A stretch of DNA of 64,000 nt, from the NCBI GenBank assembly GCA_032249135.1, contig JAVVGL010000006.1, positions 19,792-83,791 on the forward strand, in the 5' to 3' direction. The translations under genes and the position numbers were made by a program. The notes under the pieces were generated by a model, which ran no database searches, was not told the origin of the DNA, and saw only the letters and a list, made by a program, of their open reading frames with translations. Every line of letters starts with the position of its first letter. Positions within the stretch are counted from its first letter, which is position 1. Below are positions 1 to 64,000 of this stretch, piece after piece. The stretch is from Candidatus Calescibacterium sp. (GTDB lineage Bacteria; Calescibacteriota; Calescibacteriia; Calescibacteriales; Calescibacteriaceae).

Positions 1-2484
1 ATTTATGATACAACACCGGGAAGAGTTATTTTCTATCAGGATGTTCTCCCCAAAAAATTGTGCTTCAAACTTGTAAATAGACCTCTTGGGAAAAAAGAGA
101 TAATAGACCTTGTTGCAATTTCTCGGCAGATAGCAGGTGAAAAAGAAACAGTCATATTCCTTGACAAAATGAAAGAAATAGGCTTTGAGATGCTAACGAG
201 ATCTGGTTTTACTCTTTCCCCTGATCACTTTATAATTCCCGAGGAGAAGCAGAATCTCATTCAAGAAGCGGAAAAAATAGTTAAAGACATAGAAGATAAG
301 TATTCAAGAAGATTGATAACTTGGGGAGAAAGGTATAATAAAATAACTCAGGTGTGGCTTGACTATACAGAAAAAATTGGACAACTTGTGAAAGAAAAAA
401 TTTCAACGGAAGAGGTTATAGTGAATGGAACTCGTGTCAAGACTATGAGTAAAAATCCTGTGTTTCTGATGGTTCATTCTGGTTCTCGAGGTTCATATGA
501 GCAAATAAAACAGCTTGCTGGTATGAGAGGAATAGTTGCAAAACCAACGGGAGAGCTGATTGAGTTCCCTATAAAGCACAATCTCCGCGAAGGTCTTACT
601 CCGTTAGAATACTTTATTTCAACTCATGGGGGGAGAAAGGGGCTTGCTGATACAGCTCTGAAAACAGCAAAAGCTGGATATCTTACAAGAAAGCTCGTTG
701 ATGTTGCCCAGGATATAGTAGTTAAAATTGAGGACTGTGGAACTAAAAAATCAATAACTATGACTGCGCTAACGCATGGTGGTGAAGTTTTAAGGTCTCT
801 CTCTCAGAGAATTTTTGGAAGAGTTGCAGCAGAGGACATAACATCACCAGAAACCGGTGAGATAATAGTCAAAAAAGGAGAGTTCATTACCAAAGATAAA
901 GCAAAGCTCATAGAGGAACTCGGTATAGAATCTGTGAGAATAAGGAGTGTGATTACATGTGAGGTTGAGGATGGAGTATGTGTAAAATGCTATGGATGGG
1001 ACCTTTCTTCATGGAAACCCGTCACTCTCGGTGAGGCTGTTGGAATAATTGCAGCTCAAAGTATAGGGGAACCCGGAACACAGCTTACGATGAGAACATT
1101 CCACTACGGTGGTGTCGGAGCGATAGCGGAAAGAGGAGATATTATAGCACATCATGATGGAGTTGTAAGAATAGATGCTAAAACGATTGAACTTGCTATC
1201 TCGCGGGATGAGATGGAAAAGCTTGGTTTAAGCAAAGAGGAACTCATAGATGGAAAGAAAATTTTGCGTGTCGTATCAAGATTTGGGTATCTTGATATAC
1301 TATCAGATAAGGGAAGAGTTCTTGAAAGGTATGAGCTCCGCTATGGAGCTTCTGTTCTTGTTAGACCGCAGGATAAAGTTAAAAAAGGGCAAAGGCTTGC
1401 AGTGTGGAACCCATTTGCTAACCTTATCCTTACGCATGTTTCCGGGAAAGTTAAGTTCAAAGATATAGTATCAGGAGTTACTGTTGTAGAGAAGAAAGAA
1501 GAGGTAACAGGAAAAATTGTCAGGACAATTGTTGAACCAATAGGTGAAGCTTCGCAAAAGCTGAGACCTTCCATTATTGTTGAAACAGATAGTGGAGATG
1601 AGGTGGTATATCCGTTGCCGGTTAAGGCTACGATATCGGTTGAGGAAGGAGCATATGTTAGAGCAGGTGAGGAGATAGCAAGAGTTGAGACAGGGTATGC
1701 GAAAACCAAAGATATAACAACGGGTCTGCCCAAAGCTGAGGAATTCTTTGAGGTAAGGAAACCAAAAGATGAAGCGATAGTTTCTGAAATATCAGGTAGA
1801 GTTGAAAAAATAGAAGACCTCAGAGATGGAAGAAAGAAGGTTGTAATAAGAGCTGGGAGAATAGTAAGAGAATACAAAATTCCAAAAAATAGGCATGTTA
1901 TTGTCGTAGTGGGAGATGTGGTTAGCGCGGGAGAGGCTTTGACAGATGGAACACCGAACCCCAAAACACTTTTGAGAATAAGAGGACCAGAATATGTTGG
2001 CTACTTCCTCCTGAACGAGATACAGAAAATATACTCCTCTCAGGGAATAGATATAAACGATAAACACTTTGAGATAATAATCCGTCAGATGCTAAGGCGT
2101 GTGAAAATTAAAGATCCGGGAGATAGTCAGTTTACTCCGGGTGAAATTGTTGATAGATTCTTTGTAGATAGAGTAAATAAAGAGCTCAGGGCACAGGGCA
2201 AAAGACCAGCTACTTACGAGTACACTCTTTTAGGTATTACCAGAGCCGCTCTTTACTCCGATTCCTGGATTGCAGCAGCGTCTTTCCAAGAAACTCCAAA
2301 AGTTTTGGTTCAGGCAGCTATTGAATCAAAAATAGATTATCTCAAGGGGATAAAGGAGAATATAATTGTTGGAAAACTTATTCCGGCTGGAACAAACTTC
2401 CCACTATATAGAGATACTGGAATAACAATAGAGGATCAACATATAACTGAAGAAGCCGTTGAACGAGAATTACTTTCGGCATAG
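1..2484 (+). CDS. rpoC: DNA-directed RNA polymerase subunit beta-prime, C-terminal part (5' end upstream of window)
   Basis: Frame 1 is open from nt 1 (IYDTTPGRVIF...), so the ORF-track Met at 58 is internal. It carries canonical beta-prime blocks: AAQSIGEPGTQLTMRTFHYGG (trigger loop), TGLPKAEEFFEVRKPK, ITRAALYSDSWIAAASFQETPKVL and KENIIVGKLIPAGT. Confidence 0.95.
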   Translation: MYDTTPGRVIFYQDVLPKKLCFKLVNRPLGKKEIIDLVAISRQIAGEKETVIFLDKMKEIGFEMLTRSGFTLSPDHFIIPEEKQNLIQEAEKIVKDIEDKYSRRLITWGERYNKITQVWLDYTEKIGQLVKEKISTEEVIVNGTRVKTMSKNPVFLMVHSGSRGSYEQIKQLAGMRGIVAKPTGELIEFPIKHNLREGLTPLEYFISTHGGRKGLADTALKTAKAGYLTRKLVDVAQDIVVKIEDCGTKKSITMTALTHGGEVLRSLSQRIFGRVAAEDITSPETGEIIVKKGEFITKDKAKLIEELGIESVRIRSVITCEVEDGVCVKCYGWDLSSWKPVTLGEAVGIIAAQSIGEPGTQLTMRTFHYGGVGAIAERGDIIAHHDGVVRIDAKTIELAISRDEMEKLGLSKEELIDGKKILRVVSRFGYLDILSDKGRVLERYELRYGASVLVRPQDKVKKGQRLAVWNPFANLILTHVSGKVKFKDIVSGVTVVEKKEEVTGKIVRTIVEPIGEASQKLRPSIIVETDSGDEVVYPLPVKATISVEEGAYVRAGEEIARVETGYAKTKDITTGLPKAEEFFEVRKPKDEAIVSEISGRVEKIEDLRDGRKKVVIRAGRIVREYKIPKNRHVIVVVGDVVSAGEALTDGTPNPKTLLRIRGPEYVGYFLLNEIQKIYSSQGIDINDKHFEIIIRQMLRRVKIKDPGDSQFTPGEIVDRFFVDRVNKELRAQGKRPATYEYTLLGITRAALYSDSWIAAASFQETPKVLVQAAIESKIDYLKGIKENIIVGKLIPAGTNFPLYRDTGITIEDQHITEEAVERELLSA

Positions 2485-2485
2485 T

Positions 2486-3967
2486 ATGGAAATTATTATA
2501 TCTGCTCTTGAAGAAGATGGCATAATTTCTCGCAAGAAATCCGAAGAAATAAGAAGGTGGGTTACAGAAAGAGGAAAAAGAGTTTCGGAAATCCTCATTG
2601 AAACAGGAATCTTCGGCGATGAATCATTTTGCGAGTGGATGGAAAGAAAATTTGGATTTCAATCCGTAAGGTCAGAGGATGAGATATGGGAATCGCTCGT
2701 AAAACTTTTCCCAAAAAGTATGCTTACAAACTTTATGTTCATACCGGTAAGGTATGAAAATGAAAAATTAGTTGTTGCATCTCCTGAACCTTTTGATGTA
2801 CCTACAAATAAAATATCTGAAATATCCGGATCAGAAGTTGAAGTCAGAGTTTGTTCTCCTCGTCTTGTGAAAAAATTGATATCGGCTTCATTTCGGGAAG
2901 GTGAAGAAGGCGGAGCAGAAGAATTCTTAAGCAAAATAATATCAGAAGCAATAAATAAAAATGCAACAGATATACATATAATACCATCCGAAAACGAGTG
3001 TAAGATAAAATTCAGAATAGATGGGAGACTGAGGGACTTCCAGAAAATATCAAATCTTACTTTTCGTTTGATTACGAACAGAATAAAGGTTCTTTCTCAA
3101 CTTGACATATCTGAAAGAAGAATGCCGCAGGATGGCAGGTTTTCTTTCGAAGGATACGATATAAGAGTTTCCGTAGTGCCAACGATATATGGAGAGAAAA
3201 CGGCTTTGAGGATTCTCAAAAAAACTTTTGACTTTTCGCTCCAAAATATAGGTTTAAATGATTCACAAATAAAACTCATCAAGGAGGCGGTTAATAAACA
3301 ATCAGGGTTCATTTTCGTAGCTGGTCCAACTGGTTCAGGAAAAACTACGACAATATACTCAATTTTGCTTGAAATTCCAAGAGATGAGTTCAATGTTTTT
3401 TCCATAGAGGATCCTGTGGAGTATTTTGTAGATGGAGTAAATCAAATACAAATAAACGATGCAATTGGGCTCACTTTCTCAAAAGTTCTCCGTCATGTTT
3501 TAAGGCAGGATCCAGATGTTATTTTCGTGGGTGAGTTGAGAGATTTTGAATCGGCAGATATTGCGATAAAATCGGCTCTTACGGGACACCTTGTTTTGAC
3601 CACAGTACACGCAAAAGATGTTGCATCAGCAATTTTGAGGTTCATAAATCTTGGAGTGCAACCTTACATTCTTGTTTCAGCTTTAAGTTTTGGAATATCT
3701 CAGAGATTGGTGAGGAAAATTTGCCAAAATTGTGGAGGAAAAAAGTGTAGTGTGTGTAAAACAGGATTTTTGGGAAGGCAGGCTGTATTTGAGCTGATAT
3801 ACTTTGATGAGAAATTGAAATCAAAAATAAGAGAAAAAGAAAATTGGACGGAAGAGGAATTGAGAGATTTGTTCAGAAAAATGGGATTTAGTTTGCTTGA
3901 AGACGAAATAAAAAAGAAAGTTCAGGAAGGAATAACAACTGAGGAGGAAGGAAAATTTGTTCTTTAA
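2486..3967 (+). CDS. Type II secretion / type IV pilus assembly ATPase (GspE/PilB family)
   Basis: It has a Walker A motif (VAGPTGSGKTTT), Asp/His box region (FSIEDPVEY, LRQDPDVIFVGELRD, GHLVLTTVHA), a C-terminal tetra-Cys cluster (CQNCGGKKCSVC) and an N-terminal T2SSE_N-like helical domain. The start is uncertain: ATG 2486 is preferred, while the ORF track uses TTG 2459, which overlaps the rpoC stop. Confidence 0.85.
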   Translation: MEIIISALEEDGIISRKKSEEIRRWVTERGKRVSEILIETGIFGDESFCEWMERKFGFQSVRSEDEIWESLVKLFPKSMLTNFMFIPVRYENEKLVVASPEPFDVPTNKISEISGSEVEVRVCSPRLVKKLISASFREGEEGGAEEFLSKIISEAINKNATDIHIIPSENECKIKFRIDGRLRDFQKISNLTFRLITNRIKVLSQLDISERRMPQDGRFSFEGYDIRVSVVPTIYGEKTALRILKKTFDFSLQNIGLNDSQIKLIKEAVNKQSGFIFVAGPTGSGKTTTIYSILLEIPRDEFNVFSIEDPVEYFVDGVNQIQINDAIGLTFSKVLRHVLRQDPDVIFVGELRDFESADIAIKSALTGHLVLTTVHAKDVASAILRFINLGVQPYILVSALSFGISQRLVRKICQNCGGKKCSVCKTGFLGRQAVFELIYFDEKLKSKIREKENWTEEELRDLFRKMGFSLLEDEIKKKVQEGITTEEEGKFVL

Positions 3968-4063
3968 AAAACTTCTAAGTGAAGAGAAAAAGCAAAATAA
4001 AGTGTTGGAAAAATTTTGTTTAAAAAATCAAAAGTTAAAAAATAAAAAGTTAATCTATAAAGG

Positions 4064-4537
4064 ATGAACAAGGTAATAATACCAGAGGGGGTTAAGGCAA
4101 AAAATGTTGAAAGGCAACCGGGAATAATTGAAAAAATATACGCAAGCATAGTGGGTGGATTTGGAGTAACTTCAAAACACATCTTTGAGAAGAAAGTCAC
4201 ATTAAGATACCCGGAGGAGAGAAAAGAGCTCCCAAAAGATTACAGGGGAAGACATTACCTTGATATAGAAAAATGTGTAGCTTGTGAATTCTGTGCATCA
4301 GCTTGTCCGGTAGATATAATATTCATAGTAGGTGAACCTCATCCAGAAAAAGTCCGACACCCGAGAGTTTTTAATATAGACATTCTCAAATGCATATTCT
4401 GTGGATACTGTGTTGAAGCATGTCCAACAGGAGCGTTGCAGATGTTGGATGTATATGAAGTTTATTCTCCTGAAAGATTTATTCTCACCATAGATGAACT
4501 TACGAAGAAACCAGAATTTTTTGAAGAAAAAGCGTAA
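4064..4537 (+). CDS. nuoI: NADH-quinone oxidoreductase subunit I-like 2x[4Fe-4S] ferredoxin
   Basis: The N-terminal block TLRYPEERKELPKDYRGRHYL is typical of NuoI. There are two CxxCxxCxxxCP motifs (CVACEFCASACP, CIFCGYCVEACP). No other nuo genes are nearby. Confidence 0.8.
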   Translation: MNKVIIPEGVKAKNVERQPGIIEKIYASIVGGFGVTSKHIFEKKVTLRYPEERKELPKDYRGRHYLDIEKCVACEFCASACPVDIIFIVGEPHPEKVRHPRVFNIDILKCIFCGYCVEACPTGALQMLDVYEVYSPERFILTIDELTKKPEFFEEKA

Positions 4538-4576
4538 GCAAAAATTTTAGATTTTATTTCTTTTCTTTCAATAAAT

Positions 4577-5959
4577 TCAGTTGACAGGGAGTGAAAGAGC
4601 GACGAAATTATTTGTTTTTTCGGACTCTTTTAAACTTAATATTTTTACCGGGATCAAATCTCCGAGTTTATAATTTTTCGTTGAATTGAAAATAATTCGG
4701 ATATAATTTTCTGTTGTTCCAGTAAAATATCCTTCCTCATTACTCTCCTCAATTAGGGCATAAAAGACTTTTCCGAAACAACTTCTTATGAATTCCTCCC
4801 TTTTTATCCGAGCTAACTTTATGAGTTCAGATTCTCTTGATTTTACTTCGCTTTCTGGGAGTCTTTTCATAAAATATGCAGGTGTTCGTGGTCTTGGAGA
4901 AAATGGAAAAACATGGATGTGCCCAACAGGAGATTTCTTGAGGTTCTCCAAAGTTATTCTGAAATCTTCTTCTGTTTCTCCTGGGAAACCTACTATTATA
5001 TCTGTTCCTATGCATGCATCTTTGAAAATATCAAGGAGTTTTTGAGAATCTGAGATGAAGTCTTCAAATGTATGCCATCTTCTCATAAGCTTTAAAATGC
5101 GGTTTGAACCGGACTGAACTGAAATATGAAAGTGAGGACAGAAAATTTTTTTCCCCAAAGAAAGTCCCTCAAGTAGATCATCATCTATTTCTCCCGGTGA
5201 TAAAGATGAGAACCTTATTCTAAAATCGGAAAATCTATAAAAAGCTTTTGCTATTTCTTTTACAAGTTTTCCAAAAGTCATATCAGATGAATTTGTTTTT
5301 TTTCCAGTTTGTCCATATAACGCAAGATGAGTTCCGACCAAAACTACCTCCTTTATTCCAAAATCGTAATACCTTTTTATATATTCTATTACCTTTGATT
5401 TATCAAGGAATCTTGGCAAGCCACGTGTTAGTGGAATGGAGCAGAATGTACAAAATCTTGAACAACCCTCTTGTATTTTGAGATAAACTCTGTGTCTTGG
5501 AAAAAGATCTGGGTAAAGTGAATATTCTTCATCTTCTATTTCATTTTCTACTTGTTCTCCGTTTGTTTTTTGATTTTCACCGTTGGTTTTTTGATCTTGG
5601 TTTTGTACTCCTAAAATTTCACTTATCACCTTTGATATGTTTTCTTCTGTGTATTTTCCAGCTCCTATTGTGATATCTGCTCCGAAACTCATAACTTTTT
5701 TCAAATCAAGGTTGGGTAAGCAACCTGATACGAATACTTTTTTTCCGTGTCTTTTTGCTCTCCTTATATATTTTGCGAGCTCTTTTTCTGCGTCTTCGGT
5801 AACAGAGCACGAATTCAGAATCACAAAATCTGAGTTTTCAAGATCACTTTCTTCAAAATCAACATATTTTCTGATCTTCCCAAGAATATAAAAAAGGTCT
5901 GCAAAGTTTGTTTTACAACCAAAATTCTTAAAATGTATTTTTATTTTTTGAGATGACAT
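4577..5959 (-). CDS. Radical-SAM methylthiotransferase, MiaB/RimO/MtaB family (MtaB-like)
   Basis: The N-terminal UPF0004 domain has FGCKTNFAD and NSCSVT. The radical-SAM motif is QEGCSRFCTFCSIP, and there is a C-terminal TRAM-like segment. An N/Q/K/E low-complexity insert is present (QNQDQKTNGENQKTNGEQVENEIEDEE). Confidence 0.8.
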   Translation of the reverse strand: MSSQKIKIHFKNFGCKTNFADLFYILGKIRKYVDFEESDLENSDFVILNSCSVTEDAEKELAKYIRRAKRHGKKVFVSGCLPNLDLKKVMSFGADITIGAGKYTEENISKVISEILGVQNQDQKTNGENQKTNGEQVENEIEDEEYSLYPDLFPRHRVYLKIQEGCSRFCTFCSIPLTRGLPRFLDKSKVIEYIKRYYDFGIKEVVLVGTHLALYGQTGKKTNSSDMTFGKLVKEIAKAFYRFSDFRIRFSSLSPGEIDDDLLEGLSLGKKIFCPHFHISVQSGSNRILKLMRRWHTFEDFISDSQKLLDIFKDACIGTDIIVGFPGETEEDFRITLENLKKSPVGHIHVFPFSPRPRTPAYFMKRLPESEVKSRESELIKLARIKREEFIRSCFGKVFYALIEESNEEGYFTGTTENYIRIIFNSTKNYKLGDLIPVKILSLKESEKTNNFVALSLPVN

Positions 5960-5974
5960 GTTTATTTATCTTTT

Positions 5975-7027
5975 TTATTCTGATTCTCTTCGGTTCTTTT
6001 CACTTCTTATATATTGTAATATTTCGTTTTTGGTGATATTTAAAATTTCTTTTGCAATTTTATTTTTATCTTGAAGTTTTGAAAGTTCTTTCCAATCTTG
6101 AACTTTCAGGTTGAACCCTGCGGCATTTTTGTGTCCTCCGCCTCCGTATTTTCTTGCTATTTCTGCTACATCTATTTCACCTTGTGACCTCATACTAACT
6201 TTGAAAATTCCGGGATACTTTTCTCTTACAAAAATTGAAGCTACAACACCATCAATACTCCTTATCAAATCTATGAACTCATCTGAGTCTTCATCTTTTG
6301 CCGATGATTTTTCAAAATCCTCCAGAAGAAGATAAGATGAAGAAATTGAATCTTCTACTTTTAGTCTTGAAAGGAAGAAAGAGAGTAATTTGTATTTTCT
6401 TAAAGTTGCATATTTTAGAGTTTTCATAACAGCTTCAAGATTTGCACCGCTCTCAACAAGTTCTGCAGCAATTTTTAAAGACCTTGAATCAACGGTAGGA
6501 AGTATGAATCCCATAGTATCTTTTGCTATTGCGGCATAGATGTTTGTTGCAATATCAGGGGTTATCTTCACTTTGAGCTCTTTTAAAACCTCATATATAA
6601 GTACTCCGCAGGAGGGAGCGGAAGGGTCAACATAATTGAATGTTCCAAAATTTTCCCCTTTTGAATGGTGATCTATATTAACTATTGTTGTGCGTACGGC
6701 AAAACTTTTTGCTTCTTCTCCTATTCTATCTAATGTTGCACAATCTACAACGCAGAATATATCAGGTAGAAAATCTGGAAGGTGATTTTTTATTTTCTCA
6801 TAACCCGGCAAAAACTTCGCAGATTCAAGGCAATCTTTGTTGTAAATGAAAACTTTTTTCCCGAGCATTTCAAGGGCAAGTCCCAAAGCCAAAGATGAGC
6901 CTATCGCATCTGGTTCTGGTCCTTCGTGCGATGCTATAACAATACTATTTGCTTCTGCAAGAACCTCTGCTACGATTTTTCTCGGATGATAAATTACATT
7001 TCCATCTTTTTCAATTTCTTCAAACAT
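5975..7027 (-). CDS. DHH/DHHA1 phosphoesterase (NrnA-like oligoribonuclease / pAp phosphatase)
   Basis: It carries DHH motifs (IASHEGPEPDAIGS, VDCA, NIDHH) and the DHHA1 motif GGGGHKNAAG. Confidence 0.8.
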   Translation of the reverse strand: MFEEIEKDGNVIYHPRKIVAEVLAEANSIVIASHEGPEPDAIGSSLALGLALEMLGKKVFIYNKDCLESAKFLPGYEKIKNHLPDFLPDIFCVVDCATLDRIGEEAKSFAVRTTIVNIDHHSKGENFGTFNYVDPSAPSCGVLIYEVLKELKVKITPDIATNIYAAIAKDTMGFILPTVDSRSLKIAAELVESGANLEAVMKTLKYATLRKYKLLSFFLSRLKVEDSISSSYLLLEDFEKSSAKDEDSDEFIDLIRSIDGVVASIFVREKYPGIFKVSMRSQGEIDVAEIARKYGGGGHKNAAGFNLKVQDWKELSKLQDKNKIAKEILNITKNEILQYIRSEKNRRESE

Positions 7028-7100
7028 AAAAAGTAATATAAATTAAAAAAGAAGGAAAGGTTAAAGAAAAATACAGAAAAATCTAACTTTACCTTAAAAA

Positions 7101-9119
7101 TTAGTTTTTTCTTTTTTCTCTCCTTTTTACTATCAGAAATATCAAATATAAGATCAGATTAAAGTATGTTCCGATTATGGAGAGTAAATTTACATTATAA
7201 GATGAGCAGGAGCATCCGAATTCACCGGATGCTCCGAATTTGTCCTGAGGTTTGTTTCCCAAGGTAGTTTCTGGATTTTGGACCTTGACAACCCAATTTC
7301 TTATCTCCTGAGAAATGCAATTAGATGCCCGAATAGAAAATCTGTAAATGCCTTCAGATGGAGGGGTTTTCCATATGATCTCTGCATATCCTTCATATGT
7401 GCTAATAGATTTTGCTTTTCCGCCATCGGAAAAATTAGCTCCATCGGGTTCTATTATTTCCAGAAAAATAGGAGGGGTGCCATTAATGTATATAGTTGCT
7501 TTATATTCACTTGATGGGGGTGCAAAATCATATTTTTCAGCATCCTTTATATTTGGGCTTCTCAGAACTACTTCTTGAGAGATTGGAGTTGCTCCCACAT
7601 TTATTCTATCAGGAAATTTCTCAAAAACAGCAATAATGACATCATGAGGCTTGCCTTCGTAGCCATAAGCCGCTGTTGCAGAATCTGGGAATACATCCCC
7701 TGATTTCCAGAAATCATTTGGTTGGCTTTCTAAACATTTTACAGATTCATTCTCTTTATTTATATCAATTTTTTCAAACCTCCAAACATCAGAATAAGTT
7801 CCTGTATTTTCATTATATTTGAAAGGCAAAACAACTTTCACTCCGTAATGCCTTGAACATGTAATAAAGTTTCCTTTGCTATCTTTTACTTCACCGCATG
7901 AATTTCCACATCCGGGGAAACATTCATAGACATTTACAGAGTTTGAACTAATACCGGAATTTACTATGTTTTCATCAATATGCCATATGAGGACTCCTTC
8001 GGAGGGAAAATCAGAATCAAATAGTTCTTTTTTTCTGAACTCAATAAGAAAATATTCGGTTTGAGAGGTTCCGCCATAAGCTGGAATTTTTAAAAAGAAT
8101 TGAGAGTTTGAGCTTGAAGAAATTGCATCACAGAAATCGTAAGTTACAAGTTTTGGAAAAGCCCAACCCAGATAAATTTTCTCCCACGGGGAAAGATTTG
8201 CCGGCAAAGTTCCAAAAGGAGTCCCTTTATACAAACCATATCCCATAAGGGAGTAAGGTCCGACACCACAAGATTGAATTCCGCCTTGTGAGTATCCGGC
8301 ATCGTATAGATCCGGTAGCCCGAGAAGATGACCAAACTCATGAGCCATAAGTCCCATATTGCCTTTTGGGAAAAACTGAGATATACCTGCTGCAATGACT
8401 CCGCCTTTTATAATTTTTCTCTCCTGCGTTGTAATATAAGTATAAAAAGCGTGAGACCAAATATCACAACACTTTGGATCATCATATGAATAAGGCAGAG
8501 TTTCAGCTCCTTGACCAGAATGTATAATAATGAAGCAGTCTACGATACCATCTGAATTTCCGTCAAATTTTGAGAAATCTATATCTTGGTCTGTGATTTG
8601 GACGAGCTCCCGCGCGAGATTTTGAGTCCCATTTCCCATACCACAATACCGAAAGCTTCCGTTTTTTGTTCCGCAAGCATAATCTGAAAGATTTGAGGAA
8701 ACCGTATAAGGTCCAAAAACTTCTCCGCTTATTTTTAATTTTCCTTGGGAGTTTATAAGCCAGAAATCTCTAAATGAAGGGAATTTGTAGATGGTGTTAG
8801 AAGTTATTGAGCCAACCATAAGCTCAGAAAAATATGATTTCGGGTCTGCGGAAACTCCGTATTTTGACAAATCAAATTTTTTATCTTGGAACTCTACTAA
8901 AATGATAGCACATCTGACATTACCCTCCCGTGGTGCTACTTGTTTTGGAGTTATGAAAGCCTCTGGAGATATTCTCATCAGAGATTTTGATGATTTGAAA
9001 CCAAGCCTTGTTGGCGTCCAAACTCCAGGGTATGGTGGAGCAGATAGAACATCAACTTGAAGCGATGGGAAAAATGATAATAATAAAAAAAGTGAAACCA
9101 TAAAGAAAAAAAGTAGCAT
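7101..9119 (-). CDS. Secreted M6-family (InhA-like) zinc metalloprotease with C-terminal membrane-anchor signal
   Basis: It has an N-terminal signal peptide and the signature HEFGHLLGLPDLYD (HExxH plus GLPDxY, typical of the M6 domain). A C-terminal Ig-like segment is followed by GEFGCSCSS, a TM helix and KRREKRKN. Confidence 0.8.
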   Translation of the reverse strand: MLLFFFMVSLFLLLSFFPSLQVDVLSAPPYPGVWTPTRLGFKSSKSLMRISPEAFITPKQVAPREGNVRCAIILVEFQDKKFDLSKYGVSADPKSYFSELMVGSITSNTIYKFPSFRDFWLINSQGKLKISGEVFGPYTVSSNLSDYACGTKNGSFRYCGMGNGTQNLARELVQITDQDIDFSKFDGNSDGIVDCFIIIHSGQGAETLPYSYDDPKCCDIWSHAFYTYITTQERKIIKGGVIAAGISQFFPKGNMGLMAHEFGHLLGLPDLYDAGYSQGGIQSCGVGPYSLMGYGLYKGTPFGTLPANLSPWEKIYLGWAFPKLVTYDFCDAISSSSNSQFFLKIPAYGGTSQTEYFLIEFRKKELFDSDFPSEGVLIWHIDENIVNSGISSNSVNVYECFPGCGNSCGEVKDSKGNFITCSRHYGVKVVLPFKYNENTGTYSDVWRFEKIDINKENESVKCLESQPNDFWKSGDVFPDSATAAYGYEGKPHDVIIAVFEKFPDRINVGATPISQEVVLRSPNIKDAEKYDFAPPSSEYKATIYINGTPPIFLEIIEPDGANFSDGGKAKSISTYEGYAEIIWKTPPSEGIYRFSIRASNCISQEIRNWVVKVQNPETTLGNKPQDKFGASGEFGCSCSSYNVNLLSIIGTYFNLILYLIFLIVKRREKRKN
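7104..7226 (-). other. C-terminal tripartite sorting-signal-like segment (GEFGCS motif, TM helix, polybasic tail)
   Basis: The translated tail is GEFGCSCSSYNVNLLSIIGTYFNLILYLIFLIVKRREKRKN*. The same architecture and Cys motif occur at the C-terminus of the 1982-aa protein. Confidence 0.6.
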
Positions 9120-9186
9120 AAAAATTATCTTAACAAATTAAATCAAAGAAAGTATTTTTTTGAAAAAGTATTTTTTTGGAAAAGAT

Positions 9187-10638
9187 TTATTCGGTTTTGA
9201 ATTCTGAGTAAGGAATTTTTTTTGCGCCAAAAGGTGTATCTTGTAAATATATTCCTATGTCAAGGAGCTTTTTTCTTATCTCATCAGCTTCTTGAAACTT
9301 TTTTTGTTTTCTCAATTCCTCTCTCTTTTCTACTAATTTGCAAACTTCATCGTAAGAAATACCGTGTTCCTTACATCTTCTTATAACTTCTTCCTCAATA
9401 AAACTTTTTTGAGATATAAGAGGAATTTTTCCGAAAAGTCCCGTTCCCTCATAAACTTTTTTCAGAAAAGCTAAAAACTTTATAAGTTCATCTTTTGAGT
9501 TTGATTTTCGTACATCTTCAAAAGCTGAAAACACAAGAGAAAATGCAGAAGGAGTGTTGAAATCGTCATCCATAAATTTGCAGAAAGAATCTATAAGATT
9601 TTTTACTTTGCTATCATCTTTCATTTTTTCTATTTCATGTTCGCTGATTTTTGCTTTTTCAGTTTCAAATTCTAATGTATAGTAAAAATTGATGAGAGCT
9701 TTTTCGTCTTTTTTTATGTTATCATCCGAAAACTCAACAGGGCTCCTATAGTGGTATTTTGCTATTGAGAACTTTATGACTTCTGGATGGAATTTTTTGA
9801 GGAGCTGGGGAATATCTATAACATTTCCCAAAGACTTTGACATTTTTTCTCCTTTCAGTGTGAGGTGTCCTGTGTGAAGCCAGTATTTTGCAAAACCTTT
9901 ACCTGTTGCAGCGCGGGATTGAGCAATTTCATTTTCGTGATGGGGAAAAATAAGGTCCTGTCCTCCACCGTGAATGTCAAATTCTTCCCCAAGGTATTTC
10001 ATACTCATAGCGGAGCACTCTATATGCCAACCTGGTCTGCCTTCTCCCCAAGGAGAATTCCAAGATGGTTCATCTTGATACTTTTTAGATTTCCACAGAA
10101 CAAAATCAAGAGGATTTTTTTTCTTCTCATCTGGTTCTACTCTTGCACCGGCAAGCATATTTTCAAGAGACATTCCTGAAAGCTTTCCATAATCCTTGAA
10201 AGATAGTACATCAAAATAAACATCTCCATCAACAACATATCCGTAACCATTTTTTATTATTTTCTTTATAAGTTCTATTATATCTGGTATGTGTTCTGTG
10301 ACTCGGGGTTCAAAATCGGGTTTTATTAATTCAAAAGGTTCTATATCTTTTCTGAAAAGGTCTATATATTTTGAGGATACATCATAGGCTGAAATTCCTT
10401 CTTCTCTTGCTCTCTGAATTATTTTATCGTCCACATCTGTAAAGTTTCTGACAAAAATCACTTTAAATCCTTTGAATCTCAAATACCTTACAATGATATC
10501 AAAAGGAATAAAGCTTCTGAGGTGTCCTATATGCATCCTATCATACACTGTAAGTCCACAGACATAAATTCTCACTTCACCCTCATTGAGAGGTATAAAA
10601 TCTTGATAAACTCCACCATAAGTGTTTTTGACCTTCAT
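9187..10638 (-). CDS. cysS: Cysteine--tRNA ligase
   Basis: It has the class I HIGH motif (RMHIGHLRS), the KMSKS motif (KMSKSLGN) and the conserved block WHIECSAM. Confidence 0.95.
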
Positions 10639-10706
10639 TTTTTCTTCACATCTTTATCTTTATTTTTCCTTATTTTTCCTTTCCCATTTCATTTTTCTTC
10701 TTTTAT

Positions 10707-11105
10707 TCATTCTTCTTCTTTTATTTTTATTTGTTTTGCATCTATCCAGAGACCTTCTATATCGTAGAATTTTCGCGCCTCATCTTCAAAGATATGCAAT
10801 ACTATATCTCCTGTATCAACTATGTTCCAGGGTGATTGAGGGTTGAAATCAGAGAACAGAATAGAAATTCCGATTTTATCTGCTTTTTCTTCTATCTCAT
10901 CTATTATGGCTTTTCTGTGAGTACTGCTATCTGCTGTGCATATTATAAAAAAATCAGCTATGTGCTCAAAATTTTGCAAATCTATTACTACAACATCTCT
11001 TGCCTTCTTTGATAAAATCAAATCAACTATTCTCCTTACTTTCTCATCAATTACATCACCTGGCAACCTCTCTCTCAATTTGGAAAATTTCTTTTTATCC
11101 ATCAA
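10707..11105 (-). CDS. rsfS: Ribosomal silencing factor RsfS (iojap family)
   Basis: The size is about 130 aa. The blocks KKARDVVVIDL, ADFFIICTADSSTHRKAI and WNIVDTGDIVLHIF match the RsfS/DUF143 pattern. Confidence 0.85.
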   Translation of the reverse strand: MMDKKKFSKLRERLPGDVIDEKVRRIVDLILSKKARDVVVIDLQNFEHIADFFIICTADSSTHRKAIIDEIEEKADKIGISILFSDFNPQSPWNIVDTGDIVLHIFEDEARKFYDIEGLWIDAKQIKIKEEE

Positions 11106-11211
11106 ACAAAAAATCCAGAGCCTACAAAAATATCTTAAAGATAATTTTATAATTTATAATAGGAGAATAATTTTTGTAGCAAAAAAATTCTGAAAACGAA
11201 AGCTAGAAAAA

Positions 11212-13029
11212 ATGAGAACGAATTTTCAGAAACGGCTTTTCTTATTTTTTTTCTCAATAACAATATTTTTTGCGGAGGTGATAACTCCGAACGCTCTCGC
11301 TCAGCAGAGACAACAAGATAGGAAAGAGAGATTAGTGTTAGAACCTCCTAAAATTACAAGTTTCATACCAGAACGCACTGCAAGAGAAAAACTGAAAATA
11401 GAAGGAAAAACATGTCCCAATTGCAATGTGGTAATAGAGATAAATGAAAGCAGGGTAGAGGCATCAGGTGGAGCGGATGGAAAATTTAGAGCCGAGGTAA
11501 AACTTGAGAAAAATAAAAAGAACATATTGAGAATATATTCACTCTCGGGTAAAGCAAGTTCAGATTTTATAGAATACAGTATAATTCATGCGGATCTCCC
11601 TCTCCCTAAAAATTTGAATGAACCCCCGAGTGTGGATAAGGATTCCATACCTCCTTATACTCGTGAGGCTGGTGTGGTGATTTTTGGTAGAGCTGTTCCT
11701 TTGACGAAAGTAGTCGCAAGAGGTGGTTCAAGTCCAGCAAGTAGTATGTCAGACAAAGATGGATACTTTGAACTTCTTGTGTTTCTGAACTTTGATACTT
11801 TGAACGAAATAGAAATATATATGGAAGATGAGAAAGGTTTTCTTTCTCCGAGGGAAAAAATTGAAATATATCAAATATCAAAAGCCCCTCCTGCTCCAAG
11901 ATTATATGATGCCCCTGCGGCTACAAATCTTGAAAAGGTTAGCTTGAGGGGAAAAACGATCCCTACTATGAAGGTACTTGCGGAACTTAAAGCTGGTGGA
12001 AAGTTTGAAACGATAGCCACAAAGAAAGGAGAATTCGTAATAGATGTTCCTCTGGTGCGGAACTCCGAAAATGAGATAAGCTTATTTACTGTTGATCCTG
12101 CGGGAAATATTTCTGCACCGACTAGATTGAAAATAATTCAGGACTCATCTCCCCCTCCGCCACCAATTATAGAAAGCTACCCTTCAAAAGTAGTTGAGAA
12201 TAAGGCAACAATATCGGGCAGGGGTGAGGCGGATGCGAAAATAATAGCGAAAATATCTGATACTGAAAAAGTAGTGGGAACAGTAGGAAAAACTGGGGAT
12301 TTTACGGTAGATGTTGAGGTTTTGAAATATGAAAGACAATTGAGAAGAAATTACATACATATTATCTTGGAAGACGAGGCTGGAAATAGGTCTGAACCAG
12401 CTCTTATTATAATTGATAGACTACCAGATATAAGGAAAGTAGTCGTTGATGCTGGGCTCAGCTTTCATACTTTTCACAACCTTGTAGGAAACGAATACTT
12501 TGAAGGAGGTATCAAAACTTCTCCATATAAATTTTGGGGTTTTGGTCTTGAAGTTGAACCTATATATATCTTTCAACGACGCAGTGGATTGGCATTAGGA
12601 TTAGTAGCAGGTGTATATCCTCAAACATCTCAGAAAATAGAAATGAATATCCCCCCTGATTTGCGAGGAGAGGGAGAACTAGATAAGGTATCTTTTTTCA
12701 AGGGATTTATTGCTATTTCTCCAAAGGTTGTGTTCTTTGCGGAAAACTTTGACTTATTTTTTGGAATAGACATCGGAAATGTTTTTCTGATAAGAGGAGC
12801 AGCGGAATACAATGCAATTGAGGGAAAATATAGGAGAGAAAATAGATTATTTAATGCGCTCATGCTGAGGCTATCGGGGAAAATAAAATATTTTCTGAAC
12901 CCAGCTATTGCTTTATTTTTTAGTCCGTCCGTAGGTTATGCTCCAATAAAGAACGCAAATGAGTTTGGGCATACATTAGATGCAGGTGGAGTAAGTGCAA
13001 CATTTGGGGTAAGTTTTAACTTATTCTGA
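11212..13029 (+). CDS. Exported protein with four Ig-like repeats and a probable C-terminal outer-membrane beta-barrel
   Basis: It has a signal peptide (FFAEVITPNALAQQ). Four modules of about 85-95 aa are separated by P-rich linkers (SKAPPAP, SSPPPPP), each ending in a D..GN.S.P-type motif. The C-terminal ~200 aa shows alternating hydrophobic/aromatic residues and ends ...GVSFNLF (terminal Phe). Confidence 0.6.
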   Translation: MRTNFQKRLFLFFFSITIFFAEVITPNALAQQRQQDRKERLVLEPPKITSFIPERTAREKLKIEGKTCPNCNVVIEINESRVEASGGADGKFRAEVKLEKNKKNILRIYSLSGKASSDFIEYSIIHADLPLPKNLNEPPSVDKDSIPPYTREAGVVIFGRAVPLTKVVARGGSSPASSMSDKDGYFELLVFLNFDTLNEIEIYMEDEKGFLSPREKIEIYQISKAPPAPRLYDAPAATNLEKVSLRGKTIPTMKVLAELKAGGKFETIATKKGEFVIDVPLVRNSENEISLFTVDPAGNISAPTRLKIIQDSSPPPPPIIESYPSKVVENKATISGRGEADAKIIAKISDTEKVVGTVGKTGDFTVDVEVLKYERQLRRNYIHIILEDEAGNRSEPALIIIDRLPDIRKVVVDAGLSFHTFHNLVGNEYFEGGIKTSPYKFWGFGLEVEPIYIFQRRSGLALGLVAGVYPQTSQKIEMNIPPDLRGEGELDKVSFFKGFIAISPKVVFFAENFDLFFGIDIGNVFLIRGAAEYNAIEGKYRRENRLFNALMLRLSGKIKYFLNPAIALFFSPSVGYAPIKNANEFGHTLDAGGVSATFGVSFNLF

Positions 13030-13070
13030 TTATATTCTGATTAATTATTTTTTTGTTTTCGATTATATTT

Positions 13071-13523
13071 TTATTGCTGAGTTTCTGCTTTTCTTTTAAG
13101 TTCTATCCAAGGATTTCTTCCAACAATTGCGGTTTTATATTGGAGCTTATCTGCTGCAAGCTTTAAAGCTCTGAAAGCATCCTCTTGTGAGACTCCATCT
13201 AATTCAAATAAAACTGTTCCTGCTTTTACCCTTGCCTCATATCCCACGACATCTCCTTTTCCTCCTCCCATTCTTGTTTCGGCAGGTTTTTTAGTCACAG
13301 GTCTCCACGGGAAAATTCTTATCCAAAGTTTTGCACTTGAAGGTAAAGATCTCAAAATTGTAAGCCTGCAAGCTTCTATTTGCCTTGCAGATATTCTTGC
13401 CGGTTCAAGGACTTTCAGACCCCATTTTCCAAAGACAACAGTGTATCCTTGTGAAGCTTTTCCCCGTGTTCTTCCCTTTCTCCATTTTCTGTATTTTAAT
13501 TTTTTTGGTTGGAGTAATGACAT
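13071..13523 (-). CDS. rplP: 50S ribosomal protein L16
   Basis: MSLLQPKKLKYRKWRKGRTRG...ISARQIEACR...KLWIRIFPWRPVTKKPAETRMGGGKG aligns along its length with bacterial L16. It is not flanked by other ribosomal protein genes. Confidence 0.93.
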   Translation of the reverse strand: MSLLQPKKLKYRKWRKGRTRGKASQGYTVVFGKWGLKVLEPARISARQIEACRLTILRSLPSSAKLWIRIFPWRPVTKKPAETRMGGGKGDVVGYEARVKAGTVLFELDGVSQEDAFRALKLAADKLQYKTAIVGRNPWIELKRKAETQQ

Positions 13524-13570
13524 ATTTTATCTCCTCCTTTATCTTTTTTTTATCTCATATATCTTTTTTT

Positions 13571-15739
13571 TTATCTCATAAGCGTAAGTCCAACGCTATC
13601 AGATGTTAATTTTGATATTTTTGTTATAAGTTTTGGATTTAGGTTTTTTCCAAAAAGTTCGGTGTATCTTACCTCTTTTTGCAAAATTGAACCTTTTTCT
13701 TTTCCATAGAGGAAATCCATATAGAATATAACGGCTACAAATTTTTTGTATGGGTCAAGCTTTTCAAAGACATCGCGGCTTATGTTCAGAGTCTCTCTTA
13801 TTTGTTCGGAAACATCATAAGGTAAAGAAGAGAAAACAGAGTAAATCAATTCAAGGTCCTGAGGGGTAAGTCCCAATTTTCTGAGTAGTTGTGGATTTAC
13901 CTTATACAGAAGCAAAGAAACCTCATTATATTTTTGTTTGAGAACTTTATCATCTTTTTTTTCTGTTGATTGAAAATAGTTTTCAATAGTTTTCTTTGCG
14001 ACATCATACTTTCCTCTCTTTATAAGGAAATCAACATATTCAACAAGATAATCTGGGTTATTTTGGGAAAGTTCAAATGCTCTTTTGTAATTAGTTTCAG
14101 CTAAGTCTTGATAACCTGGGTTTTTTGAGTAAAGTCTTGCGAGCTTTATATAAGCTTCTTGATTAGTTTTATCGTATTTTAATACATTTTCCAAAGCAAA
14201 AATCAAATCTTGTTCCTCAACTCCGATTTTTTCTAAAAGAAGGACATAATCATATCTTATTTTTCCATCTTTTGCGAAACGGGAGTCAAGTGAAAAAAGT
14301 TTATCATAAAAGCTCTTGGCTTCTTTGAGTTTTGATTTATCATCGGATTCAGAAAAGACTCTTGCAAGATACAAGAGTGCACTATCGGAAAAAGGATTTA
14401 TCTCTAAAGCTTCTTTTAGTTCTCTTATTGCTTCTTCTTTTCTTTGAGTTTCAGCATATGTTCTTCCAAGCAAAATTTTGTATTCTGCGAGAGTTTTTCT
14501 TAATTCGGTATCATATTTTATTTCCGGTTTTTGTGATATAAGTTCAATAGCTTTTCTTGCGGGTTCTGATGCTTCGTCGTATCTTTGTAGTTCAAAAAGA
14601 GCTAACGCTCTTTTGTAATATAGATCGTGTCCGCCTTTTTCGCCTAAAATATCTATTGCTTTTCTCAAAGTTATTTCAGCATCCTGAAATTTCATCATAG
14701 CCATATATGTATCTGCAAGCTTGATATATGGTGTGGCATCAGATGGTGAAAAATCTATTGCTCTCTTATACATATGAACCGCGTCCTCATATCTTTTTTC
14801 TTGTCTATATATATCTCCCATGGCGATATATGGGTCAGGGAAATTTTCTTTTATTTTAACGGCAGACCTGAATTTATCAAGGGCTTGGGTATTGTTTCCT
14901 TTCTTCATAAGTGCTAATCCTTCCTCGTAAAGTGAAAGAGCCGTGCAGAAATTATCAAATTCTTGAACTTTTGCAAGAAGTCTTTCTGGGAGGCAGAAGT
15001 ATTTTTTCAAATCTTCTAATCGCTTTTTTGGAGAACAATCTCTTGCTGAAACTTTTACTGATATAGAGTCTACTTCTGTCCATATTTTATCAACAAAAGA
15101 TTGGTATATATCTTTTACATCTTGAAGAGCTAATTCTCTTATATCTTCGCTGAGTGCATTTAGCTCTGATTGAGCTGATACATACGCATTACAGAAATCT
15201 TGCTCTTTTGCGTTAGATAAACCTTCCCTTATTCTGATATATCTCATTACAACATCAGATATTGATGGCTTTACTGAAACTTCTAATTTGCACATAAGGT
15301 CATAGCCGTCTTTATCTTTGTCGCCTTCTTTACAATAAGGTTCTTTTTTGAGCTCCTCAAACCTCTTCATTAGAGCTTGTTTTGAAAAGACAAGAAATTT
15401 TAAAGATTCCACATTTATTGTTACTAGATAAGATTCGTCTTCAATATCAAAGTCAAACCTTGAAGAAGTTCTGAGATCAGATGATAGATTTGTTGTTTTT
15501 TGTTTTTGCATAATTAATCCCTTTTTTTTATCAATGACTTTTGCGGATGAGGTAATTCCTACCTTTGTGATAACCGGCATTAGCCTTTCAAAGTTTTCTT
15601 GCGATATATTTTCCGGTCTTTCTATTTTTGTTTGAACATCAAAAACATACTTTTTTGGTCCACCGCACGATATAATAAAGAAGGAGAGAAAATAAAAACC
15701 TGTAAGGAACAAAAGAAAGCAATAATTATGATTTCTCAT
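13571..15739 (-). CDS. TPR-repeat lipoprotein
   Basis: The signal peptide ends in the lipobox IISCG. The C-terminal two-thirds contains repeated 34-aa TPR-like units (A..Y...G..Y......A...Y..A...P). Confidence 0.75.
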   Translation of the reverse strand: MRNHNYCFLLFLTGFYFLSFFIISCGGPKKYVFDVQTKIERPENISQENFERLMPVITKVGITSSAKVIDKKKGLIMQKQKTTNLSSDLRTSSRFDFDIEDESYLVTINVESLKFLVFSKQALMKRFEELKKEPYCKEGDKDKDGYDLMCKLEVSVKPSISDVVMRYIRIREGLSNAKEQDFCNAYVSAQSELNALSEDIRELALQDVKDIYQSFVDKIWTEVDSISVKVSARDCSPKKRLEDLKKYFCLPERLLAKVQEFDNFCTALSLYEEGLALMKKGNNTQALDKFRSAVKIKENFPDPYIAMGDIYRQEKRYEDAVHMYKRAIDFSPSDATPYIKLADTYMAMMKFQDAEITLRKAIDILGEKGGHDLYYKRALALFELQRYDEASEPARKAIELISQKPEIKYDTELRKTLAEYKILLGRTYAETQRKEEAIRELKEALEINPFSDSALLYLARVFSESDDKSKLKEAKSFYDKLFSLDSRFAKDGKIRYDYVLLLEKIGVEEQDLIFALENVLKYDKTNQEAYIKLARLYSKNPGYQDLAETNYKRAFELSQNNPDYLVEYVDFLIKRGKYDVAKKTIENYFQSTEKKDDKVLKQKYNEVSLLLYKVNPQLLRKLGLTPQDLELIYSVFSSLPYDVSEQIRETLNISRDVFEKLDPYKKFVAVIFYMDFLYGKEKGSILQKEVRYTELFGKNLNPKLITKISKLTSDSVGLTLMR

Positions 15740-15846
15740 CTCTTTTCACCTCACTTTACAAATAATTAATAATTTAAAAACAGTTTATTGTTTAAAAATA
15801 ATTTATGCTGAAAATTACCGAAGGTATTTTTATAGTCTAAGATTTC

Positions 15847-16524
15847 TCACTTTTTTATTACTCCTGCATTTTTTAGTTTTTCTATGACATCGTAGGGGGT
15901 TTTTGTTCTGATTATTTTTTTGTCAATCAGAGACTTTATTTCTTTTTCCGAGCTTTCTGTCAAGAATCCCCATTCTGCGAGTATAAAATTTGCTCCGATA
16001 TTTGATGCAAATATGAGGTCATTTATACCGTCTCCCAAAACGAATAAAGGTTCTTTTATGGGAAATATATTTTTTATTATTTCAAAGAGCTTTGGATTTG
16101 GTTTTTTTGCGTCAAATGTATCTCCACAAACTATGAGGTCAAAAATTTGTGTTATTCCGAGCTGTGAGAGTAAAATTGATGTAAGATGCTGACTTTTGTT
16201 TGTCAGAAGTATTATGTCCCACTTTGATTTTTTCAGAGTGAAAATCAGCTCAATATTTCCCTGATAAATGTAAGTTTTTTTTGCTATGTTTTTTCTGTAA
16301 TTTGAAAGAAAATCTTTTAGAACTTTTTCTAATTCTTCAGTTCTTCCCAATTGATTTAGTGTTTTTTCTATAAGAGGCTTTACACCATTTCCTATATATG
16401 AAAGAGTTGTTTGAAAATCTATCTCTCCTATTTTGAACTTTTTTAAAGTTGAGTTCAGAGAGAAAAATATGTCTTCCGATGTATCAAGTAAAGTTCCATC
16501 AAGGTCAAAAAATAAAGTTGGCAT
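15847..16524 (-). CDS. HAD-superfamily phosphatase (phosphoglycolate phosphatase-like)
   Basis: HAD motif I is FFDLDGTLLDT, motif II is LLTNKS and motif III/IV is K...GDGINDLIFA. I prefer the start at Met-9 (16524), which has AGGAG/AAGGAA upstream and avoids overlap with the upstream gene. The ORF-track start is 16548. Confidence 0.8.
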   Translation of the reverse strand: MPTLFFDLDGTLLDTSEDIFFSLNSTLKKFKIGEIDFQTTLSYIGNGVKPLIEKTLNQLGRTEELEKVLKDFLSNYRKNIAKKTYIYQGNIELIFTLKKSKWDIILLTNKSQHLTSILLSQLGITQIFDLIVCGDTFDAKKPNPKLFEIIKNIFPIKEPLFVLGDGINDLIFASNIGANFILAEWGFLTESSEKEIKSLIDKKIIRTKTPYDVIEKLKNAGVIKK

Positions 16525-16534
16525 TTTTAATTCC

Positions 16535-17653
16535 TTATTCTCCTGCAATTACCCAAACTACATTATATTGATGAAAAGGTGTCCACGCGTTAGCAACCCC
16601 TCTTCTTAAAGATTTTCTTATATCCATTTTATCTCCGACAAGTCTTTTTACTAGTTCTATCATTCTTATAAGTCCGGTCGCTCCCGGAGGATTTCCGCAG
16701 AGGGCACCACCGGATGCATTTACGGGTAATTTGCCTTCTTTCAGAAGGGACCCATCGTGTATGGGTTTTACAAGTCTTTTTTCTGCAATAAGTTCAAGTG
16801 CTTCAATTGACATAAGTTCTATATGAGGGAAGCATTCCATTATTTCTGCAAAATCAACCTCTCTTTTTGGATTCTTTATTCCGGAGTTTTTATATGCTTT
16901 CCTTGCTGCATATCTTAGTGAGTTAATATGAGCTATATCCTCATAACCTGGGTAATATGGACCTATATTTGTTCCGAAACCGTCTACCCACGCTCTTCTT
17001 TGCTTTGTTTTAGCTATATCTCCTCTTGCGAAAATTATAGCAGCTGCTCCGTCTGTTCTTGGTGGCATCATAAGTTTTCTTATGGGTTCAGCTACATACT
17101 GAGAAGATAAGATTTCATCTAAAATAACTTTTTCTCTTATGTGAGCATCTTCATTATCAAATCCATTTCTTCTATTTTTTATAACTATTATTCCGAGTTC
17201 TTCTTCACCTATTCCGAGTCTATCCATAAAAGCTTTTGCCTGTAAAGCTGTGAAGTTTATCCAGTCTAATCCTGTTTTTTCAAGGTAATTCGCTTTTGTG
17301 TATAAATTTGAGAAAGTTCTCATGTTTATTTCAGAAGATTTTCCATATCCGACTACAAGAGCTATTTTACTTTCACCGGTCATTATTTTTGTTACTGCGT
17401 ATACTGCTCCAAAAGCACCATCTATATTCCTCAGAAAAGTGTGGCTTTGAGGTTTCAAACCGGATTTTTCTAAAAAACTTGAAATTTTCGTGTATGAGAA
17501 CGCGCACTCAACTACATAATCTATATCTTTTGGATCTATTTCAGCATACTTTATTGCCTTTTGAGCAGCTTCAACCGCAAGCTCTACATCAGAAAGCGGA
17601 GACATCTCCTCCTGTCTTGATATACCTATCCCTATTATCCCTACCCTCAACAT
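16535..17653 (-). CDS. Thiolase-fold (SCP-x / archaeal-type thiolase-like) protein, apparently lacking catalytic Cys/His
   Basis: Its length and blocks (GIIGIG, KIALVVGYGKSS, DGAAAIIF, VNASGGALCGNPPGATG) follow the thiolase fold. The expected nucleophile segment (E-A-A-C-A-S-G in typical members) reads NIDGAFGAV, and the G-H-P motif reads G-N-P. Confidence 0.65.
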   Translation of the reverse strand: MLRVGIIGIGISRQEEMSPLSDVELAVEAAQKAIKYAEIDPKDIDYVVECAFSYTKISSFLEKSGLKPQSHTFLRNIDGAFGAVYAVTKIMTGESKIALVVGYGKSSEINMRTFSNLYTKANYLEKTGLDWINFTALQAKAFMDRLGIGEEELGIIVIKNRRNGFDNEDAHIREKVILDEILSSQYVAEPIRKLMMPPRTDGAAAIIFARGDIAKTKQRRAWVDGFGTNIGPYYPGYEDIAHINSLRYAARKAYKNSGIKNPKREVDFAEIMECFPHIELMSIEALELIAEKRLVKPIHDGSLLKEGKLPVNASGGALCGNPPGATGLIRMIELVKRLVGDKMDIRKSLRRGVANAWTPFHQYNVVWVIAGE

Positions 17654-17763
17654 AAAGTTTTTATGTTAATCTTGTGTGATAAAATTTTAGATTTTACATC
17701 ACATTTTACCTTTTAATTTTTTTTCACCTTATTACTTTTTTTACACCTTTACTTTTTTGTCTT

Positions 17764-19293
17764 TTACCTTACTATCTTGAACTCTATTTTCTGTGATTTT
17801 TTTACCTTTGCTTCCGTCGTTATTTTCCCATCACTTTTATCACATTCAGCCGTGCTGCCAAAGTATGCATTAGATGGAACTTTCTTATATACGCTTTCAT
17901 TAAGTGGTTCTAAATTCCCTGAACAGTATATATCTACAACATCTAATATGTCTGCGACAGCAAATATTTCTATGCCGTAGTTTCCCGGAAATGTCAAGGA
18001 TACTTGAAAATCATTTACTACCAGCCCATAGGCTCTTCCTTCTTTATTCATTTTATACACAAGTTTTTCTTTTTGCCCGTCCAAACTTGTGAATCTCAAA
18101 ACAAAATAAATATCATAAGGTGCATCATCAAAGGTTAAAATATGAAAACTTATAGCAACTCCACCTTCAAATGATGCCCCTTGAGGATTTTTTCCTAAAT
18201 TATCTTTCGCTTCTACATAGATTGAAGGAGAAGATTTGAATGAGTGCACATCGGCTATTTTTTGTATACTTATTTTTCCTGCACTATCTTTTACTATAAC
18301 AGAGATTGAGAAACTTCCTTCCTTTGTATAAGTATATGATGTTCTGAATATATATTTTGAACCAGAGGCTATTATATATTTGTTAGGGTCAAGTTTTTGA
18401 GCAGTGCCATCGCCCCACTCAACTATAATATAGTCTATTTTATCTCCGTCTCTGTCGCTTACACCTATGAGTATCTGAACAGTAAATGGAGGAATTCCGA
18501 TAGCCATATTTTCATTTCTATAAATTTCCTTTTCTGGTTCCAATATTTTCTCTACTTGTCCAAATATTGCGGGCGGAGAATTCTCGGGAGATGCTGCACC
18601 GGAGAAAACAGAAATCATAATCTCTACAGAAGCTGAAAGTGGATATGGAGCGAATTTATTATCATCAAAAACCAAAACCTTTAATATGTAATCACCTTCA
18701 TTTATATATCTATGTTTCCCATAGCATGAGTTTGTTTCCTCATAACTTCCGTCTCCCCAGTCTATTATGACTTTACTTATTCCGTTTGTGTCTTTGCATA
18801 TCGCTTTGAAATAAACGATGCTTCCCGGAGAGAATTCTGAAGTTATTTCTGCAAAATCTTCATCTCTTGCTGTTGTGGGATTTAATATTGTAGGTCTGTC
18901 ATTTGTAATTATTGTTGTTTTTGCTTGGGAGACTCCCGAGTCATCCATGCCTATAAGTTGCACTTCAAAGACTCCTAAACCCTCATATGTTTTAGTTACT
19001 GCGACTTTATCACCTTTTATGCTGTTTGTAATATCTTCCTGGGTTCCGTTTCCGTAATCTATAATGAGTTTCTTTATTTTGCCACGGGATGGAATAACCG
19101 TAATATTGAATGAAACTGTGAGAGGTATTTCTCCATAAGTTTGAGAAGGTGAAAGTAAAATAAACGGTCCTCCTGCTGGTGTTGGTTTCTCATTTGAGCA
19201 ACGAATAAAGTATAACAACAATAACAAATTGAATAAGGGAAAAATGATACGGAATCTCCTCGCCACAAAATTAAATTTAGTCCTCATTTGCAT
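17764..19293 (-). CDS. PKD-domain repeat exported protein (possible lipoprotein)
   Basis: It has N-terminal hydrophobic signal ending ...LYFIRCS. Three PKD-type signatures are present (IDYGNGTQ, IDWGDGSYE, VEWGDGTAQ). I prefer the start at ATG 19293, which has GAGGA 5 nt upstream. The ORF-track start is 19305, and either start overlaps the ribH 3' end. Confidence 0.75.
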   Translation of the reverse strand: MQMRTKFNFVARRFRIIFPLFNLLLLLYFIRCSNEKPTPAGGPFILLSPSQTYGEIPLTVSFNITVIPSRGKIKKLIIDYGNGTQEDITNSIKGDKVAVTKTYEGLGVFEVQLIGMDDSGVSQAKTTIITNDRPTILNPTTARDEDFAEITSEFSPGSIVYFKAICKDTNGISKVIIDWGDGSYEETNSCYGKHRYINEGDYILKVLVFDDNKFAPYPLSASVEIMISVFSGAASPENSPPAIFGQVEKILEPEKEIYRNENMAIGIPPFTVQILIGVSDRDGDKIDYIIVEWGDGTAQKLDPNKYIIASGSKYIFRTSYTYTKEGSFSISVIVKDSAGKISIQKIADVHSFKSSPSIYVEAKDNLGKNPQGASFEGGVAISFHILTFDDAPYDIYFVLRFTSLDGQKEKLVYKMNKEGRAYGLVVNDFQVSLTFPGNYGIEIFAVADILDVVDIYCSGNLEPLNESVYKKVPSNAYFGSTAECDKSDGKITTEAKVKKSQKIEFKIVR

Positions 19294-19759
19294 GCTTTTC
19301 CTCATTTATTTGTCTTTTCAGTTTCGCCATATATATAGCGTTTACACCCCATTCGTATCCTTTATTACCATATTTCCCGCCGGCTCTATCAATAGCCTGA
19401 TTTATATTTTCTACTGTTAAAACCCCAAAAATTATAGGGATTTCTGTTTCTAACATAACTTTCAAGATACCTTCTTGGACACCTTTTGCTACGAAATCAA
19501 AGTGGTATGTCTCCCCTTTTATGATGCATCCCAAAACCAATATTGAATCATATTTTTGGGTTTTCGCTATAAATTTTGCTGCTATTGGTATCTCAAAAGA
19601 TCCAGGAACATATATGACATCATAGCTTATTCCATTTTCTTCTAATGCTCTTTTTGCCCCATCAAGAAGTCTTGATGTTATGAATTCGTTGAACCTTGAA
19701 ACTACAATTCCTATCTTTATTGTTGTTTTATTTTTTTGTTTTTTTTTCTCTTCGTTCAT
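19277..19759 (-). CDS. ribH: 6,7-dimethyl-8-ribityllumazine synthase
   Basis: IGIVVSRFNEFITSRLLDGA..., VPGSFEIPIAAK and GCIIKGETYHFDFV are canonical RibH blocks. Confidence 0.93.
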   Translation of the reverse strand: MNEEKKKQKNKTTIKIGIVVSRFNEFITSRLLDGAKRALEENGISYDVIYVPGSFEIPIAAKFIAKTQKYDSILVLGCIIKGETYHFDFVAKGVQEGILKVMLETEIPIIFGVLTVENINQAIDRAGGKYGNKGYEWGVNAIYMAKLKRQINEEKHANED

Positions 19760-19922
19760 ATATTTTTAGTAAAAATCGGAATAGCAACTTTTTTTGTTTT
19801 TTGTCTTTAATTCTTTTTAACTCTCTGAATTCTGCTTTTTTCTTATGTGATGGAAATAACAGGGAACTAAAAAAACAGAAAAATCTATAAAGTATGAATT
19901 ACTACATTACAAATTTTCTGAT

Positions 19923-21284
19923 ATGGAGATAAAGAAAATTCTTGTTGCAAATAGGGGAGAAATAGCAAGGCGTGTAATATACACTTGTAAAAAACTTGGA
20001 AAAAAAACTGTTGCTGTATATTCTGACGCAGATAAAGATTTACCTTTTGTTGAGGAAGCAGATGAAGCTATAAGGATTGGAGAGCCACATCCTCTAAAAA
20101 GTTATCTCAATATTCCGGCAATAATAGAGGCAGCAAAGAAAACGGGTGCTGACGCAATTCATCCAGGATATGGTTTCCTTTCAGAAAGAGAAGATTTTGT
20201 TAAAGCTTGTGAAGATGCAGGGATAATTTTTATAGGTCCGACAGCAAAAAGCATGGAGATAATGGGAGATAAAGCTACTGCGCGAGCTTTCGTAAAAAAT
20301 CTTGGAATCCCTATTCCACCTGGAACTGATATTTTGAGCTCTCCCGAGGAAGCCGAGGAATTTGCAGAAAAAATCGGATACCCTGTTCTTATAAAAGCTG
20401 CTGCTGGTGGCGGGGGAATAGGTATGATGAGAGTAGATAGAAAGGAGGATTTGAAAAAAGCTTACGAGACCGCAAAATCTCGGGCGCTTTCAGCATTCGG
20501 AGACGATAGAGTTTATATGGAAAAATACCTTGAATCTCCACACCACATAGAAATTCAGGTTCTCGGAGATGGGAAAGGAGGTGCGGTGACTTTTCCAGAA
20601 AGAGAATGTTCAGTTCAAAGAAGACATCAGAAAGTAATAGAAGAGTCTCCATCTACTTTTGCAGATGAAGATTTGAGAAGAAAGCTCAGGGATGCTGCGA
20701 GAAAAATAATGTCTGAGCTAAAATATAAATGTGCAGGAACGGTTGAGTTTGTTGTAGATAAATACAAGAATTTTTATTTTCTTGAAGTTAATACGAGATT
20801 GCAGGTTGAGCATCCAGCAACGGAAGCCATAACAGGATTTGACCTTGTTGAGTGGCAAATAAGGATAGCAGAGGGTGAAGCACTCCCGAAGGAGGAGGAT
20901 ATAAAGTTTCAAGGATGGGCAATAGAGGCAAGGATATACGCGGAGGACCCAATAAAATTTTTACCATCTCCGGGAGAAATAAAAAGGTTGGTTGAACCTA
21001 AATCTTCAAAGTTCAGCTGGAATTCAGAAAATGTAAGACTTGATTGTGGTTATAAAGAGGGGAACAAAATTACTCCTTTTTATGATCCGCTTATTGCAAA
21101 GTTAATAGCTCGTGGTAAAACCCGTGAAGAAGCAATTGAGAATATTTTGAGAGCTCTTGATGAGTTCATAATTGAGGGTCCAAAAACTAATATACCATTT
21201 TTGAAAGAGGCTATCAATTCACCGCTTTTCAGAAATGGCGGATATGATACACATTTTATTCCACGCCTCCGGGGACTTGAATAA
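19923..21284 (+). CDS. accC: Biotin carboxylase (acetyl-CoA carboxylase subunit)
   Basis: KILVANRGEIARRVI, HPGYGFLSE, the ATP-grasp glycine loop KAAAGGGGIGM, EMNTR-type EVNTRLQVEHP and a biotin carboxylase C-domain are present. There is no adjacent accB. Confidence 0.92.
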   Translation: MEIKKILVANRGEIARRVIYTCKKLGKKTVAVYSDADKDLPFVEEADEAIRIGEPHPLKSYLNIPAIIEAAKKTGADAIHPGYGFLSEREDFVKACEDAGIIFIGPTAKSMEIMGDKATARAFVKNLGIPIPPGTDILSSPEEAEEFAEKIGYPVLIKAAAGGGGIGMMRVDRKEDLKKAYETAKSRALSAFGDDRVYMEKYLESPHHIEIQVLGDGKGGAVTFPERECSVQRRHQKVIEESPSTFADEDLRRKLRDAARKIMSELKYKCAGTVEFVVDKYKNFYFLEVNTRLQVEHPATEAITGFDLVEWQIRIAEGEALPKEEDIKFQGWAIEARIYAEDPIKFLPSPGEIKRLVEPKSSKFSWNSENVRLDCGYKEGNKITPFYDPLIAKLIARGKTREEAIENILRALDEFIIEGPKTNIPFLKEAINSPLFRNGGYDTHFIPRLRGLE

Positions 21285-21289
21285 GGACT

Positions 21290-22174
21290 GTGAATGGTAA
21301 AGTTATAGATACATCTGAGATTTTCTTTTTTGAATCATTACCAGATGATCCTCTACTTTTAACAATTACATTCTCAAAAAAATTTTCTTTGTTTGAAAAA
21401 GGAGATAAAGTTCTTGTGGGACTATCAGGCGGAAGAGATTCGGTTTTTCTTACATACATACTTTCTACCTATAAATCAAAATTTGGCATATCAGAAGTAG
21501 TTGCTGCACACTTTAATCATGGAACACGGGGAAAAGAATCAGAAAGAGATGAAAAATTTTCTGTGTCATTTTGCGAAAGGCTTGGAATAAAAATAATTGT
21601 TGGCAGAGCTACTTTACCTTTAAAATCAGAGGATGAGATGCGCAAAGAAAGATATAAGTTTTTTGATGAATCAGCTAAAAAGTGTGAAGCTACAAAAATA
21701 GCAACAGCTCACACACTTGACGATAATTTTGAAACTTTTCTTATAAACCTTGTAAGGAGAAAAGGTTTTTTCTCTTTTGGAATATCTCCTAAAAATTACT
21801 CTCTGTGTTCTGTTCCAGTAGTTCGTCCTCTGCTTTCGGTGAAAAGAAGTTCAATAGAAAACTACCTCAAATCAAAAAATATAAGTTTTGTTTCAGACAC
21901 ATCAAATCTGAATCTCAGATATCTCAGAAACAGAATAAGAGCTTCTTTATATTTAATGCCGCAAGAAATTTACGATAGCATTCTTGAAGGATTTTTGAGG
22001 TTTTGGGCAAGTTGCTATGCTGTTCAGGTTTTCCTTTCAGAAACATTTCAAGAAAACAAAGAAAAAATCCCTCAATTTTTAAGATTTGAAATTGAAAATT
22101 TTGTGAAAGGTGAAATAAAAAGTTTTGAAGATATGAAAAAGTTTATTTCAGATATAAAAAGAAAAAGAAAATAA
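21290..22174 (+). CDS. tilS: tRNA(Ile)-lysidine synthetase
   Basis: It has the PP-loop SGGRDS (VLVGLSGGRDSVFL), AAHFNHGTRGKESERD and TAHTLDDNFETFL. The start codon is GTG. Confidence 0.85.
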   Translation: MNGKVIDTSEIFFFESLPDDPLLLTITFSKKFSLFEKGDKVLVGLSGGRDSVFLTYILSTYKSKFGISEVVAAHFNHGTRGKESERDEKFSVSFCERLGIKIIVGRATLPLKSEDEMRKERYKFFDESAKKCEATKIATAHTLDDNFETFLINLVRRKGFFSFGISPKNYSLCSVPVVRPLLSVKRSSIENYLKSKNISFVSDTSNLNLRYLRNRIRASLYLMPQEIYDSILEGFLRFWASCYAVQVFLSETFQENKEKIPQFLRFEIENFVKGEIKSFEDMKKFISDIKRKRK

Positions 22175-22178
22175 ACTT

Positions 22179-23342
22179 ATGCTTTACATTCTATGTGCTT
22201 TTTTGGCAACTTTACCTTGGTTCATAGTAAAATTCACGATAGGGCATCCAAATCCAATTTTGCAAACATTACTTACTGGTTTATCAATAATAGGAGCTGG
22301 ATTTATTCTGACATGGGCTTCTGATGGTTCAAGAAAATTTATATCCGGAGCTCTTGCAATAGCTATTGTAGCTTTACTTGCAGTTCTGCCGGAATATTCA
22401 GTAGATATATATCTTTCGTGGAAGGCAGGAATAAATGAAGAGTATACGCATTATGCAGTCGCAAATATGACAGGAGCAAACAGATTACTTATAGGCATAG
22501 GGTGGACTGTGATATTATTTGTTCATTTTTTCAAAACAAAAAGAAGTGAAATAGCGTTTGACAGATCTTTGATGGAAGAACTTATTATACTTTTTGCAGC
22601 GACGGTTTGGTCAATAAATATTTTCTTCAAAAAAAATATATCATTAGTTGATTCTTTAATTTTGGGTGGGCTATTTATTTTTTACATTTTAAGGGTTTCA
22701 AAAAAAGAGATAGAAGAACTTGAAGAAGATTTTGAACCAGTAAAGACAATCCAATCTCTACCTCCAAAAAAATCTATTCTTCTTATAATCTTTATGTTCG
22801 TGTGGGCTGGTTTTTCTATATTTATCTCAGCAGAAGCGTTCGCAGAAGGATTAATAAATATAGGTAAAAAATTAGGGGTGAGCGAGTTTTTACTTATACA
22901 GTGGCTCGCACCAATAGCTTCCGAAGCGCCAGAATTTGTAGTCACACTTATATGGGCAACAAAAGGAAGAGGTCAAGACGCTATGAGAGCTCTCGTTTCT
23001 TCAAAAGTAAATCAGTGGACTTTACTTATAGCTTGCATTCCGATCGCTTTCATAATCTCAAAAATATATCACGCAACAGGAGATTATCTTTCTCCTATGC
23101 CGATGGATTCAAGACAGCAGTGGGAAATTCTTCTGACAGCAGCACAATCTTTACTTGCATTTTTTATTTTGCTTGACCTAAATTTTTCTGTTATTGAAGC
23201 TTCTATCTTACTTATTCTATTTTTATCTCAATTCATTTTTGAACACATAAGAGAAGAGGTAACCTTTGTGTATTTTGTTCTCTGCATACCTATGATTCTC
23301 TACAAATTCGGGAAAATAAAAATACCTTTTGGTAAAAAGTAA
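22179..23342 (+). CDS. Cation/Ca2+ exchanger (CaCA, Na_Ca_ex family) membrane protein
   Basis: This is a polytopic membrane protein with two alpha-repeat-like segments (LLAVLPEYSVDI...ANMTGANRLLIGIGW and PIASEAPEFVVTLIWA...SSKVNQWTLLI). Confidence 0.6.
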   Translation: MLYILCAFLATLPWFIVKFTIGHPNPILQTLLTGLSIIGAGFILTWASDGSRKFISGALAIAIVALLAVLPEYSVDIYLSWKAGINEEYTHYAVANMTGANRLLIGIGWTVILFVHFFKTKRSEIAFDRSLMEELIILFAATVWSINIFFKKNISLVDSLILGGLFIFYILRVSKKEIEELEEDFEPVKTIQSLPPKKSILLIIFMFVWAGFSIFISAEAFAEGLINIGKKLGVSEFLLIQWLAPIASEAPEFVVTLIWATKGRGQDAMRALVSSKVNQWTLLIACIPIAFIISKIYHATGDYLSPMPMDSRQQWEILLTAAQSLLAFFILLDLNFSVIEASILLILFLSQFIFEHIREEVTFVYFVLCIPMILYKFGKIKIPFGKK

Positions 23343-23803
23343 TGAAAGAGAAAATTTATTTTATTACACTCACATTTTTTGGTGTAGGGAAAATACCAAT
23401 TGGGCAGGGTACAGTAGCATCACTTATTTCAGGAATTTTATATTTTTCTTTTATCTCTGGAAACAAATTTTTAGAGATATCTATTAACATTTTCATTCTC
23501 GCTGTATCTTTTCTTTCCATAAAAAAAGTAAAAAATTTTTGGGAAGGTAATGACCCTCACGAGGTTGTAATAGATGAGGTAGCTGGAATGTTTTTGTCTC
23601 TTCTTTTGCTACCGAAGGGTTTTTTAGTTTTTGTAGCAGCGCTTTTGATATTCAGATTTTTAGACATAACGAAAATTCCTCCAATTATTTTTTTTGACAG
23701 AATGAAATCTCCGTACGGAATACTTCTTGATGATATAGTATCTGGGGTAATTGCGAACTTTATAGTAAGGCTACTGCTAAAATTCAATATATTGCCAATC
23801 TGA
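23342..23803 (+). CDS. pgpA: Phosphatidylglycerophosphatase A
   Basis: FFGVGKIPIGQGTVASL, the VIDEVAGM motif, ~150 aa size and membrane character all fit. The start overlaps the upstream stop (ATGA-type junction). Confidence 0.85.
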   Translation: MKEKIYFITLTFFGVGKIPIGQGTVASLISGILYFSFISGNKFLEISINIFILAVSFLSIKKVKNFWEGNDPHEVVIDEVAGMFLSLLLLPKGFLVFVAALLIFRFLDITKIPPIIFFDRMKSPYGILLDDIVSGVIANFIVRLLLKFNILPI

Positions 23804-23831
23804 AACCTGATTTGCAGAGAAAACTTGATTT

Positions 23832-23860
23832 TTGAGAATAAAGGCAATTTGTGATAAAAT
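23832..23860 (+). promoter_or_regulatory. Candidate sigma70-type promoter for tRNA-Arg
   Basis: The elements are TTGAGA (23832-23837), 17 nt of spacer, then TAAAAT (23855-23860) preceded by TGa (extended -10). The mature tRNA 5' end lies 27 nt downstream of the -10 element. Confidence 0.5.
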
Positions 23861-23886
23861 TTTAATTTTTAATATTTGATTTAGGT

Positions 23887-23962
23887 GTCCCTGTAGCTCA
23901 GAAGGAAGAGCACGGTCCTCCTAAGTCCGGGGTCGCGGGTTCGAATCCCGCCAGGGACACCA
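23887..23962 (+). tRNA. tRNA-Arg (anticodon CCU), CCA encoded
   Basis: I folded it by hand. The acceptor is GTCCCTG/CAGGGAC and the D arm is GCTC-AGAAGGAA-GAGC. The anticodon arm is CGGTC-CTCCTAA-GTCCG, with one U:U mismatch at 30:40. The T arm is GCGGG-TTCGAAT-CCCGC, followed by discriminator A and then CCA. Confidence 0.9.
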
Positions 23963-23971
23963 AATCAAATT

Positions 23972-24997
23972 TTGAAAATACTGGGTACTGTAAATGGAAT
24001 AACATTCATACACATAAAGGGGAGAAATTTTGGGTTTATAGATTGGCGCGACAAAACAATCTTTATAGCGGAGCTTACAAGAGAGCCAGAATATGATGGC
24101 AAAGAGCTACCTTCTTTCTCACTTGGATTTCTTGGTGAGGAAAAGAAGATTTATGTCAGGTGGGATATTATAATCAGACCTATTCACATTATACTTTTTG
24201 TTCTGACCGCAATAACTACAACAATAGCGGGAGCATTAATGCAGGGGATATCTCCTCTCTCGGTGGATATTTGGAAAGGAATATATTTTTCTGGTCCTTT
24301 ACTTTTTATTCTTTTGTGTCATGAATTTGGACATATATACTCTATGTGGAAGCACAAAATCAGGAGCACATTTCCTTATTTTATTCCAGCTCCGAACATA
24401 GTTGGAACATTTGGGGCGATAATGGTGTTGAGAGAGAAAATTCAAAAGAGTTCTCAAATAATAAAGACGGGGGCAGCAGGACCTATTGCAGGATTTGTAG
24501 CTGCTATACCAATAGCTTTGATTGGTTTGCTACTTTCCGAAGTCGTAAACGAAACCGAGATGTCAGGAGTACATACTATAAAGCTCGGAACTCCTCTTAT
24601 TTTATCTTTGATGCAAAATATGATTTTCGGTTCTTTGGAACTCTCAAAAGATATTATGCTTCACCCTGTGGCTTTTGCCGGATGGATAGGATTTTTTATA
24701 ACAGCTATGAACCTCATTCCAATAGGTCAGACCGACGGAGGACATATAGTTTTTGCTCTTTTCCCATCCTGGCACAGAAAAATTTCTTTTTTCTTTATAG
24801 CTGTTCTTTTTGTTCTCGGTATCTTTTTCTGGTATGGATGGCTATTTTGGGCATTTCTTACCGCAGTTTTGAGTATAAAAAGGATTCCATATTCCCCGGT
24901 AAAAGATGTGAAATTTTCGGATAAAGTCTTGGCAATAGTGGCAGGGGTTATATTTGTTTTAACTTTCATTATTTCTCCATTTCAGATTGAATTTTGA
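23972..24997 (+). CDS. Site-2 protease family (peptidase M50) intramembrane metalloprotease
   Basis: HEFGH lies in a TM segment (LLCHEFGHIYSMWKH), the second motif is NLIPIGQTDGGHI, and there are multiple TM helices. The start is uncertain (TTG 23972, only 10 nt after the tRNA). Confidence 0.8.
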   Translation: MKILGTVNGITFIHIKGRNFGFIDWRDKTIFIAELTREPEYDGKELPSFSLGFLGEEKKIYVRWDIIIRPIHIILFVLTAITTTIAGALMQGISPLSVDIWKGIYFSGPLLFILLCHEFGHIYSMWKHKIRSTFPYFIPAPNIVGTFGAIMVLREKIQKSSQIIKTGAAGPIAGFVAAIPIALIGLLLSEVVNETEMSGVHTIKLGTPLILSLMQNMIFGSLELSKDIMLHPVAFAGWIGFFITAMNLIPIGQTDGGHIVFALFPSWHRKISFFFIAVLFVLGIFFWYGWLFWAFLTAVLSIKRIPYSPVKDVKFSDKVLAIVAGVIFVLTFIISPFQIEF

Positions 24998-25038
24998 AAA
25001 ATTCGGAGATATAAATTATCTGATTAAAATAAGAGATT

Positions 25039-25111
25039 GGGTCAGTAGCTCAGTAGGTAGAGCGGTGGACTCTTAATCCACAGGTCGCGGGTTCGAATCC
25101 CGCCTGACCCA
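25039..25111 (+). tRNA. tRNA-Lys (anticodon CUU), no encoded CCA
   Basis: I folded it by hand. The acceptor is GGGTCAG/CTGACCC and the D arm is GCTC-AGTAGGTA-GAGC. The anticodon arm is GTGGA-CTCTTAA-TCCAC and the T arm is GCGGG-TTCGAAT-CCCGC, with discriminator A. Confidence 0.92.
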
Positions 25112-25121
25112 CACATAAAAT

Positions 25122-25370
25122 ATGGAAGAAATAATAAGGTCTATGGCAAAATTTATAATTCTGACCGGAATAATACTCATATTAGTTGGAGCGCTGTTTT
25201 TTTTAGCTTCTTCATCTCAAGTTTTTGATTTCAAACTAAAAAAGCTCCCGGGCGACATACTAATAAAGAAAGATAATTTCACTTTCTTTTTCCCTATAAC
25301 AACATCTATAATTTTGTCAGCCATCTTAACTTTGATCTTAAACATAATAGGGAAAATAATAAGGCATTAG
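25122..25370 (+). CDS. Small membrane protein, DUF2905 family
   Basis: It is 82 aa with two TM segments and the characteristic KLPGDILIKKDNFTFFFPITTSIILS block. Confidence 0.7.
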   Translation: MEEIIRSMAKFIILTGIILILVGALFFLASSSQVFDFKLKKLPGDILIKKDNFTFFFPITTSIILSAILTLILNIIGKIIRH

Positions 25371-25412
25371 TTTAGTAAAACAAAAACTCATTTTAGGACG
25401 AAATAATTTATA

Positions 25413-27347
25413 GTGATGAAATTCTCCGGAAATACATCAAAAAGAAAGAGAGTTAATCTTATAATTTCCATATTTTTTTTACTTTTTTCGTTTTTTTCTT
25501 CTCATATTGCTCTTGCAGAGGAAAGAGTTTCTATGAACTTCAAAGATATTGACATATTAGACCTTGTTAGGCTTATTTCAGAATGGTCTGGAAAAAACTA
25601 TCTTCTTGACCAGAGAATAAGGGGAAAAGTTACGATAATTTCTCCGAGACCTGTTACAAAAAGGGAAGCGCTTGAGATATTCAATTCTATCCTTTATGCT
25701 AATGACCTTGCGCAGGTTGAAGTTGGAAATATCGTAAAAATAGTTCCTGCCGCTGAGGCTCGTCAAAGTCCAATAAAAACCGTAATAAAAGAGAAAAAAC
25801 TTCTACCATCAGAAGAGTATGTGACTTTGGTCTTAACTCCTCGTTTTGCAAATGCTGACCAAGTTGCAGGTGTTCTCAGAAATCTGCTTTCCCGTAATGC
25901 GTTTTTACAAACTTACATGCCTACAAACACAATAATACTCATAGAAACAAAAGCAAATATAGAAAGATTAATGCAGATATTAGATGAAATAGATGTTCCT
26001 CCACCTCTTACCACTGAAATGATAAAGCTCAAATACTCTATTGCGCAAGATGTCGTAAATATTTTAACTCAAATAATACCATCTATCCCCCGTGTTGCAG
26101 TATCACCTCAGCAGCAACCCAAAGTTATAGCTGAACCGAGAACTAACTCTATAATAATCGTAGCTCAACCCGATGATATAGAGTATCTCAAAAAAGTTAT
26201 AGAGAAGGTAGATGTTCAAGAGGAGAGAGGGGAGGTTAATGTTGTTTATCTCAAATATGCAAAAGCAGAGGAAGTTTCATCTATTTTACAAAATATAGTA
26301 GGTGGTGGGCTGAGACAGCAACCGGGACCTCAGGTCGTTCAGGCACCGGTGAGAATAGCCGCAGATAAATCTACGAACTCACTCATAATCATAGCTTCTC
26401 CACCAGACTTTGAAAAAATAAAAGATATAATAAATAAGATAGATGTAGAAAGAAGGCAGGTTTTTGTTTCCGCTGTTATTATGGAAATTTCTTCTTCAAG
26501 ACTTGCTCAATACGGTCTATCTTTTCTTGGTGGAAAAGATATATCAGTTAGAATGGAGGGGACAACAAAGAAAGGTATAGCTGTTTTAGGAGAATCCGTT
26601 GGAGCTCCTTTGCCTTTTCAGATAATAGATCCTACTAAGATAGCTAATATATCTGGACTTCTTTTCGGGTTTTCTTTACCGCCCGCGAGTGTTGAAGTTG
26701 GTGGGCAAACTATATCTTTACCTCCTCTTGCCGCTATCTTGAACGCTCTCGCAACTGATACACAAGTTGATATTCTTTCAACCCCTCATATACTTACGCT
26801 TGATAATAAAGAAGCAGAAATAAGGGTTGCTACAAATGTCCCGTTCCCAACAGGTCAAATAATAACTGCTGCTGGTCCAGGAGGCGCTGCTGTGCCAACT
26901 ATAACTATACAAAGACAGGATATAGGAATAATACTTAAAATTACCCCTCATGTTATAAAAGAGGAGAAAAAGCTTTCTCTTGATATATCAGTTGAGATTT
27001 CAGATGTCGCAGAAGAACCACCGCCGGGACTTGCAGTTCAGCAACTCGGTATAGCTACAATAAGGAGAACCTCAACAACTTCTATTTTAGTAGAAGATGG
27101 TCAGACAGCAGTTATTGGAGGTCTTATGAGAACAAGAACTTCTCTTTCAAGGGCAAAAGTTCCAATCTTAGGAGATATACCTGTCGTGGGTTTCCTTTTC
27201 AGATCATCTCAAAAAAGAGTTCAGAAATCTAATCTACTCATATTTATAACACCAAAAATAATATGGTCATCCAGTGAAATGGAGGATATAAAGTCAAGAA
27301 AAATTCAGGAAAATATCAAGATGAGAAAAGATGAAGGCATGTATTAA
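25413..27347 (+). CDS. gspD: Type II secretion system secretin (GspD family)
   Basis: It has a signal peptide and an N0 domain (VSMNFKDIDILDLVRLISEWSGKNYLLDQRIRGKVTI). Repeated secretin_N domains follow. The C-terminal secretin core contains VPILGDIPVVGFLFRS...NLLIFITPKII. Confidence 0.9.
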   Translation: MMKFSGNTSKRKRVNLIISIFFLLFSFFSSHIALAEERVSMNFKDIDILDLVRLISEWSGKNYLLDQRIRGKVTIISPRPVTKREALEIFNSILYANDLAQVEVGNIVKIVPAAEARQSPIKTVIKEKKLLPSEEYVTLVLTPRFANADQVAGVLRNLLSRNAFLQTYMPTNTIILIETKANIERLMQILDEIDVPPPLTTEMIKLKYSIAQDVVNILTQIIPSIPRVAVSPQQQPKVIAEPRTNSIIIVAQPDDIEYLKKVIEKVDVQEERGEVNVVYLKYAKAEEVSSILQNIVGGGLRQQPGPQVVQAPVRIAADKSTNSLIIIASPPDFEKIKDIINKIDVERRQVFVSAVIMEISSSRLAQYGLSFLGGKDISVRMEGTTKKGIAVLGESVGAPLPFQIIDPTKIANISGLLFGFSLPPASVEVGGQTISLPPLAAILNALATDTQVDILSTPHILTLDNKEAEIRVATNVPFPTGQIITAAGPGGAAVPTITIQRQDIGIILKITPHVIKEEKKLSLDISVEISDVAEEPPPGLAVQQLGIATIRRTSTTSILVEDGQTAVIGGLMRTRTSLSRAKVPILGDIPVVGFLFRSSQKRVQKSNLLIFITPKIIWSSSEMEDIKSRKIQENIKMRKDEGMY

Positions 27348-27353
27348 AAAAAG

Positions 27354-28079
27354 ATGGAAGAGCGGAGTAAACCCGGTACTTTTTTTCGGTTTTTGTTTTT
27401 GTCTTTGATTTTTTGGCTTCTTTCTTATTCTTTCTCTCTTTCATTTGCTGACGAAAAAAAATCTGTACTGCAAATTCTGGCTTCTGACATATCCTTTGAA
27501 TTCCAAAGAAAAAAGGAGGAGTTTCCAAAAATAATTGTTGGAACTACGGTAGCCTTAACCGCTGCCATACCATTATCTCTGGCTGATCAGTATGTAAGAA
27601 ACCTTGTTTTATCTTCTTATAATAAAACAAAATATGCAGGAGAAGTTATGAGTTTTTTAGGTGAAGGAATTTTTCTTGTTCCTTTCTCTTTTGCAGGTTA
27701 TATTTTTGGTTTGGTTTCAGATAACGAAAAAGTGAGGTTGGGGTTTATGAGAGCTATTTACAATTTGGCTTTTACTACCTTCATAGTTCAATCTCTGAAA
27801 TTTTCTGGAAGAGAGAGACCAGCTTGGGCAGAATACCAATATTCTTTTTCTCCTTTGAGATTTGAAGATAGATGGAGGTCATTTCCGTCAGGACACTCCC
27901 AAGCGAGCTCATCAGTCTATTTCACCGTAGCAAAAGATGTCTGTGAAAGCAAATTATGTTCTGCGGTGTTTTATTCTTTACCTTTTATTGTAGGTGCGGG
28001 AAGAATTCTTGTGAATGATCACTGGCTTTCTGATGTTGCTGGTGGTATAATAATAGGATTTTCATTTGAGGTTTTTTGA
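27354..28079 (+). CDS. PAP2-family (type 2) lipid phosphatase
   Basis: The three PAP2 motifs are present: KFSGRERP (KxxxxxxRP), PSGH and GRILVNDHWLSDV (SRxxxxxHxxxD-like). The protein is membrane-embedded. Confidence 0.8.
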   Translation: MEERSKPGTFFRFLFLSLIFWLLSYSFSLSFADEKKSVLQILASDISFEFQRKKEEFPKIIVGTTVALTAAIPLSLADQYVRNLVLSSYNKTKYAGEVMSFLGEGIFLVPFSFAGYIFGLVSDNEKVRLGFMRAIYNLAFTTFIVQSLKFSGRERPAWAEYQYSFSPLRFEDRWRSFPSGHSQASSSVYFTVAKDVCESKLCSAVFYSLPFIVGAGRILVNDHWLSDVAGGIIIGFSFEVF

Positions 28080-28142
28080 AGATACCCAGAGTTAATTTTT
28101 TTGAATTCTGGGGTTAGAATTACTGAATTGGTTTGAAAGACC

Positions 28143-29279
28143 ATGGGCGAGTTAGTAGATATATGTGTTGTTGGTGCCGGACCTGCTGGTCTTTCGTTTG
28201 CTTTGAGTTTTCCTGAAAAAAATAAAATTTTGGTTTTAGAAAAAGAATATTTCCCTCGTGATAAAGTTTGCGGTGGAGGACTTATACCAAAAGCAGTAAA
28301 ATTACTTTCTGAGCTCGGACTTGTCCCCGGCAAAGATTTTCCTGCAAAGAAAATAAAAAAGATTGTCTTCTCCTCTGATTTGGGTGAGAAAATTTTTGAT
28401 GTATCTGATAAGAATTTTATGGTAACAAAAAGATTAGATATGGATTTTGCACTTTTCAAAAAAGCAAAGCAATGCGGCGTCAAAATTGAAGAAGGAGTGA
28501 AATTTTTGGGATACTCAGAAAAAAACGGAAAAATTTTGGTTTCAACAACAAAAGGTTATGTTGAGTGCAAAAAACTTGTGATAGCTATGGGTTCTTACCT
28601 TAAAAGAGACTCCTACAAGGCTGTAAGGTGGTTTGAAAATCAGAATGTAGAAGATAAGATGTTGTTCTCTATTGAAAGTTTTGGAGATGAGTTTGTGTGG
28701 TTTTGGAAATTTGATGGCTACGGTTTTTCTGATATAGGCTTTATGTCCCTCAACAAAGACCTCCAAAAAATAAAAGAAAAGATGAAAAAAAAGGAAGAAA
28801 ATGAAAATAATAATAACAATAATAAAAGCCAAGTTGAGAACAAAAAAGAATTTTTTGTCATAAATAAGTTCAATCCAAAGACAAAATTCAAAAAAGGAAA
28901 TGTTTTTTTTATTGGAGATTCATACGGAGTAGATACTTTGACAGGGGAGGGAATTTCATCTGCCCTTCACCATGGAATAATGCTTTCTCGTGTTTTGCAA
29001 GGTGGTTCGGATTTGAATCCTTTTCTCTTTTTATCTTTTCGGTCTCTTTTTTATTTTTATAGCTCTTCTCTTTTCAGAAGGCTTTTGATCTTCTATTTTT
29101 TTTCAAACTTTTTTTATAGAAACGAGAAAACTTTGGATTTAGCGAAAAAAGTTTTGCTTTCTGATGAGTTTTCAAAATTTGTCAGTGGTTTGAAATTTGA
29201 AAGTGATGGAAAAATATCACAGGTACTGGACTTTTTGAAGATTGTAGCCAAAGTTTATTTCAAAAACTTATTGGTTTGA
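28143..29279 (+). CDS. FAD-dependent oxidoreductase, geranylgeranyl reductase-like
   Basis: It has an N-terminal dinucleotide fold (DICVVGAGPAGLSFAL), the KVCGGGL block and the GDSYGVDTLTGEGISSALHHG block typical of the GGR family. There is an N-rich insert (KKKEENENNNNNNKSQVENKKE) and an unusually hydrophobic F/S/L-rich C-terminal region. Confidence 0.65.
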   Translation: MGELVDICVVGAGPAGLSFALSFPEKNKILVLEKEYFPRDKVCGGGLIPKAVKLLSELGLVPGKDFPAKKIKKIVFSSDLGEKIFDVSDKNFMVTKRLDMDFALFKKAKQCGVKIEEGVKFLGYSEKNGKILVSTTKGYVECKKLVIAMGSYLKRDSYKAVRWFENQNVEDKMLFSIESFGDEFVWFWKFDGYGFSDIGFMSLNKDLQKIKEKMKKKEENENNNNNNKSQVENKKEFFVINKFNPKTKFKKGNVFFIGDSYGVDTLTGEGISSALHHGIMLSRVLQGGSDLNPFLFLSFRSLFYFYSSSLFRRLLIFYFFSNFFYRNEKTLDLAKKVLLSDEFSKFVSGLKFESDGKISQVLDFLKIVAKVYFKNLLV

Positions 29280-29282
29280 AAT

Positions 29283-30143
29283 TTGATTAAAATAAAATTG
29301 AGTGTAGAGGAGGGTAAAAAATTAAAAAATAAAAGTATGCAGACTTTCAAGGCTTTAATTTACTCTTTCAGATTCCCTCAGTTTTTCTTCTTTATTTCGG
29401 TTTTGATGATGGGATTTTTTTCAGGAGGAACAAAACAAATATATTCTATCACTATCATATTAAAGCTTACTTTTTGTGCGGTTTCAATTTTTTTTCTTTG
29501 GTGGGGGAACTCACTTATTAATGATCTTTACGACCTTGAAATAGACAAAATAACAAATAGATCAAGACCTTTGGTGAGAGGACTTGCAAGACCGGAGGAT
29601 TTCAAAAAATTCGGGTTTTTATTCCTTTTTTTATCTCCTATTCCAGCATTATTTGTTGATTTTTGGGTATTTCTTATAAGCCTTTTGTATGTTTTTTTAT
29701 CGATTCTGTATTCACCTTTGAGATGGGGAAAAAGTCCTTTTTCGTCTTTGTTTATAGCGTGTGGTTCATCTTTGGTTTTCTTGCAGGGGAGCTTGATTTC
29801 TGGGAAAATAGATTTGATATTTTCTCTTTTTCTTTTCTTATCTTTGTCTTTGGCTACTACATCAAAGGACTTAAAAGATTACGAGGGTGAGAAGGGCAAA
29901 GTTTTAAATGTCTTTACTTTTTTCGGGAGAGAGAAAGGCAAGGTTATAAATTTTTTCTTGAACTTTTTGGGTATTTTTGTTTGGGTATTTTTGGTTCCAA
30001 AACTTTTTTGGTTTTTAGTTTTTAGTTCTTTGATCCTATCTTTATTTTTCTTCTTCACAGAAAAACTAAAAATCCTTATGTTTCTTTATCTTCTTGTTCT
30101 ATCTTTTGTGTTCTTTTTTTATGTAAAACCTTATTATTATTGA
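29283..30143 (+). CDS. UbiA-superfamily prenyltransferase
   Basis: It is polytopic. The first Asp-rich motif is NDLYDLEIDKITNRSRPL and the second is SKDLKDYEGEKGKVLNVFTFFG. An alternative start is ATG 29337 (MQTFKAL...). Confidence 0.75.
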   Translation: MIKIKLSVEEGKKLKNKSMQTFKALIYSFRFPQFFFFISVLMMGFFSGGTKQIYSITIILKLTFCAVSIFFLWWGNSLINDLYDLEIDKITNRSRPLVRGLARPEDFKKFGFLFLFLSPIPALFVDFWVFLISLLYVFLSILYSPLRWGKSPFSSLFIACGSSLVFLQGSLISGKIDLIFSLFLFLSLSLATTSKDLKDYEGEKGKVLNVFTFFGREKGKVINFFLNFLGIFVWVFLVPKLFWFLVFSSLILSLFFFFTEKLKILMFLYLLVLSFVFFFYVKPYYY

Positions 30144-31192
30144 TTTGACAAAAAGAGGGCTTCAAGGCACAGTGCACAAGATAAAGCTTTTACTCCTAAA
30201 AGATATTTTCTTTCTGGATCACCTGCATAAATGTATTCCGGTTCTTTCATTTCTATTACTTTGTTCATGTGCTCAGAAATTTTCTCTATTTCTGTTCTGT
30301 CAAGTTTTGCATTCAGTTTAAGAAGCGATGAAATTATAGCGCACCTTGTTGTTATGTTTAAATCTTTGTCATAAATTAAGGCGTAAGTTAAGGTTTTTTC
30401 AATCTTATCTTTAATCTCATTTTTATTCTGGCATTTTATATACGGAAGCGCCCTCACTATGTTGTAAAGCGCAAGATAATCTGAAAGGTAATATGTTCTG
30501 TACCATATATCTTTGAAATTTTGTGGGTTTGAAACAAAGTTATGAATGAATTTACATATTCTCTCAACTCTTTCGTTGTATATATCGTATACTGAAAAAG
30601 CCCATAAAACATTTGCTGCAATCCCCAAATCCCCAGATTCCGTAAATGGACTCCCACCAGCAATCCAGATTTTTACCGTGCCATCTTCTCTTATGAATTG
30701 AGTTAGGCTTTCTACAAACTCCTTTGGTATATTTTTGAAATTTGTAATTTTGAATATAGCTAAAACTACGGAGGTAGTATCTATATCTGGAATCTCCATA
30801 GCTTTGATTTCTTCTGGTCCGATCAAGCTTTCATATCCCCACAGATACTCTCCTTTTTTGTTTTTATTTTTCCAGACAGATGAAAAAATCTTTTCTGCGA
30901 GGTTTTTACTTTTTTGTTTTAGTTTTTTGTCTTTTGTTATCTTGGAAAATTGCCATAGTATATAACCTACTTGGACAGAATCAAAAATACTTTTTCCAGT
31001 GGAAGTTTTTCCCTCTATTCTTCTGAACATAGTGTAGTCAAAGAGTGCGGTTTGGTCCAATTTTTTTTCAAAAAAATCAAGTGTTTTTTCGTATTCAGAT
31101 TTTTGAGGACAAACTGAAAACACCAAAGAAAAAAAAGAAAAAGGAAAAAAGAAAAAAAGCAATAACGCCAATAATAATCGTTTAGATTTCAT
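30137..31192 (-). CDS. Exported hypothetical protein, possible prenyltransferase/terpene-cyclase-like alpha/alpha-toroid fold
   Basis: It has an N-terminal signal/anchor. The segment PDIDTTSVVLAIF resembles the D-x-D-D-T-A-V-V motif region of squalene-hopene cyclase-like toroids, and LTQFIREDGTVKIW resembles a QW/PFTB-type repeat. The similarity is at motif level only. Confidence 0.35.
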   Translation of the reverse strand: MKSKRLLLALLLFFFFPFSFFSLVFSVCPQKSEYEKTLDFFEKKLDQTALFDYTMFRRIEGKTSTGKSIFDSVQVGYILWQFSKITKDKKLKQKSKNLAEKIFSSVWKNKNKKGEYLWGYESLIGPEEIKAMEIPDIDTTSVVLAIFKITNFKNIPKEFVESLTQFIREDGTVKIWIAGGSPFTESGDLGIAANVLWAFSVYDIYNERVERICKFIHNFVSNPQNFKDIWYRTYYLSDYLALYNIVRALPYIKCQNKNEIKDKIEKTLTYALIYDKDLNITTRCAIISSLLKLNAKLDRTEIEKISEHMNKVIEMKEPEYIYAGDPERKYLLGVKALSCALCLEALFLSNQ

Positions 31193-31294
31193 TTTGCAAC
31201 TTATATTTTAATTTTGTAATGTAAAGAGAATTTTTTATTTCCGTTTATTTTTTAAATTTTTTGTAGCTATATTTTTTATAGCAGGTGAGAAAAT

Positions 31295-31927
31295 ATGCGG
31301 AAATCGTTATCAGAAGAAGCTACTGAGGTTTTAGAAAGTAAGCTCGGTAAGGCGGAGGCGAAAGCTTTTGTGAGAGCTGTTGATGAAGTAATATCACAAA
31401 TTACTGAAATCAAATGGAAAACAACAAAAGATGAGCTCCTTAGTGCAATAAGAGAAGAATTCATAAATAAAAATGTCTTTGAAGAAAGAACATTAGCAAT
31501 ACAGCAAAGTATTAACTCATCAAAGTTAGAGCTTAATGCAAGGATAGACGGGGTTAATGCAAAGGTAGACGGAGTCAAAATGGAGCTTAATGCAAGGATA
31601 GAAGGGGTAAGAGCAGAGCTTACTGAAAAGATAGACGGAGTTAAGATGGAGCTTAATGCAAGGATAGATGGGGTTAATGTAAAGGTAGATAGTATCAAGG
31701 CAGAGCTTGATGCGAAGATAGAAGGAGTCAGAGCAGAGCTTACTGAAAAGATAGAAGGAGTTAAGACGGAGCTCAGTGCAAAAATAGATAAAGTAAAGTC
31801 AGACCTTGAAAGACAAATACAAAAAACTGATATGAAGCTTAATTTCCTTATTGTATTGACTATTATTGCCATTACTCTTATGAACCCAGTTGTAGCTGAA
31901 ATCATAAAATCACTTCTCAAATTTTGA
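31295..31927 (+). CDS. Tail-anchored coiled-coil repeat protein (DUF1640-like)
   Basis: An AGGTGAG Shine-Dalgarno sits 6 nt upstream. The composition is K/E-rich and consistent with the genome. An array of 11/7-residue repeats is followed by a single C-terminal TM segment (LNFLIVLTIIAITLM). Confidence 0.7.
   Translation: MRKSLSEEATEVLESKLGKAEAKAFVRAVDEVISQITEIKWKTTKDELLSAIREEFINKNVFEERTLAIQQSINSSKLELNARIDGVNAKVDGVKMELNARIEGVRAELTEKIDGVKMELNARIDGVNVKVDSIKAELDAKIEGVRAELTEKIEGVKTELSAKIDKVKSDLERQIQKTDMKLNFLIVLTIIAITLMNPVVAEIIKSLLKF
31529..31801 (+). repeat. In-frame tandem repeat array (33-nt and 21-nt units) encoding hendecad/heptad coiled-coil repeats
   Basis: The units read ELNARIDGVNA KVDGVKM ELNARIEGVRA ELTEKIDGVKM ELNARIDGVNV KVDSIKA ELDAKIEGVRA ELTEKIEGVKT ELSAKIDKVKS. 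The corresponding DNA units are clearly similar (gagcttaatgcaaggatagaNgggg...). Confidence 0.85.
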
Positions 31928-31984
31928 TGACATAATTTTTTCAAATAATTAGAAGGTTCTGAAAACTTGCTCTAAATTAAAAAT

Positions 31985-32809
31985 ATGTCTTGCTCTGTGT
32001 TCTTTATTTTTGCTCTTTTTCTTGTCTCTCAGCAAACAAGTATATATGATGGGATTTTACTTGAAGTTGAAAGACTTGTTGGCTACCTTGAAACCATCCA
32101 AAGACAAGATGGAAGGTTCTCAAATTCAAACTCAGATTTTGAGGATGTCCTTGTTTTATTTTCTCTTTATGATGCCGAAAGAGTAGCTCACCCCAAAAAT
32201 AAAATTCATGAACATTTTTCAAAAATAATAAGAAAGGCAGATGAAAATGGTGTTTTTTCTTATCTTTCAAATTCCAGGGACCCAAAGGCACGCTTTAAAT
32301 GGTATAGATTTTTGGTCTATACAAATTCTTTGAAGCAACCAGACCTTAAAGCGGAGATAGAGAAGATAGACTGGCAGAAGCAAAACGATGTGGAATTTTT
32401 TGCTGTGGTTCATGAAACCGCCTCAATGGCGGGTCTCAAATATGATTTTTTATGCCAAAAAATTGAAAGTTTCCTTGAAAAATTCATACAAAATCCAAAA
32501 ATTCAAGACCTTGAAAAAGTGTATTTTATTTTTCAGTCGCTCAATTACTCAAACTGTGAAAAGTTTAGCAAACATTCTCCATTTGTTTTTGAGGTTTTGA
32601 AAGGGGTGGAGAAACTTAAAGATCAGCTCAAAAAAAATCCTTCTTTCGTATGTATGTACTTTGATGTTTTATCTAATTTTTCTCGCTCTCGTTCTTTTAA
32701 CTTTGAAGAATTTGAGCTTTTGTTTGATGCTTTGAAAAAAGTGAGGAGACCAAAAGAAGTTGCAATATGTATAAGCTCTGCTGTGAAAGTTCTTTTGAGA
32801 AGGATGTAA
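31985..32809 (+). CDS. Exported hypothetical protein (weak prenyltransferase-repeat-like motif), immediately upstream of giant gene 1
   Basis: It has an N-terminal hydrophobic signal/anchor (MSCSVFFIFALFLVS). VGYLETIQRQDGRFS resembles an L..Q..DG.F alpha/alpha-toroid repeat. I recognised no other motif. Confidence 0.4.
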   Translation: MSCSVFFIFALFLVSQQTSIYDGILLEVERLVGYLETIQRQDGRFSNSNSDFEDVLVLFSLYDAERVAHPKNKIHEHFSKIIRKADENGVFSYLSNSRDPKARFKWYRFLVYTNSLKQPDLKAEIEKIDWQKQNDVEFFAVVHETASMAGLKYDFLCQKIESFLEKFIQNPKIQDLEKVYFIFQSLNYSNCEKFSKHSPFVFEVLKGVEKLKDQLKKNPSFVCMYFDVLSNFSRSRSFNFEEFELLFDALKKVRRPKEVAICISSAVKVLLRRM

Positions 32810-32878
32810 TAAAATCTTGTTTTTTCTTCCCAAAATGATTATTATATATAAAAATTGCTAAATTTTTTTGTAAAAGGT

Positions 32879-35800
32879 ATGACAGAACAAAAAAAATTGG
32901 GAGCAATTTTACTCAATATTTTCATCGTCTTATCTTTACCACTGATAATAAAAGGGGAAGAAATAAAAAGAGGAGACACTGATAACCAATATGAAACAAA
33001 AGGAGAGAACACCTATGACCAATATGACGAACAAAGAATAATGCGCGAATTAGAGCTTTTACCTATACTATCTCTTGAAAGAACAAGGAGAGAAACGGGA
33101 AGAGCGGGAAGAATGTATATTGGGTTTGCTGATGAAGTTTTCAGAGGTAGAATTATTCCGAAAGTTGTTCCAAAAACCGCAACGCTCGCAATTGATGGCA
33201 TAGGCTGCGGAATATCAACCGGAAATATCATCGGTCCTTCCTCAACTTGGGGTCAATCATTCCAAGCAAGGTGGGGATATGAAGTACTGAATGTTGGTTG
33301 TCCAAACGACGATGCCGGTTGGTGTGACGATAAAGACTGGCCAGCACCATCTGCTTGTGTTGATGCTAACAGAGATTATATTTGCGACTGCGGATGGGGC
33401 GGATGCGTTGGAGGTTGTGATGATATAAACGCTCCGGACTGTGGATATAGAGAAAGGTTAGGGGATATGACGGGAGAATTTGAAGGGCTTTTACAATATG
33501 TAGCCGAACGACTAAAAGAAGCTCTCGTTCAGCGAGATTTGAGAATACTTGTAAATAAATCTCTTTGTGGAAAAGGTAGTTGTGTAGATACACCGTGGCC
33601 ACTTGACCACCTCTGCCTCACAGTAAATCAAGACCCAACAGATAATGCTAATATCAGGGAGAGATGTTGGGCACCGAGTAAGCCTTTGGACCCCTGGGTT
33701 GTATACTACAACAAAACTTTTGTTGAGGTATTTCCAAATCCCGGTAAAGGAACAATTGATGTTATTTTACTTTTGTGGGCAGAAGGAGGTGTTCCAGGGG
33801 ACCCTCAAGGTATCCCTGTGAGTAATAGAAGTAATGGCAACACAAATCCATCAAGTGATGTTTGTGTTGAGTTGAGGTTGTGTGGAGATTCAAGTGGTGG
33901 TGGTGCTTTCTATGCCGATGCCATAGCTATAAAAGCCTCTCTTTATCTTGTGGTTCAAGATAACTTAGTAGATGTCTGTGTAAAAGATACTGAACTTGAT
34001 ATTATAAATTCTCATGTTTACCTTGAAGGTTGTGTTGCTGGGTGTTTCTGCGATGCCAATCCAGAAAGCCCGCCTTTGGGTAATCAGAGTTTATCGGATG
34101 AAGGATTAGAGGAGACACTTGGGGCCTCAATTGCTCCTGGAATTGATAATTTCCTTCACGGAAACTGCCCAGGTGATAGAGCCTTATCTTTGTGCCCAAA
34201 AGTTGCTTTCAGAGGTTGGGGTTACCGGGGACCCTGTGCCCCATCAATAGGGTGTAGTTTTGATGCAACAACTGGTGAGATGTCTTGTACTTGTCAGGTC
34301 TGCCCTGAAAATAATAGCTATGGACCTTGCCCCCCTGGTTCTGTGCAGTGCACTCACGGAATTTTTCCTATTGATTTAAATGAGCTTTTGGGAGGGAGAA
34401 GCTTTTCTGTTACGCAATATTGTGGGAGACCTCAACATTTTGCTGGTGAGAATGCCGCGCACCTTGACCCTCTCAAATGTTGGCCAGGACACTACAAAGC
34501 AGGCGACCCAACTCCACCTCCTCCTTTTAACAACCCTCTTACATGGTATGGGACTATGAGCTGTGGTAAGGGGATATATGATATTGGTTGTTATATGTCA
34601 AAACCTCCTATTTTGACTGGAACCGGTTGTTCTGCTCAGATTGATGCGGCAATAAGACCTCGTGATTTGTCTCAGTCTTGCTCTGAGATGAGTTTTGACG
34701 GCTATCCTGCATCTCCTACCTTTTCGGGGACATCTGGTTTTGTTGTAAGAGCCGCATTTGATGCTGATAACTACACGCCTGAACCTCTTCTTTTTCCTCA
34801 GTCGGTCCCAGCGGCTGGTACAAACTGCAATATTCAGGGAGATGGAGTAGATGATGACAATGGCTACTGTTCTGTTTCAATTCCTTTTACTTTTAATTTT
34901 TACTTTGGCTCATACACTTCTATGTGTATTTCTACTAATGGTTTTGTAAGATTTGGCGCGGCAGGTGCAGATTGTGGAGACGCAACTCCCGACCCCATCC
35001 CGTATACTAATACTCCTAATGCGTGGGCTGGACCGATGTGGGCAGACCTTTCCATAGAGAACGAGTATCTCTACTATGTCTCAGAAGTTGTTCCAGCAAC
35101 TTGGATAGATGCTTACTCTTGTAGAATCATGGGAGCTATGGATGTTGGGGCGAGCGCGGGCGACCCGTTAGATGATACATTAGTTGGAAATGTAAATTCT
35201 GCTTGCGCCGGCTCAAATATCTGTGGCGTCTCATCCCTTTGCAACGATGAACATTCTGAACCATCCTACACAACATACAACGACTGTTCATATAACCAAT
35301 CCATAGGATGGAGTTTTCCATTTTTTGGTTCAAATTTCTCAAATGTATGCATAAGTTCTAATGGTATAATATATTTTAGGAACGATGGAATATGTCCAGC
35401 AGGTGCTTTGAATATACCAACTTCACCAGCAGCCGGGGGACCTAACTACTCAATAGCAGTCGTATGGAAAGACCTTGACCCCCTCACAATGACCTCAGAT
35501 GAAGATTGCAGCGGGTGTGCAAGTTGTTCTTTTCTTTGCACCGGGCATGATAGGCACAGAGGGGAGTTTAATGGCTTTGGTTCGGTCTACAAGCATTACA
35601 TATCTGGCACATGCCCAACTTCCGGTGGTTCGTGTTCCGCTTTGGTTATAACATGGTATAGGGTTGTAGATTTTAATGTCCAACCAAATAATGCAGATAA
35701 CTGCTCTGATAATAACGATTCAAATGCAGATTGTACAAACTACGCAGCTGGAAGAGATTGGTGTGAAGTCAGGGAAGGAAGTAACCTCTATGACTGCGGT

Positions 35801-38800
35801 TGTAATCCAGATTGTGGCGCATATGGTGGTTGCAACGCCACAGACGACAGCAACTGTAGGAGAATTTGCAGGTGTTGTATTCAGGGTTGTCAGGATCAGG
35901 CGAGGGCTGGGCAACCGAATGAATGGGAAGCTTATAAGCGGCAGGTTCAAAACACAAACACATTTCAGGTCGTCTTGTGGCAAGATGGAACAATTGATAT
36001 AAATGTAAAGGAATTTACAGATACCGCCGGAAGCTGTAATGGAACAACGCCACGCGCTCGTATGTTTTTGAAACAAAATTCATCAAGATATATTGAGTTA
36101 AGCATAGCACCGAATAAGTCTTATAGAATCTTCCCCCTGGGTTATGCAAACACAGTTTGTGGTACCGGGCGAGTAATATATGGTTCTGGAACTTGCACAA
36201 GAACAACCGGTTCAGGAACTGCAAACTGTGTCAGAGTCAGATGGGAAAATGTCCATGTGAAAGGGCAAGGCATATGCATAACTATGGAGGCAAGAATTAT
36301 GCAAGATTACACGGGGACGGGAGCGGGAGCAGGTTCAAACTACGATATTGTGTTTTTCATGGAAAGATTTGAGGTTCCGATAGCTTCACTATCTCCGGAG
36401 CAAAGGAAACAGCTGGCAAGACTATCAGACTTTACAAGGAGCCCCGGTGTGGAAAACGCTGCCGGTGATGTGGGAGCTTATGCTTATATACCTCCTGATG
36501 GGAATGGTTTGGTTATGAGGTGGCAAGGTCCGTGGACATACTGGATTGGTGTGGGTATATCACAAGATTTGATGACTGACGCATCAAACATGCTATACTC
36601 TGGGGTGATGTGTCTTTCTGCAAATGTGGGCGGAGTTAATACTGCAGATACCCAAAAATACTACGATATTTTTACTACAATTTTACCGTTTAACTTATCA
36701 TCAGCCGATTCTGCAAAAACACTATTTCCATTTATCACGAATTATTGCGATCCGGATGGTCAGGTTGAGTTGAGGATGAAACCATCTGGTGTGACGCAAG
36801 CGAGCGCAAGAACAGGCTTGCAAATCCCATCTGTTTTAATTGCAGGCTCTACCCTTGATACATTCCCTTATGAGGGAGCGCTCGGAATTTCTGTTCCACA
36901 AACATGCACCGAGTGGGGGTTTTCACGATGTGCAGATGTCGTCTTCTCTTTCCCGAATTTCAAAGCGGAAATTTGGTGCCACAAAAACAACCTCCCAACC
37001 TTTGCGTGGATAAAAGACGGTATAACAGGTCCTCCAACCTATGTTTTGGGAATAACATCAGATTGGTTTATCGGAGCCGATATAGAATACGCTTACATAT
37101 CAACGGGAATTTCTATGCAGGCAAAATTGCAGGATGCGTCAGGAGGAAATGAATATGTCTATGTGAAAATAGCCGATGTCTCCTGTGCAATAGCTTCGGG
37201 AGATATACTTGAATATTGGATAAGGGTTGACCCAGCTACAAGACGCTGCGCCCTTGATGCATATTTCTCGGGGGGAGGCGTTCTGAGAAATGTACCAGGA
37301 CTTACCGACCAGAACGGAATACCTGCTCACCCTGATGGTAATTTGCAGACTTTCTGTCCTGACCCTAACTGCACAAAGACTGCACCAAACACAAGTTGTA
37401 GGTGCCCCGTACAAGATTGGTATAGGAGAAGAATATCGCTTTCTAGTTTTGCTGGGCAAACTTTGCAGGAGCTTGCAATAGGTGTTGAGGAAGATGCAAA
37501 CGGTGGATATTCTTGCCAAATAATGGGTATTAAGGTTTTAAATAGTTCCGGTGGAGTAAAATGCTCTTTTTCTGGTCTAAGAGATATGGGAATATGGGCT
37601 CGAGGAGGGATAAGCAGCATGCAACGATATTCTTACTCTGTTGCTGGGAACACCATAGGAGATATATTTATTTTTGCAGATGTGAAACCGAACCCAAGAC
37701 AGATTCAATCTTCTGTTTTGCTACCAAGTCAAATTATAGGAGGAATCGCAGACATTTTCGGAGATATTCTCTCTGGTTGGTTGCAAGGCAGAATAAGAAC
37801 AAAATTCAATATACCTTTGGAAATAAACATGCCTTTGCATTTTGTTTTCAAAAAAGTCAAACCACAAGGACCTGATATTCAAACAGATGAGACTAACTTT
37901 AACCCATGGCTAAGTTATGGTTATCCTCCCGGAAATATAGCTCCTGATTACTTGGTTATTTACATAGATAGATTTTTGGGGAATATAGATGTTGTATCTT
38001 TGATGATGGGTGGTCTTTCTTTGGCTCCACCCGCACCTTATCGTAGGTCTCAAGTTTCAACATCTGAACTTATATCTTTTGATATTCCAGAGTGTTCCGG
38101 GAAAGGTGAAAAATGCGTTCTGACTCCTGATGTTGCTAAAAAATATTTCACAAATTTTGGTCCAAATAATGTGAATTTGAGATTTGGAGGAGGTGTTATA
38201 AAATACTCGTGGAGGAAAAATGGGAGTATGTGGAAGCTTCCAAATTCTGCCGCACAAAGCACACTTGATATAGGTACCTTGCTTGAAGGACCAAACATAA
38301 TAGAGATAGCTCCAATATTAGATGATGGGTACTTTTACGATGAAAATCCAGTTATTTTGGCTATATATATGGATACCCAACCACCTTATGTTAGTTTGAG
38401 AGGAGGGAGGGAGCTTGAAACAGGTATTATGTATTTTTCCGGTGTTCCAGTGTTTGTTTTAGAATACTATGATATGAGCGGTGAGGTTTTCTGGTCTTAT
38501 AAGATAGATGATGGTGAGTGGTCAGAATGGATAAAAGGAGGAGTTGATAATAACGGTAGCGGAACAGGTAGAATAAAAGCAGATGTGAGCAAAGGCACAC
38601 ATGTTCTTTACCTGAAATTGAAAGATAAATGGGGTAATGAAACATCAATTTCTAAACCATTTTATTTCGCAAAGGAGGGAGTTTTTGGATGCTCATCGCT
38701 GAGCGAAGTTGAAGTCCAAGAGATTGTATGGAAGGGAATTTCTTTTGCTATTTTCTTCTTCCCAGTTTTAGTCGTAGTTCTTATGGTAAAAAGGAACGGT

Positions 38801-38827
38801 AAAAAAACGGTAAAAAGAAAGAAATGA
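32879..38827 (+). CDS. Giant Cys-rich secreted surface protein 1 (~1982 aa) with NIDO-like modules, two C-terminal Y_Y_Y/Ig-like domains and a Cys-motif/TM/polybasic C-terminal signal
   Basis: It is a single uninterrupted ORF. The signal peptide is MTEQKKLGAILLNIFIVLSLPLIIKGEE (the ORF track uses TTG 32855). I hand-counted about 84 Cys. Details are given in the findings. Confidence 0.85.
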   Translation: MTEQKKLGAILLNIFIVLSLPLIIKGEEIKRGDTDNQYETKGENTYDQYDEQRIMRELELLPILSLERTRRETGRAGRMYIGFADEVFRGRIIPKVVPKTATLAIDGIGCGISTGNIIGPSSTWGQSFQARWGYEVLNVGCPNDDAGWCDDKDWPAPSACVDANRDYICDCGWGGCVGGCDDINAPDCGYRERLGDMTGEFEGLLQYVAERLKEALVQRDLRILVNKSLCGKGSCVDTPWPLDHLCLTVNQDPTDNANIRERCWAPSKPLDPWVVYYNKTFVEVFPNPGKGTIDVILLLWAEGGVPGDPQGIPVSNRSNGNTNPSSDVCVELRLCGDSSGGGAFYADAIAIKASLYLVVQDNLVDVCVKDTELDIINSHVYLEGCVAGCFCDANPESPPLGNQSLSDEGLEETLGASIAPGIDNFLHGNCPGDRALSLCPKVAFRGWGYRGPCAPSIGCSFDATTGEMSCTCQVCPENNSYGPCPPGSVQCTHGIFPIDLNELLGGRSFSVTQYCGRPQHFAGENAAHLDPLKCWPGHYKAGDPTPPPPFNNPLTWYGTMSCGKGIYDIGCYMSKPPILTGTGCSAQIDAAIRPRDLSQSCSEMSFDGYPASPTFSGTSGFVVRAAFDADNYTPEPLLFPQSVPAAGTNCNIQGDGVDDDNGYCSVSIPFTFNFYFGSYTSMCISTNGFVRFGAAGADCGDATPDPIPYTNTPNAWAGPMWADLSIENEYLYYVSEVVPATWIDAYSCRIMGAMDVGASAGDPLDDTLVGNVNSACAGSNICGVSSLCNDEHSEPSYTTYNDCSYNQSIGWSFPFFGSNFSNVCISSNGIIYFRNDGICPAGALNIPTSPAAGGPNYSIAVVWKDLDPLTMTSDEDCSGCASCSFLCTGHDRHRGEFNGFGSVYKHYISGTCPTSGGSCSALVITWYRVVDFNVQPNNADNCSDNNDSNADCTNYAAGRDWCEVREGSNLYDCGCNPDCGAYGGCNATDDSNCRRICRCCIQGCQDQARAGQPNEWEAYKRQVQNTNTFQVVLWQDGTIDINVKEFTDTAGSCNGTTPRARMFLKQNSSRYIELSIAPNKSYRIFPLGYANTVCGTGRVIYGSGTCTRTTGSGTANCVRVRWENVHVKGQGICITMEARIMQDYTGTGAGAGSNYDIVFFMERFEVPIASLSPEQRKQLARLSDFTRSPGVENAAGDVGAYAYIPPDGNGLVMRWQGPWTYWIGVGISQDLMTDASNMLYSGVMCLSANVGGVNTADTQKYYDIFTTILPFNLSSADSAKTLFPFITNYCDPDGQVELRMKPSGVTQASARTGLQIPSVLIAGSTLDTFPYEGALGISVPQTCTEWGFSRCADVVFSFPNFKAEIWCHKNNLPTFAWIKDGITGPPTYVLGITSDWFIGADIEYAYISTGISMQAKLQDASGGNEYVYVKIADVSCAIASGDILEYWIRVDPATRRCALDAYFSGGGVLRNVPGLTDQNGIPAHPDGNLQTFCPDPNCTKTAPNTSCRCPVQDWYRRRISLSSFAGQTLQELAIGVEEDANGGYSCQIMGIKVLNSSGGVKCSFSGLRDMGIWARGGISSMQRYSYSVAGNTIGDIFIFADVKPNPRQIQSSVLLPSQIIGGIADIFGDILSGWLQGRIRTKFNIPLEINMPLHFVFKKVKPQGPDIQTDETNFNPWLSYGYPPGNIAPDYLVIYIDRFLGNIDVVSLMMGGLSLAPPAPYRRSQVSTSELISFDIPECSGKGEKCVLTPDVAKKYFTNFGPNNVNLRFGGGVIKYSWRKNGSMWKLPNSAAQSTLDIGTLLEGPNIIEIAPILDDGYFYDENPVILAIYMDTQPPYVSLRGGRELETGIMYFSGVPVFVLEYYDMSGEVFWSYKIDDGEWSEWIKGGVDNNGSGTGRIKADVSKGTHVLYLKLKDKWGNETSISKPFYFAKEGVFGCSSLSEVEVQEIVWKGISFAIFFFPVLVVVLMVKRNGKKTVKRKK
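38678..38824 (+). other. C-terminal tripartite sorting-signal-like segment (GVFGCS motif, TM helix, polybasic tail)
   Basis: The tail reads GVFGCSSLSEVEVQEIVWKGISFAIFFFPVLVVVLMVKRNGKKTVKRKK*. The Cys codon is at 38690-38692. Confidence 0.6.
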
Positions 38828-38882
38828 TAGAAGGAAAAGGAGAGCCAAAAGAAGAAGATTAATAGATAAATAAAATAGATAA

Positions 38883-40169
38883 ATGATTTTCGGTTTAGTC
38901 TTTACCGCAAGTCTTATAAGGGGAATATTAGAAATACTACTTCTGACAAAAATAAGAGATATTCGGGAAATTTTTCCTTTTTTGTCTTTTTGGATTATTT
39001 GGTATTTTGTAGTCTTTTATACTGCATCAGCTATCATAAGCTTTTTTGCAAAAGAAAAGCTTGAAGATGTCATGAAGTTCATTTCAAAGTTTTTCTTTTT
39101 GATTATTTTGCCACCTATTGTAGATAGATTTTTGTTTGGAAGAACACAGCCTTATTTTTATGAAAAACCAGAAGATATTCTGAAACATTTTTTCTCTTTT
39201 TTCCTCACAACAGAAAGAGTAGGTAAGGCTTTGGTTTTGAATGTTCTTTTCATTCATTTTTTTGTCTTTTTGTACACTTTTTTTGTTGTCTTCAAAAAAG
39301 AGAGGGTTTTCTCAAATTTTTCAAGGGCGTTCCTCAAAGCGTTCGCAAGAGCTCTTTTATGTTTCATCTCACTTTATACTGCTTCAAGTTTTTACGCGGT
39401 AGGAGGGTTTTTACCCGTAATTTTCCCTCTTGTTCCTATACTACCCTCGGTAGCTATACCATTTTATAATTCTGTTCATGGTTTTTTCTTTTCTGTTTTA
39501 CTTTTTTTTCTGTTTTTTATAACACAAGCTGAAAAGTTGAAATTAGCCAAAACAAATCTAAAAAACTTTCTTTCTTTTCTTCATAGTTTTGGGTTTAATG
39601 CAAAATATATCATACCTTTTTTGAGCGGATACATATTTTCTGGTTTTGGGATTTGGTATTTACCTACATTTTTTTATGTAGGTATTTCTGTTTTGTTTTT
39701 TGATGGCTTCAAAAGGGGCTCACAAATTTTTTTCCCTATTTTAGCAATAGCTTTATTTTCGCCTTACATCCTTGTTTCTTTCCTTATTTTAGTTTTGCTT
39801 CGCTACATCAGAGAGTTTTTTATTAAGGAGTTGGAGAGTGAGGATTTGGGGGAGCGTTTTTGGAACTTGAGCTTGGTTGTTTCGTTTTTCATGGGTTATG
39901 CGGCAGGAAAAATATATATTTTCTTCATTATAGATTTATTCCTTACTTTGTTTTTTTTATGTTTAGCTTTATTTTTGAATAATTTATATCTTTCTTTTTT
40001 GGGTTTTGTTCCGTTTTTGATTTTAGGAAAACCAGAATTTATTTTCCTATCTTTTGTTGGATATATAGTTTGTGTTTTATCTCAAAGGTACTGGAAATAT
40101 GCAGTTTTGGCTAGTGTAGCTTTGATTTACTTTGTTCTGAAAAATTTAGAGTTTTGGTTTGGATTGTAA
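38883..40169 (+). CDS. Uncharacterised polytopic membrane protein (428 aa)
   Basis: It has at least 10 predicted hydrophobic helices and is F/L/I-rich. It lies 55 nt downstream of giant gene 1 on the same strand. I recognised no family motif. Confidence 0.7.
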   Translation: MIFGLVFTASLIRGILEILLLTKIRDIREIFPFLSFWIIWYFVVFYTASAIISFFAKEKLEDVMKFISKFFFLIILPPIVDRFLFGRTQPYFYEKPEDILKHFFSFFLTTERVGKALVLNVLFIHFFVFLYTFFVVFKKERVFSNFSRAFLKAFARALLCFISLYTASSFYAVGGFLPVIFPLVPILPSVAIPFYNSVHGFFFSVLLFFLFFITQAEKLKLAKTNLKNFLSFLHSFGFNAKYIIPFLSGYIFSGFGIWYLPTFFYVGISVLFFDGFKRGSQIFFPILAIALFSPYILVSFLILVLLRYIREFFIKELESEDLGERFWNLSLVVSFFMGYAAGKIYIFFIIDLFLTLFFLCLALFLNNLYLSFLGFVPFLILGKPEFIFLSFVGYIVCVLSQRYWKYAVLASVALIYFVLKNLEFWFGL

Positions 40170-40184
40170 AAAAAATAAGGAATT

Positions 40185-42635
40185 TCACCTATTTCCTACA
40201 AGAAAAGAGGTTATGGAATCTGATAAGTTTATATTTCTTTTTTTTAGAGCCTTTTGAATTATGGCTAAAACATCGCTCAAATCTTGTAGATCTGGATTTT
40301 TCCATCCACATACCGCTTGAATTTCGTTCTGAATTTCTTCGCTTTGAGCAAAATTTAATGCCCAACACTTTTCTATAATAAAAGAGCCAGAAAAAGATGG
40401 GTCTTTGAACTTCGCATAAATTGCCCCCGCTATTCCATCTTTTTTCAGCACATCAAAATGCTCAGTATCTTCGTCGTCTTTTTCAAAATCTATTTGAAAT
40501 ACTGGAACTATTCCTTGCTCAGTAAATTGTAAAGCTGTTTCTGGTAGGTAATCACGCAGTGGCTTTGTTATAAACTTTGATAAACTTATTTTTATGAATG
40601 TTATAGGGAGTTGGAATTGCGGTAAAGGAAAGAAATTTATGAGTTCTGATACCTCAACAAATTCTGATTCTACTTTATCAAAAAAATCAAGCGTTTTCAC
40701 AAGGTCAAATGGAACTTGAGCGAAATAAATTTTTTTGTTCTCTGTGTTCTTGCATATTACATTTTCAGAGGGACAAATTGGAGCATTATCATATGCTTTC
40801 CCAAGTTCTATTTTTGCTCTTTCAAGATTCTCTTTGAACGAATTTACAAGTTCGTTCACATCTACACCTTCTTTGAAATAAAGAGATTTATCAGAAAATG
40901 TTGAAGGTATAATTTTTATTGTCTCAGGACTCACTTGACCTTGAACGATTTTTTTCAATCTTTCTTTGAAATCAAGATTATGACTTAGGATATATTTTGT
41001 TATTCCGTAAATGAGCCTTGTGATTGCAGATATAAAATTTGCTTCTGCATATCCAAAGTATCCAGATGTAATGAAAAAATCAATTTTCTCTGGAGTTGTC
41101 CATCGCGCATTCTGAACCCTCTCGTAAATATCAGAAAGTTTTGAATGCAAATACTCTACTATATCAAGTCCAAAGCTCGGTATCTGTCCCCCAATTACGC
41201 TTTTTACATCAATTATTATACCTATGATGTTAGATTCAGGTTGACGCCCAAACCTTCTTTCAAACTCATCAAGATACTTTATGCTTATTTTCAAATCCTT
41301 CTTTAATGATTTCAGCATGTAAGATATTATGCAATCTTTTTCATCCTCTTCACACAAAAATATTTTGAGATTGAGGTTTTCTCCATAAGGTACGATCAAA
41401 TCAAAGAAAGGGAAAAAGCCGTCTTTTTCTACCGTCAAAGTTATCCCATAAGGATACATTTTGACAACAACTATAAATTCTCCGGAGCTATCTGTTATTT
41501 TCTCTTCGCTTCCTTCACCAATAATTACTTTTGCCCCCGGGATTGGATTACCTTTTGAATCAAAAACTTTACCGGTTATGAGAATTCCCGATGAAAGAAC
41601 AATTTGAACTTGCGAGCTTTCCTCAGTCGGAGTTATAGAAACCTGCTCTGGGAAAAATCCCTGCTTCATCGCATATAAAACTCGTGGTTTTTGAGCGGGC
41701 AAATTCATATACGCTATACCGTCGCTCCAAGATGACATCGCAAGAAAATCATCTCCAGCATAAATTATTACTCCTCCTTGACCATCTTCTGAAATTGCCT
41801 TTACCAGAAGTGTAATTTGAGGGAAAGACAAACCAGAAAATGGGTCTGTTCCTTTTTTGATTTCAAAATCGTTATCATATCCATCTCCATCTGCGTCAAA
41901 ATCTTTTTCATTTGGAATTGAATCAGAATCTAAATCTTTTGGATTGAAAGGAATATCATATTTGAACTCATGTGTTATGGAGCAGGGGAAGTTAAATATG
42001 AACCAGTTTTGAGTTATAAACCTGAAACTTGCTCGCTGATTCTTACTCCACGAAAATAAGTCCGGAGGACATATTATGGGAGCGAATTTTTCAGGGTTCT
42101 GAATAGGTGGTTCATCAAGAACAGTATCTCCGGTTATTACAACATCTACCGAGTTTATTATAATTCCTGCATCTTGCAATTCGGAAAAGATTATTTTGTG
42201 TTTGCCATAAGGTGCGTAGAGTGTATATTTTCCATCTTCTTTTACGGGTGCAAAAAATGGTAAGAATGCAACTCCAACGAGTTTGGGAAATCCCCGGAAA
42301 TATGCTCCTCCCCATATTTTTGCTGCACCTGTTATATTTATGTTAAAATGTGTATCTTTTGTGATTTCAATTTCATCTGAGAACGCAAGATTGTCTTTTT
42401 TTGCGTAAATGAGGTATTTGCCTTTTTTTAAGCTGAATTTGAAATTCCCATTTATATCGGTCTTTTGCGGTGGTGCTCCAACTATTCCTACTTCTGCTTG
42501 AATTACCGGTTCATCTCCATACAGAACTTTGCCTTCAAGTATAAAATACTCCTTTTTCCCGCAAAAAGAAAGAAAGTTTAAGGCAATAAGACAAAAGGAT
42601 ATTACTATTAGTTTCTTTTTGTTTCCAAATTTCAC
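40185..42635 (-). CDS. Exported protein/lipoprotein with CarboxypepD_reg-like domains and a TSP3-like Ca-binding D-rich segment
   Basis: The signal ends in FLSFCG. CarboxypepD_reg-like beta-sandwich segments are present (GKVLYGDEPVIQAEVGIVG...TDINGNFKF and ITGKVFDSKGNPIPGAKVIIG...TDSSGEFIV). There is a DLDSDSIPNEKDFDADGDGYDNDFE segment. The C-terminal ~370 aa has no motif I recognise. Confidence 0.7.
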   Translation of the reverse strand: MKFGNKKKLIVISFCLIALNFLSFCGKKEYFILEGKVLYGDEPVIQAEVGIVGAPPQKTDINGNFKFSLKKGKYLIYAKKDNLAFSDEIEITKDTHFNINITGAAKIWGGAYFRGFPKLVGVAFLPFFAPVKEDGKYTLYAPYGKHKIIFSELQDAGIIINSVDVVITGDTVLDEPPIQNPEKFAPIICPPDLFSWSKNQRASFRFITQNWFIFNFPCSITHEFKYDIPFNPKDLDSDSIPNEKDFDADGDGYDNDFEIKKGTDPFSGLSFPQITLLVKAISEDGQGGVIIYAGDDFLAMSSWSDGIAYMNLPAQKPRVLYAMKQGFFPEQVSITPTEESSQVQIVLSSGILITGKVFDSKGNPIPGAKVIIGEGSEEKITDSSGEFIVVVKMYPYGITLTVEKDGFFPFFDLIVPYGENLNLKIFLCEEDEKDCIISYMLKSLKKDLKISIKYLDEFERRFGRQPESNIIGIIIDVKSVIGGQIPSFGLDIVEYLHSKLSDIYERVQNARWTTPEKIDFFITSGYFGYAEANFISAITRLIYGITKYILSHNLDFKERLKKIVQGQVSPETIKIIPSTFSDKSLYFKEGVDVNELVNSFKENLERAKIELGKAYDNAPICPSENVICKNTENKKIYFAQVPFDLVKTLDFFDKVESEFVEVSELINFFPLPQFQLPITFIKISLSKFITKPLRDYLPETALQFTEQGIVPVFQIDFEKDDEDTEHFDVLKKDGIAGAIYAKFKDPSFSGSFIIEKCWALNFAQSEEIQNEIQAVCGWKNPDLQDLSDVLAIIQKALKKRNINLSDSITSFLVGNR

Positions 42636-42755
42636 TTATGTAAAAATTTTAGTTCTAAAATTTATTTTTGTTATTACTTTTTTTCTTTTTATATTTTTGA
42701 TTAAGCCGAGATTTATTTTTTTATTTTTTTGTTTGTTTTTTGTTTGTTTTTTGTT

Positions 42756-43436
42756 ATGAATTTTGTTTTATATGAGTCAGCGATTTGTGTTTTGATTTCA
42801 GCTTTCGGTCTTGCTTCAACAAGGTTCAAGTTTTTGGAGCTCAAACACTATGTTTTTATTGTTTTTATATCTGCTCTTTTGGTTCTTACAAGATACTTTT
42901 TCTCAAAACAAGAGAGCAGAATAAGGCTTTTGTCTCTTCCATCATCTCTTTTGCTGATTTTTCTTTCTTTGCCATCTCCGAAGCTTTTTTTAATTTCATT
43001 TGTTGCGCTTTACATTTTTTCAATTGAGATATTTTCTCCTTTTGAGTTTGGAAAAAAAATTCCTTTCTTGATAAAACCTGTTATTTTTGTAGTTTTTTAT
43101 TTTTTGGGGTTTTACTATGTTGCAAATCCATTTTCTTTTGCAACTTATGATGCTCTTTATTATGCTCTTTTGATTGCAATTTTCGGCTTATTTTTTTCAC
43201 TATCACAAAAACATTTTGCTTTCGGATTCCCGGCAGTTTTGACTTTTCCCATCTTCCACTCATCTTTACCTGTTATAGCACTATCTGGACTTACTCTTTT
43301 ATCTTTATTTTTTATGAGAAAAGAGAAAAAGAACTTTTTGCCCTCTGTTTTATCTTTGTTTTTTCTCGTCTTTTTTATCTTGTACCTTTATGATGCACAA
43401 AGTATGCTCCCAGCAGGAGCTATATATATTTTTTAA
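42756..43436 (+). CDS. Uncharacterised polytopic membrane protein (~226 aa)
   Basis: It has about 7 hydrophobic helices and lies immediately upstream of the tandem Lgt-like genes on the same strand. The start is uncertain (ATG 42756, or TTG 42729 in the ORF track). Confidence 0.6.
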   Translation: MNFVLYESAICVLISAFGLASTRFKFLELKHYVFIVFISALLVLTRYFFSKQESRIRLLSLPSSLLLIFLSLPSPKLFLISFVALYIFSIEIFSPFEFGKKIPFLIKPVIFVVFYFLGFYYVANPFSFATYDALYYALLIAIFGLFFSLSQKHFAFGFPAVLTFPIFHSSLPVIALSGLTLLSLFFMRKEKKNFLPSVLSLFFLVFFILYLYDAQSMLPAGAIYIF

Positions 43437-43482
43437 TTGATATATATTTTTTGATTGATTTGATTTTTTTGCTAACTAATAT

Positions 43483-44193
43483 ATGTTGCCGCTTATACAT
43501 TTGGGGTATGGAATATACATTCCTATATATCCTATTGCAACTGCTATTTCAATATCTTTGGTAGCTTACCTTATTTTAAGGGAGGATGATAGATTTGCAG
43601 TTGAACTTGGGTTCTTTATTGTGTCTTTTATTTTATCTTCAAGAATTTTTTTGGGAAAGAAAATTCTGAATTTTTGGGAGAGCGGATATTCTCTCATGAC
43701 GGGGGTAAGTATATCTTTCCCCCTCACACTTATTTTTCTTCTTATAAGAAAAAAAGATTTTTTATATTTTTTTGACCTGTGCTCAAAATATGCTCCGGTG
43801 GGACTTGCCACACACAGAATATTCGGATGTTTCCTTGCAGGATGCTGTTGGGGAGTTCCAAGCTCTTTTGGTCTTGTGCCTCATCCTTGGTCACTTGCAT
43901 TCAAATATACTGGATACCAAAAACTTTTCCCAGTCCAGATTTTTGAAGGTTTGTGGTGGGTGATTTCTTTTTTCCTTGTGAATAAATCAAAAGACAAAAC
44001 ATTAACTTTTCTCCTTTGCCTTTTTATATCAAGACTATTTGAATATCTGAGGGGAGATATTGACCTTTTTTTCTACATAGGTAGAATAAAAGTTTCATTT
44101 TATCAGATTTTGGCAGCTTTTTTACTCTTATCTACCGCAGCAGTAAAATTTTTATTGAGTAAGAGAAAAGAAAAAAATAAAGGGAAAAATTAA
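43483..44193 (+). CDS. Prolipoprotein diacylglyceryl transferase (Lgt)-family paralog 1, divergent
   Basis: It is polytopic. WESGYS (compare W-x-G-G of Lgt), HRIFGCFLAGCCWGVPS (compare GR-x-GCF-x-NGCC-x-G of many Lgt) and FEYLRGD (compare the F-x-R-x-D C-terminal block) are present. At 236 aa it is shorter than typical Lgt. Confidence 0.6.
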   Translation: MLPLIHLGYGIYIPIYPIATAISISLVAYLILREDDRFAVELGFFIVSFILSSRIFLGKKILNFWESGYSLMTGVSISFPLTLIFLLIRKKDFLYFFDLCSKYAPVGLATHRIFGCFLAGCCWGVPSSFGLVPHPWSLAFKYTGYQKLFPVQIFEGLWWVISFFLVNKSKDKTLTFLLCLFISRLFEYLRGDIDLFFYIGRIKVSFYQILAAFLLLSTAAVKFLLSKRKEKNKGKN

Positions 44194-44210
44194 AGAAAAG
44201 AAAGAAAAAA

Positions 44211-44966
44211 ATGTTTCCTGTTTTGTTTCAAGTTGAAAACTTCAAATTTTATACTTCGTTTCTCACTTTACCTTTGGTATCTTTGGTTTTCATTATTTTT
44301 AGCTGGAAAAGACTGAAAGAAATAGGATATAAAGATACTGAGATAGGTCAAATTATGATTTTGATATTTGTTTCGTGGGCTGTTTTCTCACGCTTATATC
44401 TTATAGGTAAAATACCTTTCTTGCAACTTATTTCTGTTTGGGAAGGGGGACACTCTATGATACTGGGAATAATTGGACCGATGATTATAACGCTTGTATA
44501 TTTGCTTTTGAGAAAGAAAACAATTTCTGATTTTTTTGATGCTATGGTACCTACCATAGCTTTATCGTTGGCTCTGTATAGAATTTTTGTTTGTTTTCTT
44601 GTGGGTTGTTGTTTTGGTAAGCCTTTCAGGTTTGGTTTGGTGTTTCACGAAAATTCGGCTGCCTATCTTTATTTTGGTTCAAAGCCCATTCACATCACAC
44701 AAATTTATGAGGCTTTCTTTATGGGATTAACTTTCTTTTTACTTGAGAAAATCAAATTCAAAGAAAAGGGAGATAAAACCTTGTTTTTTCTTTTCATGCT
44801 ATCTTTAATGAGGCTTGTAGTAGATAATTTCAGAGGAGATATAAAAGAGTTTATGATAAAGTTTGAGATTTTTGAGTTGCAGGGAATAACTTTATGGCAG
44901 GTCTTATCTATTTTTCTTTTTTTGTGCGGGGTTTTTTGGTTAAGAGTTCTCAAGATAAGAACATAA
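44211..44966 (+). CDS. Prolipoprotein diacylglyceryl transferase (Lgt)-family paralog 2, divergent
   Basis: VWEGGHSMILGIIG, YRIFVCFLVGCCFGKPFRFGLVF and VDNFRGD are present. It is collinear with paralog 1 over its whole length. Confidence 0.65.
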   Translation: MFPVLFQVENFKFYTSFLTLPLVSLVFIIFSWKRLKEIGYKDTEIGQIMILIFVSWAVFSRLYLIGKIPFLQLISVWEGGHSMILGIIGPMIITLVYLLLRKKTISDFFDAMVPTIALSLALYRIFVCFLVGCCFGKPFRFGLVFHENSAAYLYFGSKPIHITQIYEAFFMGLTFFLLEKIKFKEKGDKTLFFLFMLSLMRLVVDNFRGDIKEFMIKFEIFELQGITLWQVLSIFLFLCGVFWLRVLKIRT

Positions 44967-45003
44967 TTTTTGCGTGTGGATAAATTTCAAAACAACCATC
45001 GTA

Positions 45004-45684
45004 TCAGACTAACTTTTTAAAATCTGTCCCAATCAAATATTCAGGTTTTATTTTGTGTATTTCATCAGGGGAAAAAAAATCAAATAAATCAGGTTGGGTG
45101 AAAAAAAGCTCTGTGAGGTATTTTGCTCCTAACTCTGCTGGAACTACTCTTTCTATATCTAAACTTGATATTAAATTTTCTCCTCCACACAAAAATATCC
45201 TTTCTTTTTCTTTTTTTATCTTTATTTCTTCTTTTTTTTCATCTATATCAAATTCGTATTCTGCGCAATAGAAAATATTTTTTTTTCCACTGAAAAGATG
45301 AAACTTTATTGTTTCCTTTTCAAGGAATTTCCCTAAAAAAAGGGCTATCCATCTGAAAGTTAGGGTAGTGTAAATGGGTATTTTTAACGCAAAGCTTATA
45401 CCCTGTGCATAAGCAATCAAAGCTCTCAAAGCCGTAAATGAACCCGGACCCCGAGCTAATACAATCTTGTTTATATCATCAAACCTCACGCCTGATATTT
45501 TCAGAGCAGAATTTACTACATCTGCTATAAATTTTGTTCCATAAAATTTTTCTGATGATACTGAACTTTGAACTTCTATTTCTTTTTTTCGTTCATTAGC
45601 TATTGCAACAGAAATTGTGTTTGAAAAACTAAAATCAAAAAAAATTGTTCTTTCTTTTCCCAACATAAAATCAGATAAAAACAC
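45004..45684 (-). CDS. tsaB: tRNA t6A37 threonylcarbamoyl-transfer protein TsaB (YeaZ)
   Basis: It has the RGPGSFTALRALIAYAQGISFALKIPIY block and an N-terminal ASKHA-like IFFDFSFSNTISVAI. The start may be Met-7. Confidence 0.8.
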   Translation of the reverse strand: MFLSDFMLGKERTIFFDFSFSNTISVAIANERKKEIEVQSSVSSEKFYGTKFIADVVNSALKISGVRFDDINKIVLARGPGSFTALRALIAYAQGISFALKIPIYTTLTFRWIALFLGKFLEKETIKFHLFSGKKNIFYCAEYEFDIDEKKEEIKIKKEKERIFLCGGENLISSLDIERVVPAELGAKYLTELFFTQPDLFDFFSPDEIHKIKPEYLIGTDFKKLV

Positions 45685-45786
45685 CGAAAATAACCTATTT
45701 TTTACATAGGTATATTAATTCTTTTAAACTCGTTAAAATCGGGATTTTTTTTTCAGGAATGATTATATTTTTTTTTGTAAAAAAGG

Positions 45787-45803
45787 AGTGATTATATTAT
45801 AAA
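45787..45803 (+). promoter_or_regulatory. Candidate -10 region upstream of giant gene 2
   Basis: The sequence aGTGATTATATTATAAAt contains TG-n-TTATAT, TATTAT and TATAAA options 18-30 nt upstream of ATG 45821. The strong SD AAGGGGGT would lie in the short leader. A near copy (aATGATTATATT) is at 45758-45769. Confidence 0.3.
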
Positions 45804-45820
45804 TAAGGGGGTAAAAGTAT

Positions 45821-48800
45821 ATGGCAAAGCATATAATAAAAAGTTTGTTTGGTGAGAGAAAAAGTAAAAAAGTTGAGCTTTTTGCTTCTTTCTTATTTAC
45901 TTCTTTCTTCTCGTTGTTGTTGCTGATATTATTTCCTCAAAAGAAATCTTTTGCTACACCTTTACCCGTTACAACATTTCCCTCTTATCTGCAAAACTCG
46001 GTTGTTTTAAGATTAACAGGGTGTTTAAATCAGTGGCTGCAACAAAATTTCAACTACCTTTTTGTAGATGATGGTGTCTCAGGTTCAGGAGATGAGCTAT
46101 GTCCTGCTGGGCAATATCAAGGAACTCTTGGTTCTTTCTCCACTGTTTCTGTTCCGTGTGGATGGAAGACTTTGAACATGCTAAATGCTCTGATTATGGA
46201 TTTACTTGACAAACAGAAGAAAATTCAAGGCTTAACTCCGCCTGCTGATGATGACCCAGTTATGTGCTGTTGCGATCCTACAAAAGACTCAGAAAACTGC
46301 ACAGGACCTGCTACTCCCGGTTGTCCCTCTCAGTTTCCTAATAGAGGAAAATGCATGGCTTTAAAACCGGAAGCTACAAATTACTTTGTAGTTAATTTCC
46401 TTGACACCTCAGTTACTCCTAATATTATCCGAGGTTATCAGGCATGGGGTGTAACATGGGTTGGAGCTCCGGGTTCAACAACAGCTTATTGGTCAGGGCT
46501 TTTAGACCAGTGTCTCCCTATACCTCTGCTGGGTAATTTGTGTCTGAATTTATCTTTAAACGATGTCTGCAATGCCACAACATGTGGTCCCATCTTAAAT
46601 TACAACGGAACTACGCATCCAGGTAACTGTTGGTACACTCGTACATCGGGAGGGGATCCCGCTAATAACTGTGATGATGATACAACAAACGGATATCGAA
46701 GCGCAAACCGGGATAACTGGATTTTAAGATATAACCCTGTTGGTGGTGTCTCTCTAAATTTCTCTGTCGGTGAGAGCGTTGGTGTTTCATGTGGTATGGG
46801 TGGGGCTCCTTACAGCTATAACGGTAAAATTTTTACGGGAAATGAAGGGTTTATTACTATTGAGCTGTTTTTAAATCCTATTTCTATAGATATAGATGCT
46901 GCAACTCCATCTGCAGGAAATAGAATAACATTTACTGCTTCTTCCCCTCCACCACTTGCTACTAATGTTGCTCCTGGGAGAACAGATTGTAATGATTCTC
47001 AGGCGAACCAGCAAGGTGATTGCTATGTTAGAGCTTATCTTCGTGCAAGAGGAGCTTTGAAACTCAAAGTTGGTGCAACTTTATATTTGGAACACAGAAC
47101 CGGCTCTTGGCCGCACCTACAAGATGTTGGAATAGCCGTAAGAGAAATCAACTTTTCAGAAGCTCCCTGGATATCTCTTGCGTTGGATTGGACCTGGTCT
47201 GAACAAAGCCCGAACTGCACAGCAACAAGTACTCTTTGTGTCAGAAAAAATATAACTGTGAAAGCGATGAAAACTATTGAATTTATAGATGTTGTTTTGA
47301 GAGGTCTTTTCAGATTTGCTTACATTCCCTCGGGGCTTCAACAATATTTTGGTCCGGTTGTTTTTGATATAAGTGGTCTTACACAGATGAAAACCTCTTA
47401 CTTTTTCCCAACCTGGGTCAGACCAATTACAACAGATGATTTACTTATAGATATAGCCCTGGGTGGAGACCCGTATTTGGGAACACAAGTCCTGCGGTCT
47501 AAATCTTGTTTTGCAAGCAACGGAGTGGGTCCTGGAACCAACCGAAATGAGCTTTATCTTATAGGTTCTGCTATGATAGACCTTGACCTTTTCAGGAGAG
47601 GAACAGATTGGAAAAATACAACGCAGTGGTATGATCACAGAATTACTTCTTGCGGATATGTTCCACCTCCTTATGGCAACCATCCAGCCCCTTCTATGAT
47701 TGCAGGTCCTTCTTCGTTTTTCCAGCTCCCGCACGCAGGTTCAAGAGATTCACTTTCTCTTACCTCATGTGAAGCTAATGGGACATTTGTTGGTCTTTCA
47801 ATTTTCCAGAATGTCTTTACATATTTGGTTTCCGATATTGCAACATCTGGTTTAATGTGCCTTGCAATATCTCAAAAAGGAGAGGGATTTGCGTCAGGAC
47901 TTCCTTTGCCTATTTGGACAGTTGGACAAATGAAGCTTATGATTCCTGACCTTTATAACTTCCTTGAATCAGAGTTCGGCTCTAATGTAACAGATATGCC
48001 TATGATTTTTGTATTCAAACCGAAACCATACGCAGCTTATCCCGGATTCCCTCAAACACCACAAGCTTCGTTTGCAAATGATTTGCCTCCAAATACTGTT
48101 GACCCACTCCCAATAACTGCTGATGTACTACTTACACTACCAAATAACGATTTTGAAATTTGGGTTGATGTTGATAACGAACTTGAACAGTGGGGACTTG
48201 GACCAGGGGAAGTAGGGGGAACTTGTACTTATGGTCTAACTCCATCTCCGGTAGGTTGGTGTACTGCTTTCCCTACTGGAACAACTCCTCCGGCTCAAGG
48301 AACAATAGATGTGGGTCCAGTTGGAAATGCATTTCGTAATAACTTTCCAGATTGCGTCTCTTTTATTGATTGTGATTCAACAGTAGGAAATCCATCTGAT
48401 AGGGTAAGGGAAAGAAGGTTTATAGCTCAGTTTAATGTTGGGGTAACTTTGGCTTTGGATTTGAATTTCCTTGGCTGCGGAAGAGGAACATATAAAGTTT
48501 TTGGGAACCTGGCAGCTTACGGTTTCCCATCTACACTCGCAGGTGGTGGATGGTATAACCCTTGGAACCCAGCAACAACCGGAAACTGCACAACCGTAAG
48601 CCACCTGAGGAGAGTAGATTTGACTTTGGGGATGATTTCTCGTGTTGGATCAGTTGATGTTACAAACGATTCAGGAACCGTAAAAGTTTATTATCCGTTT
48701 TCTAATAATACATTTGCTGGTTATCTTGCAGATTTTATAGCTGTTATACTTTCTGGTGCTTTGGCTCTTGACGCTCAGCTCGGATATACACTCTCTGCAA

Positions 48801-49852
48801 TTTTAGACCCAGACGACAACTTATACAGCGCAACGCCTGCAAACAATAATGTTGTTCGTATAGGAGGACACGCAAGAGGTCAAGGAGCTGATAGACTTAT
48901 TCACACATATATCGCAAGAGACGATGTGGGGAACAGTGACTCAGATCCATCAGGTTATCCACAACAGTTTCTCACAATTGCAATTGATTTTCAGGGGTTT
49001 ATTCATCCTAACTTCTTTTATGGGGTTATATCTCAGCTTTTGAGTGGTTCTACTAATATATTTGGTTCTGCTCCAAGATTTGTTGCTGATGGGAATGGTG
49101 AGGTTAATCTTGAATCTTTGAACCCGCTTGTTGAAGTTTGGCAGAAAATAAGCAACGGAGGAGAGTATTTCATAAGTTTCAGAGATATTCAGGAGTTTGT
49201 GAAGAAAATAGAAAAGTCTGGACTTATTGTTCCTATGAAAAAGAATGAAAATGGCGGAATAGATGATTTCCCACCAGAAACTGTGGTAGAATATGTTCAA
49301 GCTTCTCAACCCAAAACTATAATAAAGCTCTCGTGTGTTGATGATTATACAAAGCCAGATAACTGTTGGTTTGGATGGAGATGGAAAGGCAAGATGTGGC
49401 AGCCCTGGATTCAATCTAATACAATTGAAATAAGAGGACTTCCGGATGGCGAGTATGAAATTGAAGTGAGAGCCCTTGATGAAAGAGCTATTCCTGATAT
49501 TACCCCTGTAACCGTAAAATTCGTGGTAGATGATACTCCACCATCTATTTTCTTCCCGAAAAAAGCTTTCTTCAAAAGAGGAGATGTTTTGCGAGTTGAA
49601 CTTTGGGACTACATAACAAAACCAGACGAGATAGAGGTCTCATACAAGATTGATAACTCTGATTGGTCAAGCTGGCAGAAAGTAGATTTCAACGATAAAG
49701 GTTTAGGTATAAAGCTTATAAGACTTCCTGATGAAGTTGGGACACACAAAGTTATAGTAAGAGCCAGAGACAAAAAAGGCAATATTGAAACCCGTGAATT
49801 TTACTTTGATATAGGAGTTCCGGCAAAGGGAATTTTCTCCTGCTCACAATAA
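45821..49852 (+). CDS. Giant Cys-rich secreted surface protein 2 (1343 aa), paralog of giant protein 1, ending at the Cys motif
   Basis: There is a strong SD (AAGGGGGT) and a signal peptide (...LLILFPQKKSFATP). It has a Cys-rich N-terminal third, a central block and two C-terminal Y_Y_Y/Ig-like domains collinear with giant 1. The protein ends ...AKGIFSCSQ*. Confidence 0.88.
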   Translation: MAKHIIKSLFGERKSKKVELFASFLFTSFFSLLLLILFPQKKSFATPLPVTTFPSYLQNSVVLRLTGCLNQWLQQNFNYLFVDDGVSGSGDELCPAGQYQGTLGSFSTVSVPCGWKTLNMLNALIMDLLDKQKKIQGLTPPADDDPVMCCCDPTKDSENCTGPATPGCPSQFPNRGKCMALKPEATNYFVVNFLDTSVTPNIIRGYQAWGVTWVGAPGSTTAYWSGLLDQCLPIPLLGNLCLNLSLNDVCNATTCGPILNYNGTTHPGNCWYTRTSGGDPANNCDDDTTNGYRSANRDNWILRYNPVGGVSLNFSVGESVGVSCGMGGAPYSYNGKIFTGNEGFITIELFLNPISIDIDAATPSAGNRITFTASSPPPLATNVAPGRTDCNDSQANQQGDCYVRAYLRARGALKLKVGATLYLEHRTGSWPHLQDVGIAVREINFSEAPWISLALDWTWSEQSPNCTATSTLCVRKNITVKAMKTIEFIDVVLRGLFRFAYIPSGLQQYFGPVVFDISGLTQMKTSYFFPTWVRPITTDDLLIDIALGGDPYLGTQVLRSKSCFASNGVGPGTNRNELYLIGSAMIDLDLFRRGTDWKNTTQWYDHRITSCGYVPPPYGNHPAPSMIAGPSSFFQLPHAGSRDSLSLTSCEANGTFVGLSIFQNVFTYLVSDIATSGLMCLAISQKGEGFASGLPLPIWTVGQMKLMIPDLYNFLESEFGSNVTDMPMIFVFKPKPYAAYPGFPQTPQASFANDLPPNTVDPLPITADVLLTLPNNDFEIWVDVDNELEQWGLGPGEVGGTCTYGLTPSPVGWCTAFPTGTTPPAQGTIDVGPVGNAFRNNFPDCVSFIDCDSTVGNPSDRVRERRFIAQFNVGVTLALDLNFLGCGRGTYKVFGNLAAYGFPSTLAGGGWYNPWNPATTGNCTTVSHLRRVDLTLGMISRVGSVDVTNDSGTVKVYYPFSNNTFAGYLADFIAVILSGALALDAQLGYTLSAILDPDDNLYSATPANNNVVRIGGHARGQGADRLIHTYIARDDVGNSDSDPSGYPQQFLTIAIDFQGFIHPNFFYGVISQLLSGSTNIFGSAPRFVADGNGEVNLESLNPLVEVWQKISNGGEYFISFRDIQEFVKKIEKSGLIVPMKKNENGGIDDFPPETVVEYVQASQPKTIIKLSCVDDYTKPDNCWFGWRWKGKMWQPWIQSNTIEIRGLPDGEYEIEVRALDERAIPDITPVTVKFVVDDTPPSIFFPKKAFFKRGDVLRVELWDYITKPDEIEVSYKIDNSDWSSWQKVDFNDKGLGIKLIRLPDEVGTHKVIVRARDKKGNIETREFYFDIGVPAKGIFSCSQ
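49829..49849 (+). other. C-terminal GIFSCSQ motif (Cys motif without following TM/basic tail)
   Basis: This is the last 7 codons before TAA at 49850-49852. Compare GVFGCSS (giant 1) and GEFGCSC (M6 protease). Confidence 0.5.
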
Positions 49853-49934
49853 TTTTTGCAATATTACACATTGATTTTTAAATTCTTTTTTGTACAAAAA
49901 TCTTTTTTTGGTTTGATTACTATATTTAAGTCCT

Positions 49935-51335
49935 ATGGTTAAAACACGATTTGCTCCTTCTCCTACCGGTAGATTTCATGTTGGTGTTGCAAGAACTGCT
50001 CTTTTCTCTTATCTTTGGGCAAGAAAAAATAACGGGAAATTCATTTTAAGAATTGATGACACAGATAAAGAAAGATCAAAAAAAGAGTTTGAAGATGAAA
50101 TAAAAGAAGGTTTAAAATTTTTAGGCATTGATTGGGACTTGGAATTTAGACAATCGGAAAGATTAGAAATATACAAAAAAATTGCATTTCGGTTGATTGA
50201 CGAAGGATTAGCTTATAGGTGCTATTGCTCACCAGAAGAACTTGAAAAATATAGAGAAGAAGCTCTGAGAAAGAAAATATCTCCCAGATATCCTAAAACT
50301 TGTAGAACGAGAAAGGATTCGCCGGATAAACCTTTTGCGATAAGGCTCAAAGTTCCAGAAGACGAGCTTTATATTGAGTTTGAAGACCTGGTTATGGGAA
50401 AAGTGAGAGTTGATACATCTGAAATTGAGGATTTCGTTCTTTTGCGTTCAGATGGTTCACCAACATATAACCTCGCATCAGTTGTTGATGATGCTGAATT
50501 CAAAATAACACATATAATAAGAGGGGCAGACCACATATCCAATACTCCAAAACAGATTTTACTTTTTAGGTTTTTAGGACATATCCCCAAGTTCGCTCAT
50601 ATACCTCTTGTTTTGCCAGACGAAGGGATTGGCAAAATTTCAAAAAGAGCAGCACAAGATGTCAGCAAAATTTATATTCTTGACCTCAAAAAAGAAGGGT
50701 TTTTGCAAGAGGCAATTGTAAATCATCTCGCAAGACTTGGCTGGTCCTTCGGAGATAAAGAAATATTCTCAAAAGATGAACTCATTCAGCTTTTTGATAT
50801 CAAAAGCATTCACAGAGCTCCCGCAAGATACAACTTTGATAAACTCTACTGGCTCAACTCTGAATGGATAAAAATCTTAGATGACTCGGAACTTATAAAG
50901 AGACTCTCTGATTTTTCAGGAATGAAATTTTCAGAAGATCAAGAAAAGAAAATCTTCAAAATTTTGCCTCAGGTGAAAATAAGGGTAAGAAACCTCAGAG
51001 AAATGTTAGATATGATTTTGCCTTTGTTTGAACTAAAAAATTATGATGTAGAAGGTCTTGAAAAATTTGTAAAAACTCAAAAAGGAAAGTTCGTTCTTCA
51101 AGAATTTGTGAGAAAACTTAAAGATGTAAATTTTGATGGAGAAGATAGTAGGAAAAATTTTGATTTTGTTATGAAAGAGATTGCAGATAAAGTTGGAGAA
51201 AAAGTCGTTTTTGTTGCTCAAACTTTGAGAGTTGCTCTCGTTGGCAAACTCGTCTCTCCCCCTCTTTTTGATGTAATAAGCGCAATTGGAAAAGATGAAG
51301 CACTATCAAGAATAAAAAAAGCTCTGGAACTCTGA
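49935..51335 (+). CDS. gltX: Glutamate--tRNA ligase
   Basis: RFAPSPTGRFHVGVARTALFSY (HIGH region), RIDDTD, VLLRSDGSPTYNLASVVDD and the KMSKS-type GKISKR motif are present. Confidence 0.93.
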   Translation: MVKTRFAPSPTGRFHVGVARTALFSYLWARKNNGKFILRIDDTDKERSKKEFEDEIKEGLKFLGIDWDLEFRQSERLEIYKKIAFRLIDEGLAYRCYCSPEELEKYREEALRKKISPRYPKTCRTRKDSPDKPFAIRLKVPEDELYIEFEDLVMGKVRVDTSEIEDFVLLRSDGSPTYNLASVVDDAEFKITHIIRGADHISNTPKQILLFRFLGHIPKFAHIPLVLPDEGIGKISKRAAQDVSKIYILDLKKEGFLQEAIVNHLARLGWSFGDKEIFSKDELIQLFDIKSIHRAPARYNFDKLYWLNSEWIKILDDSELIKRLSDFSGMKFSEDQEKKIFKILPQVKIRVRNLREMLDMILPLFELKNYDVEGLEKFVKTQKGKFVLQEFVRKLKDVNFDGEDSRKNFDFVMKEIADKVGEKVVFVAQTLRVALVGKLVSPPLFDVISAIGKDEALSRIKKALEL

Positions 51336-51393
51336 AATTTTTTAGACCGAAAATATTCCAAAATTGATCTTCAAATTCAACTGCTTTTCAAAA

Positions 51394-52467
51394 CTACGGA
51401 ATCCACTTATTTTCTCTGTACCATTTTACAGTTTGTTCTATTCCTTCTTTGAATGTAAATTTTGGCTTGAAACCTATCTTTTTTATTTTTTCTGTGCTGT
51501 ACATAAAATCTCCCGCAAAGTAATCGTTCCACTCTCTATCAAGTCTTGGTCTCAAAGGAGTGTTAAGATTTTTCTCTTTTGCAACCTCAAACCATATATT
51601 CAGAACTTTTTCTTTCAAATCGTCATATATAGGAAGATGTGAAATAAAGAGTGTGAGAGGTCTTGCGACAAAGTATGGAATTGATTTTTTAAGTTCAACC
51701 CCGCATGCATTTGCTATGACCTCAAGCATATCTCCAAATGGCAAAGGAGTATCATCTGCTACATTAAATATCCTTGAGTCAGCTGAATCCTGGTCTATTT
51801 TTTCGCTGAAGAATCTTTTTATCACAACATCAACCGCATGAGCAACATCTAAAACATGAACAGAGTGAGTCATAGGACCCCCTTTTACAGATGGTAAAAC
51901 TTTTTTCCCTTTTTCTCTTGCAAGAGAATACAAACCTATGAGCATCGCATAACCATATTTTGACCTCGGACCATACATCAAGGTTGGACGAAGTATCACT
52001 GCATGAAGTCCCATTTTTATATAAGTTTTTACCACATCTTCTCCTTCTTTTTTTGTCTTCTCATAATGATTTCGTGGTTTTGGATTTGTATTTTCATCTG
52101 CCGGGATTTTTTCTGGTTTTCCATAAATTCCTGTTGAACTTATGTGTATGAACAATCCTACTTTTCCCAAACTTGCTCTGCAAATTCTTTCCACTGCGTC
52201 TACATTTACTCTTCTCATAAGTTTGGGGTTTGCTGAAAGATCAAAAATTCCGGCTGTATGAATTAAAACATCAATATCTTTTTTGAAAAGCTCAGAAAGT
52301 GTGTCTGATGTGAGATCGCAAGGAATTACATCCTCACAAAATTTTTCTATTTCAGAAAAATCTGCTCCCGGTATATCGGTAGCGACTACTTTGTATCCTT
52401 GTTCTGATAAAAATTCAACAAGATTTACTCCTAAAAAACCTGCTGCACCTGTTACAAGACATCTCAT
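51394..52467 (-). CDS. NAD-dependent epimerase/dehydratase (extended SDR)
   Basis: It has the Rossmann motif VTGAAGFLGVNLV and the catalytic YEKTK (YxxxK). The substrate cannot be assigned. Confidence 0.75.
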   Translation of the reverse strand: MRCLVTGAAGFLGVNLVEFLSEQGYKVVATDIPGADFSEIEKFCEDVIPCDLTSDTLSELFKKDIDVLIHTAGIFDLSANPKLMRRVNVDAVERICRASLGKVGLFIHISSTGIYGKPEKIPADENTNPKPRNHYEKTKKEGEDVVKTYIKMGLHAVILRPTLMYGPRSKYGYAMLIGLYSLAREKGKKVLPSVKGGPMTHSVHVLDVAHAVDVVIKRFFSEKIDQDSADSRIFNVADDTPLPFGDMLEVIANACGVELKKSIPYFVARPLTLFISHLPIYDDLKEKVLNIWFEVAKEKNLNTPLRPRLDREWNDYFAGDFMYSTEKIKKIGFKPKFTFKEGIEQTVKWYRENKWIP

Positions 52468-52485
52468 AAAGTGTAAATTTTTTAT

Positions 52486-53376
52486 TTACACTTGATTTTT
52501 GCAAGTTCCAAAAATTTTTTCTACCTCGTCAAGCACAATATCTGCAAGGTAAGAACTTCTGACATTTGGACCAGCGAAAACCGCTTTGAAACCTAATTTT
52601 TTGCAAAATTCTCTCAAAAACTCCCATTTTTCTTCGGGAATGAAAGAATAAACTTTTCCGTTCTTTGTAAGAGATGGTTGAAAGTACTGACCAAAAGTTA
52701 TTATATCGCAGCCAGTTTGAGCGATTTTCTCAATAGCCCTTTTTAACTCGTCATCTTTTTCTCCCATTCCTAAAATAATGGATGTTTTCGTTATAAAACC
52801 TTTGCTTTTTGCATATTTTAGGAGTTCAAGTGATTTTTCAAAATCTCCCTTGGGTCTTACTCTTTTATAAAGTTCCGGTACAGTTTCAACATTATGGGCA
52901 AAAACATCAGGTTTTGCCGAAAGCACTATATCTAAATTTTTTATTTCGTATTTTAGGTCAGGACATAATATCTCTACTTTGCATCCTATTTCTTTTACTG
53001 CTTTTATGCATTCTGATATATGTTTTGCTCCACCGTCTTCAAGATCGTCTCTTGTAGGAGATGTAATCACAACATATCTTATTCCCATCTCTTTTACGGC
53101 ATTTTTTAGGTTTTCGGGCTCATTTGGATCAAGAGGTGGGGGATTTTTTGATTTTTCTATTGCACAAAAAGAGCAGTATCTTGTGCAAATTCTACCCATA
53201 ATAAGAAAAGTTGCCGTATGTCTTCTCCCAAAACATTCTGATATGTTCGGACATAGCGATTCCTCGCAAACTGTATGTAATTTATATCTTCTCAGAATCT
53301 CTTTTATTCTGTGTGTCTCTGAAAATCTTACCTTTGGTTTTATTTCTTTTGATTCTGCTCTAATCACTTTTATCAT
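52486..53376 (-). CDS. lipA: Lipoyl synthase
   Basis: It has the auxiliary cluster motif CEESLCPNISEC and the radical-SAM motif CTRYCSFCAI. Confidence 0.92.
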   Translation of the reverse strand: MIKVIRAESKEIKPKVRFSETHRIKEILRRYKLHTVCEESLCPNISECFGRRHTATFLIMGRICTRYCSFCAIEKSKNPPPLDPNEPENLKNAVKEMGIRYVVITSPTRDDLEDGGAKHISECIKAVKEIGCKVEILCPDLKYEIKNLDIVLSAKPDVFAHNVETVPELYKRVRPKGDFEKSLELLKYAKSKGFITKTSIILGMGEKDDELKRAIEKIAQTGCDIITFGQYFQPSLTKNGKVYSFIPEEKWEFLREFCKKLGFKAVFAGPNVRSSYLADIVLDEVEKIFGTCKNQV

Positions 53377-53453
53377 TCAAATTTTTCGGATCACTCAAAC
53401 TTTTTGAAAAAATTAAAAATATTATATTTTTGACCTAAAAAGGAAGGGATAAA

Positions 53454-54125
53454 ATGAAAATATTTCTTGATACCGCAAATATAGAGGAGATTTCAAAGGC
53501 AGTTCAGACTGGACTTATAGATGGTGTCACAACTAATCCGTCTTTGCTCTCGCAGGAAGCACAAGGAAATCCGATTGAACATATAAGGAAAATTACAAGG
53601 TTGGTTCCGGGTTCAGTCAGTGTTGAGGTTACAGAAACATCAGCGGAAAAAATAGTTTCGCAGGCAAGAGTGATTTCTGAAATATCTCCAAATATTGTTG
53701 TGAAAATACCAATGACGGAGGATGGAATAAAGGCTACTTACAGACTTTCTCAGGAAGGAATAAAGGTTAATGTAACTTTGATTTTCTCTCCATCGCAAGC
53801 TTTACTTGCTATGAAAGCAGGGGCTTACTTTATATCTCCGTTCATAGGTAGATTAGATGATATATCGCAAGATGGGCTCAACCTCATAAGAGAAATAGTT
53901 CAGATAAAGAAAAATTATGGATTTAGAACCGAAGTTTTAGCTGCGTCTTTGAGACATCCTATGCATTTTGTTGAAGCCGCAAAAGTTGGGGTTGATATTG
54001 TTACAATTCCTCCAAAAATATTTTGGCAGCTTTTCAAACATCCTCTCACAGATTCTGGGCTCAAAAAATTTCTTGATGATTGGTCATCAAAATTCAAAGA
54101 TGGATTTTTATTTGACAAAAAATAA
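53454..54125 (+). CDS. tal: Transaldolase type 3B / fructose-6-phosphate aldolase family
   Basis: MKIFLDTANIEEI...GVTTNPSL, VKIP (Schiff-base Lys context) and ISPFIGRLDD are present, and the size is ~220 aa. Confidence 0.9.
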   Translation: MKIFLDTANIEEISKAVQTGLIDGVTTNPSLLSQEAQGNPIEHIRKITRLVPGSVSVEVTETSAEKIVSQARVISEISPNIVVKIPMTEDGIKATYRLSQEGIKVNVTLIFSPSQALLAMKAGAYFISPFIGRLDDISQDGLNLIREIVQIKKNYGFRTEVLAASLRHPMHFVEAAKVGVDIVTIPPKIFWQLFKHPLTDSGLKKFLDDWSSKFKDGFLFDKK

Positions 54126-54143
54126 TGAGTTTGACAAAGAGAA

Positions 54144-55595
54144 ATGAAAATTGCGGTTCTTGGAACAGAATCTGATGCAGGAAAAACTCACATAGTATCT
54201 GGTCTCTGCTGGATTTTAAGTCAAAAAAATAAAGTTAGTATTTTCCCTTTCAAAGGTCAGAATATGTCTTTGAATGCTTTTTTAGGGAAAGATAATGGTG
54301 AGATGGCTTTTGCACAGGCGTTTCAGGCTATGTGTTCTTTGCGAGAACCTCTGTCTCATATGAACCCGGTTTTACTCAAACCTATTTCAGATGGAAAAAT
54401 TGATGTTGTTGTTTTCGGAAAATCGCAAGGTCCCAAAACCTCATCAGAATACTGGAAAAGTTATAAAGCCCGCGTTAAAGATTTGGTTTTTGATGAATTC
54501 TCAAAAATTTTGAAAAGGGAGTCAAATGTGATAATTGAAGGAGCTGGAAGCTGTTCTGAGGTAAACATGAAACCTTTTGATTTCTCCAATACAGAGCTCT
54601 GCAAAAATTTTTCTATTCCTTTTTTGGTGGTAGCAGATATTTATAGAGGCGGTGTCTTTGCAAAAATAGTTGGAACATACGAGATTTTTGATAAGAAAGA
54701 AAAAGATTTGCTCTGTGGGTTTATAATAAACAAAATGGTAGGAGATAAAAGTCTTCTCAAAGACGGAATAGATTTTGTTGAAAAGAAAACCGGGAAAAAA
54801 GTTCTCGGTGTGATACCTTTTGTGCCAGACCTCAAACTTCCACCAGAAGATGAACTTGATATACTAAACCAAATAGGGATTTTGGATGGAAAAGGAAATG
54901 ATAGAAATGATGATAAAAATAATAATAAAAAAATAAAGGTTTATGCTGTAAAAACTCCGTATCTATCTAATTACTTTGATTTTTATCCTTTCATCATAGA
55001 TGATAATTTTGAATTCAGATTTGCGCTTTATCCATCTCAGCTTGACGATGGGGATTTGATAGTTCTGGGGGGTTCAAGGAATGTTTTTTATGATCTCAAG
55101 TTTTTGAAAGAGAAAGGCTTTGCACAAAAAATAATGAGTTTTATTGGCAAGAAAAAAAACAAACTCATAATAGCTATATGCGGCGGTTATGAATTCTTTT
55201 TCAGTAAAATATCAGATAAACTTGAAATAGAGGGAAATGGAGTAGAGGAGGGGTTAGGTTTGATAAGTGAGAAAATTGAATTTCAAAGAGAAAAAATAAC
55301 AAGATGGCGTAAAATAAAGGTAGAAGCTCCGTTCTTTTCAGGTTTAGTTGAGGGTTTTGATTTAAGGCATGGAAGAACTTCTGAAAATTTAGATTACTTT
55401 TCATACAAAAACTTTTTCGGTACTTTTTTGCATTCAATATTTTGGAACGATGATTTCCGCTTTGCAATTTTAAAATACTTTGGAGTTGAAGAACAAAAAC
55501 CTCTTTGGTCTCTTATATCTTCTAAGATGGAAAAGTGGTCAGATTTGCTGGTACAAAATTTAGACTTAAATTTTATTGAGAGCTTATTATCTTGA
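54144..55595 (+). CDS. cobQ: Cobyric acid synthase
   Basis: GTESDAGKTHIVSGLC, PFKGQNMSLNAF, MNPVLLKP and the GATase-like IAICGGYEF and RHGRT blocks are present. There is an N/D/K-rich insert (GKGNDRNDDKNNNKK). Confidence 0.85.
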   Translation: MKIAVLGTESDAGKTHIVSGLCWILSQKNKVSIFPFKGQNMSLNAFLGKDNGEMAFAQAFQAMCSLREPLSHMNPVLLKPISDGKIDVVVFGKSQGPKTSSEYWKSYKARVKDLVFDEFSKILKRESNVIIEGAGSCSEVNMKPFDFSNTELCKNFSIPFLVVADIYRGGVFAKIVGTYEIFDKKEKDLLCGFIINKMVGDKSLLKDGIDFVEKKTGKKVLGVIPFVPDLKLPPEDELDILNQIGILDGKGNDRNDDKNNNKKIKVYAVKTPYLSNYFDFYPFIIDDNFEFRFALYPSQLDDGDLIVLGGSRNVFYDLKFLKEKGFAQKIMSFIGKKKNKLIIAICGGYEFFFSKISDKLEIEGNGVEEGLGLISEKIEFQREKITRWRKIKVEAPFFSGLVEGFDLRHGRTSENLDYFSYKNFFGTFLHSIFWNDDFRFAILKYFGVEEQKPLWSLISSKMEKWSDLLVQNLDLNFIESLLS

Positions 55596-55614
55596 TTGGG
55601 CTATTATTATCATC

Positions 55615-56520
55615 ATGGTTTCATTTATCATAAGGCGAGTTTTTTTTGGGTTTTTGGTTATTTTGCTTGTTATAACTTCTACTTTTTTTCTGCTCAGGCT
55701 TTTGCCAGGAGGTCCATTTGACAAAGAAAAAAAACTACCAGAAGAAATAAAAATAAATATAGAGAGAAAGTTTCATCTTGATAAACCTCTTCATCAGCAG
55801 TTTCTTATTTACATAAGTGGGGTTTTGAAGGGGGATTTCGGACCATCGTATAAATTCCTTCACAGAACTGCAAACGATATCATAAAAGATACTTTTCCTG
55901 TTTCATTGAAACTTGGGCTCACATCTTTTATTTTATCTTTGTTTTTGGGTATAGTTTTTGGGACGCTATCTGCTTTTCGTTTTGGAAAATTTTTTGAGCT
56001 TGTTATATCTTTTGGAATATCTTTGCCGTCTTTTGTTGTTGCATCTTTGCTCATAATCATTTTTTCTTTGAGTTTAAATCTTTTCCCGCCGGCTTTGTTT
56101 GAAGGTTGGAAATATATGGTTCTACCAGTTATAACTTTATCTTTTGGTCCTACTCTTTATATTGCAAAGCTCACAAGAACATCTGTTCTCTCAACTCTTC
56201 AAGAAGATTTCACAAAATTTGCAAAGTCAAAAGGAATAGGAGATTTCAGGTTCTTTTTACATGTTATTTCAGCATCTTTGTCCTCTGTTTTCAGTGTAGC
56301 AGGACTTTTGTTTGCATTTATGATTACGGGTTCTTTCATTGTTGAAACTGTTTTCGCAATACCCGGTATGGGAAGGTATTTTGTGCTTTCGGTAATAGAT
56401 AGGGATTATCCTGTTGTTATGGCTTTAACTATTGTTTTCACAACTATTCTGGTTTTCGCAAACATACTATCTGAAATATTATATGTTATTTTTGACCCAA
56501 GAGCTCGTGAGAAAATTTGA
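55615..56520 (+). CDS. ABC transporter permease (OppB/DppB family)
   Basis: The N-terminus FIIRRVFFGFLVILLVITSTFFLLRLLPGGPF is typical of OppB/DppB. It has an EAA-like loop region and six TM segments. I prefer the start at ATG 55615 (after the cobQ stop). No partner permease, ATPase or SBP gene is adjacent. Confidence 0.8.
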   Translation: MVSFIIRRVFFGFLVILLVITSTFFLLRLLPGGPFDKEKKLPEEIKINIERKFHLDKPLHQQFLIYISGVLKGDFGPSYKFLHRTANDIIKDTFPVSLKLGLTSFILSLFLGIVFGTLSAFRFGKFFELVISFGISLPSFVVASLLIIIFSLSLNLFPPALFEGWKYMVLPVITLSFGPTLYIAKLTRTSVLSTLQEDFTKFAKSKGIGDFRFFLHVISASLSSVFSVAGLLFAFMITGSFIVETVFAIPGMGRYFVLSVIDRDYPVVMALTIVFTTILVFANILSEILYVIFDPRAREKI

Positions 56521-57799
56521 AAACAAAAAATATGTTTTTTCAGTTCCACTTTTAATTTTCAGGTTTTTTGTTCTGCTTCTTTTTCTCAATTCTTTCGTTT
56601 TTTCTTTCGTAATGAGCTGTTCAGGAAAAAAGTCCTCGTTGGAGATCTCTACCGATTCCAAAGAGAACACGGTTGATTCCAAAGAAAGCTCCGTTGAAGT
56701 TTCTTTTTCTGATTTGGCTGTTGTTGTTCCTTCCGATGGTCTTCCATCTTATGTCAAAGTTTTGACCTCAAATAATAACCTTGATGTAATTGTTTTTCAA
56801 GGTAGAGTTTTTCTTGCTTTCAGAACTGCTCCATCTCACTTTGCATCAGATAAAACTAAACTTTATATTGTAAGTTCAGAAGATGAAAAAACTTGGAAGT
56901 ATGAAGGAGAATTCTTTTTAGGTAGAGATTTGAGAGAGCCGAGATTTTTGGCTATAAAAGATAAGCTTTTCATTTACTTTGCTGTTTTGGGAAAAGACCC
57001 CCTGAAATTTGAACCGGGATTTACTTTATTCTCTTTATATCAAAATAATGGCTGGTCAGAACCTTCGTCTTTCCCTATACCTACTTTCATTCCTTGGAGA
57101 ATAAAAAGTTTTGGAGATTATGCTGTGATGTTCGGATATGCTGGAGGAGAAAGTGTTTATAATCCGACACAAGCTGAAAAAGTCAAGGTTTATATGCTGA
57201 AAACTTCCGATGGGGTAAATTGGGAACCTTTCTGGAAAAACAAGGAAGTTATAATGGAGGGAGGATGCTCTGAAGCAGATGGAGAATTTGACGATAACGG
57301 GGATTTTTATCTTGTTTGCAGGAACGAGCTTGGTGATGAATTTGGATTTGGTTCAAAAATATGTCTTGCTAAAAAAGGTAATTTAGATGAACTTATATGT
57401 AAGGCAGATAAGAGAAAGTTTGATTCTCCCTTGCTTTTCAAGTATAAATCCTATATTTTTTTGATTGCAAGGAGAAATTTATCAGATAATGGGTTTTATG
57501 ATATAGCGGAAGAAGGCTCTCATTTTGATAGGTACCTTAAAAATCAAATTGAATACTGGAATAAACCAAAAAGATGTTCTGTCTGGCTTATAAAAAAAGA
57601 GGATTTGACAGTGGAATTCCTATATGATTTGCCATCAAAAGGCGATACATGTTTTCCAAGCATATTTTTCAGAAACGAAATTATAAGACTTTATAACTAC
57701 ACATCAGATATAAACGGTCCAGATATATCTTGGCAACAAGGTCAGCTTTTACCTACATTTATTGTATCAGGAAATCTCATTATAAAAATACGAAAATAG
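56507..57799 (+). CDS. Lipoprotein, possible beta-propeller with Asp-box-like motifs
   Basis: A GTG start at 56507 gives the signal MRKFENKKYVFSVPLLIFRFFVLLLFLNSFVFSFVMSCSG (lipobox VMSC). SSEDEKTW and TSDGVNW resemble shortened Asp-boxes. The function is unknown. Confidence 0.6.
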   Translation: MRKFENKKYVFSVPLLIFRFFVLLLFLNSFVFSFVMSCSGKKSSLEISTDSKENTVDSKESSVEVSFSDLAVVVPSDGLPSYVKVLTSNNNLDVIVFQGRVFLAFRTAPSHFASDKTKLYIVSSEDEKTWKYEGEFFLGRDLREPRFLAIKDKLFIYFAVLGKDPLKFEPGFTLFSLYQNNGWSEPSSFPIPTFIPWRIKSFGDYAVMFGYAGGESVYNPTQAEKVKVYMLKTSDGVNWEPFWKNKEVIMEGGCSEADGEFDDNGDFYLVCRNELGDEFGFGSKICLAKKGNLDELICKADKRKFDSPLLFKYKSYIFLIARRNLSDNGFYDIAEEGSHFDRYLKNQIEYWNKPKRCSVWLIKKEDLTVEFLYDLPSKGDTCFPSIFFRNEIIRLYNYTSDINGPDISWQQGQLLPTFIVSGNLIIKIRK

Positions 57800-57826
57800 G
57801 GAACTAAAATGCGAAAATAGGGAATT

Positions 57827-57835
57827 TGGTATAAT
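57827..57835 (+). promoter_or_regulatory. Candidate extended -10 promoter (TGgTATAAT)
   Basis: There is a perfect TATAAT at 57830-57835 preceded by TGg, 22 nt upstream of ATG 57858. No convincing -35 element is present. Confidence 0.4.
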
Positions 57836-57857
57836 AAGAAATAATTTTTTTTCTGAT

Positions 57858-58949
57858 ATGCTGTTTTTTTATGGTGCCTATGGATTTACCGGAAGGCAGA
57901 TTTTTGACTTTTTCAGATCACATTTTCCCTTGCAAAGTAAAAAAATCATAATATCTGGAAAAAATAAAGAAAAGCTTGATAATCTGAAAGGAAAACTGAA
58001 AAGTAAGTTCCCTCAAATTGAAGTAGATATTTTGCCCGCGACACCTTTTGAACTTCAATCAAAGAAAATAGATGGAATAAAGTTGGTTGTAAATACTGCT
58101 GGACCTTTTTCTGATACGGGGGAATTTGTTCTGAACTTTGCAATCAGAAACGACGCAAATTATATTGATTGCACCGGTGAGTGGAACTGGACAAAAAAGA
58201 TAATAGATAATTACGATAAAATTTTGAAAGAAAAAAAGCTTTTTGCATCATCTGGGGTTGCGTGGGAAACTGTATCTGGTGAGATTTGTGTGAAAGAACT
58301 CGTTGATAAACTAAAACAAGAAGGAAAAATTTCAGATGTGAAAAAAATTCATCTTGTATATCTTGCAGATTTTGCTATGTCTCGTGGAACCTTGAAATCT
58401 TCTCTGAAAATTTTAAAAAGCGGAGCTATAAGATGGGAATATGGAAAAATAAAAACGGTTCAACCTGCTGAAAGAAAATTTAGCTTTGATCTTCAAGGTA
58501 AATCAAAATTTTTAGCTCTGAATTTATCTACATCAGATGTTATAAATGTTCCTCTTTCTTTGGGAGAGCTTTCACAAAGTATTGAGTTTGAAGTGTTTTT
58601 TGCTACATCTCAAAAAAGGGCTCAAATATTTTCTTATCTTGTAAAGACTATGAGAAGATTGGCTTCTTTTAGATTTTTCGCAACAATTTCAAACTTTATT
58701 TTGAATTTGCTCCCTGAACCTGATGAGAACAGATTGCAAAATAGGGCTTCTGCTTTGGCTTTCGCATACGACGCAAACTCCAACATAATATCTTCTTATG
58801 AAATAAAGGCTACAAAGCCCTATTATATAACAGCAAAAATTCTCGCTTTCGCCTGTTCTCAGTTTGAAAAAGGAAATTACAAAAAACTATACGGATATGT
58901 TTCTCCTACTTTTCTTTTTGACTTTCCCAAAGATTTCATTTTTTCATGA
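57858..58949 (+). CDS. Saccharopine dehydrogenase-like NAD(P)-binding oxidoreductase
   Basis: The N-terminus MLFFYGAYGFTGRQI is typical of the family, VVNTAGPF is present, and the size is ~360 aa. Confidence 0.6.
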   Translation: MLFFYGAYGFTGRQIFDFFRSHFPLQSKKIIISGKNKEKLDNLKGKLKSKFPQIEVDILPATPFELQSKKIDGIKLVVNTAGPFSDTGEFVLNFAIRNDANYIDCTGEWNWTKKIIDNYDKILKEKKLFASSGVAWETVSGEICVKELVDKLKQEGKISDVKKIHLVYLADFAMSRGTLKSSLKILKSGAIRWEYGKIKTVQPAERKFSFDLQGKSKFLALNLSTSDVINVPLSLGELSQSIEFEVFFATSQKRAQIFSYLVKTMRRLASFRFFATISNFILNLLPEPDENRLQNRASALAFAYDANSNIISSYEIKATKPYYITAKILAFACSQFEKGNYKKLYGYVSPTFLFDFPKDFIFS

Positions 58950-58988
58950 AACGAAATTTTTCTTTGAGGAATTGAAAATTTATTATTA

Positions 58989-60068
58989 ATGAAAAAAAGA
59001 AAAATAGTAGTTAGTGATTTGCATCTTGGTAAAGGTAGAATATTTGAGGGGCAGTTGAATTACAAAGAAGATTTCATATATGATGAGGATTTTTATGAGT
59101 TTCTAAGATGGTGGGTAAAAGATTCTCAAAGTTCCGGAGCTGAATTTGAGCTCGTTCTTAACGGAGATATATTAGATGTAATAAAATCTACTCATAGAGA
59201 TGGTAAAGTCTATAAAAAAGATGTTTTTGATTTTTTGTCCGCTTGTATAGAGAACCACAAAATCTTTTTTGATGCTCTGCGTGATTTCACTTATGAAGGT
59301 GGAAAAATCATCTGGATAATAGGAAATCATGATCATCCAATAGCATCTCCTGATATGCAGAATTATCTTTTGGAAAAAACTTCAATAAATTTTAAGTTCG
59401 TAAAAAAAGAGTACTTTGATAATGGCATCTGGATAGAGCACGGAAATAGATATGAAGCAATAAATAGAACCGATCTTGTGAATATTTGGCTCAAAGATGA
59501 AAAGGGAGAGGAGTTCTTAAACATGCCATGGGGAACAAAGTTTGTAGTAGAGGTCATAGACCCTTTTTCTTTTACGAAACCATATCTTGATAGGTGGAGA
59601 CCTTTAGGGAAAGCTATAAAGTGGGGACTTATTTTTGAGACGAAAATTTCTCTACTTGCTCTTTTTAAGGTGATAAAATTTGTTCTTAAAAATAGAAAAT
59701 TTTACGACCCTGTAAGAAGAAGGTCATTTTATGTTCCTCTAAATCTTGTTATGGATGCTATGGGACACAAAATAGTAGATAGGTCCGCAAGAATTTTACT
59801 CAGAAGGCAAGATGTGAAAGTTGTTGTTATGGGACACACTCACAGGGGGCTTATTGCAAGATACAAAGATAAAATATATGCTAATTCCGGAACTTGGGTT
59901 CCTTTTGTATCATTTGACACACCTCAGATAGGACTTATTGAGAAGAAAAATTTTGTAGTGATAGATATGCAACCCCAGTTCAGTTCACCTTTTGTAGGAG
60001 TGTATTCCTGGTATGGCAGAGGAAGGATTTTTGAAGAGATAAAAGAACTTAACATTTCCGAAGGCTAA
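58989..60068 (+). CDS. Calcineurin-like metallophosphoesterase
   Basis: The motifs are VVSDLHLG, NGDILD, GNHD and GHTH. Confidence 0.75.
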   Translation: MKKRKIVVSDLHLGKGRIFEGQLNYKEDFIYDEDFYEFLRWWVKDSQSSGAEFELVLNGDILDVIKSTHRDGKVYKKDVFDFLSACIENHKIFFDALRDFTYEGGKIIWIIGNHDHPIASPDMQNYLLEKTSINFKFVKKEYFDNGIWIEHGNRYEAINRTDLVNIWLKDEKGEEFLNMPWGTKFVVEVIDPFSFTKPYLDRWRPLGKAIKWGLIFETKISLLALFKVIKFVLKNRKFYDPVRRRSFYVPLNLVMDAMGHKIVDRSARILLRRQDVKVVVMGHTHRGLIARYKDKIYANSGTWVPFVSFDTPQIGLIEKKNFVVIDMQPQFSSPFVGVYSWYGRGRIFEEIKELNISEG

Positions 60069-60133
60069 ATTTATTAAATTTGGAATTTGGAATCTTGTGA
60101 AAACTCCACCAAATCTGACTAAATTTTATATAT

Positions 60134-62815
60134 ATGAACTTATTGTATAAAAACAAGGGGTTTTTGAAACTTTTGAATTTCCTTATTCTTTCTTCCTTTT
60201 TTGTTTTTCTCTTTTTATCTTGTGGTAGAGCATGGAGGGAGGAGGTTATTCCGGCAGAGAAGAGAAAAATTGTTCCGAAAACCCAGGAGGTTACAAAGCT
60301 TCCTCGTCCACAGCAAATTAAAGGTGTTCAGTGGGACTTTATTTTAGATTCAGACGATGTCCCTCATATTGCTATTTTTGATGAACTTTCAGGTCGGCTA
60401 ATGTATTATACACTTGGTTACCAGGAAAATTGGACAAGTCAGCAGGTGGACCCACCCGAGGGAAAATTTGGGTATGTTGCAGGAGAAAGTCCAAATATAT
60501 TCTTGGTAGATGATAAGATACATATAGTTTATCTTTCATCATCAGAGAAAGATAAGATACCTCGGATGAGGTTATTGAAGGAGGCTCTTTTGGATTCTTT
60601 TGGAGTTTGGCGTTGCAGAACAGTTATGCGAGTTCAAGATGGGGAGTTAAAATTCGTAAGAGCTATATATTCTCCAGAGTCCCAAAAAATTATTGCTGCA
60701 CTTTTAGACAGTTATGAGAACGCAATATCACTTGTTATCTTCTCCCCTGCAACCGAAAAAAATACTCCTTTGTGCAGTAATGAGGATATAGAAGAAAGGG
60801 AAAAACCAAAAGGAGACATATTTTTCTTAGGGAATATGTATTACTTTGCACAAGGAGAATTGAGACTGAAAAATAAGCTTGATCCCCGCTGTAATCCAGT
60901 TGAATCCCGTAGAACACCTCCGCAAGCCGGATTTTCTCTCCAACTTATAAATTTTGCAAGAAATCTTAAAAGCAAAACCGGATTTATCTCTCATGACATT
61001 ATTTTAGATCAAACTTTTTGGATTGAGTTCGACCAAGATAACTTAAAACGCGTAGGAGAAATATACAAAGAATTTCAAGTCAGTATAACCGTAATTTCAA
61101 CCGATGTTTTACAATTCTCCGCTGGGGCGGATCACACTTGTGTTGTGAGGCAAGATGATTCACTTTGGTGTTGGGGAAGAAACGAAGATGGACAGGCAGG
61201 TGGTGAAACATCGCAAAAAAGAAGTAATCCTATTAAAGTTATTGATGAAGTTTCAAAAGTTTCTGCGGGAGGATATCATACTTGTATAATAAAAAAGAAG
61301 GATAAGAGTTTGCAGTGCTGGGGAAGAAACGATAATGGTCAGTTGGGAGATGGCACAACGGAAAAAAAAGCTTCTCCCGTTGAAGTTAAGGATATTACCA
61401 AAGTTTTGCAAGTATCAGCTGGTGGAGAACATACATGCGCTGTGAAGGAAGATAGGAGTTTGTGGTGTTGGGGGAGGAATGATAATGGTCAGGTGGGAGA
61501 TGGTACGACTGAGAGTAGGACTTCTCCTGTTAAGATTATGGATGGGGTTTTACAAGTATCAGCGGGTGGAGAGCATACCTGTGCTGTGAAAGAAGACAGA
61601 AGTTTATGGTGCTGGGGGAAGAACGATAATGGTCAGGTAGGGGATGGAACGACGGAAAGGAGGACTTATCCTGTTAAAGTTATGGATGGGGTTTTACAGG
61701 TATCGGCGGGTGGAGAACATACATGTGCTGTGAAAGAAGACAGAAGTTTATGGTGCTGGGGTAAAAATGACTATGGTCAGTTGGGTGATAAAACCAATAC
61801 TGCGCGCAAGTCCCCTGTTAATATTATATCAGGAGTTTCTCAAGTTTCCGCGGGTGGAAATCATACTTGTGCCGTAAAAGATGGTGCTTTGTGGTGTTGG
61901 GGGAGAAATGATCAAGGGCAATTAGGAGATGGAACATGGGAGCACAAGAATTTTCCTGTTAAAATTGTTGATGGTGTTTCAGCGGTGTCCACAGGCGGTG
62001 ATCATACATGCATACTAAGAGGAGGTGGAACTTTATGGTGTTTTGGTAGGAATGATTATGGGCAATTGGGGAATGGAACTTATGAAAATAGAAATTTTAC
62101 TACGAGTGCAGATCTTGGTTCTTTTTGGTTTTCCACTGGGGGTGATTGTAAAACTATTCTTGCGAGAGGTTTATTTCTTAGGTTTGATAACCCAATAAAA
62201 AATCTATTATTCGCAACTGTTTCTTTCCGTGATGGTACATCTAATCCCATAAAGGCTATTTTGTATTCGCCTTACGAAATTTACCTTGATCTTACAAATA
62301 TTAATATTTCATCTTTCCCTTTCACTTTGGCTATAAAGTATAATACGATGTTGCCATTTAAATATACCTTTATTGGTAAGTCAAGGAAATTCCCATCTGT
62401 TTCTGCTGATAAAGATGGGAGGATTCACTTTGCCAGTTTCAATTCAACTCCACCAATTTTTGCAGCTGAGTATGGGGTTATTCGTGATGTTCAATCTGGC
62501 GTTATATTTACGAGTATTATTGAAGGAGGAGGCGGCGGTTACTATACTCAGGGAACAGCGGGTACATCCATTGCTGTCACTGATGGGGGGTATCCGTTAG
62601 TAGTGTATTTTGCCCCTAATGAATCAGATATGAAGGTTGCGGTGCCCCTTGAGAATACATGGCAGGTTATGAGGAGAAAAACAGAAGCTGAATCTGGTCT
62701 TATGCCAAAAGCAATTATGACGAAAGATAATGTATCGGTTGCCATACTTGTCCCTACCATTACATATGATTACATTAAGTTTGACGTGATTTTCATCCCT
62801 TTAACATTATGGTAA
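60134..62815 (+). CDS. Lipoprotein with a central seven-blade RCC1-repeat propeller flanked by a second repeat type
   Basis: The signal has the lipobox FLSCG. There are seven units of the type V.QVSAGG.HTCA...G.LWCWG.N..GQLGDGT at 61106-62098. Confidence 0.85.
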   Translation: MNLLYKNKGFLKLLNFLILSSFFVFLFLSCGRAWREEVIPAEKRKIVPKTQEVTKLPRPQQIKGVQWDFILDSDDVPHIAIFDELSGRLMYYTLGYQENWTSQQVDPPEGKFGYVAGESPNIFLVDDKIHIVYLSSSEKDKIPRMRLLKEALLDSFGVWRCRTVMRVQDGELKFVRAIYSPESQKIIAALLDSYENAISLVIFSPATEKNTPLCSNEDIEEREKPKGDIFFLGNMYYFAQGELRLKNKLDPRCNPVESRRTPPQAGFSLQLINFARNLKSKTGFISHDIILDQTFWIEFDQDNLKRVGEIYKEFQVSITVISTDVLQFSAGADHTCVVRQDDSLWCWGRNEDGQAGGETSQKRSNPIKVIDEVSKVSAGGYHTCIIKKKDKSLQCWGRNDNGQLGDGTTEKKASPVEVKDITKVLQVSAGGEHTCAVKEDRSLWCWGRNDNGQVGDGTTESRTSPVKIMDGVLQVSAGGEHTCAVKEDRSLWCWGKNDNGQVGDGTTERRTYPVKVMDGVLQVSAGGEHTCAVKEDRSLWCWGKNDYGQLGDKTNTARKSPVNIISGVSQVSAGGNHTCAVKDGALWCWGRNDQGQLGDGTWEHKNFPVKIVDGVSAVSTGGDHTCILRGGGTLWCFGRNDYGQLGNGTYENRNFTTSADLGSFWFSTGGDCKTILARGLFLRFDNPIKNLLFATVSFRDGTSNPIKAILYSPYEIYLDLTNINISSFPFTLAIKYNTMLPFKYTFIGKSRKFPSVSADKDGRIHFASFNSTPPIFAAEYGVIRDVQSGVIFTSIIEGGGGGYYTQGTAGTSIAVTDGGYPLVVYFAPNESDMKVAVPLENTWQVMRRKTEAESGLMPKAIMTKDNVSVAILVPTITYDYIKFDVIFIPLTLW
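61403..61834 (+). repeat. Three tandem 144-nt (48-aa) RCC1 blade copies with near-identical protein sequence
   Basis: VLQVSAGGEHTCAVKEDRSLWCWG[RK]ND[NY]GQ[VL]GD... occurs at 61403, 61547 and 61691. Copies 2 and 3 share an identical 35-nt stretch (gctgtgaaagaagacagaagtttatggtgctgggg). Copy 1 differs from copy 2 mostly at synonymous sites. Confidence 0.9.
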
Positions 62816-62823
62816 TTTTTGGT

Positions 62824-64000
62824 ATGATTTTGGGAAGAAAAAGTTTGAAGATTTTTTTTGTTTTTCTCGTTTCCGTTTTATCTATTTCATTTTGCGGTAG
62901 GTTTTCAGGAGAATATACTGGGAAGGTTGTGTCATTCGCTCAGGTTGAGCTTAAAGTTGCAGGTCAGGATAGCGGCTGGTTTAGTAACTTCATCCAAGAT
63001 AAAAGTGGAGGAATACATCTTGTATATTATCAATTGCCAAAGAGAACCATTCTTTGGGCTCATGCTCCCAACCTGAGAACAGGTTTTACTCAAATTGAAG
63101 TAATAGACGAAGCTGGAGAAAATGATAATTTTGGATCCCGTCCTCTCCCTCGGGTTGTCGTAGACTCAAAAAACATACCCCATGTCATATACACAAGACA
63201 CATAGTAAATGGAGAAAGTGTTTTCAGAATATATCATGCATGGAGAGTTGAAGATAATAAATGGATAAAAGAACCTGTGAATATTTTTTGCCCTTTTGAA
63301 CCAAAAGCAGAATTTCTTGATGCTGCAATAGACCCTGAGGATATAATCCACATAGCATATATTGGATATGATGGAAAATTGTACTATATAGCAGTTGACG
63401 CTCAAAATCAAACAAGAGCATGTGAGCTTATCGATCCTGCTGTGGGTGAAGTTGCAAGGGTTCCCTCTGGAGGACGTTTGAGTGGGTGTGTTAGTTTGAA
63501 AATAGACCCAGCAGGAGGAATTCATGTCGCTTACTATGATGCAGAAAACGGTAACACAAAATACGCATATAAGAAAAAGTGGGAAACCACATGGGATATC
63601 TCTGTTGTGGGATGGGAAAGGGTTTCTCAAGAGCTGAATTTAGTACAATTACTCGGAGAATATGAAGCAGAACTTTTATATCCTTCTAACGAATCTAAAC
63701 TTGATACATATATTTTTGCAGTTGGTCCTGGGGGTAGAAGAGAGGTTAGTCGTGATTTTTGGAAGTTCAAAGGTAGTAGAAAAGTTGTTTTTTCATCAGA
63801 TGTGGTCGGTCCCGGTAAAGAATTTGACCCTGCAGTTTTTAGATTTAATATAAGCTATGTCAGAGTAGATACTTCACCGGATGATGATGGTAACTTTTGC
63901 GCTGTCGGATATTACTATCCAGACCCAAAAGAACAAGAAAAAACTTACCAGCCATTTATTGCCTATTCAAACTCAACAAAGTCTACATTAGATTTTGCAA
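62824..64000 (+). CDS. Lipoprotein with repeated ...IH[VI]AYY... beta-strand motifs (3' end beyond window); not in the supplied ORF track
   Basis: I translated it by hand. The frame is open from ATG 62824 to the window end (392 codons): MILGRKSLKIFFVFLVSVLSISFCGRFSGEY...GGIHLVYYQ...IPHVIYTRH...IIHIAYIGYDGKLYYIA...GGIHVAYYDAENGNTKYAYKK.... The track lists only an antisense ORF (63166-63630) and short out-of-frame ORFs here. Confidence 0.8.
   Translation, partial: MILGRKSLKIFFVFLVSVLSISFCGRFSGEYTGKVVSFAQVELKVAGQDSGWFSNFIQDKSGGIHLVYYQLPKRTILWAHAPNLRTGFTQIEVIDEAGENDNFGSRPLPRVVVDSKNIPHVIYTRHIVNGESVFRIYHAWRVEDNKWIKEPVNIFCPFEPKAEFLDAAIDPEDIIHIAYIGYDGKLYYIAVDAQNQTRACELIDPAVGEVARVPSGGRLSGCVSLKIDPAGGIHVAYYDAENGNTKYAYKKKWETTWDISVVGWERVSQELNLVQLLGEYEAELLYPSNESKLDTYIFAVGPGGRREVSRDFWKFKGSRKVVFSSDVVGPGKEFDPAVFRFNISYVRVDTSPDDDGNFCAVGYYYPDPKEQEKTYQPFIAYSNSTKSTLDFA

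Follow-up and report, generated by a model that had tools for sequence, protein, structure and literature searches.

The last 41 residues of a secreted M6 metalloprotease of Candidatus Calescibacterium are probably a cysteine-type tripartite sorting signal of a MYXO-CTERM-like kind, with processing by a CPBP protease and a path through the type II secretion system (T2SS). The same tail is shared by approximately 15 surface proteins of this genome that are unrelated to one another, and the Calescibacterium tag is therefore, in all likelihood, a lineage-specific variant of the known myxobacterial cysteine-type surface-anchoring signal, and not a new kind of system. The tag is portable and conserved, and candidate machinery for it is present in the genome. 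Candidatus Calescibacterium is an uncultured hot-spring bacterium from the deep-branching phylum Calescibacterota, which, to our knowledge, is known from metagenomes only. The window considered here is a stretch of 64,000 nucleotides from its genome (G000, 2.1 Mb), and coordinates are given within this window unless a contig is named.

The M6 protease and its C-terminal tail

The gene of the M6 (InhA-like) zinc metalloprotease (7101..9119, minus strand, as are all its parts listed below) encodes a secreted, tag-bearing protein of 672 aa. The ORF scores above the cut-offs of both the M6 domain model TIGR03296 (167 bits, E = 8.4e-49; cut-off 110.8) and PF05547 (84 bits, E = 1.3e-23; cut-off 22). 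The catalytic domain, with limits taken from the TIGR03296 match, covers residues 73-380 (7980..8903), mostly with pLDDT 80-95 in the AF2 model. It contains an intact HEXXH motif, the zinc site HEFGH (residues 260-264, 8328-8342). The stretch around this site, HEFGHLLGLPDLYD, is kept in all six M6 orthologs, and HEFGH is intact in each of them. A C-terminal beta-sandwich (Ig-like) domain, modeled by AF2 as strands only with pLDDT 84-94, occupies residues 495-613 (7281..7637) and has no Pfam family match. The N-terminus is a candidate Sec-type signal peptide of approximately 26 residues (9042..9119), probably cleaved at DVLS/APPYPG. In all orthologs the N-terminus is hydrophobic and leads into the conserved SAPP[YF]PG, and the AF2 model contains a helix at residues 2-15. 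A scan for promoters and terminators around the gene yielded sites no more frequently than in shuffled sequence.

Translation of positions 7101-7226 yields GEFGCSCSSYNVNLLSIIGTYFNLILYLIFLIVKRREKRKN followed by the stop codon (7101-7103). It is the C-terminus of the protease, and it has the Cys-motif, transmembrane (TM) helix and basic end ascribed to it by the initial annotation. The signature G635-C636-S637-C638 (7206..7217) is followed by the TM helix L645-V664 (7128..7187, hydrophobic stretch LLSIIGTYFNLILYLIFLIV) and then by KRREKRKN (7104..7127), which is likely to be cytoplasmic. This is an architecture of the MYXO-CTERM type, in which a short motif precedes a TM helix and a basic cluster closes the chain. 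In the AF2 model the terminal helix extends over residues 645-671, and the motif lies 7-9 residues ahead of it within a linker (residues 620-644) modeled with low confidence (pLDDT < 50).

Orthologs of the protease with 52-77% identity are present in five other genomes of the phylum. G-C-x-C is invariant in all six phylum genomes having the M6 gene, and it is kept in every one of the 13 orthologs studied, the most divergent of which has 33% identity; these were collected by a search of the phylum and of the protein database. In the last 60 alignment columns of six orthologs the motif residues are the only invariant ones. The helix retains its hydrophobic character across orthologs, and its sequence drifts. 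Thus the tail is kept in related genomes, a result in favor of the portable tag proposed in the initial annotation. In the species-level genome collection there are no close M6 orthologs, the best match having 35% identity. Distant M6 homologs from other phyla carry at the C-terminus the type A domain of the type IX secretion system (T9SS), TIGR04183, instead; by domain-model scan this element is absent from the Calescibacterium protease.

The tag on unrelated proteins

A tag of the same kind terminates a 1990-aa giant protein encoded at 32855..38827 (plus strand), whose C-terminus is EGVFGCSSLSEVEVQEIVWKGISFAIFFFPVLVVVLMVKRNGKKTVKRKK. Here (38678..38827, plus strand) GVFGCSS is followed by a 19-residue spacer, a TM helix and KRNGKKTVKRKK. 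For a 428-aa membrane protein encoded downstream of the giant, domain-model scans gave no family match. The passengers of the two tails are indeed unrelated, as initially claimed, the best BLASTP match between them having E = 4.9.

The tails themselves show 34% identity over 44 aa in pairwise BLASTP (E = 0.003 for this single comparison). With a profile built from non-M6 tags only, the M6 tail of G000 scores 9.3 bits, whereas the best of 12,311 reversed decoys scores 14.4 bits. Thus the similarity of the M6 tail to other tags at the residue level alone is not significant. However, profile scores are a poor test here, as the spacers are variable and the helices are of low complexity, and therefore a feature-based enrichment test was used. 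The test covered 966 ORFs of 300 aa or longer, of which 13 combine a single TM helix at the C-terminus with a basic end. In 8 of these 13, GC occurs within approximately 22 residues ahead of the helix. The background frequency of GC in 20-aa windows is 1.48% (binomial P = 2.8e-12), and one of 38 polytopic controls has such a GC. The shared architecture is therefore far beyond chance, although the alignment of the two tails, suggested as a check in the initial annotation, revealed only weak similarity of residues. The decoy score and the modest pairwise E-value are what could be expected if the protease and the giant merely had two low-complexity membrane anchors that look alike by chance. This explanation is extremely improbable: it is refuted by the GC enrichment and by the conservation of G-C-x-C in the 13 orthologs, and tags recur on orthologous cargo in all seven genomes of the phylum.

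The proteome-wide census, named beforehand as a test of a portable sorting tag, gave a positive result. Approximately 15 ORFs of G000 from some 10 unrelated passenger families end with a tail in which G-C-[S/A/G] and a short spacer precede a TM helix, and a cluster of K/R follows it. The passengers are M6, an S8 subtilase (the second tagged protease of this genome), PKD/FG-GAP, RCC1/MopE/fn3 and Ig-like proteins, giants, and proteins of no known family. In each of the other six phylum genomes there are 3-9 matches to the tag profile at E <= 0.01. The 40 compiled tags all contain the Cys by construction. It is preceded by G in 36 tags and followed by S in 29, and the second position after it is C in 15 tags and S in 15. 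Several tags have GGG ahead of the Cys. The distance from the Cys to the helix core is 0-17 residues (median 7.5), the helix is rich in Ile, Phe and Tyr, and at least three K/R residues follow it (median 4; 104 K and 90 R in total).

Candidate processing, lipidation and export machinery

Every one of the seven phylum genomes encodes exactly one protein of the CPBP/Rce1-like family PF02517 (58-74 bits, cut-off 22.4), 209-233 aa long, with EExxxR, FxxxH and HxxxN intact in all seven. In G000 this glutamic intramembrane protease is encoded outside the window (contig C19:35042-35743), and every one of its top seven NCBIfam matches is an Mrt model: MrtP (105 bits), Mrt_core (93 bits), MrtC, MrtX, MrtS, MrtJ and MrtZ, with the scores of MrtS (59.6 bits) and MrtJ (54.1 bits) below those of MrtP, MrtC and MrtX. 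The phylum proteins narrowly miss the 100-bit cut-off of Mrt_core (NF040914), scoring 87.9-98.6 bits in the seven genomes. However, the Mrt_core scores across 41 genomes are clearly split, with 82-119 bits in one group (the phylum and five genomes of other phyla) and at most 44 bits in the other, the latter being the ordinary CPBPs of the 29 other genomes.

The Mrt-like CPBP and the Cys-type tags are both present in all seven phylum genomes. Outside the phylum, G007 is the only genome in which the tag profile matches large ORFs, and its Mrt_core score is the highest of all; independent lineages are few. G007 encodes a homolog of one Calescibacterium cargo, with the C-terminal EEGCGC, a TM helix and KKKN. 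Inspection by eye, which covered Mrt-positive genomes, showed tails with GGGCS or FGCA, a TM helix and RRR in G026 and G030.

The CPBP gene is not adjacent to any cargo, Lgt or T2SS gene, and in G000 it overlaps carA. This lack of linkage to the cargo genes is compatible with the tail being a plain, unprocessed anchor that keeps the protease in the inner membrane and facing the periplasm, with the cysteines engaged in something else, such as a disulfide, a metal site or S-acylation without cleavage. Indeed, the helix and the basic end would be sufficient for a stop-transfer anchor, disulfides could be formed by the tag cysteines since the passenger domains are Cys-rich, and the processing of the tail is something that we infer. 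However, such an anchor would have no need of G-C-x-C, the sole part of the tail that is invariant over deep divergence, nor of G-C at a fixed short distance ahead of the helix, common to about 10 unrelated families. Moreover, the motif is predicted to lie in a disordered linker, outside the folded domain, and the tag co-occurs with the myxosortase-like CPBP. Thus we consider a plain anchor unlikely.

It is also quite unlikely that the tail is a true sorting signal served by an enzyme other than the CPBP, be it the single rhomboid or an Lgt paralog assisted by an activity resembling signal peptidase II. The GGG of several tags and the divergent Lgt paralogs adjoining the tagged giant genes are compatible with this, and each phylum genome does encode one rhomboid protein. 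However, rhomboids are encoded in all 14 control genomes as well, and the only one of Calescibacterium is not a candidate rhombosortase: it has no TIGR03902 match and matches only GlpG (17.8 bits). The M6 tag has no Gly-Gly, the exosortase/archaeosortase family PF09721 is above the cut-off in none of the seven phylum genomes, and the tails contain no PEP or PGF motif. Finally, an invariant Cys is the mark of the class handled by Mrt proteases (bioRxiv 10.1101/2023.06.07.544157).

The presumed outer-membrane exit for tagged proteins, by analogy with known systems, is the T2SS secretin GspD encoded in the window (25413..27347, plus strand). It scores 473.7 bits with TIGR02517 (cut-off 351) and contains the Pfam domains Secretin, Secretin_N and GspD N0.

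Two tandem genes of the Lgt family (43483..44193 and 44211..44966, plus strand) are located between two giant genes. They match PF01790 with E = 9.7e-15 and 1.4e-22 and are far under the cut-off of the equivalog model TIGR00544; the canonical Lgt is encoded elsewhere (contig C5 of G000). Divergent Lgt-family paralogs are found in every Calescibacterota genome. In 34 genomes of other phyla there is only a weak trend: two or more Lgt ORFs are present in three of the five that are Mrt-positive, compared to 4-5 of the 29 that are Mrt-negative. The tandem genes are to be regarded as no more than candidates for lipidation of the tag cysteine. That the divergent paralogs are the missing transferases acting on the cysteine of Cys-type C-terminal sorting signals is a doubtful proposal. 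If it is true, the M6 protease would be a mirror-image lipoprotein, lipidated at Cys636 or Cys638 by an Lgt paralog, with trimming by the Mrt-like CPBP and export through T2SS.

The likely order of events is as follows. The signal peptide, as predicted from the sequence, would direct the protease through Sec. The C-terminal helix would then keep the protein anchored in the inner membrane, the basic end facing the cytoplasm in agreement with the positive-inside rule. By analogy with the known systems, a cysteine of the motif may then receive a lipid. Homology and co-occurrence suggest that the helix would be removed by the single myxosortase-like CPBP/Rce1 protease. T2SS, again by analogy, may carry the protease, folded and bearing its lipid anchor, to the cell surface. 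There the M6 protease and the S8 subtilase with the same tag would digest proteins for a peptide-feeding thermophile.

Relation to known sorting systems

The closest known system is MYXO-CTERM (TIGR03901) with MrtX, MrtC and MrtP from Myxococcota and Bradymonadales (Haft 2023, bioRxiv 10.1101/2023.06.07.544157; Guo, Haft and Wall 2025, PMC11980579). MYXO-CTERM is cleaved by MrtX in a Cys-dependent manner, and surface display requires T2SS (PMC11980579; bioRxiv 10.1101/2023.06.07.544157). Both systems have a three-part tail whose invariant Cys is frequently accompanied by another (GCGC in MYXO-CTERM; GCSC, GCAC or CGC here), numerous occurrences of this tail within one genome on secreted proteins of unrelated families, proteases among them, a cognate CPBP/Rce1-type protease best matching the Mrt models, and a T2SS secretin. 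However, TIGR03901 (20-bit cut-off) does not match the tails in hmmscan at E <= 10, nor does it match in six-frame searches of G000 (E <= 10) or of G001, G004 and G006 (E <= 1). Thus the Calescibacterium tail is not a formal member of MYXO-CTERM. The differences are that the Cys is usually followed by Ser rather than Gly, that the spacer varies from 0 to 17 residues before an Ile/Phe/Tyr-rich helix, and that K and R are about equally numerous at the end, which in MYXO-CTERM is Arg-rich. The enzyme is short and scores under the Mrt_core cut-off, and the hosts are seven genomes of a deep-branching thermophile phylum rather than Myxococcota.

The best precedent for the Calescibacterium tag as a further sibling is provided by Synerg-CTERM/MrtS, JDVT-CTERM/MrtJ and CGP-CTERM/MrtA, which also combine a lineage-restricted tripartite Cys tag with a dedicated CPBP. 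Synerg-CTERM is similar in having a Ser/Gly-rich motif that ends in Cys and in being linked to T2SS. However, the Calescibacterium tag has neither the DP motif of JDVT, nor the invariant in-helix Pro of Synerg, nor the C-G-P of CGP. The tails match none of TIGR04564, NF033191 and TIGR04288, nor any of the other NCBIfam CTERM models (E <= 10).

The initial annotation had drawn an analogy with GlyGly-CTERM, a T2SS-dependent system that works with rhombosortase and is exemplified by the serine protease VesB of Vibrio. The logic of this analogy holds, as the two systems share protease cargo, a tripartite tail and retention at the surface after T2SS export. However, the signature of GlyGly-CTERM is Gly-Gly and its enzyme is a rhomboid serine protease, whereas the Calescibacterium tag has a Cys signature and the single rhomboid is no rhombosortase; since the CPBP matches the Mrt models, the Cys-type MYXO-CTERM/myxosortase system is closer. 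The T9SS element TIGR04183 of Bacteroidota and related phyla is similar in that it is a C-terminal surface-sorting element found on M6 passengers (30-37% identity), but it is a folded beta-sandwich of approximately 70-100 aa with neither a Cys motif nor a helix.

These results would place the myxosortase route of surface anchoring, recently proven for MrtX (2025), in Calescibacterota. Current NCBIfam models overlook the tag, and they miss the enzyme by a few bits; a model made for this tag is justified, and so is an Mrt cut-off that is lower or specific to the subtype. In each genome, some 15 large proteins can be given a new annotation as anchored at the surface, including two proteases that probably feed a peptide-using organism. 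Finally, for the step left open in the published model, the choice of enzyme that attaches a lipid to the cysteine, the small genome G000 offers a compact system, with a single CPBP, a single canonical Lgt and one or two divergent paralogs of Lgt.

Tail of the M6 protease and its orthologs

The 672-aa ORF at 7101..9119 on the reverse strand encodes an M6 (InhA-like) metalloprotease according to the ORF call and domain models (TIGR03296, 167 bits at a cut-off of 110.8; PF05547, E = 1.3e-23). The HEFGH site is intact, and the N-terminus carries a hydrophobic signal peptide followed by the conserved motif SAPP[YF]PG. The end of the ORF (7101-7226, reverse strand) translates as GEFGCSCSSYNVNLLSIIGTYFNLILYLIFLIVKRREKRKN before the stop codon. 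In the AlphaFold2 model (15-sequence input, mean pLDDT 69), residues 2-15 form a signal helix and residues 645-671 a terminal helix; between them lie the catalytic domain (residues ~60-390) and a beta-sandwich modeled with confidence (residues 495-613). The tetrad G635-C636-S637-C638 lies inside a low-confidence linker (residues 620-648).

The initial annotation assigned the same tail of Cys motif, transmembrane (TM) helix and basic cluster to this protease and to the giant protein (ORF 32855..38827, forward strand). Translation of both protein ends confirms this; the giant protein has ..GVFGCSS, separated by a spacer from a TM helix, and ends in KRNGKKTVKRKK. The passenger parts, that is, the proteins without their tails, are dissimilar (best E = 4.9). 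When the two tails are aligned, the common architecture stands, but the residue likeness is weak (34% over 44 aa, E = 0.003 in a single comparison). On a profile of non-M6 tags the M6 tail scores 9.3 bits, less than the highest-scoring of 12,311 reversed decoys (14.4 bits). Thus the claim is carried by the architecture and not by sequence similarity alone.

The GTDB phylum comprises seven genomes in three genera. M6 orthologs are present in six of them, at 52-77% identity, and a closely related database protein (78% identical) is labeled Candidatus Calescibacterium sp. by NCBI. Over the final 60 columns of the alignment, only one Gly and G-C-x-C are invariant; the helix and the basic end retain their character, but not their sequence. 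With metagenomic orthologs the G-C-x-C set rises to 13 sequences, one of them at 33% identity with the C-terminus ..SEGCACSVTHPFLLALLMWRMFRRSN. The Cys motif is thus kept in orthologous proteases, as the initial annotation would lead one to expect. In distant M6 proteins of other phyla, whose catalytic domains are 30-37% identical, a T9SS type A sorting domain takes the place of the tag: TIGR04183 (cut-off 23) yields 30.7 and 25.2 bits on two of the three distant tails tested, and many relatives in the database carry a PF18962 annotation. A passenger such as M6 that is coupled to one sorting element here and to another in other phyla is what a portable tag would be expected to show.

Three M6 relatives with about 31% identity (P0014-P0016) have a conserved Y-C-L, about 50 more residues, and then a helix with KKR. 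The Cys of Y-C-L aligns to the second Cys of G-C-x-C.

Tagged proteins and their passengers

A proteome-wide census of the source genome yielded about 15 tagged ORFs. All-against-all BLASTP with the tails removed places them in about ten unrelated passenger families, which supports the portable tag proposed initially. Among the passengers, proteases are represented by M6 and by an S8 subtilase (PF00082, E = 4.5e-34); the others are a PKD/FG-GAP protein, an RCC1/MopE/fn3/TIG protein, proteins with Ig-like domains, giant proteins, and several proteins assigned to no family. Of 966 ORFs with 300 aa or more in the 2.1-Mb genome, 13 have a single TM helix with a basic C-terminal cluster and no further TM segment. 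Eight of the 13 have a GC dipeptide at most ~22 residues before the helix (background 1.48% of 20-aa windows, binomial P = 2.8e-12); in a further two the dipeptide is S-C or K-C. As a control, GC was found in one of 38 polytopic proteins with similar ends. Nine tails of this genome outscore the best decoy on a profile built from the other six genomes only. The GC enrichment and the conservation of G-C-x-C among orthologs exclude chance as the source of the tail resemblance.

Among 40 tags of the phylum, G precedes the Cys in 36 and S follows it in 29, with C (15) or S (15) next. The median distance from the Cys to the C-terminus is 33 residues, and at least three K/R follow the helix. One possibility is that the tail is a simple membrane anchor that undergoes no processing. 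However, a simple anchor would not account for Gly-Cys, within a disordered linker, as the one element kept unchanged in unrelated passengers and over deep divergence.

Two paralogous proteins of the source genome truncated by contig ends (C10:3-1613 and C8:66015-67616) have a Pro-rich spacer and the variant motif EEGIGCYSVPP, then a helix and a basic end. The 1343-aa protein at 45821-49852 (forward strand), which has its last Ig-like domains in common with the giant protein, terminates straight after its Cys motif (..GIFSCSQ, stop); no helix or basic part was found downstream in any frame.

Candidate processing protease and class of the tag

Published Cys-type C-terminal tags each have a partner in the myxosortase (Mrt) family, whose members are glutamic intramembrane proteases of the CPBP/Rce1 type (bioRxiv 10.1101/2023.06.07.544157). 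Cys-dependent cleavage of MYXO-CTERM by MrtX has been shown, with surface display via the T2SS; lipidation of the Cys is proposed (PMC11980579). All seven genomes of the phylum encode exactly one PF02517 protein, and EExxxR, FxxxH and HxxxN are kept in all seven orthologs. In the source genome this is a 233-aa protein (contig C19:35042-35743, outside the window), whose gene has a 7-base overlap with the end of carA; no linkage to cargo genes was seen. Its top seven NCBIfam matches are all Mrt: MrtP (105 bits), Mrt_core (93; 93-95.5 by hmmscan and six-frame search), MrtC (86), MrtX (75), MrtS (60), MrtJ (54) and MrtZ (51). The Mrt_core scores in 41 genomes form two groups, a high one with 104-119 bits (four genomes of other phyla), 88-99 (this phylum) and 82.5 (one genome), and a low one of ordinary CPBPs at 44 bits or less. 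The phylum's scores lie just below the 100-bit cut-off, so the NCBI pipeline would not label the protein of the source genome a myxosortase. Within the window there are also genes for a GspD equivalog (473.7 bits, cut-off 351) and a GspE/PilB-type ATPase.

Exosortase and archaeosortase, considered as tag enzymes, are absent. The single rhomboid is generic, without a rhombosortase match, and rhomboids occur in 14 of 14 control genomes as well.

Since the MYXO-CTERM model TIGR03901 detects none of the tails and the CPBP is just under the Mrt_core cut-off, the tail is not filed as MYXO-CTERM proper. In our reading it ranks alongside Synerg-CTERM and JDVT-CTERM as a sibling tag of the Cys type, specific to its lineage and paired with an Mrt subtype of its own. 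Compared to MYXO-CTERM, the helix is Ile/Phe/Tyr-rich and the basic end has K and R in similar numbers. Much of the difference may be compositional, as the window has ~35% G+C; the real differences are the Ser that follows the Cys and the spacer that precedes the helix.

Outside the phylum, the tag profile (E <= 0.01, large ORFs) matched in G007 only, the genome with the top Mrt_core score (118.9 bits). There C1:582-680 (L130, other phylum), with the C-terminus EEGCGCAESPSSSYPVLFAFFVFIIRSLWKKKN, is a homolog of a cargo without family match from contig C11 of the source genome. Further Mrt-positive genomes have tails with GGGGCS, GGGCV or SAFGCA, a helix and RRR; one such Cys tail sits on a homolog of another Calescibacterium cargo.

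Candidate lipidation genes and lifestyle

In each of the seven genomes a canonical Lgt (~160 bits) is accompanied by one or two divergent paralogs (53-80 bits). In the window, two divergent genes lie in tandem between two giant genes, at 43483-44193 (PF01790, E = 1e-14) and 44211-44966 (E = 1e-22), both on the forward strand and far under the lgt equivalog cut-off; the canonical gene of this genome is on a different contig. The preceding ORF (42729-43436, forward) has no family match. G007 has about six Lgt-family ORFs. In a set of 34 genomes from other phyla, Mrt-positive ones carry additional Lgt genes somewhat more often (three of five versus 4-5 of 29), a weak trend.

The Rce1 proteases of eukaryotes and archaea act on prenylated cysteines, and thus, by analogy, the lipid on the tag cysteine could conceivably be a prenyl instead of an acyl group. 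Genes for a PAP2 phosphatase, an FAD-dependent oxidoreductase and a UbiA-family prenyltransferase (27354-30143, forward) directly follow the GspD secretin gene; no link to the tag was found. The gene that directly follows the giant gene (38883-40169, forward) encodes a polytopic membrane protein of 428 aa without a Pfam or NCBIfam match.

The tail is most likely a new lineage-specific example of an already known type of sorting system, with predicted cleavage, lipidation and location. Calescamantes/Calescibacterium inhabit streamer communities at about 80 °C and have been characterized as heterotrophs that possess transporters for peptides as well as peptidases and proteases (PMC4791363). The M6 and S8 proteases, predicted to be surface-anchored, are consistent with the lifestyle of a peptide-using heterotroph.

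Follow-up and report, generated by a model that had tools for sequence, protein, structure and literature searches.

The window, by which we mean the whole 64,000-nucleotide stretch of DNA analysed here, contains a gene (32855..38827, forward strand) with a single open frame that encodes a giant protein (P0001) of 1990 aa from the TTG at 32855. Our analyses indicate that aa ~666–1232 of this protein probably form a domain within a domain, built from two NIDO beta-sandwich domains of a bacterial type related to PF06119. The outer domain, module A, would be split after its fifth strand, at about position 77 of the NIDO profile, and the split would be filled by a cassette of ~380 aa (aa 744–1123). 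The core of the cassette would be module B (aa 809–1095), another NIDO domain, itself complete and with two disulfide-rich loop expansions of its own, one after the W-x-D-L-D motif and the other before the T-F-Q strand. Module A, as it was quoted in the sequence-only reading, is half a domain, the missing half of which lies at aa 1124–1232, and module B would therefore be nested inside module A.

The motifs on which the sequence-only reading was based are genuine, since they lie in frame in the 1990-aa ORF at the positions that it gave, and are far above chance. DDDNGYCSVS starts at aa 666 (nt 34850), EYLYYV is found at aa 737, NQSIGWSFPFFG at aa 814 (nt 35294), VVWKDLDP at aa 869 and NTNTFQVVLW at aa 1033 (nt 35951), and INVKEF ends at about nt 36016. 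Of the two NIDO-like modules proposed from these motifs, the homology of both is borne out by profile matches; the view of module A as a complete short module is not. Module B also extends past the limit first assigned to it, to aa 1095 (nt 36139).

All parts of the NIDO unit are encoded on the forward strand. The N-half of module A (34850..35083, aa 666–743) covers NIDO positions 2–76 with the elements FTFNFY, CISTNGFVRF, GPMWADLS and EYLYYV. It is followed by the N-side linker of the cassette (35084..35278, aa 744–808, 4 Cys), recognized by BLASTP of P0001 against the S8 subtilase P0005, in which this linker also accompanies module B. The N-part of module B (35279..35482, aa 809–876) covers NIDO positions 3–68 with FPFFG, CISSNGIIYF and IAVVWKDLDP. 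A single Cys-rich insert of ~150 aa had been proposed to follow, but there are two inserts, with two core strands between them. The 156 aa from DLDP to NTNTFQ contain these two NIDO core strands at aa 910–940 (SVYKHY...ALVITWYRVVDF). Insert 1 occupies 35483..35581 (aa 877–909, 4 Cys). The middle strands (35582..35674, aa 910–940, SVYKHY...CSALVITWYRVVDF) were placed at NIDO positions ~69–92 by global hhalign alignment and by the AF2 model, in which they appear as strands at local residues 271–280 and 287–296 with a pLDDT of 82–86. Insert 2, rich in Cys, Asp and Asn (35675..35944, aa 941–1030, 12 Cys), has an AF2 confidence below 50. The C-part of module B (35945..36139, aa 1031–1095) covers NIDO positions ~93–157 with NTFQVVLWQDGTIDINV, RMFLKQ and YRIFPL, and module B in total spans 287 aa, of which its inserts account for 33 and 90 aa. 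The chain then returns to module A through a C-side linker (36140..36223, aa 1096–1123, 2 Cys), and the C-half of module A (36224..36550, aa 1124–1232) covers NIDO positions 79–161 with CVRVRWENVHV, ICITMEARI, YDIVFFMERF, SPGVENAAGDVG and LVMRW. The outer domain would span aa 666–1232, interrupted by ~380 aa. Across relatives, the span from DLDP to ALVITW, which holds the insert 1 loop, varies from 49 to 254 aa and contains 4–38 Cys. The idea that insert 2 duplicates the Cys/Asp-rich patch at aa 149–201 was also considered and was not supported (BLASTP E 0.11).

Profile comparisons support the homology of both modules to NIDO. We used a NIDO profile of 163 positions, built from 444 bacterial domains of proteins outside the family and seeded on Pfam-positive repeats of P0011, which score 66 bits in Pfam NIDO. 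By hmmsearch, this profile matched P0001 at aa 667–741 (hmm 2–74, i-E 2.2e-19), aa 811–876 (hmm 5–66, i-E 9.5e-15) and aa 1026–1057 (hmm 87–119, i-E 7.8e-5). In hhalign, the whole of module B aligned to positions 3–157 of the 163 (probability 99.2, E 6.9e-20), and the N-half of module A reached a probability of 99.4 (E 8e-22). When the entire protein was compared with the bacterial NIDO profile in sliding windows of 110 aa, E-values of 2.5e-13 to 5e-6 were obtained only inside aa 606–1265, and the best value outside this region was 0.012.

The Pfam search proposed for this region gave a divided answer. PF06119 is the only Pfam family matched, in seven of eight family members, yet always under the gathering cut-off of 25 bits; the native sequence scored 15.1 bits as a whole protein, 22.7 bits for aa 666–1054 and 20.5 bits for aa 640–1240, and the best stretch was aa 1026–1046. 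When the inserts were spliced out of module B in silico, PF06119 scored 28.0 bits (E 2.6e-6), over the cut-off. Spliced module A (N-half plus C-half) gave no match whatever in Pfam. For genome annotation, the discontinuity of both domains probably explains how a genuine NIDO pair falls short of the Pfam threshold. The alternative, that the region belongs to another beta-sandwich family and that the short motifs FPFYG, NG, WxDLD and TFQ are convergent, could draw on the low native score and on the lack of a structural match in the PDB. However, the profile–profile matches are collinear and full-length, with E-values of 1e-20 to 1e-24, nine of the ten relatives sampled from the family profile are Pfam-positive NIDO proteins, module B clears the cut-off once its inserts are removed, and there is no resolved NIDO domain in the PDB to be matched. 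We regard a non-NIDO origin as extremely improbable.

The nesting is indicated by the C-half of module A. In hhalign, aa 1124–1232 aligned to NIDO positions 79–161 (probability 91.9, E 7.1e-7), and the sliding window at aa 1101–1210 gave an E-value of 5e-6, compared with 0.012 or worse for the controls. The two spliced halves of module A aligned to NIDO positions 1–163 (probability 99.6, E 1.5e-24), with a score of 147.5 versus 116.6 for the N-half alone. In an arrangement of self-contained domains in tandem, as first described, module A would be followed by module B with one insert of ~150 aa, and the downstream segment would be unrelated. Such a layout would agree with HMMER, which by itself detects just the N-half of module A (the C-half, at aa 1124–1149 of P0001, has a non-significant i-E of 2.8 and is significant by profile–profile comparison only), and with the lack of a Pfam match for spliced module A. 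It is nevertheless highly unlikely, as module A in its quoted form comprises NIDO positions 2–76 only, half a sandwich, while aa 1124–1232 fit the missing positions 79–161 and stand apart from the control windows; moreover, aa 910–940, assigned to the insert in that layout, align to the core at ~69–92 and are predicted with confidence as two strands.

Comparison with P0005 shows the cassette in another context. In BLASTP, this subtilase matched P0001 at aa 740–1096 only, with 49% identity (E 1e-91), and it carries the B cassette without either half of module A. Between them, the two halves of module A span the parent profile a single time and do not overlap (positions 2–76 and 79–161). Another possibility would be that rearrangement or deletion left three separate, decayed NIDO remnants in the region, a full domain flanked by two orphan halves (N and C) that do not assemble into an outer domain. 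In favour of this, the C-half of module A is weakly conserved in sequence relative to generic NIDO. Against this stands the complementarity of the halves, with neither overlap nor gap, as well as their constant co-occurrence across members at 36–82% identity and their joint absence from P0005, which has module B only. The AF2 model also gives both halves confident strands. On general grounds, half a beta-sandwich would not be expected to be stable by itself. Taken with these observations, the remnant explanation appears rather unlikely; under it, the halves would serve as spacers or pair with other parts of the protein. We infer instead that the two halves of module A pack as one sandwich in three dimensions. 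A recent duplication of module A as the source of module B is not indicated (A versus B, E 1.2e-12, ~21% identity), because the two are no closer to each other than either is to generic NIDO.

The predicted structure is consistent with the nested arrangement. The AF2 model of aa 640–1240 has strands at pLDDT 73–93 on all NIDO core pieces, the secondary structure of which is all-beta, and low confidence in the inserts. The modelled piece as a whole has a pTM of 0.64, with 268 of 601 residues below pLDDT 50. A Foldseek search of the PDB with this model returned no match below E 1, which tells nothing, as the PDB lacks any resolved NIDO domain, and the family profiles (A1, A2) matched no PDB sequence in an HMM search. 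In 8gl6_D, the single PDB sequence match, the built structure is limited to the C-terminal domain. Against BFVD, Foldseek gave one match, a protein of an uncultured Caudovirales phage (A0A6J5P7T5; E 1.4e-4, TM 0.24–0.28), and a NIDO repeat searched by tblastn in phage genomes gave one weak match, in a record other than A0A6J5P7T5. No crystal structure and no assigned function have been reported for NIDO (10.1101/2020.07.27.223107).

A NIDO domain had been thought unusual in a bacterial surface protein, which our searches contradict. NIDO-like domains are abundant in bacteria: the family profile matches 2720 proteins at E<=1e-3, with nine of ten sampled matches above the Pfam NIDO cut-off, and PF06119 also matches in Thermus thermophilus. 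The matched proteins carry bacterial domains, such as a T9SS tail or S8, M4 and M36 peptidases. Among 158 NIDO proteins, 410 of 482 domain matches are contiguous and full length, and the pattern of two successive N-halves is confined to the small Calescibacterium-type family and P0026. The excess over model length in these 410 full-length bacterial domains has a median of 5 aa and a maximum of 40 aa, whereas here the outer domain exceeds the model by ~380 aa and the inner one by ~120 aa. The full nested unit is present in five of seven genomes of the same family, the only one among the 158 NIDO proteins to show the nested pattern. P0021 has all four pieces, arranged N, N, C, C, and a relative at locus L002 has the same nested, collinear order, its middle and C-side pieces each being weak alone. 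NIDO itself is a common domain in bacteria, and it is the probable NIDO-in-NIDO build with Cys-rich loops that is unusual.

[quoted passage not shown] These proteins and the giant protein are alike large and multi-domain, and the giant protein is predicted to share their cell-surface or secreted setting. The contiguous repeats are uninterrupted, unlike the domains of the giant protein. P0023, a 3821-aa multi-NIDO protein of the representative library that lies outside the Calescibacterium-type family, has an independent Cys-containing insert of 97 aa at the same profile position (76–77) and, ahead of the TFQ strand, a Cys-rich loop expansion of 40 aa; in P0023 only short loops are inserted, and not a whole second NIDO. 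Metazoan NIDO domains (PF06119, SMART SM00539) occur in nidogen-1/2, SNED1, alpha-tectorin, mucin-4, Drosophila mesh and C. elegans DEX-1. They share with the giant protein an identical motif order, a collinear profile match, and a beta-rich, extracellular nature, which for the giant protein is predicted. In contrast to them, the giant protein has a native score under the Pfam cut-off, belongs to a thermophilic hot-spring bacterium, lacks the partner domains EGF, AMOP and VWD, and has discontinuous domains, the outer one probably split by a second NIDO and the inner one split by two Cys-rich inserts.

Nested, discontinuous domains that arise by domain insertion are a general class of protein architecture, and domain insertions in solved structures have reportedly been surveyed by Aroul-Selvam, Hubbard and Sasidharan in 2004. 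As in that class, the parent would be split at a surface loop and the insert is autonomous, since it also occurs alone in P0005. The difference is that parent and insert are both NIDO, and that the nesting is read here from sequence. We did not find a description of a NIDO-in-NIDO, in which insert and parent are of one family.

With respect to the host protein, the database copy (P0002) starts at the ATG at 32879, 8 codons downstream of the TTG at 32855. Sequence features of the giant protein include a hydrophobic helix at the N-terminus (signal or anchor), 84 Cys in the 1990 aa and, at the C-terminus, a GC motif with a TM helix and then a basic tail behind it. The N-terminal signal or anchor, the 84 Cys and the Cys-bearing C-terminal membrane tail together suggest that the NIDO unit is extracytoplasmic. 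An NCBIfam search with the whole protein gave no match, and in Pfam no family matched the first 639 aa, the last 750 aa or insert 2. A homologue search with aa 90–640 found no relatives outside the Calescibacterium-type family, and a second AF2 model, of aa 200–645 in the N-terminal region, had a mean pLDDT of 40.9, too low to serve as a query for structural searches. In the 2.1-Mb assembly, the ORF of the giant protein was the sole match of a deeper NIDO profile, which found no NIDO in giant protein 2, a paralogue in the same assembly. PF06119 matched nothing in six frames of the genome at E<=0.01.

Tentatively, the NIDO unit may act outside the cell as a rigid, disulfide-stapled scaffold or adhesion module, the permissive loops of which would expose variable Cys-rich knobs, used in binding or in contacts with the matrix or cell surface in a hot environment. 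A broader proposal, which we consider doubtful, is that the bacterial NIDO sandwich is an insertion-tolerant display scaffold, and that the thermophile unit is a rigid, two-lobed form with variable Cys-knot loops as the binding surface. Three surface loops (profile positions ~67, 77 and 92) would then take disulfide-rich modules of 30 to ~250 aa, and a surface loop would accept even a whole second NIDO. Our findings do not reveal a new kind of system, and their value is structural and evolutionary, and modest. The NIDO-in-NIDO unit indicates which loops of the fold tolerate insertion, and is a thermostable candidate for structural work. If the display-scaffold proposal were true, the unit would provide a compact, thermostable prokaryotic model for a first NIDO structure and for the probing of binding partners.

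The sequence-only reading recognised two NIDO-like (nidogen-type) modules in giant protein 1 (P0001), and each motif string that it quoted was found in its place on the forward strand: module A begins at aa 666 (nt 34850), module B at aa 814 (nt 35294), and NTNTFQVVLW lies at aa 1033 (nt 35951). In a Pfam scan of giant protein 1, NIDO (PF06119) was the sole family listed, and the native sequence stayed under the 25-bit gathering score, scoring 15.1 bits over its full length and 22.7 bits over the 389-aa stretch, of which only NTFQVVLWQDG was aligned. The same sub-threshold match recurs in 7 of 8 family members. This Pfam/HMMER evidence alone is suggestive and not sufficient.

More sensitive comparisons were obtained from two profiles. 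A family profile, A1 (aa 640-1240 together with seven relatives), was searched against 1.84 billion representative proteins and matched 2720 of them at E<=1e-3, 315 of these reaching E<=1e-10; the matches are mostly giant multi-repeat proteins aligning to two N-halves (profile positions ~27-100 and 185-253). Of ten short matches checked in Pfam, nine passed the NIDO threshold, at 31-86 bits, and one was without a match; the partner domains in the checked proteins were ones typical of bacteria, namely a T9SS sorting tail, FlgD-Ig, M4/M36 peptidase and DUF11. P0011, an S8 subtilase from the first search, carries four canonical NIDO repeats (66 bits in Pfam), and these Pfam-positive repeats seeded a deep NIDO profile built from non-family hits (444 domains, 163 positions). 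This profile matched P0001 at aa 667-741 (model 2-74, i-E 2.2e-19), aa 811-876 (model 5-66, i-E 9.5e-15) and aa 1026-1057 (model 87-119, i-E 7.8e-5). In profile-profile alignment (hhalign), module B corresponds end to end to NIDO 3-157 of 163 (aa 809-1095, probability 99.2%, E 6.9e-20), and with its inserts removed in silico (181 aa) it passes the Pfam cut-off at 28.0 bits (E 2.6e-6). As a control, 110-aa windows were taken across the whole family alignment; only aa 606-1265 scores against the NIDO profile, the best E elsewhere being 0.012. Judged by these profile matches, modules A and B are both divergent members of a bacterial branch of the NIDO family, and the homology originally proposed for them is upheld.

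Module A as quoted covers NIDO positions 2-76 only. The family alignment shows the missing motifs downstream of module B (CVRVRWENVHV, ICITMEARI, YDIVFFMERF, SPGVENAAGDVG and LVMRW). This segment was not significant against a small four-repeat NIDO profile (E 0.15); against the deep profile, aa 1124-1232 aligned to positions 79-161 (probability 91.9%, E 7.1e-7). When aa 655-745 were joined in silico to aa 1115-1235, a single alignment spanned NIDO 1-163 (probability 99.6%, E 1.5e-24), with an hhalign score of 147.5 vs 116.6 for the N-half alone. The pieces thus follow one another along the chain as A-N, B-N, B-C, A-C. We therefore consider it likely that module A as first described is half a domain, and that module B is nested inside it.

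Comparative evidence bears on this arrangement. In P0021, a more distant member, HMMER found all four pieces separately and in the order A-N, B-N, B-C, A-C, and at L002, a locus in a relative that belongs to the same family but a different genus, the nested collinear order is kept, the middle and C-side pieces being individually weak. P0005, an S8 subtilase, shares only aa 740-1096 with P0001 (49% identity, E 1e-91) and has neither A half; on this alignment, the module B cassette occurs independently. A set of 158 NIDO-positive proteins gave 482 domain hits, of which 410 are contiguous and full length; these 410 are at most 40 aa longer than the model (median excess 5 aa). In this set the N-N pattern is confined to the Calescibacterium-type family and its distant member P0026. 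In an unrelated multi-NIDO protein of 3821 aa, P0023, two further loop expansions were seen (aa 1988-2234 and 608-805): an independent insert of 97 aa, containing Cys, at NIDO position 76-77, just where module B is inserted in giant protein 1, and a Cys-rich one of 40 aa in the loop that precedes TFQ. Both loops thus look like permissive sites of the NIDO fold.

Module B had been described as split by a single Cys-rich insert of about 150 aa. The 156-aa interval from DLDP to NTFQ instead holds two inserts, aa 877-909 (4 Cys) and aa 941-1030 (12 Cys, 23 Asp+Asn). They are separated by aa 910-940 (SVYKHY...CSALVITWYRVVDF), which full-length hhalign places on NIDO positions ~69-92, the two strands after the W-x-D-L-D motif, and for which AlphaFold predicts two confident strands (pLDDT 82-86). 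Both inserts have pLDDT < 50. Among relatives, the span from DLDP to ALVITW, comprising insert 1 and the first core strand, varies between 49 and 254 aa in length and contains 4-38 Cys, and the span from ITW to NTFQ is 69-106 aa long and contains 10-12 Cys. Most Cys counts in these loops are even, as expected if they form disulfides. Insert 2 matched no Pfam family, and its proposed similarity to an N-terminal Cys/Asp patch was unsupported.

The AF2 model of aa 640-1240, built from an 8-sequence alignment, has a mean pLDDT of 58 and a pTM of 0.64. All NIDO core pieces have confidently predicted strands (pLDDT 73-83 in the A N-half, 79-93 in the B core and 73-89 in the A C-half), with the inserts disordered. 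Although 268 of the 601 residues fall below pLDDT 50, the pTM still reaches 0.64, which suggests that the confident parts together form one defined assembly. Foldseek found no match to the model below E 1 in the PDB, which holds no resolved NIDO domain. A NIDO-like region occurs in just one PDB sequence, 8gl6_D, which matches a P0011 repeat at E 1e-10 and of which the C-terminal domain alone was resolved (PMC10994853), and no NIDO structure was available at the time of the SNED1 study (10.1101/2020.07.27.223107); the empty result is thus no evidence against NIDO. In a viral library (BFVD), the sole structural neighbour was A0A6J5P7T5, a 507-aa protein of an uncultured Caudovirales phage (E 1.4e-4, 362 aligned columns, TM 0.24-0.28), which may be a phage protein with NIDO-like domains. 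Separately, positions 26005-26298 of LR745206.1, a 635-kb record from an uncultured phage, show a weak NIDO-like resemblance to one bacterial NIDO repeat (91 aa aligned at 29.6% identity, E 1e-4).

Five of seven genomes in the same family carry the complete nested unit, which in one of them is divided between two ORFs. At L005 (G001:C48:712-3139), a locus from the same genus, the orthologous region extends over two adjacent same-strand ORFs, covering profile positions 1-305 and 285-623; a frameshift, a pseudogene or faulty assembly may lie behind the split. No other NIDO-like ORF was found in the 2.1-Mb assembly (87% complete). The second giant protein, a paralogue (45821-49852, 1343 aa), lacks any NIDO-like segment and shows only a sub-threshold Y_Y_Y match near its C-terminus (16.6 bits vs 26.6); the NIDO-in-NIDO unit falls in the portion that distinguishes the two giants. 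More widely, of 34 genomes sampled from unrelated bacteria, 7 have generic matches to the NIDO N-half, and PF06119 scores above cut-off in the Thermus thermophilus control genome. Together with the 2720 A1 matches and the Pfam-positive majority among those checked, these counts contradict the view that NIDO is unusual in a bacterial surface protein. Such an occurrence is ordinary; what sets this protein apart is the nested build with its many inserts.

Giant protein 1 is encoded by a single open frame at 32855-38827 (+), 1990 aa from TTG, the start used for numbering here. Its true start is probably ATG 32879, eight codons after TTG 32855, since the identical database protein P0002 begins there (MTEQKK...) and has 1982 aa. 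The N-terminus has a basic stretch followed by a hydrophobic helix (KKLGAILLNIFIVLSLPLIIKG), the C-terminus has GVFGCSS, a hydrophobic helix and a poly-basic tail, and the protein contains 84 cysteines; by this make-up it is predicted to be an exported, membrane-tethered surface protein. Its closest relatives come from hot-spring metagenomes, one labelled Candidatus Calescibacterium. The ending (38678-38827, aa 1943-1990), in which GVFGCSS is followed by ~20 aa, the helix and the tail KRNGKKTVKRKK, looks like a Cys-bearing sorting or anchoring signal, and the distant relatives P0007-P0010 end similarly (MGCPVIGS, helix, basic tail). Outside the NIDO unit, the protein matched no known family. 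The N-terminal region aa 200-645 (33452-34789) is strongly conserved within the family (e.g. HGIFPIDLNE...RSFSVTQYCGRP, YGTMSCGKGIYD, LTGTGCS, IRPRD and many invariant Cys); searches of Pfam, NCBIfam and the PDB gave no match for it, its relatives all lie within the family, and its AF2 model was poor (pLDDT 40.9). The G+C content is 0.43-0.45 across 34-38 kb, in the giant gene (32001-38000 compared with flanks), vs 0.32-0.34 in the neighbours, which fits the Gly/Cys/Pro/Asp-rich composition.

NIDO has no assigned function, even in animals (10.1101/2020.07.27.223107). Tentatively, the double NIDO might serve as a rigid extracellular scaffold midway along the membrane-tethered giant protein, whose disulfide-rich loop expansions would stabilise it at high temperature and could also provide variable surfaces for binding, either in adhesion or in contacts inside the cell envelope or matrix. 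This proposal draws on the sequence features, the variability in loop length and the partners of bacterial NIDO domains (adhesin-like T9SS cargo and secreted peptidases). The family itself is already known, and its bacterial members are visible in Pfam-type searches; our literature search found no paper on bacterial NIDO domains or on a NIDO nested in a NIDO. Modest in its overall significance, the nested NIDO accounts for the missed annotation, maps the insertion-tolerant loops of the domain, and makes the unit of giant protein 1 a thermostable candidate for the first NIDO structure.

Follow-up and report, generated by a model that had tools for sequence, protein, structure and literature searches.

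The locus described here raises the question of why proteins with otherwise unrelated domains should carry the same short, Cys-containing sequence at or near their C termini. The window (the whole stretch of 64,000 nucleotides that was analyzed) lies on a metagenome contig of Candidatus Calescibacterium, an uncultured, hot-spring bacterium, and specifies three such proteins, termed giant 1, giant 2 and the M6 protease (Table 1). The initial annotation had proposed that their tails are removed and that the Cys is lipidated, such that the proteins would be anchored by their C termini. We consider it probable, though well short of certain, that these tails serve Candidatus Calescibacterium and its relatives as a lineage-specific C-terminal signal, built around a Cys, for sorting and anchoring.

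Table 1. Tail-bearing proteins of the window, the parts of their C termini, and the membrane protein genes located between the giants
Feature	Coordinates	Strand	Description
M6 metalloprotease	7101..9119	-	672 aa; Pfam Peptidase_M6, 84 bits; TIGR03296, 167 bits
M6 protease tail	7101..7226	-	GEFGCSCSS, YNVN, LLSIIGTYFNLILYLIFLIV, KRREKRKN, stop
Giant 1	32855..38827	+	1990 aa
Giant 1 signature motif	38678..38698	+	G-V-F-G-C-S-S; Cys codon 38690-38692
Giant 1 acidic spacer	38699..38737	+	LSEVEVQEIVWKG, from Cys motif to helix
Giant 1 hydrophobic transmembrane segment	38738..38788	+	ISFAIFFFPVLVVVLMV; Pro in mid-helix
Giant 1 basic cluster and stop codon	38789..38827	+	KRNGKKTVKRKK; Lys/Arg at 9 of 12 residues, Lys-rich
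Orphan polytopic membrane protein	38883..40169	+	428 aa; 55 bp downstream of giant 1
Orphan polytopic membrane protein	42756..43436	+	~226 aa; directly upstream of LgtA/LgtB
LgtA, Lgt-family paralogue	43483..44193	+	35% identical to LgtB; Pfam LGT, 55 bits, C-terminal two thirds only
LgtB, divergent Lgt-family protein	44211..44966	+	Pfam LGT, 80.6 bits (gathering cutoff 24.9)
Giant 2	45821..49852	+	1343 aa
Giant 2 short motif	49829..49852	+	G-I-F-S-C-S-Q-stop; no helix

Tripartite tails of giant 1 and the M6 protease

Translation returned the tail sequences of the three proteins, and the interval 38678 to 38827, exactly as they had been annotated: in the reading frame of giant 1, the Gly codon that opens GVFGCSS begins at 38678, and the stop codon occupies 38825 to 38827. 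The M6 protease ends in GEFGCSCSSYNVNLLSIIGTYFNLILYLIFLIVKRREKRKN, directly followed by the stop codon. The common layout of this long form starts with a lipobox-like core (a hydrophobic residue, Gly or Ser, the Cys and, in most cases, Ser or Gly); behind it come a spacer of 3 to 13 residues, a single membrane helix that contains a helix-breaking residue, and a cluster of Lys/Arg. Its carriers, namely giant 1 (in which no Pfam domain is found), the M6 protease and a TIG/FG-GAP/MopE protein of a related genome (L009), have ordinary N-terminal signal peptides; the L009 protein ends in FNYGCSTSQKP, a helix and then NKIINKKRKMISK, again followed by the stop codon.

Orthologues of giant 1 are encoded at the related loci L002 (76% identity), L003 (39 to 61%) and L090 (31 to 35%), where the motif reads GVFGCSS, GVMGCRS and EVMGCPV, respectively. 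The mid-helix Pro is present without exception in the four giant 1 relatives, and the spacer S-E-V-E-[VI]-Q-E-[IV]-V is invariant across the window, L002 and L003, the L090 spacer being of a different sequence and 13 residues in length. The basic cluster is retained in L002; in L003 and L090, a further 20 to 35 acidic or polar residues follow it, and the tail is thus not always located at the extreme end of the protein. The strong conservation of the acidic spacer would be odd for a discarded propeptide, and in that respect speaks against the signal reading.

M6 protease orthologues with 78% identity (L010 to L015) retain the complete arrangement, i.e., SG[VI]AGCSCSSY, the helix and the basic end, and the spacer between Cys motif and helix spans 4 to 8 residues. 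Of the more distant homologues, those of L041 and L049 exhibit GGCGS or GGCKS, followed by a helix and a basic tail. By sequence comparison, M6 homologues of other lineages bear a different sorting signal at the equivalent position, most of the distant ones ending in a T9SS type A domain (matches to TIGR04183 and NF052323).

Conservation and chance occurrence of the Cys motif

The motif Cys is kept in 36 of 36 sequences (4 of the giant 1 family, 7 M6 proteases, the single L009 protein and 24 of giant 2), which represent four families with otherwise unrelated domains, and the long form occurs on proteins (giant 1, the M6 protease and the L009 protein) which share no other homology. The tripartite sorting-signal architecture with an invariant Cys that had been described at annotation is modular and conserved in orthologues down to 31 to 35% identity. 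The more specific motif F-[GS]-C-S stands only in part: the Cys and the preceding Gly or Ser are the only invariant residues among the relatives, but M, A, L or Y also occur at the position of the F, and the Cys may be followed by S, G, R, P, M or I.

A strict pattern was defined as G-x-[FILMVA]-[GS]-C within the last 75 residues. Beyond the Cys, the protein had either to terminate within 6 residues or to continue with a helix and at least three Lys/Arg. This pattern was present in none of 1392 open reading frames (at least 100 aa) from 1.02 Mb of unrelated metagenomic loci, compared to three in the window, and the motif is thus more frequent than expected by chance. Tail carriers were seen at only 2 to 3 per ~60 kb, which counts against the signal reading; because the lineage loci were obtained by homology to the tail proteins themselves, only the control rate is unbiased. 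The conservation of the Cys, its spread over families, the control scan and the equivalent position of the signal in M6 homologues are evidence that the Cys motif is functional.

A helix-less form in giant 2

The initial annotation had taken the GIFSCSQ end of giant 2 for the same signal, which is correct for the conserved Cys core but not for the helix and basic parts. These are absent from all 24 orthologues with a complete C terminus (99 to 47% identity), in which the stop codon is located 2 to 4 residues past the Cys (ends CSQ, CSR, CSQK, CSAGL, CMGE, CIAN, CGK, CGRI and CGGAK). The gene 3′ of giant 2 starts 83 bp downstream in the window and 10 bp downstream in L009. Truncation of giant 2, or a remnant of a longer tail, was rejected as an explanation based on the conservation of the helix-less end in 24 of 24 cases, and it follows from this conservation that removal of a tail cannot explain everything. 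As giant 2, a paralogous family, retains the Cys core alone at its extreme C terminus, it is this core rather than the helix that has been preserved in every family. How the Cys of a helix-less protein such as giant 2 would reach the membrane is not explained by the MYXO-CTERM model; this observation, too, counts against the signal reading.

Comparison with known C-terminal signals

MYXO-CTERM occurs only in Myxococcota, where a genome encodes dozens of client proteins and a CPBP-family myxosortase, MrtX. The model for the class comprises lipidation, then cleavage and then type II secretion system (T2SS) export, with Lgt as the leading candidate for the missing acyltransferase (Haft 2023 bioRxiv 10.1101/2023.06.07.544157; mBio 2025 PMC11980579). 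Conserved residues within the helix are described for the class as a sign of an intramembrane protease (Haft 2023 bioRxiv 10.1101/2023.06.07.544157), which the invariant mid-helix Pro of the giant 1 tails would match. In the profile search with TIGR03901 and the other CTERM models that the initial annotation had suggested as a check of its MYXO-CTERM-type assignment, no NCBIfam CTERM model matched the tail of giant 1, of the M6 protease or of an M6 orthologue at E≤10, whereas the TraA peptide, included as a positive control, matched the MYXO-CTERM model TIGR03901.2 (20.6 bits; cutoff, 20). MYXO-CTERM proper was consequently rejected, and the tail is most likely a further, lineage-specific member of the class of Cys-containing tripartite signals.

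What remains of that assignment is the layout, i.e., a tripartite tail near the C terminus with an invariant Cys, as in the long form. Further similarities are the two Cys residues of the M6 motif GCSCSS (GCGC being frequent in MYXO-CTERM), the occurrence of the tails on otherwise unrelated secreted proteins, and the presence of T2SS genes; TraA likewise has a spacer between Cys and helix, and its GAFCCG resembles G-x-F-G-C. In contrast to the Myxococcota signal, however, the present tails belong to Candidatus Calescibacterium (the source of P0006, P0024, P0030 and P0032), their basic cluster is Lys-rich rather than Arg-rich, their helix contains Pro or polar residues where that of MYXO-CTERM has no Pro or charged residues, and a helix-less form is conserved; a search of the window and of ~200 kb from lineage loci has so far revealed no CPBP partner.

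JDVT-, Synerg- and CGP-CTERM are also Cys-containing tripartite C-terminal signals, of which Synerg-CTERM (Pro) and JDVT-CTERM (DP) have conserved residues inside the helix and CGP-CTERM occurs in hyperthermophiles. Their models do not match, however, and neither a DP nor a CGP motif is present here; Synerg- and CGP-CTERM lack the spacer of 3 to 13 residues, and JDVT-CTERM targets adjoin a CPBP protease, whereas the gene adjacent to giant 1 encodes an orphan protein without CPBP motifs. In PGF-CTERM/archaeosortase A and GlyGly-CTERM/rhombosortase, a C-terminal helix and basic tail are exchanged for a lipid anchor, and GlyGly-CTERM proteins reach the surface via the T2SS, but these signals do not depend on a Cys, their PGF or GG signatures are absent here, and no exosortase, archaeosortase or rhomboid match was obtained in the window.

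The likeness to N-terminal lipoboxes (Lgt, LspA, Lnt) noted at annotation is confined to the core: [VIT]-[FAML]-[GS]-C-[SG] resembles [LVI]-[ASTVI]-[GAS]-C with S or G at +2, positions -3 to +2 fit most tail sequences (VFGC, VAGC, IFSC and ILSC), and IISCG, LSFCG and FLSCG occur in lipoprotein candidates of the window, where Lgt-family genes are also located nearby. The topology, however, is mirrored, with the helix following the Cys and spacer or being absent; no hydrophobic h-region precedes the Cys, and K, E or D is found within 6 residues upstream. A standard bacterial lipobox was rejected on account of these charged residues and the missing preceding helix; the lack of an h-region and the position of the helix beyond the Cys also weigh against the signal reading. 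LspA-type cleavage before the tail Cys would free the protein rather than anchor it.

With its Cys 2 to 4 residues from the C terminus, giant 2 is also reminiscent of a CAAX box, and the proteases of the Cys-CTERM class are homologues of Rce1 (CPBP family). The residues after the giant 2 Cys are, however, small or polar (mostly S, G, Q, R and K) and variable in number, giant 2 is an exported and not a cytosolic protein, and there is no evident prenyltransferase. As only CIAN, in 1 of the 24 complete orthologues, fits C-a-a-X, a CAAX box was rejected.

Processing and secretion genes

No CPBP, rhomboid, exosortase or archaeosortase gene was identified in the window, and no CPBP, rhomboid or exosortase gene in the ~200 kb of lineage loci; neither a PF02517 match nor the EExxxR, FxxxH and HxxxN patterns were found in either data set. 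Taken with the lack of a CTERM model match and the polar extensions of the L003 and L090 proteins, the lack of a processing protease in the window and ~200 kb is a point against the signal reading. Genes for the type II secretion ATPase (T2SSE) and a secretin are present in the window, which speaks for the signal reading.

Proposed pathway and alternative explanations

By analogy with the Cys-CTERM class, we infer C-terminal cleavage of the tails and lipidation of the Cys. Following Sec export, the helix would keep the protein in the inner membrane with its basic end in the cytoplasm, as in the MYXO-CTERM model. The Cys, positioned at the outer face of this membrane, would then receive a lipid, most obviously from a diacylglyceryl transferase of the Lgt type, and the helix would be removed by an intramembrane protease. 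The protein would stay bound by its C-terminal lipid, with possible transfer to the cell surface, a step beside which the T2SS ATPase and secretin of the window may be named.

The helix and basic cluster also fit the positive-inside rule, as would be expected if the tail were a permanent anchor that escapes cleavage, its type I C-terminal helix being held in the inner membrane by a stop-transfer basic cluster and the Cys motif being a structural element next to the membrane. The failure to find a processing enzyme agrees with such an anchor, as do the conserved spacer and the residues beyond the cluster in L003 and L090, which look like mature protein rather than a leader. We nevertheless regard it as unlikely: the recurrence of the Cys core on unrelated proteins and its survival without a helix in giant 2 would be unexplained, M6 homologues elsewhere are surface displayed via the T9SS domain at that position, Cys-rich adhesin-like proteins of 1300 to 2100 residues are unlikely to function if confined to the periplasm, and a mid-helix Pro is typical of intramembrane protease substrates.

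Less probable again is that the motif is a true C-terminal lipobox, in which an Lgt-family enzyme, either of a divergent LgtB type or LgtA acting together with the 226-aa membrane protein, would act from the C-terminal side and transfer diacylglycerol to the Cys of exported proteins. If so, giant 2 would demonstrate that no transmembrane helix is needed, the system would be a periplasmic bacterial counterpart of CAAX processing, and the acyltransferase step still lacking for the entire Cys-CTERM/myxosortase class would be identified.

Homology between giants 1 and 2 extends over their last ~170 residues, which align up to the Cys (29% identity; E = 4e-16), and the mature giant 2 has an odd number of Cys residues in 21 of 21 full-length orthologues (33, 37 or 31), leaving one without an intramolecular partner. 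This odd parity also speaks for the signal reading, as the one indirect hint of Cys-dependent cleavage and lipidation. As the two genes are neighbors in the window, and separated only by tsaB in L090, the giants might pair via their homologous C-terminal Ig-like domains, with an interchain disulfide between the two Cys, which are in register, tethering giant 2 to the helix-anchored giant 1. We consider this lock improbable, and more so than either of the foregoing readings, since the M6 protease and the L009 TIG/FG-GAP protein bear the motif without an Ig-like domain, L008 and L091 have no giant-1-like gene within 10 kb of giant 2, and the nearest tail-bearing protein in L009, ~8 kb upstream of giant 2, belongs to an unrelated family. 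In addition, giant 1 has an even number of Cys residues (84), such that an external bond via C1938 would leave another unpaired, and a disulfide offers no reason for the lipobox-like residues that precede the Cys.

Lgt genes between the giants

For the preferred reading, that of a sorting and anchoring signal, LgtB is a candidate for the Cys-lipidating enzyme, and LgtA is a candidate only. Both exceed the PF01790 gathering cutoff and are thus members of the Lgt family, and the equivalents of the catalytic Arg pair of E. coli, R143 and R239 (for their roles, see PMC4728403), are invariant in the Lgt alignment. Equivalog level is not reached, TIGR00544 scoring 30.1 bits for LgtA and 42.5 bits for LgtB (cutoffs of 118.9 for TIGR00544 and 334 for NF000778). 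At the positions of E. coli N146 and E151, LgtA and LgtB have Cys, as does P0005, an Lgt of ileS-lspA-lgt context (Pfam, 193 bits). LgtA is present in the window and in L002, whereas LgtB is the sole Lgt at L003. Because a comparably divergent Lgt (62.5 bits) is encoded in L091, the divergence is a lineage trait and LgtB probably an ordinary, housekeeping Lgt; linkage of the Lgt genes to the giants is weak.

No Pfam or NCBIfam match was obtained for the 226-aa protein, which has only two representatives among 1.84 billion proteins and 64 to 71% identity in L002 and L003, and its AF2 model is unusable (pLDDT 52.5). The 428-aa protein likewise has no family match (AF2 pLDDT 48.4); no terminator-like site separates its gene from giant 1, and this adjacency is retained in L002 and L003 but lost in L090.

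That the operon of the 226-aa protein, LgtA and LgtB (42756-44966), perhaps with the 428-aa protein, is a dedicated machine which lipidates or processes the tails of the giants is the least probable reading. In its favor, the genes between the giants include a pair of divergent Lgt genes and a pair encoding orphan polytopic membrane proteins, the block is retained in L002 and L003, the distant L091 again has an Lgt gene at 2.6 kb from giant 2, and Lgt is the field's favored acyltransferase. Against it, L090 encodes giant 1, tsaB and giant 2 with the entire block absent, no Lgt is located within 10 kb in L008 or L009, L003 keeps the long tail without LgtA, the 226-aa protein has no relatives beyond the close clade whereas giant 2 with its motif does, the L091 Lgt is as divergent as LgtB, and the R-x-x-x-C-x-x-x-G-C-C-x-G signature is also present in the Lgt of the canonical ileS-lspA-lgt context.

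Identification of a Cys-centred C-terminal signal

Three proteins encoded in the window, the large proteins giant 1 and giant 2 and an M6 metalloprotease, possess ordinary signal-peptide-like N-termini without a lipobox Cys and carry a Cys motif at their C-terminus. In giant 1 the C-terminus consists, in order, of GVFGCSS, LSEVEVQEIVWKG, ISFAIFFFPVLVVVLMV and KRNGKKTVKRKK, and in the M6 protease of GEFGCSCSS, YNVN, LLSIIGTYFNLILYLIFLIV and KRREKRKN; this arrangement of motif, spacer, helix and basic cluster is referred to here as the long form, while in the short form of giant 2 the Cys core lies at the C-terminal end itself. The start of the giant 1 tail at the Gly codon of GVFGCSS was placed exactly by the initial annotation, and the endings which it reported for the M6 protease and giant 2 were reproduced in the translated ORFs. 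The window (35.7% G+C) is a portion of a 65.6-kb metagenome contig, and close relatives of giant 2 bear the NCBI name Candidatus Calescibacterium sp., a lineage recorded from Yellowstone streamer communities at ~80 degrees C (PMC4791363).

All stop-to-stop ORFs of at least 100 aa were scanned with a strict pattern, which required G-x-[FILMVA]-[GS]-C no further than 75 residues from the C-terminus and, behind it, one of two continuations: the protein end at most 6 residues on, or a hydrophobic stretch of 17 residues and at least 3 K/R. Exactly giant 1, the M6 protease and giant 2 were recovered from the window, these being precisely the three carriers originally proposed, and none of 1392 control ORFs from 1.02 Mb of unrelated metagenomic DNA (distant M6 loci) was matched. 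Loosened to [GS]-C close to the C-terminus, the pattern proved unspecific, its short form matching 13 of 768 control ORFs, and the evidence was, therefore, limited to the strict pattern.

Features of the window and of related loci
Feature	Coordinates	Strand	Length	Remarks
M6 metalloprotease	7101..9119	minus	672 aa	Pfam 84 bits, TIGR03296 167 bits
rplP (ribosomal protein L16)	13071-13523	minus		flanked by TPR lipoprotein and outer-membrane protein genes
Probably spurious ORF	31276-31944	minus	222 aa	covers DNA of 210-aa repeat protein
Repeat protein	31295-31927	plus	210 aa	repeated ELNARIDGVNAKVDGVKM-like units, C-terminal hydrophobic segment
Giant 1	32855..38827	plus	1990 aa	Gly codon of GVFGCSS starts at 38678; stop codon 38825-38827
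Polytopic membrane protein			428 aa	55 bp past giant 1, no terminator-like site in between
Lipoprotein		other strand	816 aa	second gene between giants
Polytopic membrane protein			~226 aa	third gene between giants, ahead of LgtA
LgtA	43483-44193			Lgt family, Pfam 55 bits, above cutoff
LgtB	44211-44966			Lgt family, Pfam 80.6 bits, above cutoff
Giant 2	45821..49852	plus	1343 aa	ends GIFSCSQ, then stop
Putative lipoprotein	60134-62815		893 aa	lipobox FLSCG
Giant 1 relative, L002				76% identity; C-terminus GVFGCSSMSEVEIQEVVWRGISFVIFFLPVFVIVFMISKSRKK...
Giant 1 relative, L003				61% identity over C-terminus; GVMGCRSASEVEIQEVVFRVISVSATLVPIFVIVLMRIRNIRKKKKK..., plus acidic extension
Giant 1 relative, L090				31-35% identity; C-terminus EVMGCPVIGSVNQKDVSKMLATLNALIPVSVALFAVYILKFIRNGNGNGKK...
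Giants 1 and 2, L090	142-11256			relative at 65% identity
Giant-1-like paralogue, L003	6406-10047			gene past Lgt; 39% identity over 1231 aa
Lgt and following genes, L091	2452-4815	minus		
M6-family proteins, L041	4267-11455			three tandem genes
M6-family protein, L049	9425-11935			
M6-family protein, L054	3298-5808			

The Calescibacterium tail is a real feature, namely a conserved, modular, Cys-centred C-terminal signal of exported proteins. Relatives of giant 1 in metagenomic loci retain it, with a mid-helix Pro invariant in all four tails (window, L002, L003 and L090), while M6 orthologues (L010-L015, 78% identity) display SG[VI]AGCSCSSYVLEPFSL[IV]ATYF[GS]LISYLIISLFR[TL]K.... In L009, from a more distant genome, a 1907-aa TIG/FG-GAP/MopE protein terminates in FNYGCSTSQKPIITLITSIILITMIINKIINKKRKMISK directly before its stop codon, representing a fourth carrier unrelated to the other three. 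Only the Cys and the G/S directly before it are invariant (36/36 sequences); counting from the Cys, the residue at -2 is one of F, M, A, L and Y, that at -3 usually V, I or T, and that at +2 usually S or G.

One public record, P0001 (an NCBI fragment of 144 aa corresponding to window positions ~38390-38827), matches the giant 1 C-terminus at 86% identity and departs into unrelated sequence directly past GVFGCSSLSEV, which would fit a frameshift or misassembly within the tail of that record.

Coexistence of forms with and without a helix

A protein search with a chimeric query (the M6 protease, giant 2 and the two polytopic membrane proteins) returned giant 2 relatives only, 27 in number, at 99% to 47% identity. 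Where the C-terminus is complete (24 orthologues), the protein always stops 2 to 4 residues past the Cys, and the endings encountered in the family are GIFSCSQ, GIFSCSR, GVFSCSQK, GILSCSAGL, PIFSCMGE, SIFSCIAN, GVFGCGK, GIFGCGRI and KTFGCGGAK. The distance to the next gene is short (window, 83 bp; L009, 10 bp), and giants 1 and 2 are homologous over their last ~170 residues as far as the Cys (29% identity, E=4e-16). It is, therefore, apparent that two stable forms of the motif, with and without helix and basic tail, coexist in one genome. That giant 2 is a nonsense-truncated or decayed copy was ruled out, as read-through past 49852 yields AT-rich sequence only, and is also contradicted by the identical mode of ending among these orthologues.

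Relationship to known C-terminal sorting signals

Cys-containing C-terminal sorting signals are a class of recent definition for which the protease is already known, each being paired with a CPBP (Rce1-like) intramembrane protease, or "myxosortase" (bioRxiv 10.1101/2023.06.07.544157). Cleavage of TraA by MrtX has been experimentally shown to be Cys-dependent, and for the enzyme which would lipidate the Cys ahead of cleavage Lgt is the leading candidate, albeit only as a guess (PMC11980579).

The initial annotation had likened the tail to a MYXO-CTERM-type tag, a likeness which holds for the overall architecture but not for the model itself: neither whole proteins nor isolated tails matched TIGR03901 or any other NCBIfam CTERM model, even at E<=10. 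Because the same scan recognised the TraA MYXO-CTERM peptide (TIGR03901.2, 20.6 bits; cutoff 20) and the T9SS domain from an M6 homologue, this absence is meaningful, and a known CTERM family was ruled out. Further likenesses are a second Cys (GCSCSS in the M6 protease, GCGC in MYXO-CTERM), the spacer, which TraA also has, and the TraA core G-A-F-C-C-G. The signature also looks like a lipobox. In contrast to MYXO-CTERM, the Calescibacterium tail belongs to another phylum, its basic cluster is Lys-rich rather than Arg-rich, its helix has Pro or polar residues inside, and a form without helix exists. It is a variant of the known Cys-containing class, distinct from MYXO-CTERM itself.

With this locus the class reaches a deep-branching phylum of hyperthermophiles, in a form whose signature escapes current models. 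Chief experimental value attaches to the conserved helix-less form and to the lipobox-like core. One genome offers a natural substrate pair, helix and basic tail versus Cys core alone, which could tell whether Cys modification requires the helix or whether the helix serves protein retention only. In terms of annotation, the largest Calescibacterium orphan proteins could be labelled surface-anchored.

Proposed processing and gene context

By analogy with MYXO-CTERM, lipidation followed by tail removal is a plausible, and the most likely, mechanism. After export, the protein would be held in the inner membrane by its helix and receive a lipid on its Cys at the outer face; a putative intramembrane protease would then remove the helix, whereupon C-terminal anchoring would persist. 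Surface transfer by a type II system may follow; T2SS ATPase and secretin genes are encoded in the window. The initial annotation had proposed a genome-wide look for CPBP, rhombosortase or exosortase candidates; the window and ~200 kb of lineage loci contain no CPBP, rhomboid or exosortase gene. An M50 site-2 protease does occur, but its family is known for cutting helices oriented the other way. For the 428-aa and 226-aa membrane proteins, no Pfam or NCBIfam match was obtained even at E<=10, CPBP motifs were absent, and neither is thus supported as a recognisable sorting peptidase; the 226-aa protein has only 2 representatives among 1.84 billion proteins, and single-sequence AF2 models of the two (226-aa, pLDDT 52.5; 428-aa, 48.4) were unusable. 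Scans of GTDB representatives with the 226-aa protein and with the giant 1 C-terminus as queries gave no match. A 274-aa protein upstream of giant 1 was rejected as a prenyltransferase-like repeat protein (a single QxxDGxF, no Pfam match).

That the tail is instead an uncleaved type I membrane anchor appears unlikely. Among distant M6 homologues (n=74, 23-35% identity), most complete ones have a T9SS domain of type A at the C-terminus (...IKIAVVK), while those of L041 and L049/L054 display a Thr-rich linker followed by GGCGS or GGCKS, a helix and RKKK. Different lineages, therefore, attach different anchoring signals at one position of the M6 protein, which argues that the Calescibacterium tail would likewise be an anchoring signal and not an incidental helix.

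In a model of retention by the helix, giant 2 calls for a separate explanation. After the predicted signal-peptide cut (between A and TP), mature giant 2 contains an odd number of Cys in all 21 full-length proteins (33 in 19, 37 in one and 31 in one); Cys are, therefore, gained and lost pairwise, and one is without an in-chain partner, for which the motif Cys would be the obvious candidate. The Cys core of giant 2 might be modified without a helix, perhaps while docked on giant 1 via the common C-terminal domain, or its free Cys might be disulfide-bonded to a partner. A tether of this kind between the two giants would accord with the unpaired Cys and with their homology up to the motif, yet it is considered improbable.

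More doubtful still is the existence of a dedicated local Lgt-based machine acting on the tails in place of the processing by analogy with MYXO-CTERM proposed above. LgtA and LgtB, a tandem pair of only 35% identity (single copy in L003), score far under the NCBI equivalog cutoffs; the catalytic Arg residues R143 and R239 of E. coli Lgt are kept, and Cys replaces both N146 and E151 of the Lgt signature (E. coli numbering). In favour of a link, the distant locus L091 likewise has an Lgt gene, 2.6 kb away from giant 2, but this Lgt is equally divergent (62.5 bits), and the low scores are, therefore, a lineage trait. Moreover, the Lgt record P0005, from a classical ileS-lspA-lgt setting (193 bits), shares R-x-F-x-C-F-x-x-G-C-C-x-G with LgtA and LgtB, and L003 keeps the long tail with the LgtB type alone. 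In L090, only tsaB separates giants 1 and 2, and the five-gene block found between them in the window (within 32855-49852) is missing; the giants give the appearance of an ancient pair of genes and the block that of an insertion or deletion. As giant 2 is also without an Lgt gene within 10 kb in L008 and L009, the gene neighbourhood is weakened as proof of an Lgt link.

Additional observations

In L003, the gene past Lgt is a second giant-1-like paralogue rather than giant 2, and runs off the contig before its C-terminal tail. In L091, two genes come after Lgt, one for a putative lipoprotein of 269 aa (lipobox FTLC) and one for a polytopic orphan membrane protein of 277 aa, a layout which loosely recalls the membrane protein-Lgt pairing of the window, with no detectable sequence similarity.

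The distant M6-family proteins of L041, L049 and L054, from other organisms (47-50% G+C), have tails of Thr-rich linkers, GGEGGCGS or GKGGCKS, a helix and RKKK/KKKK, common to three adjacent paralogues in L041. Sub-threshold NCBIfam matches only were obtained (PGF-CTERM, 17.6 bits versus a cutoff of 24.5), and these tails may represent a further unmodelled Cys-containing C-terminal signal.

Elsewhere in the window, rplP stands alone, remote from ribosomal protein operons of the S10 type, as it also does in L015. The 210-aa repeat protein has a weak Apolipoprotein-type Pfam match, and the 893-aa putative lipoprotein contains RCC1/WD40-like beta-propeller repeats (precomputed Pfam matches).
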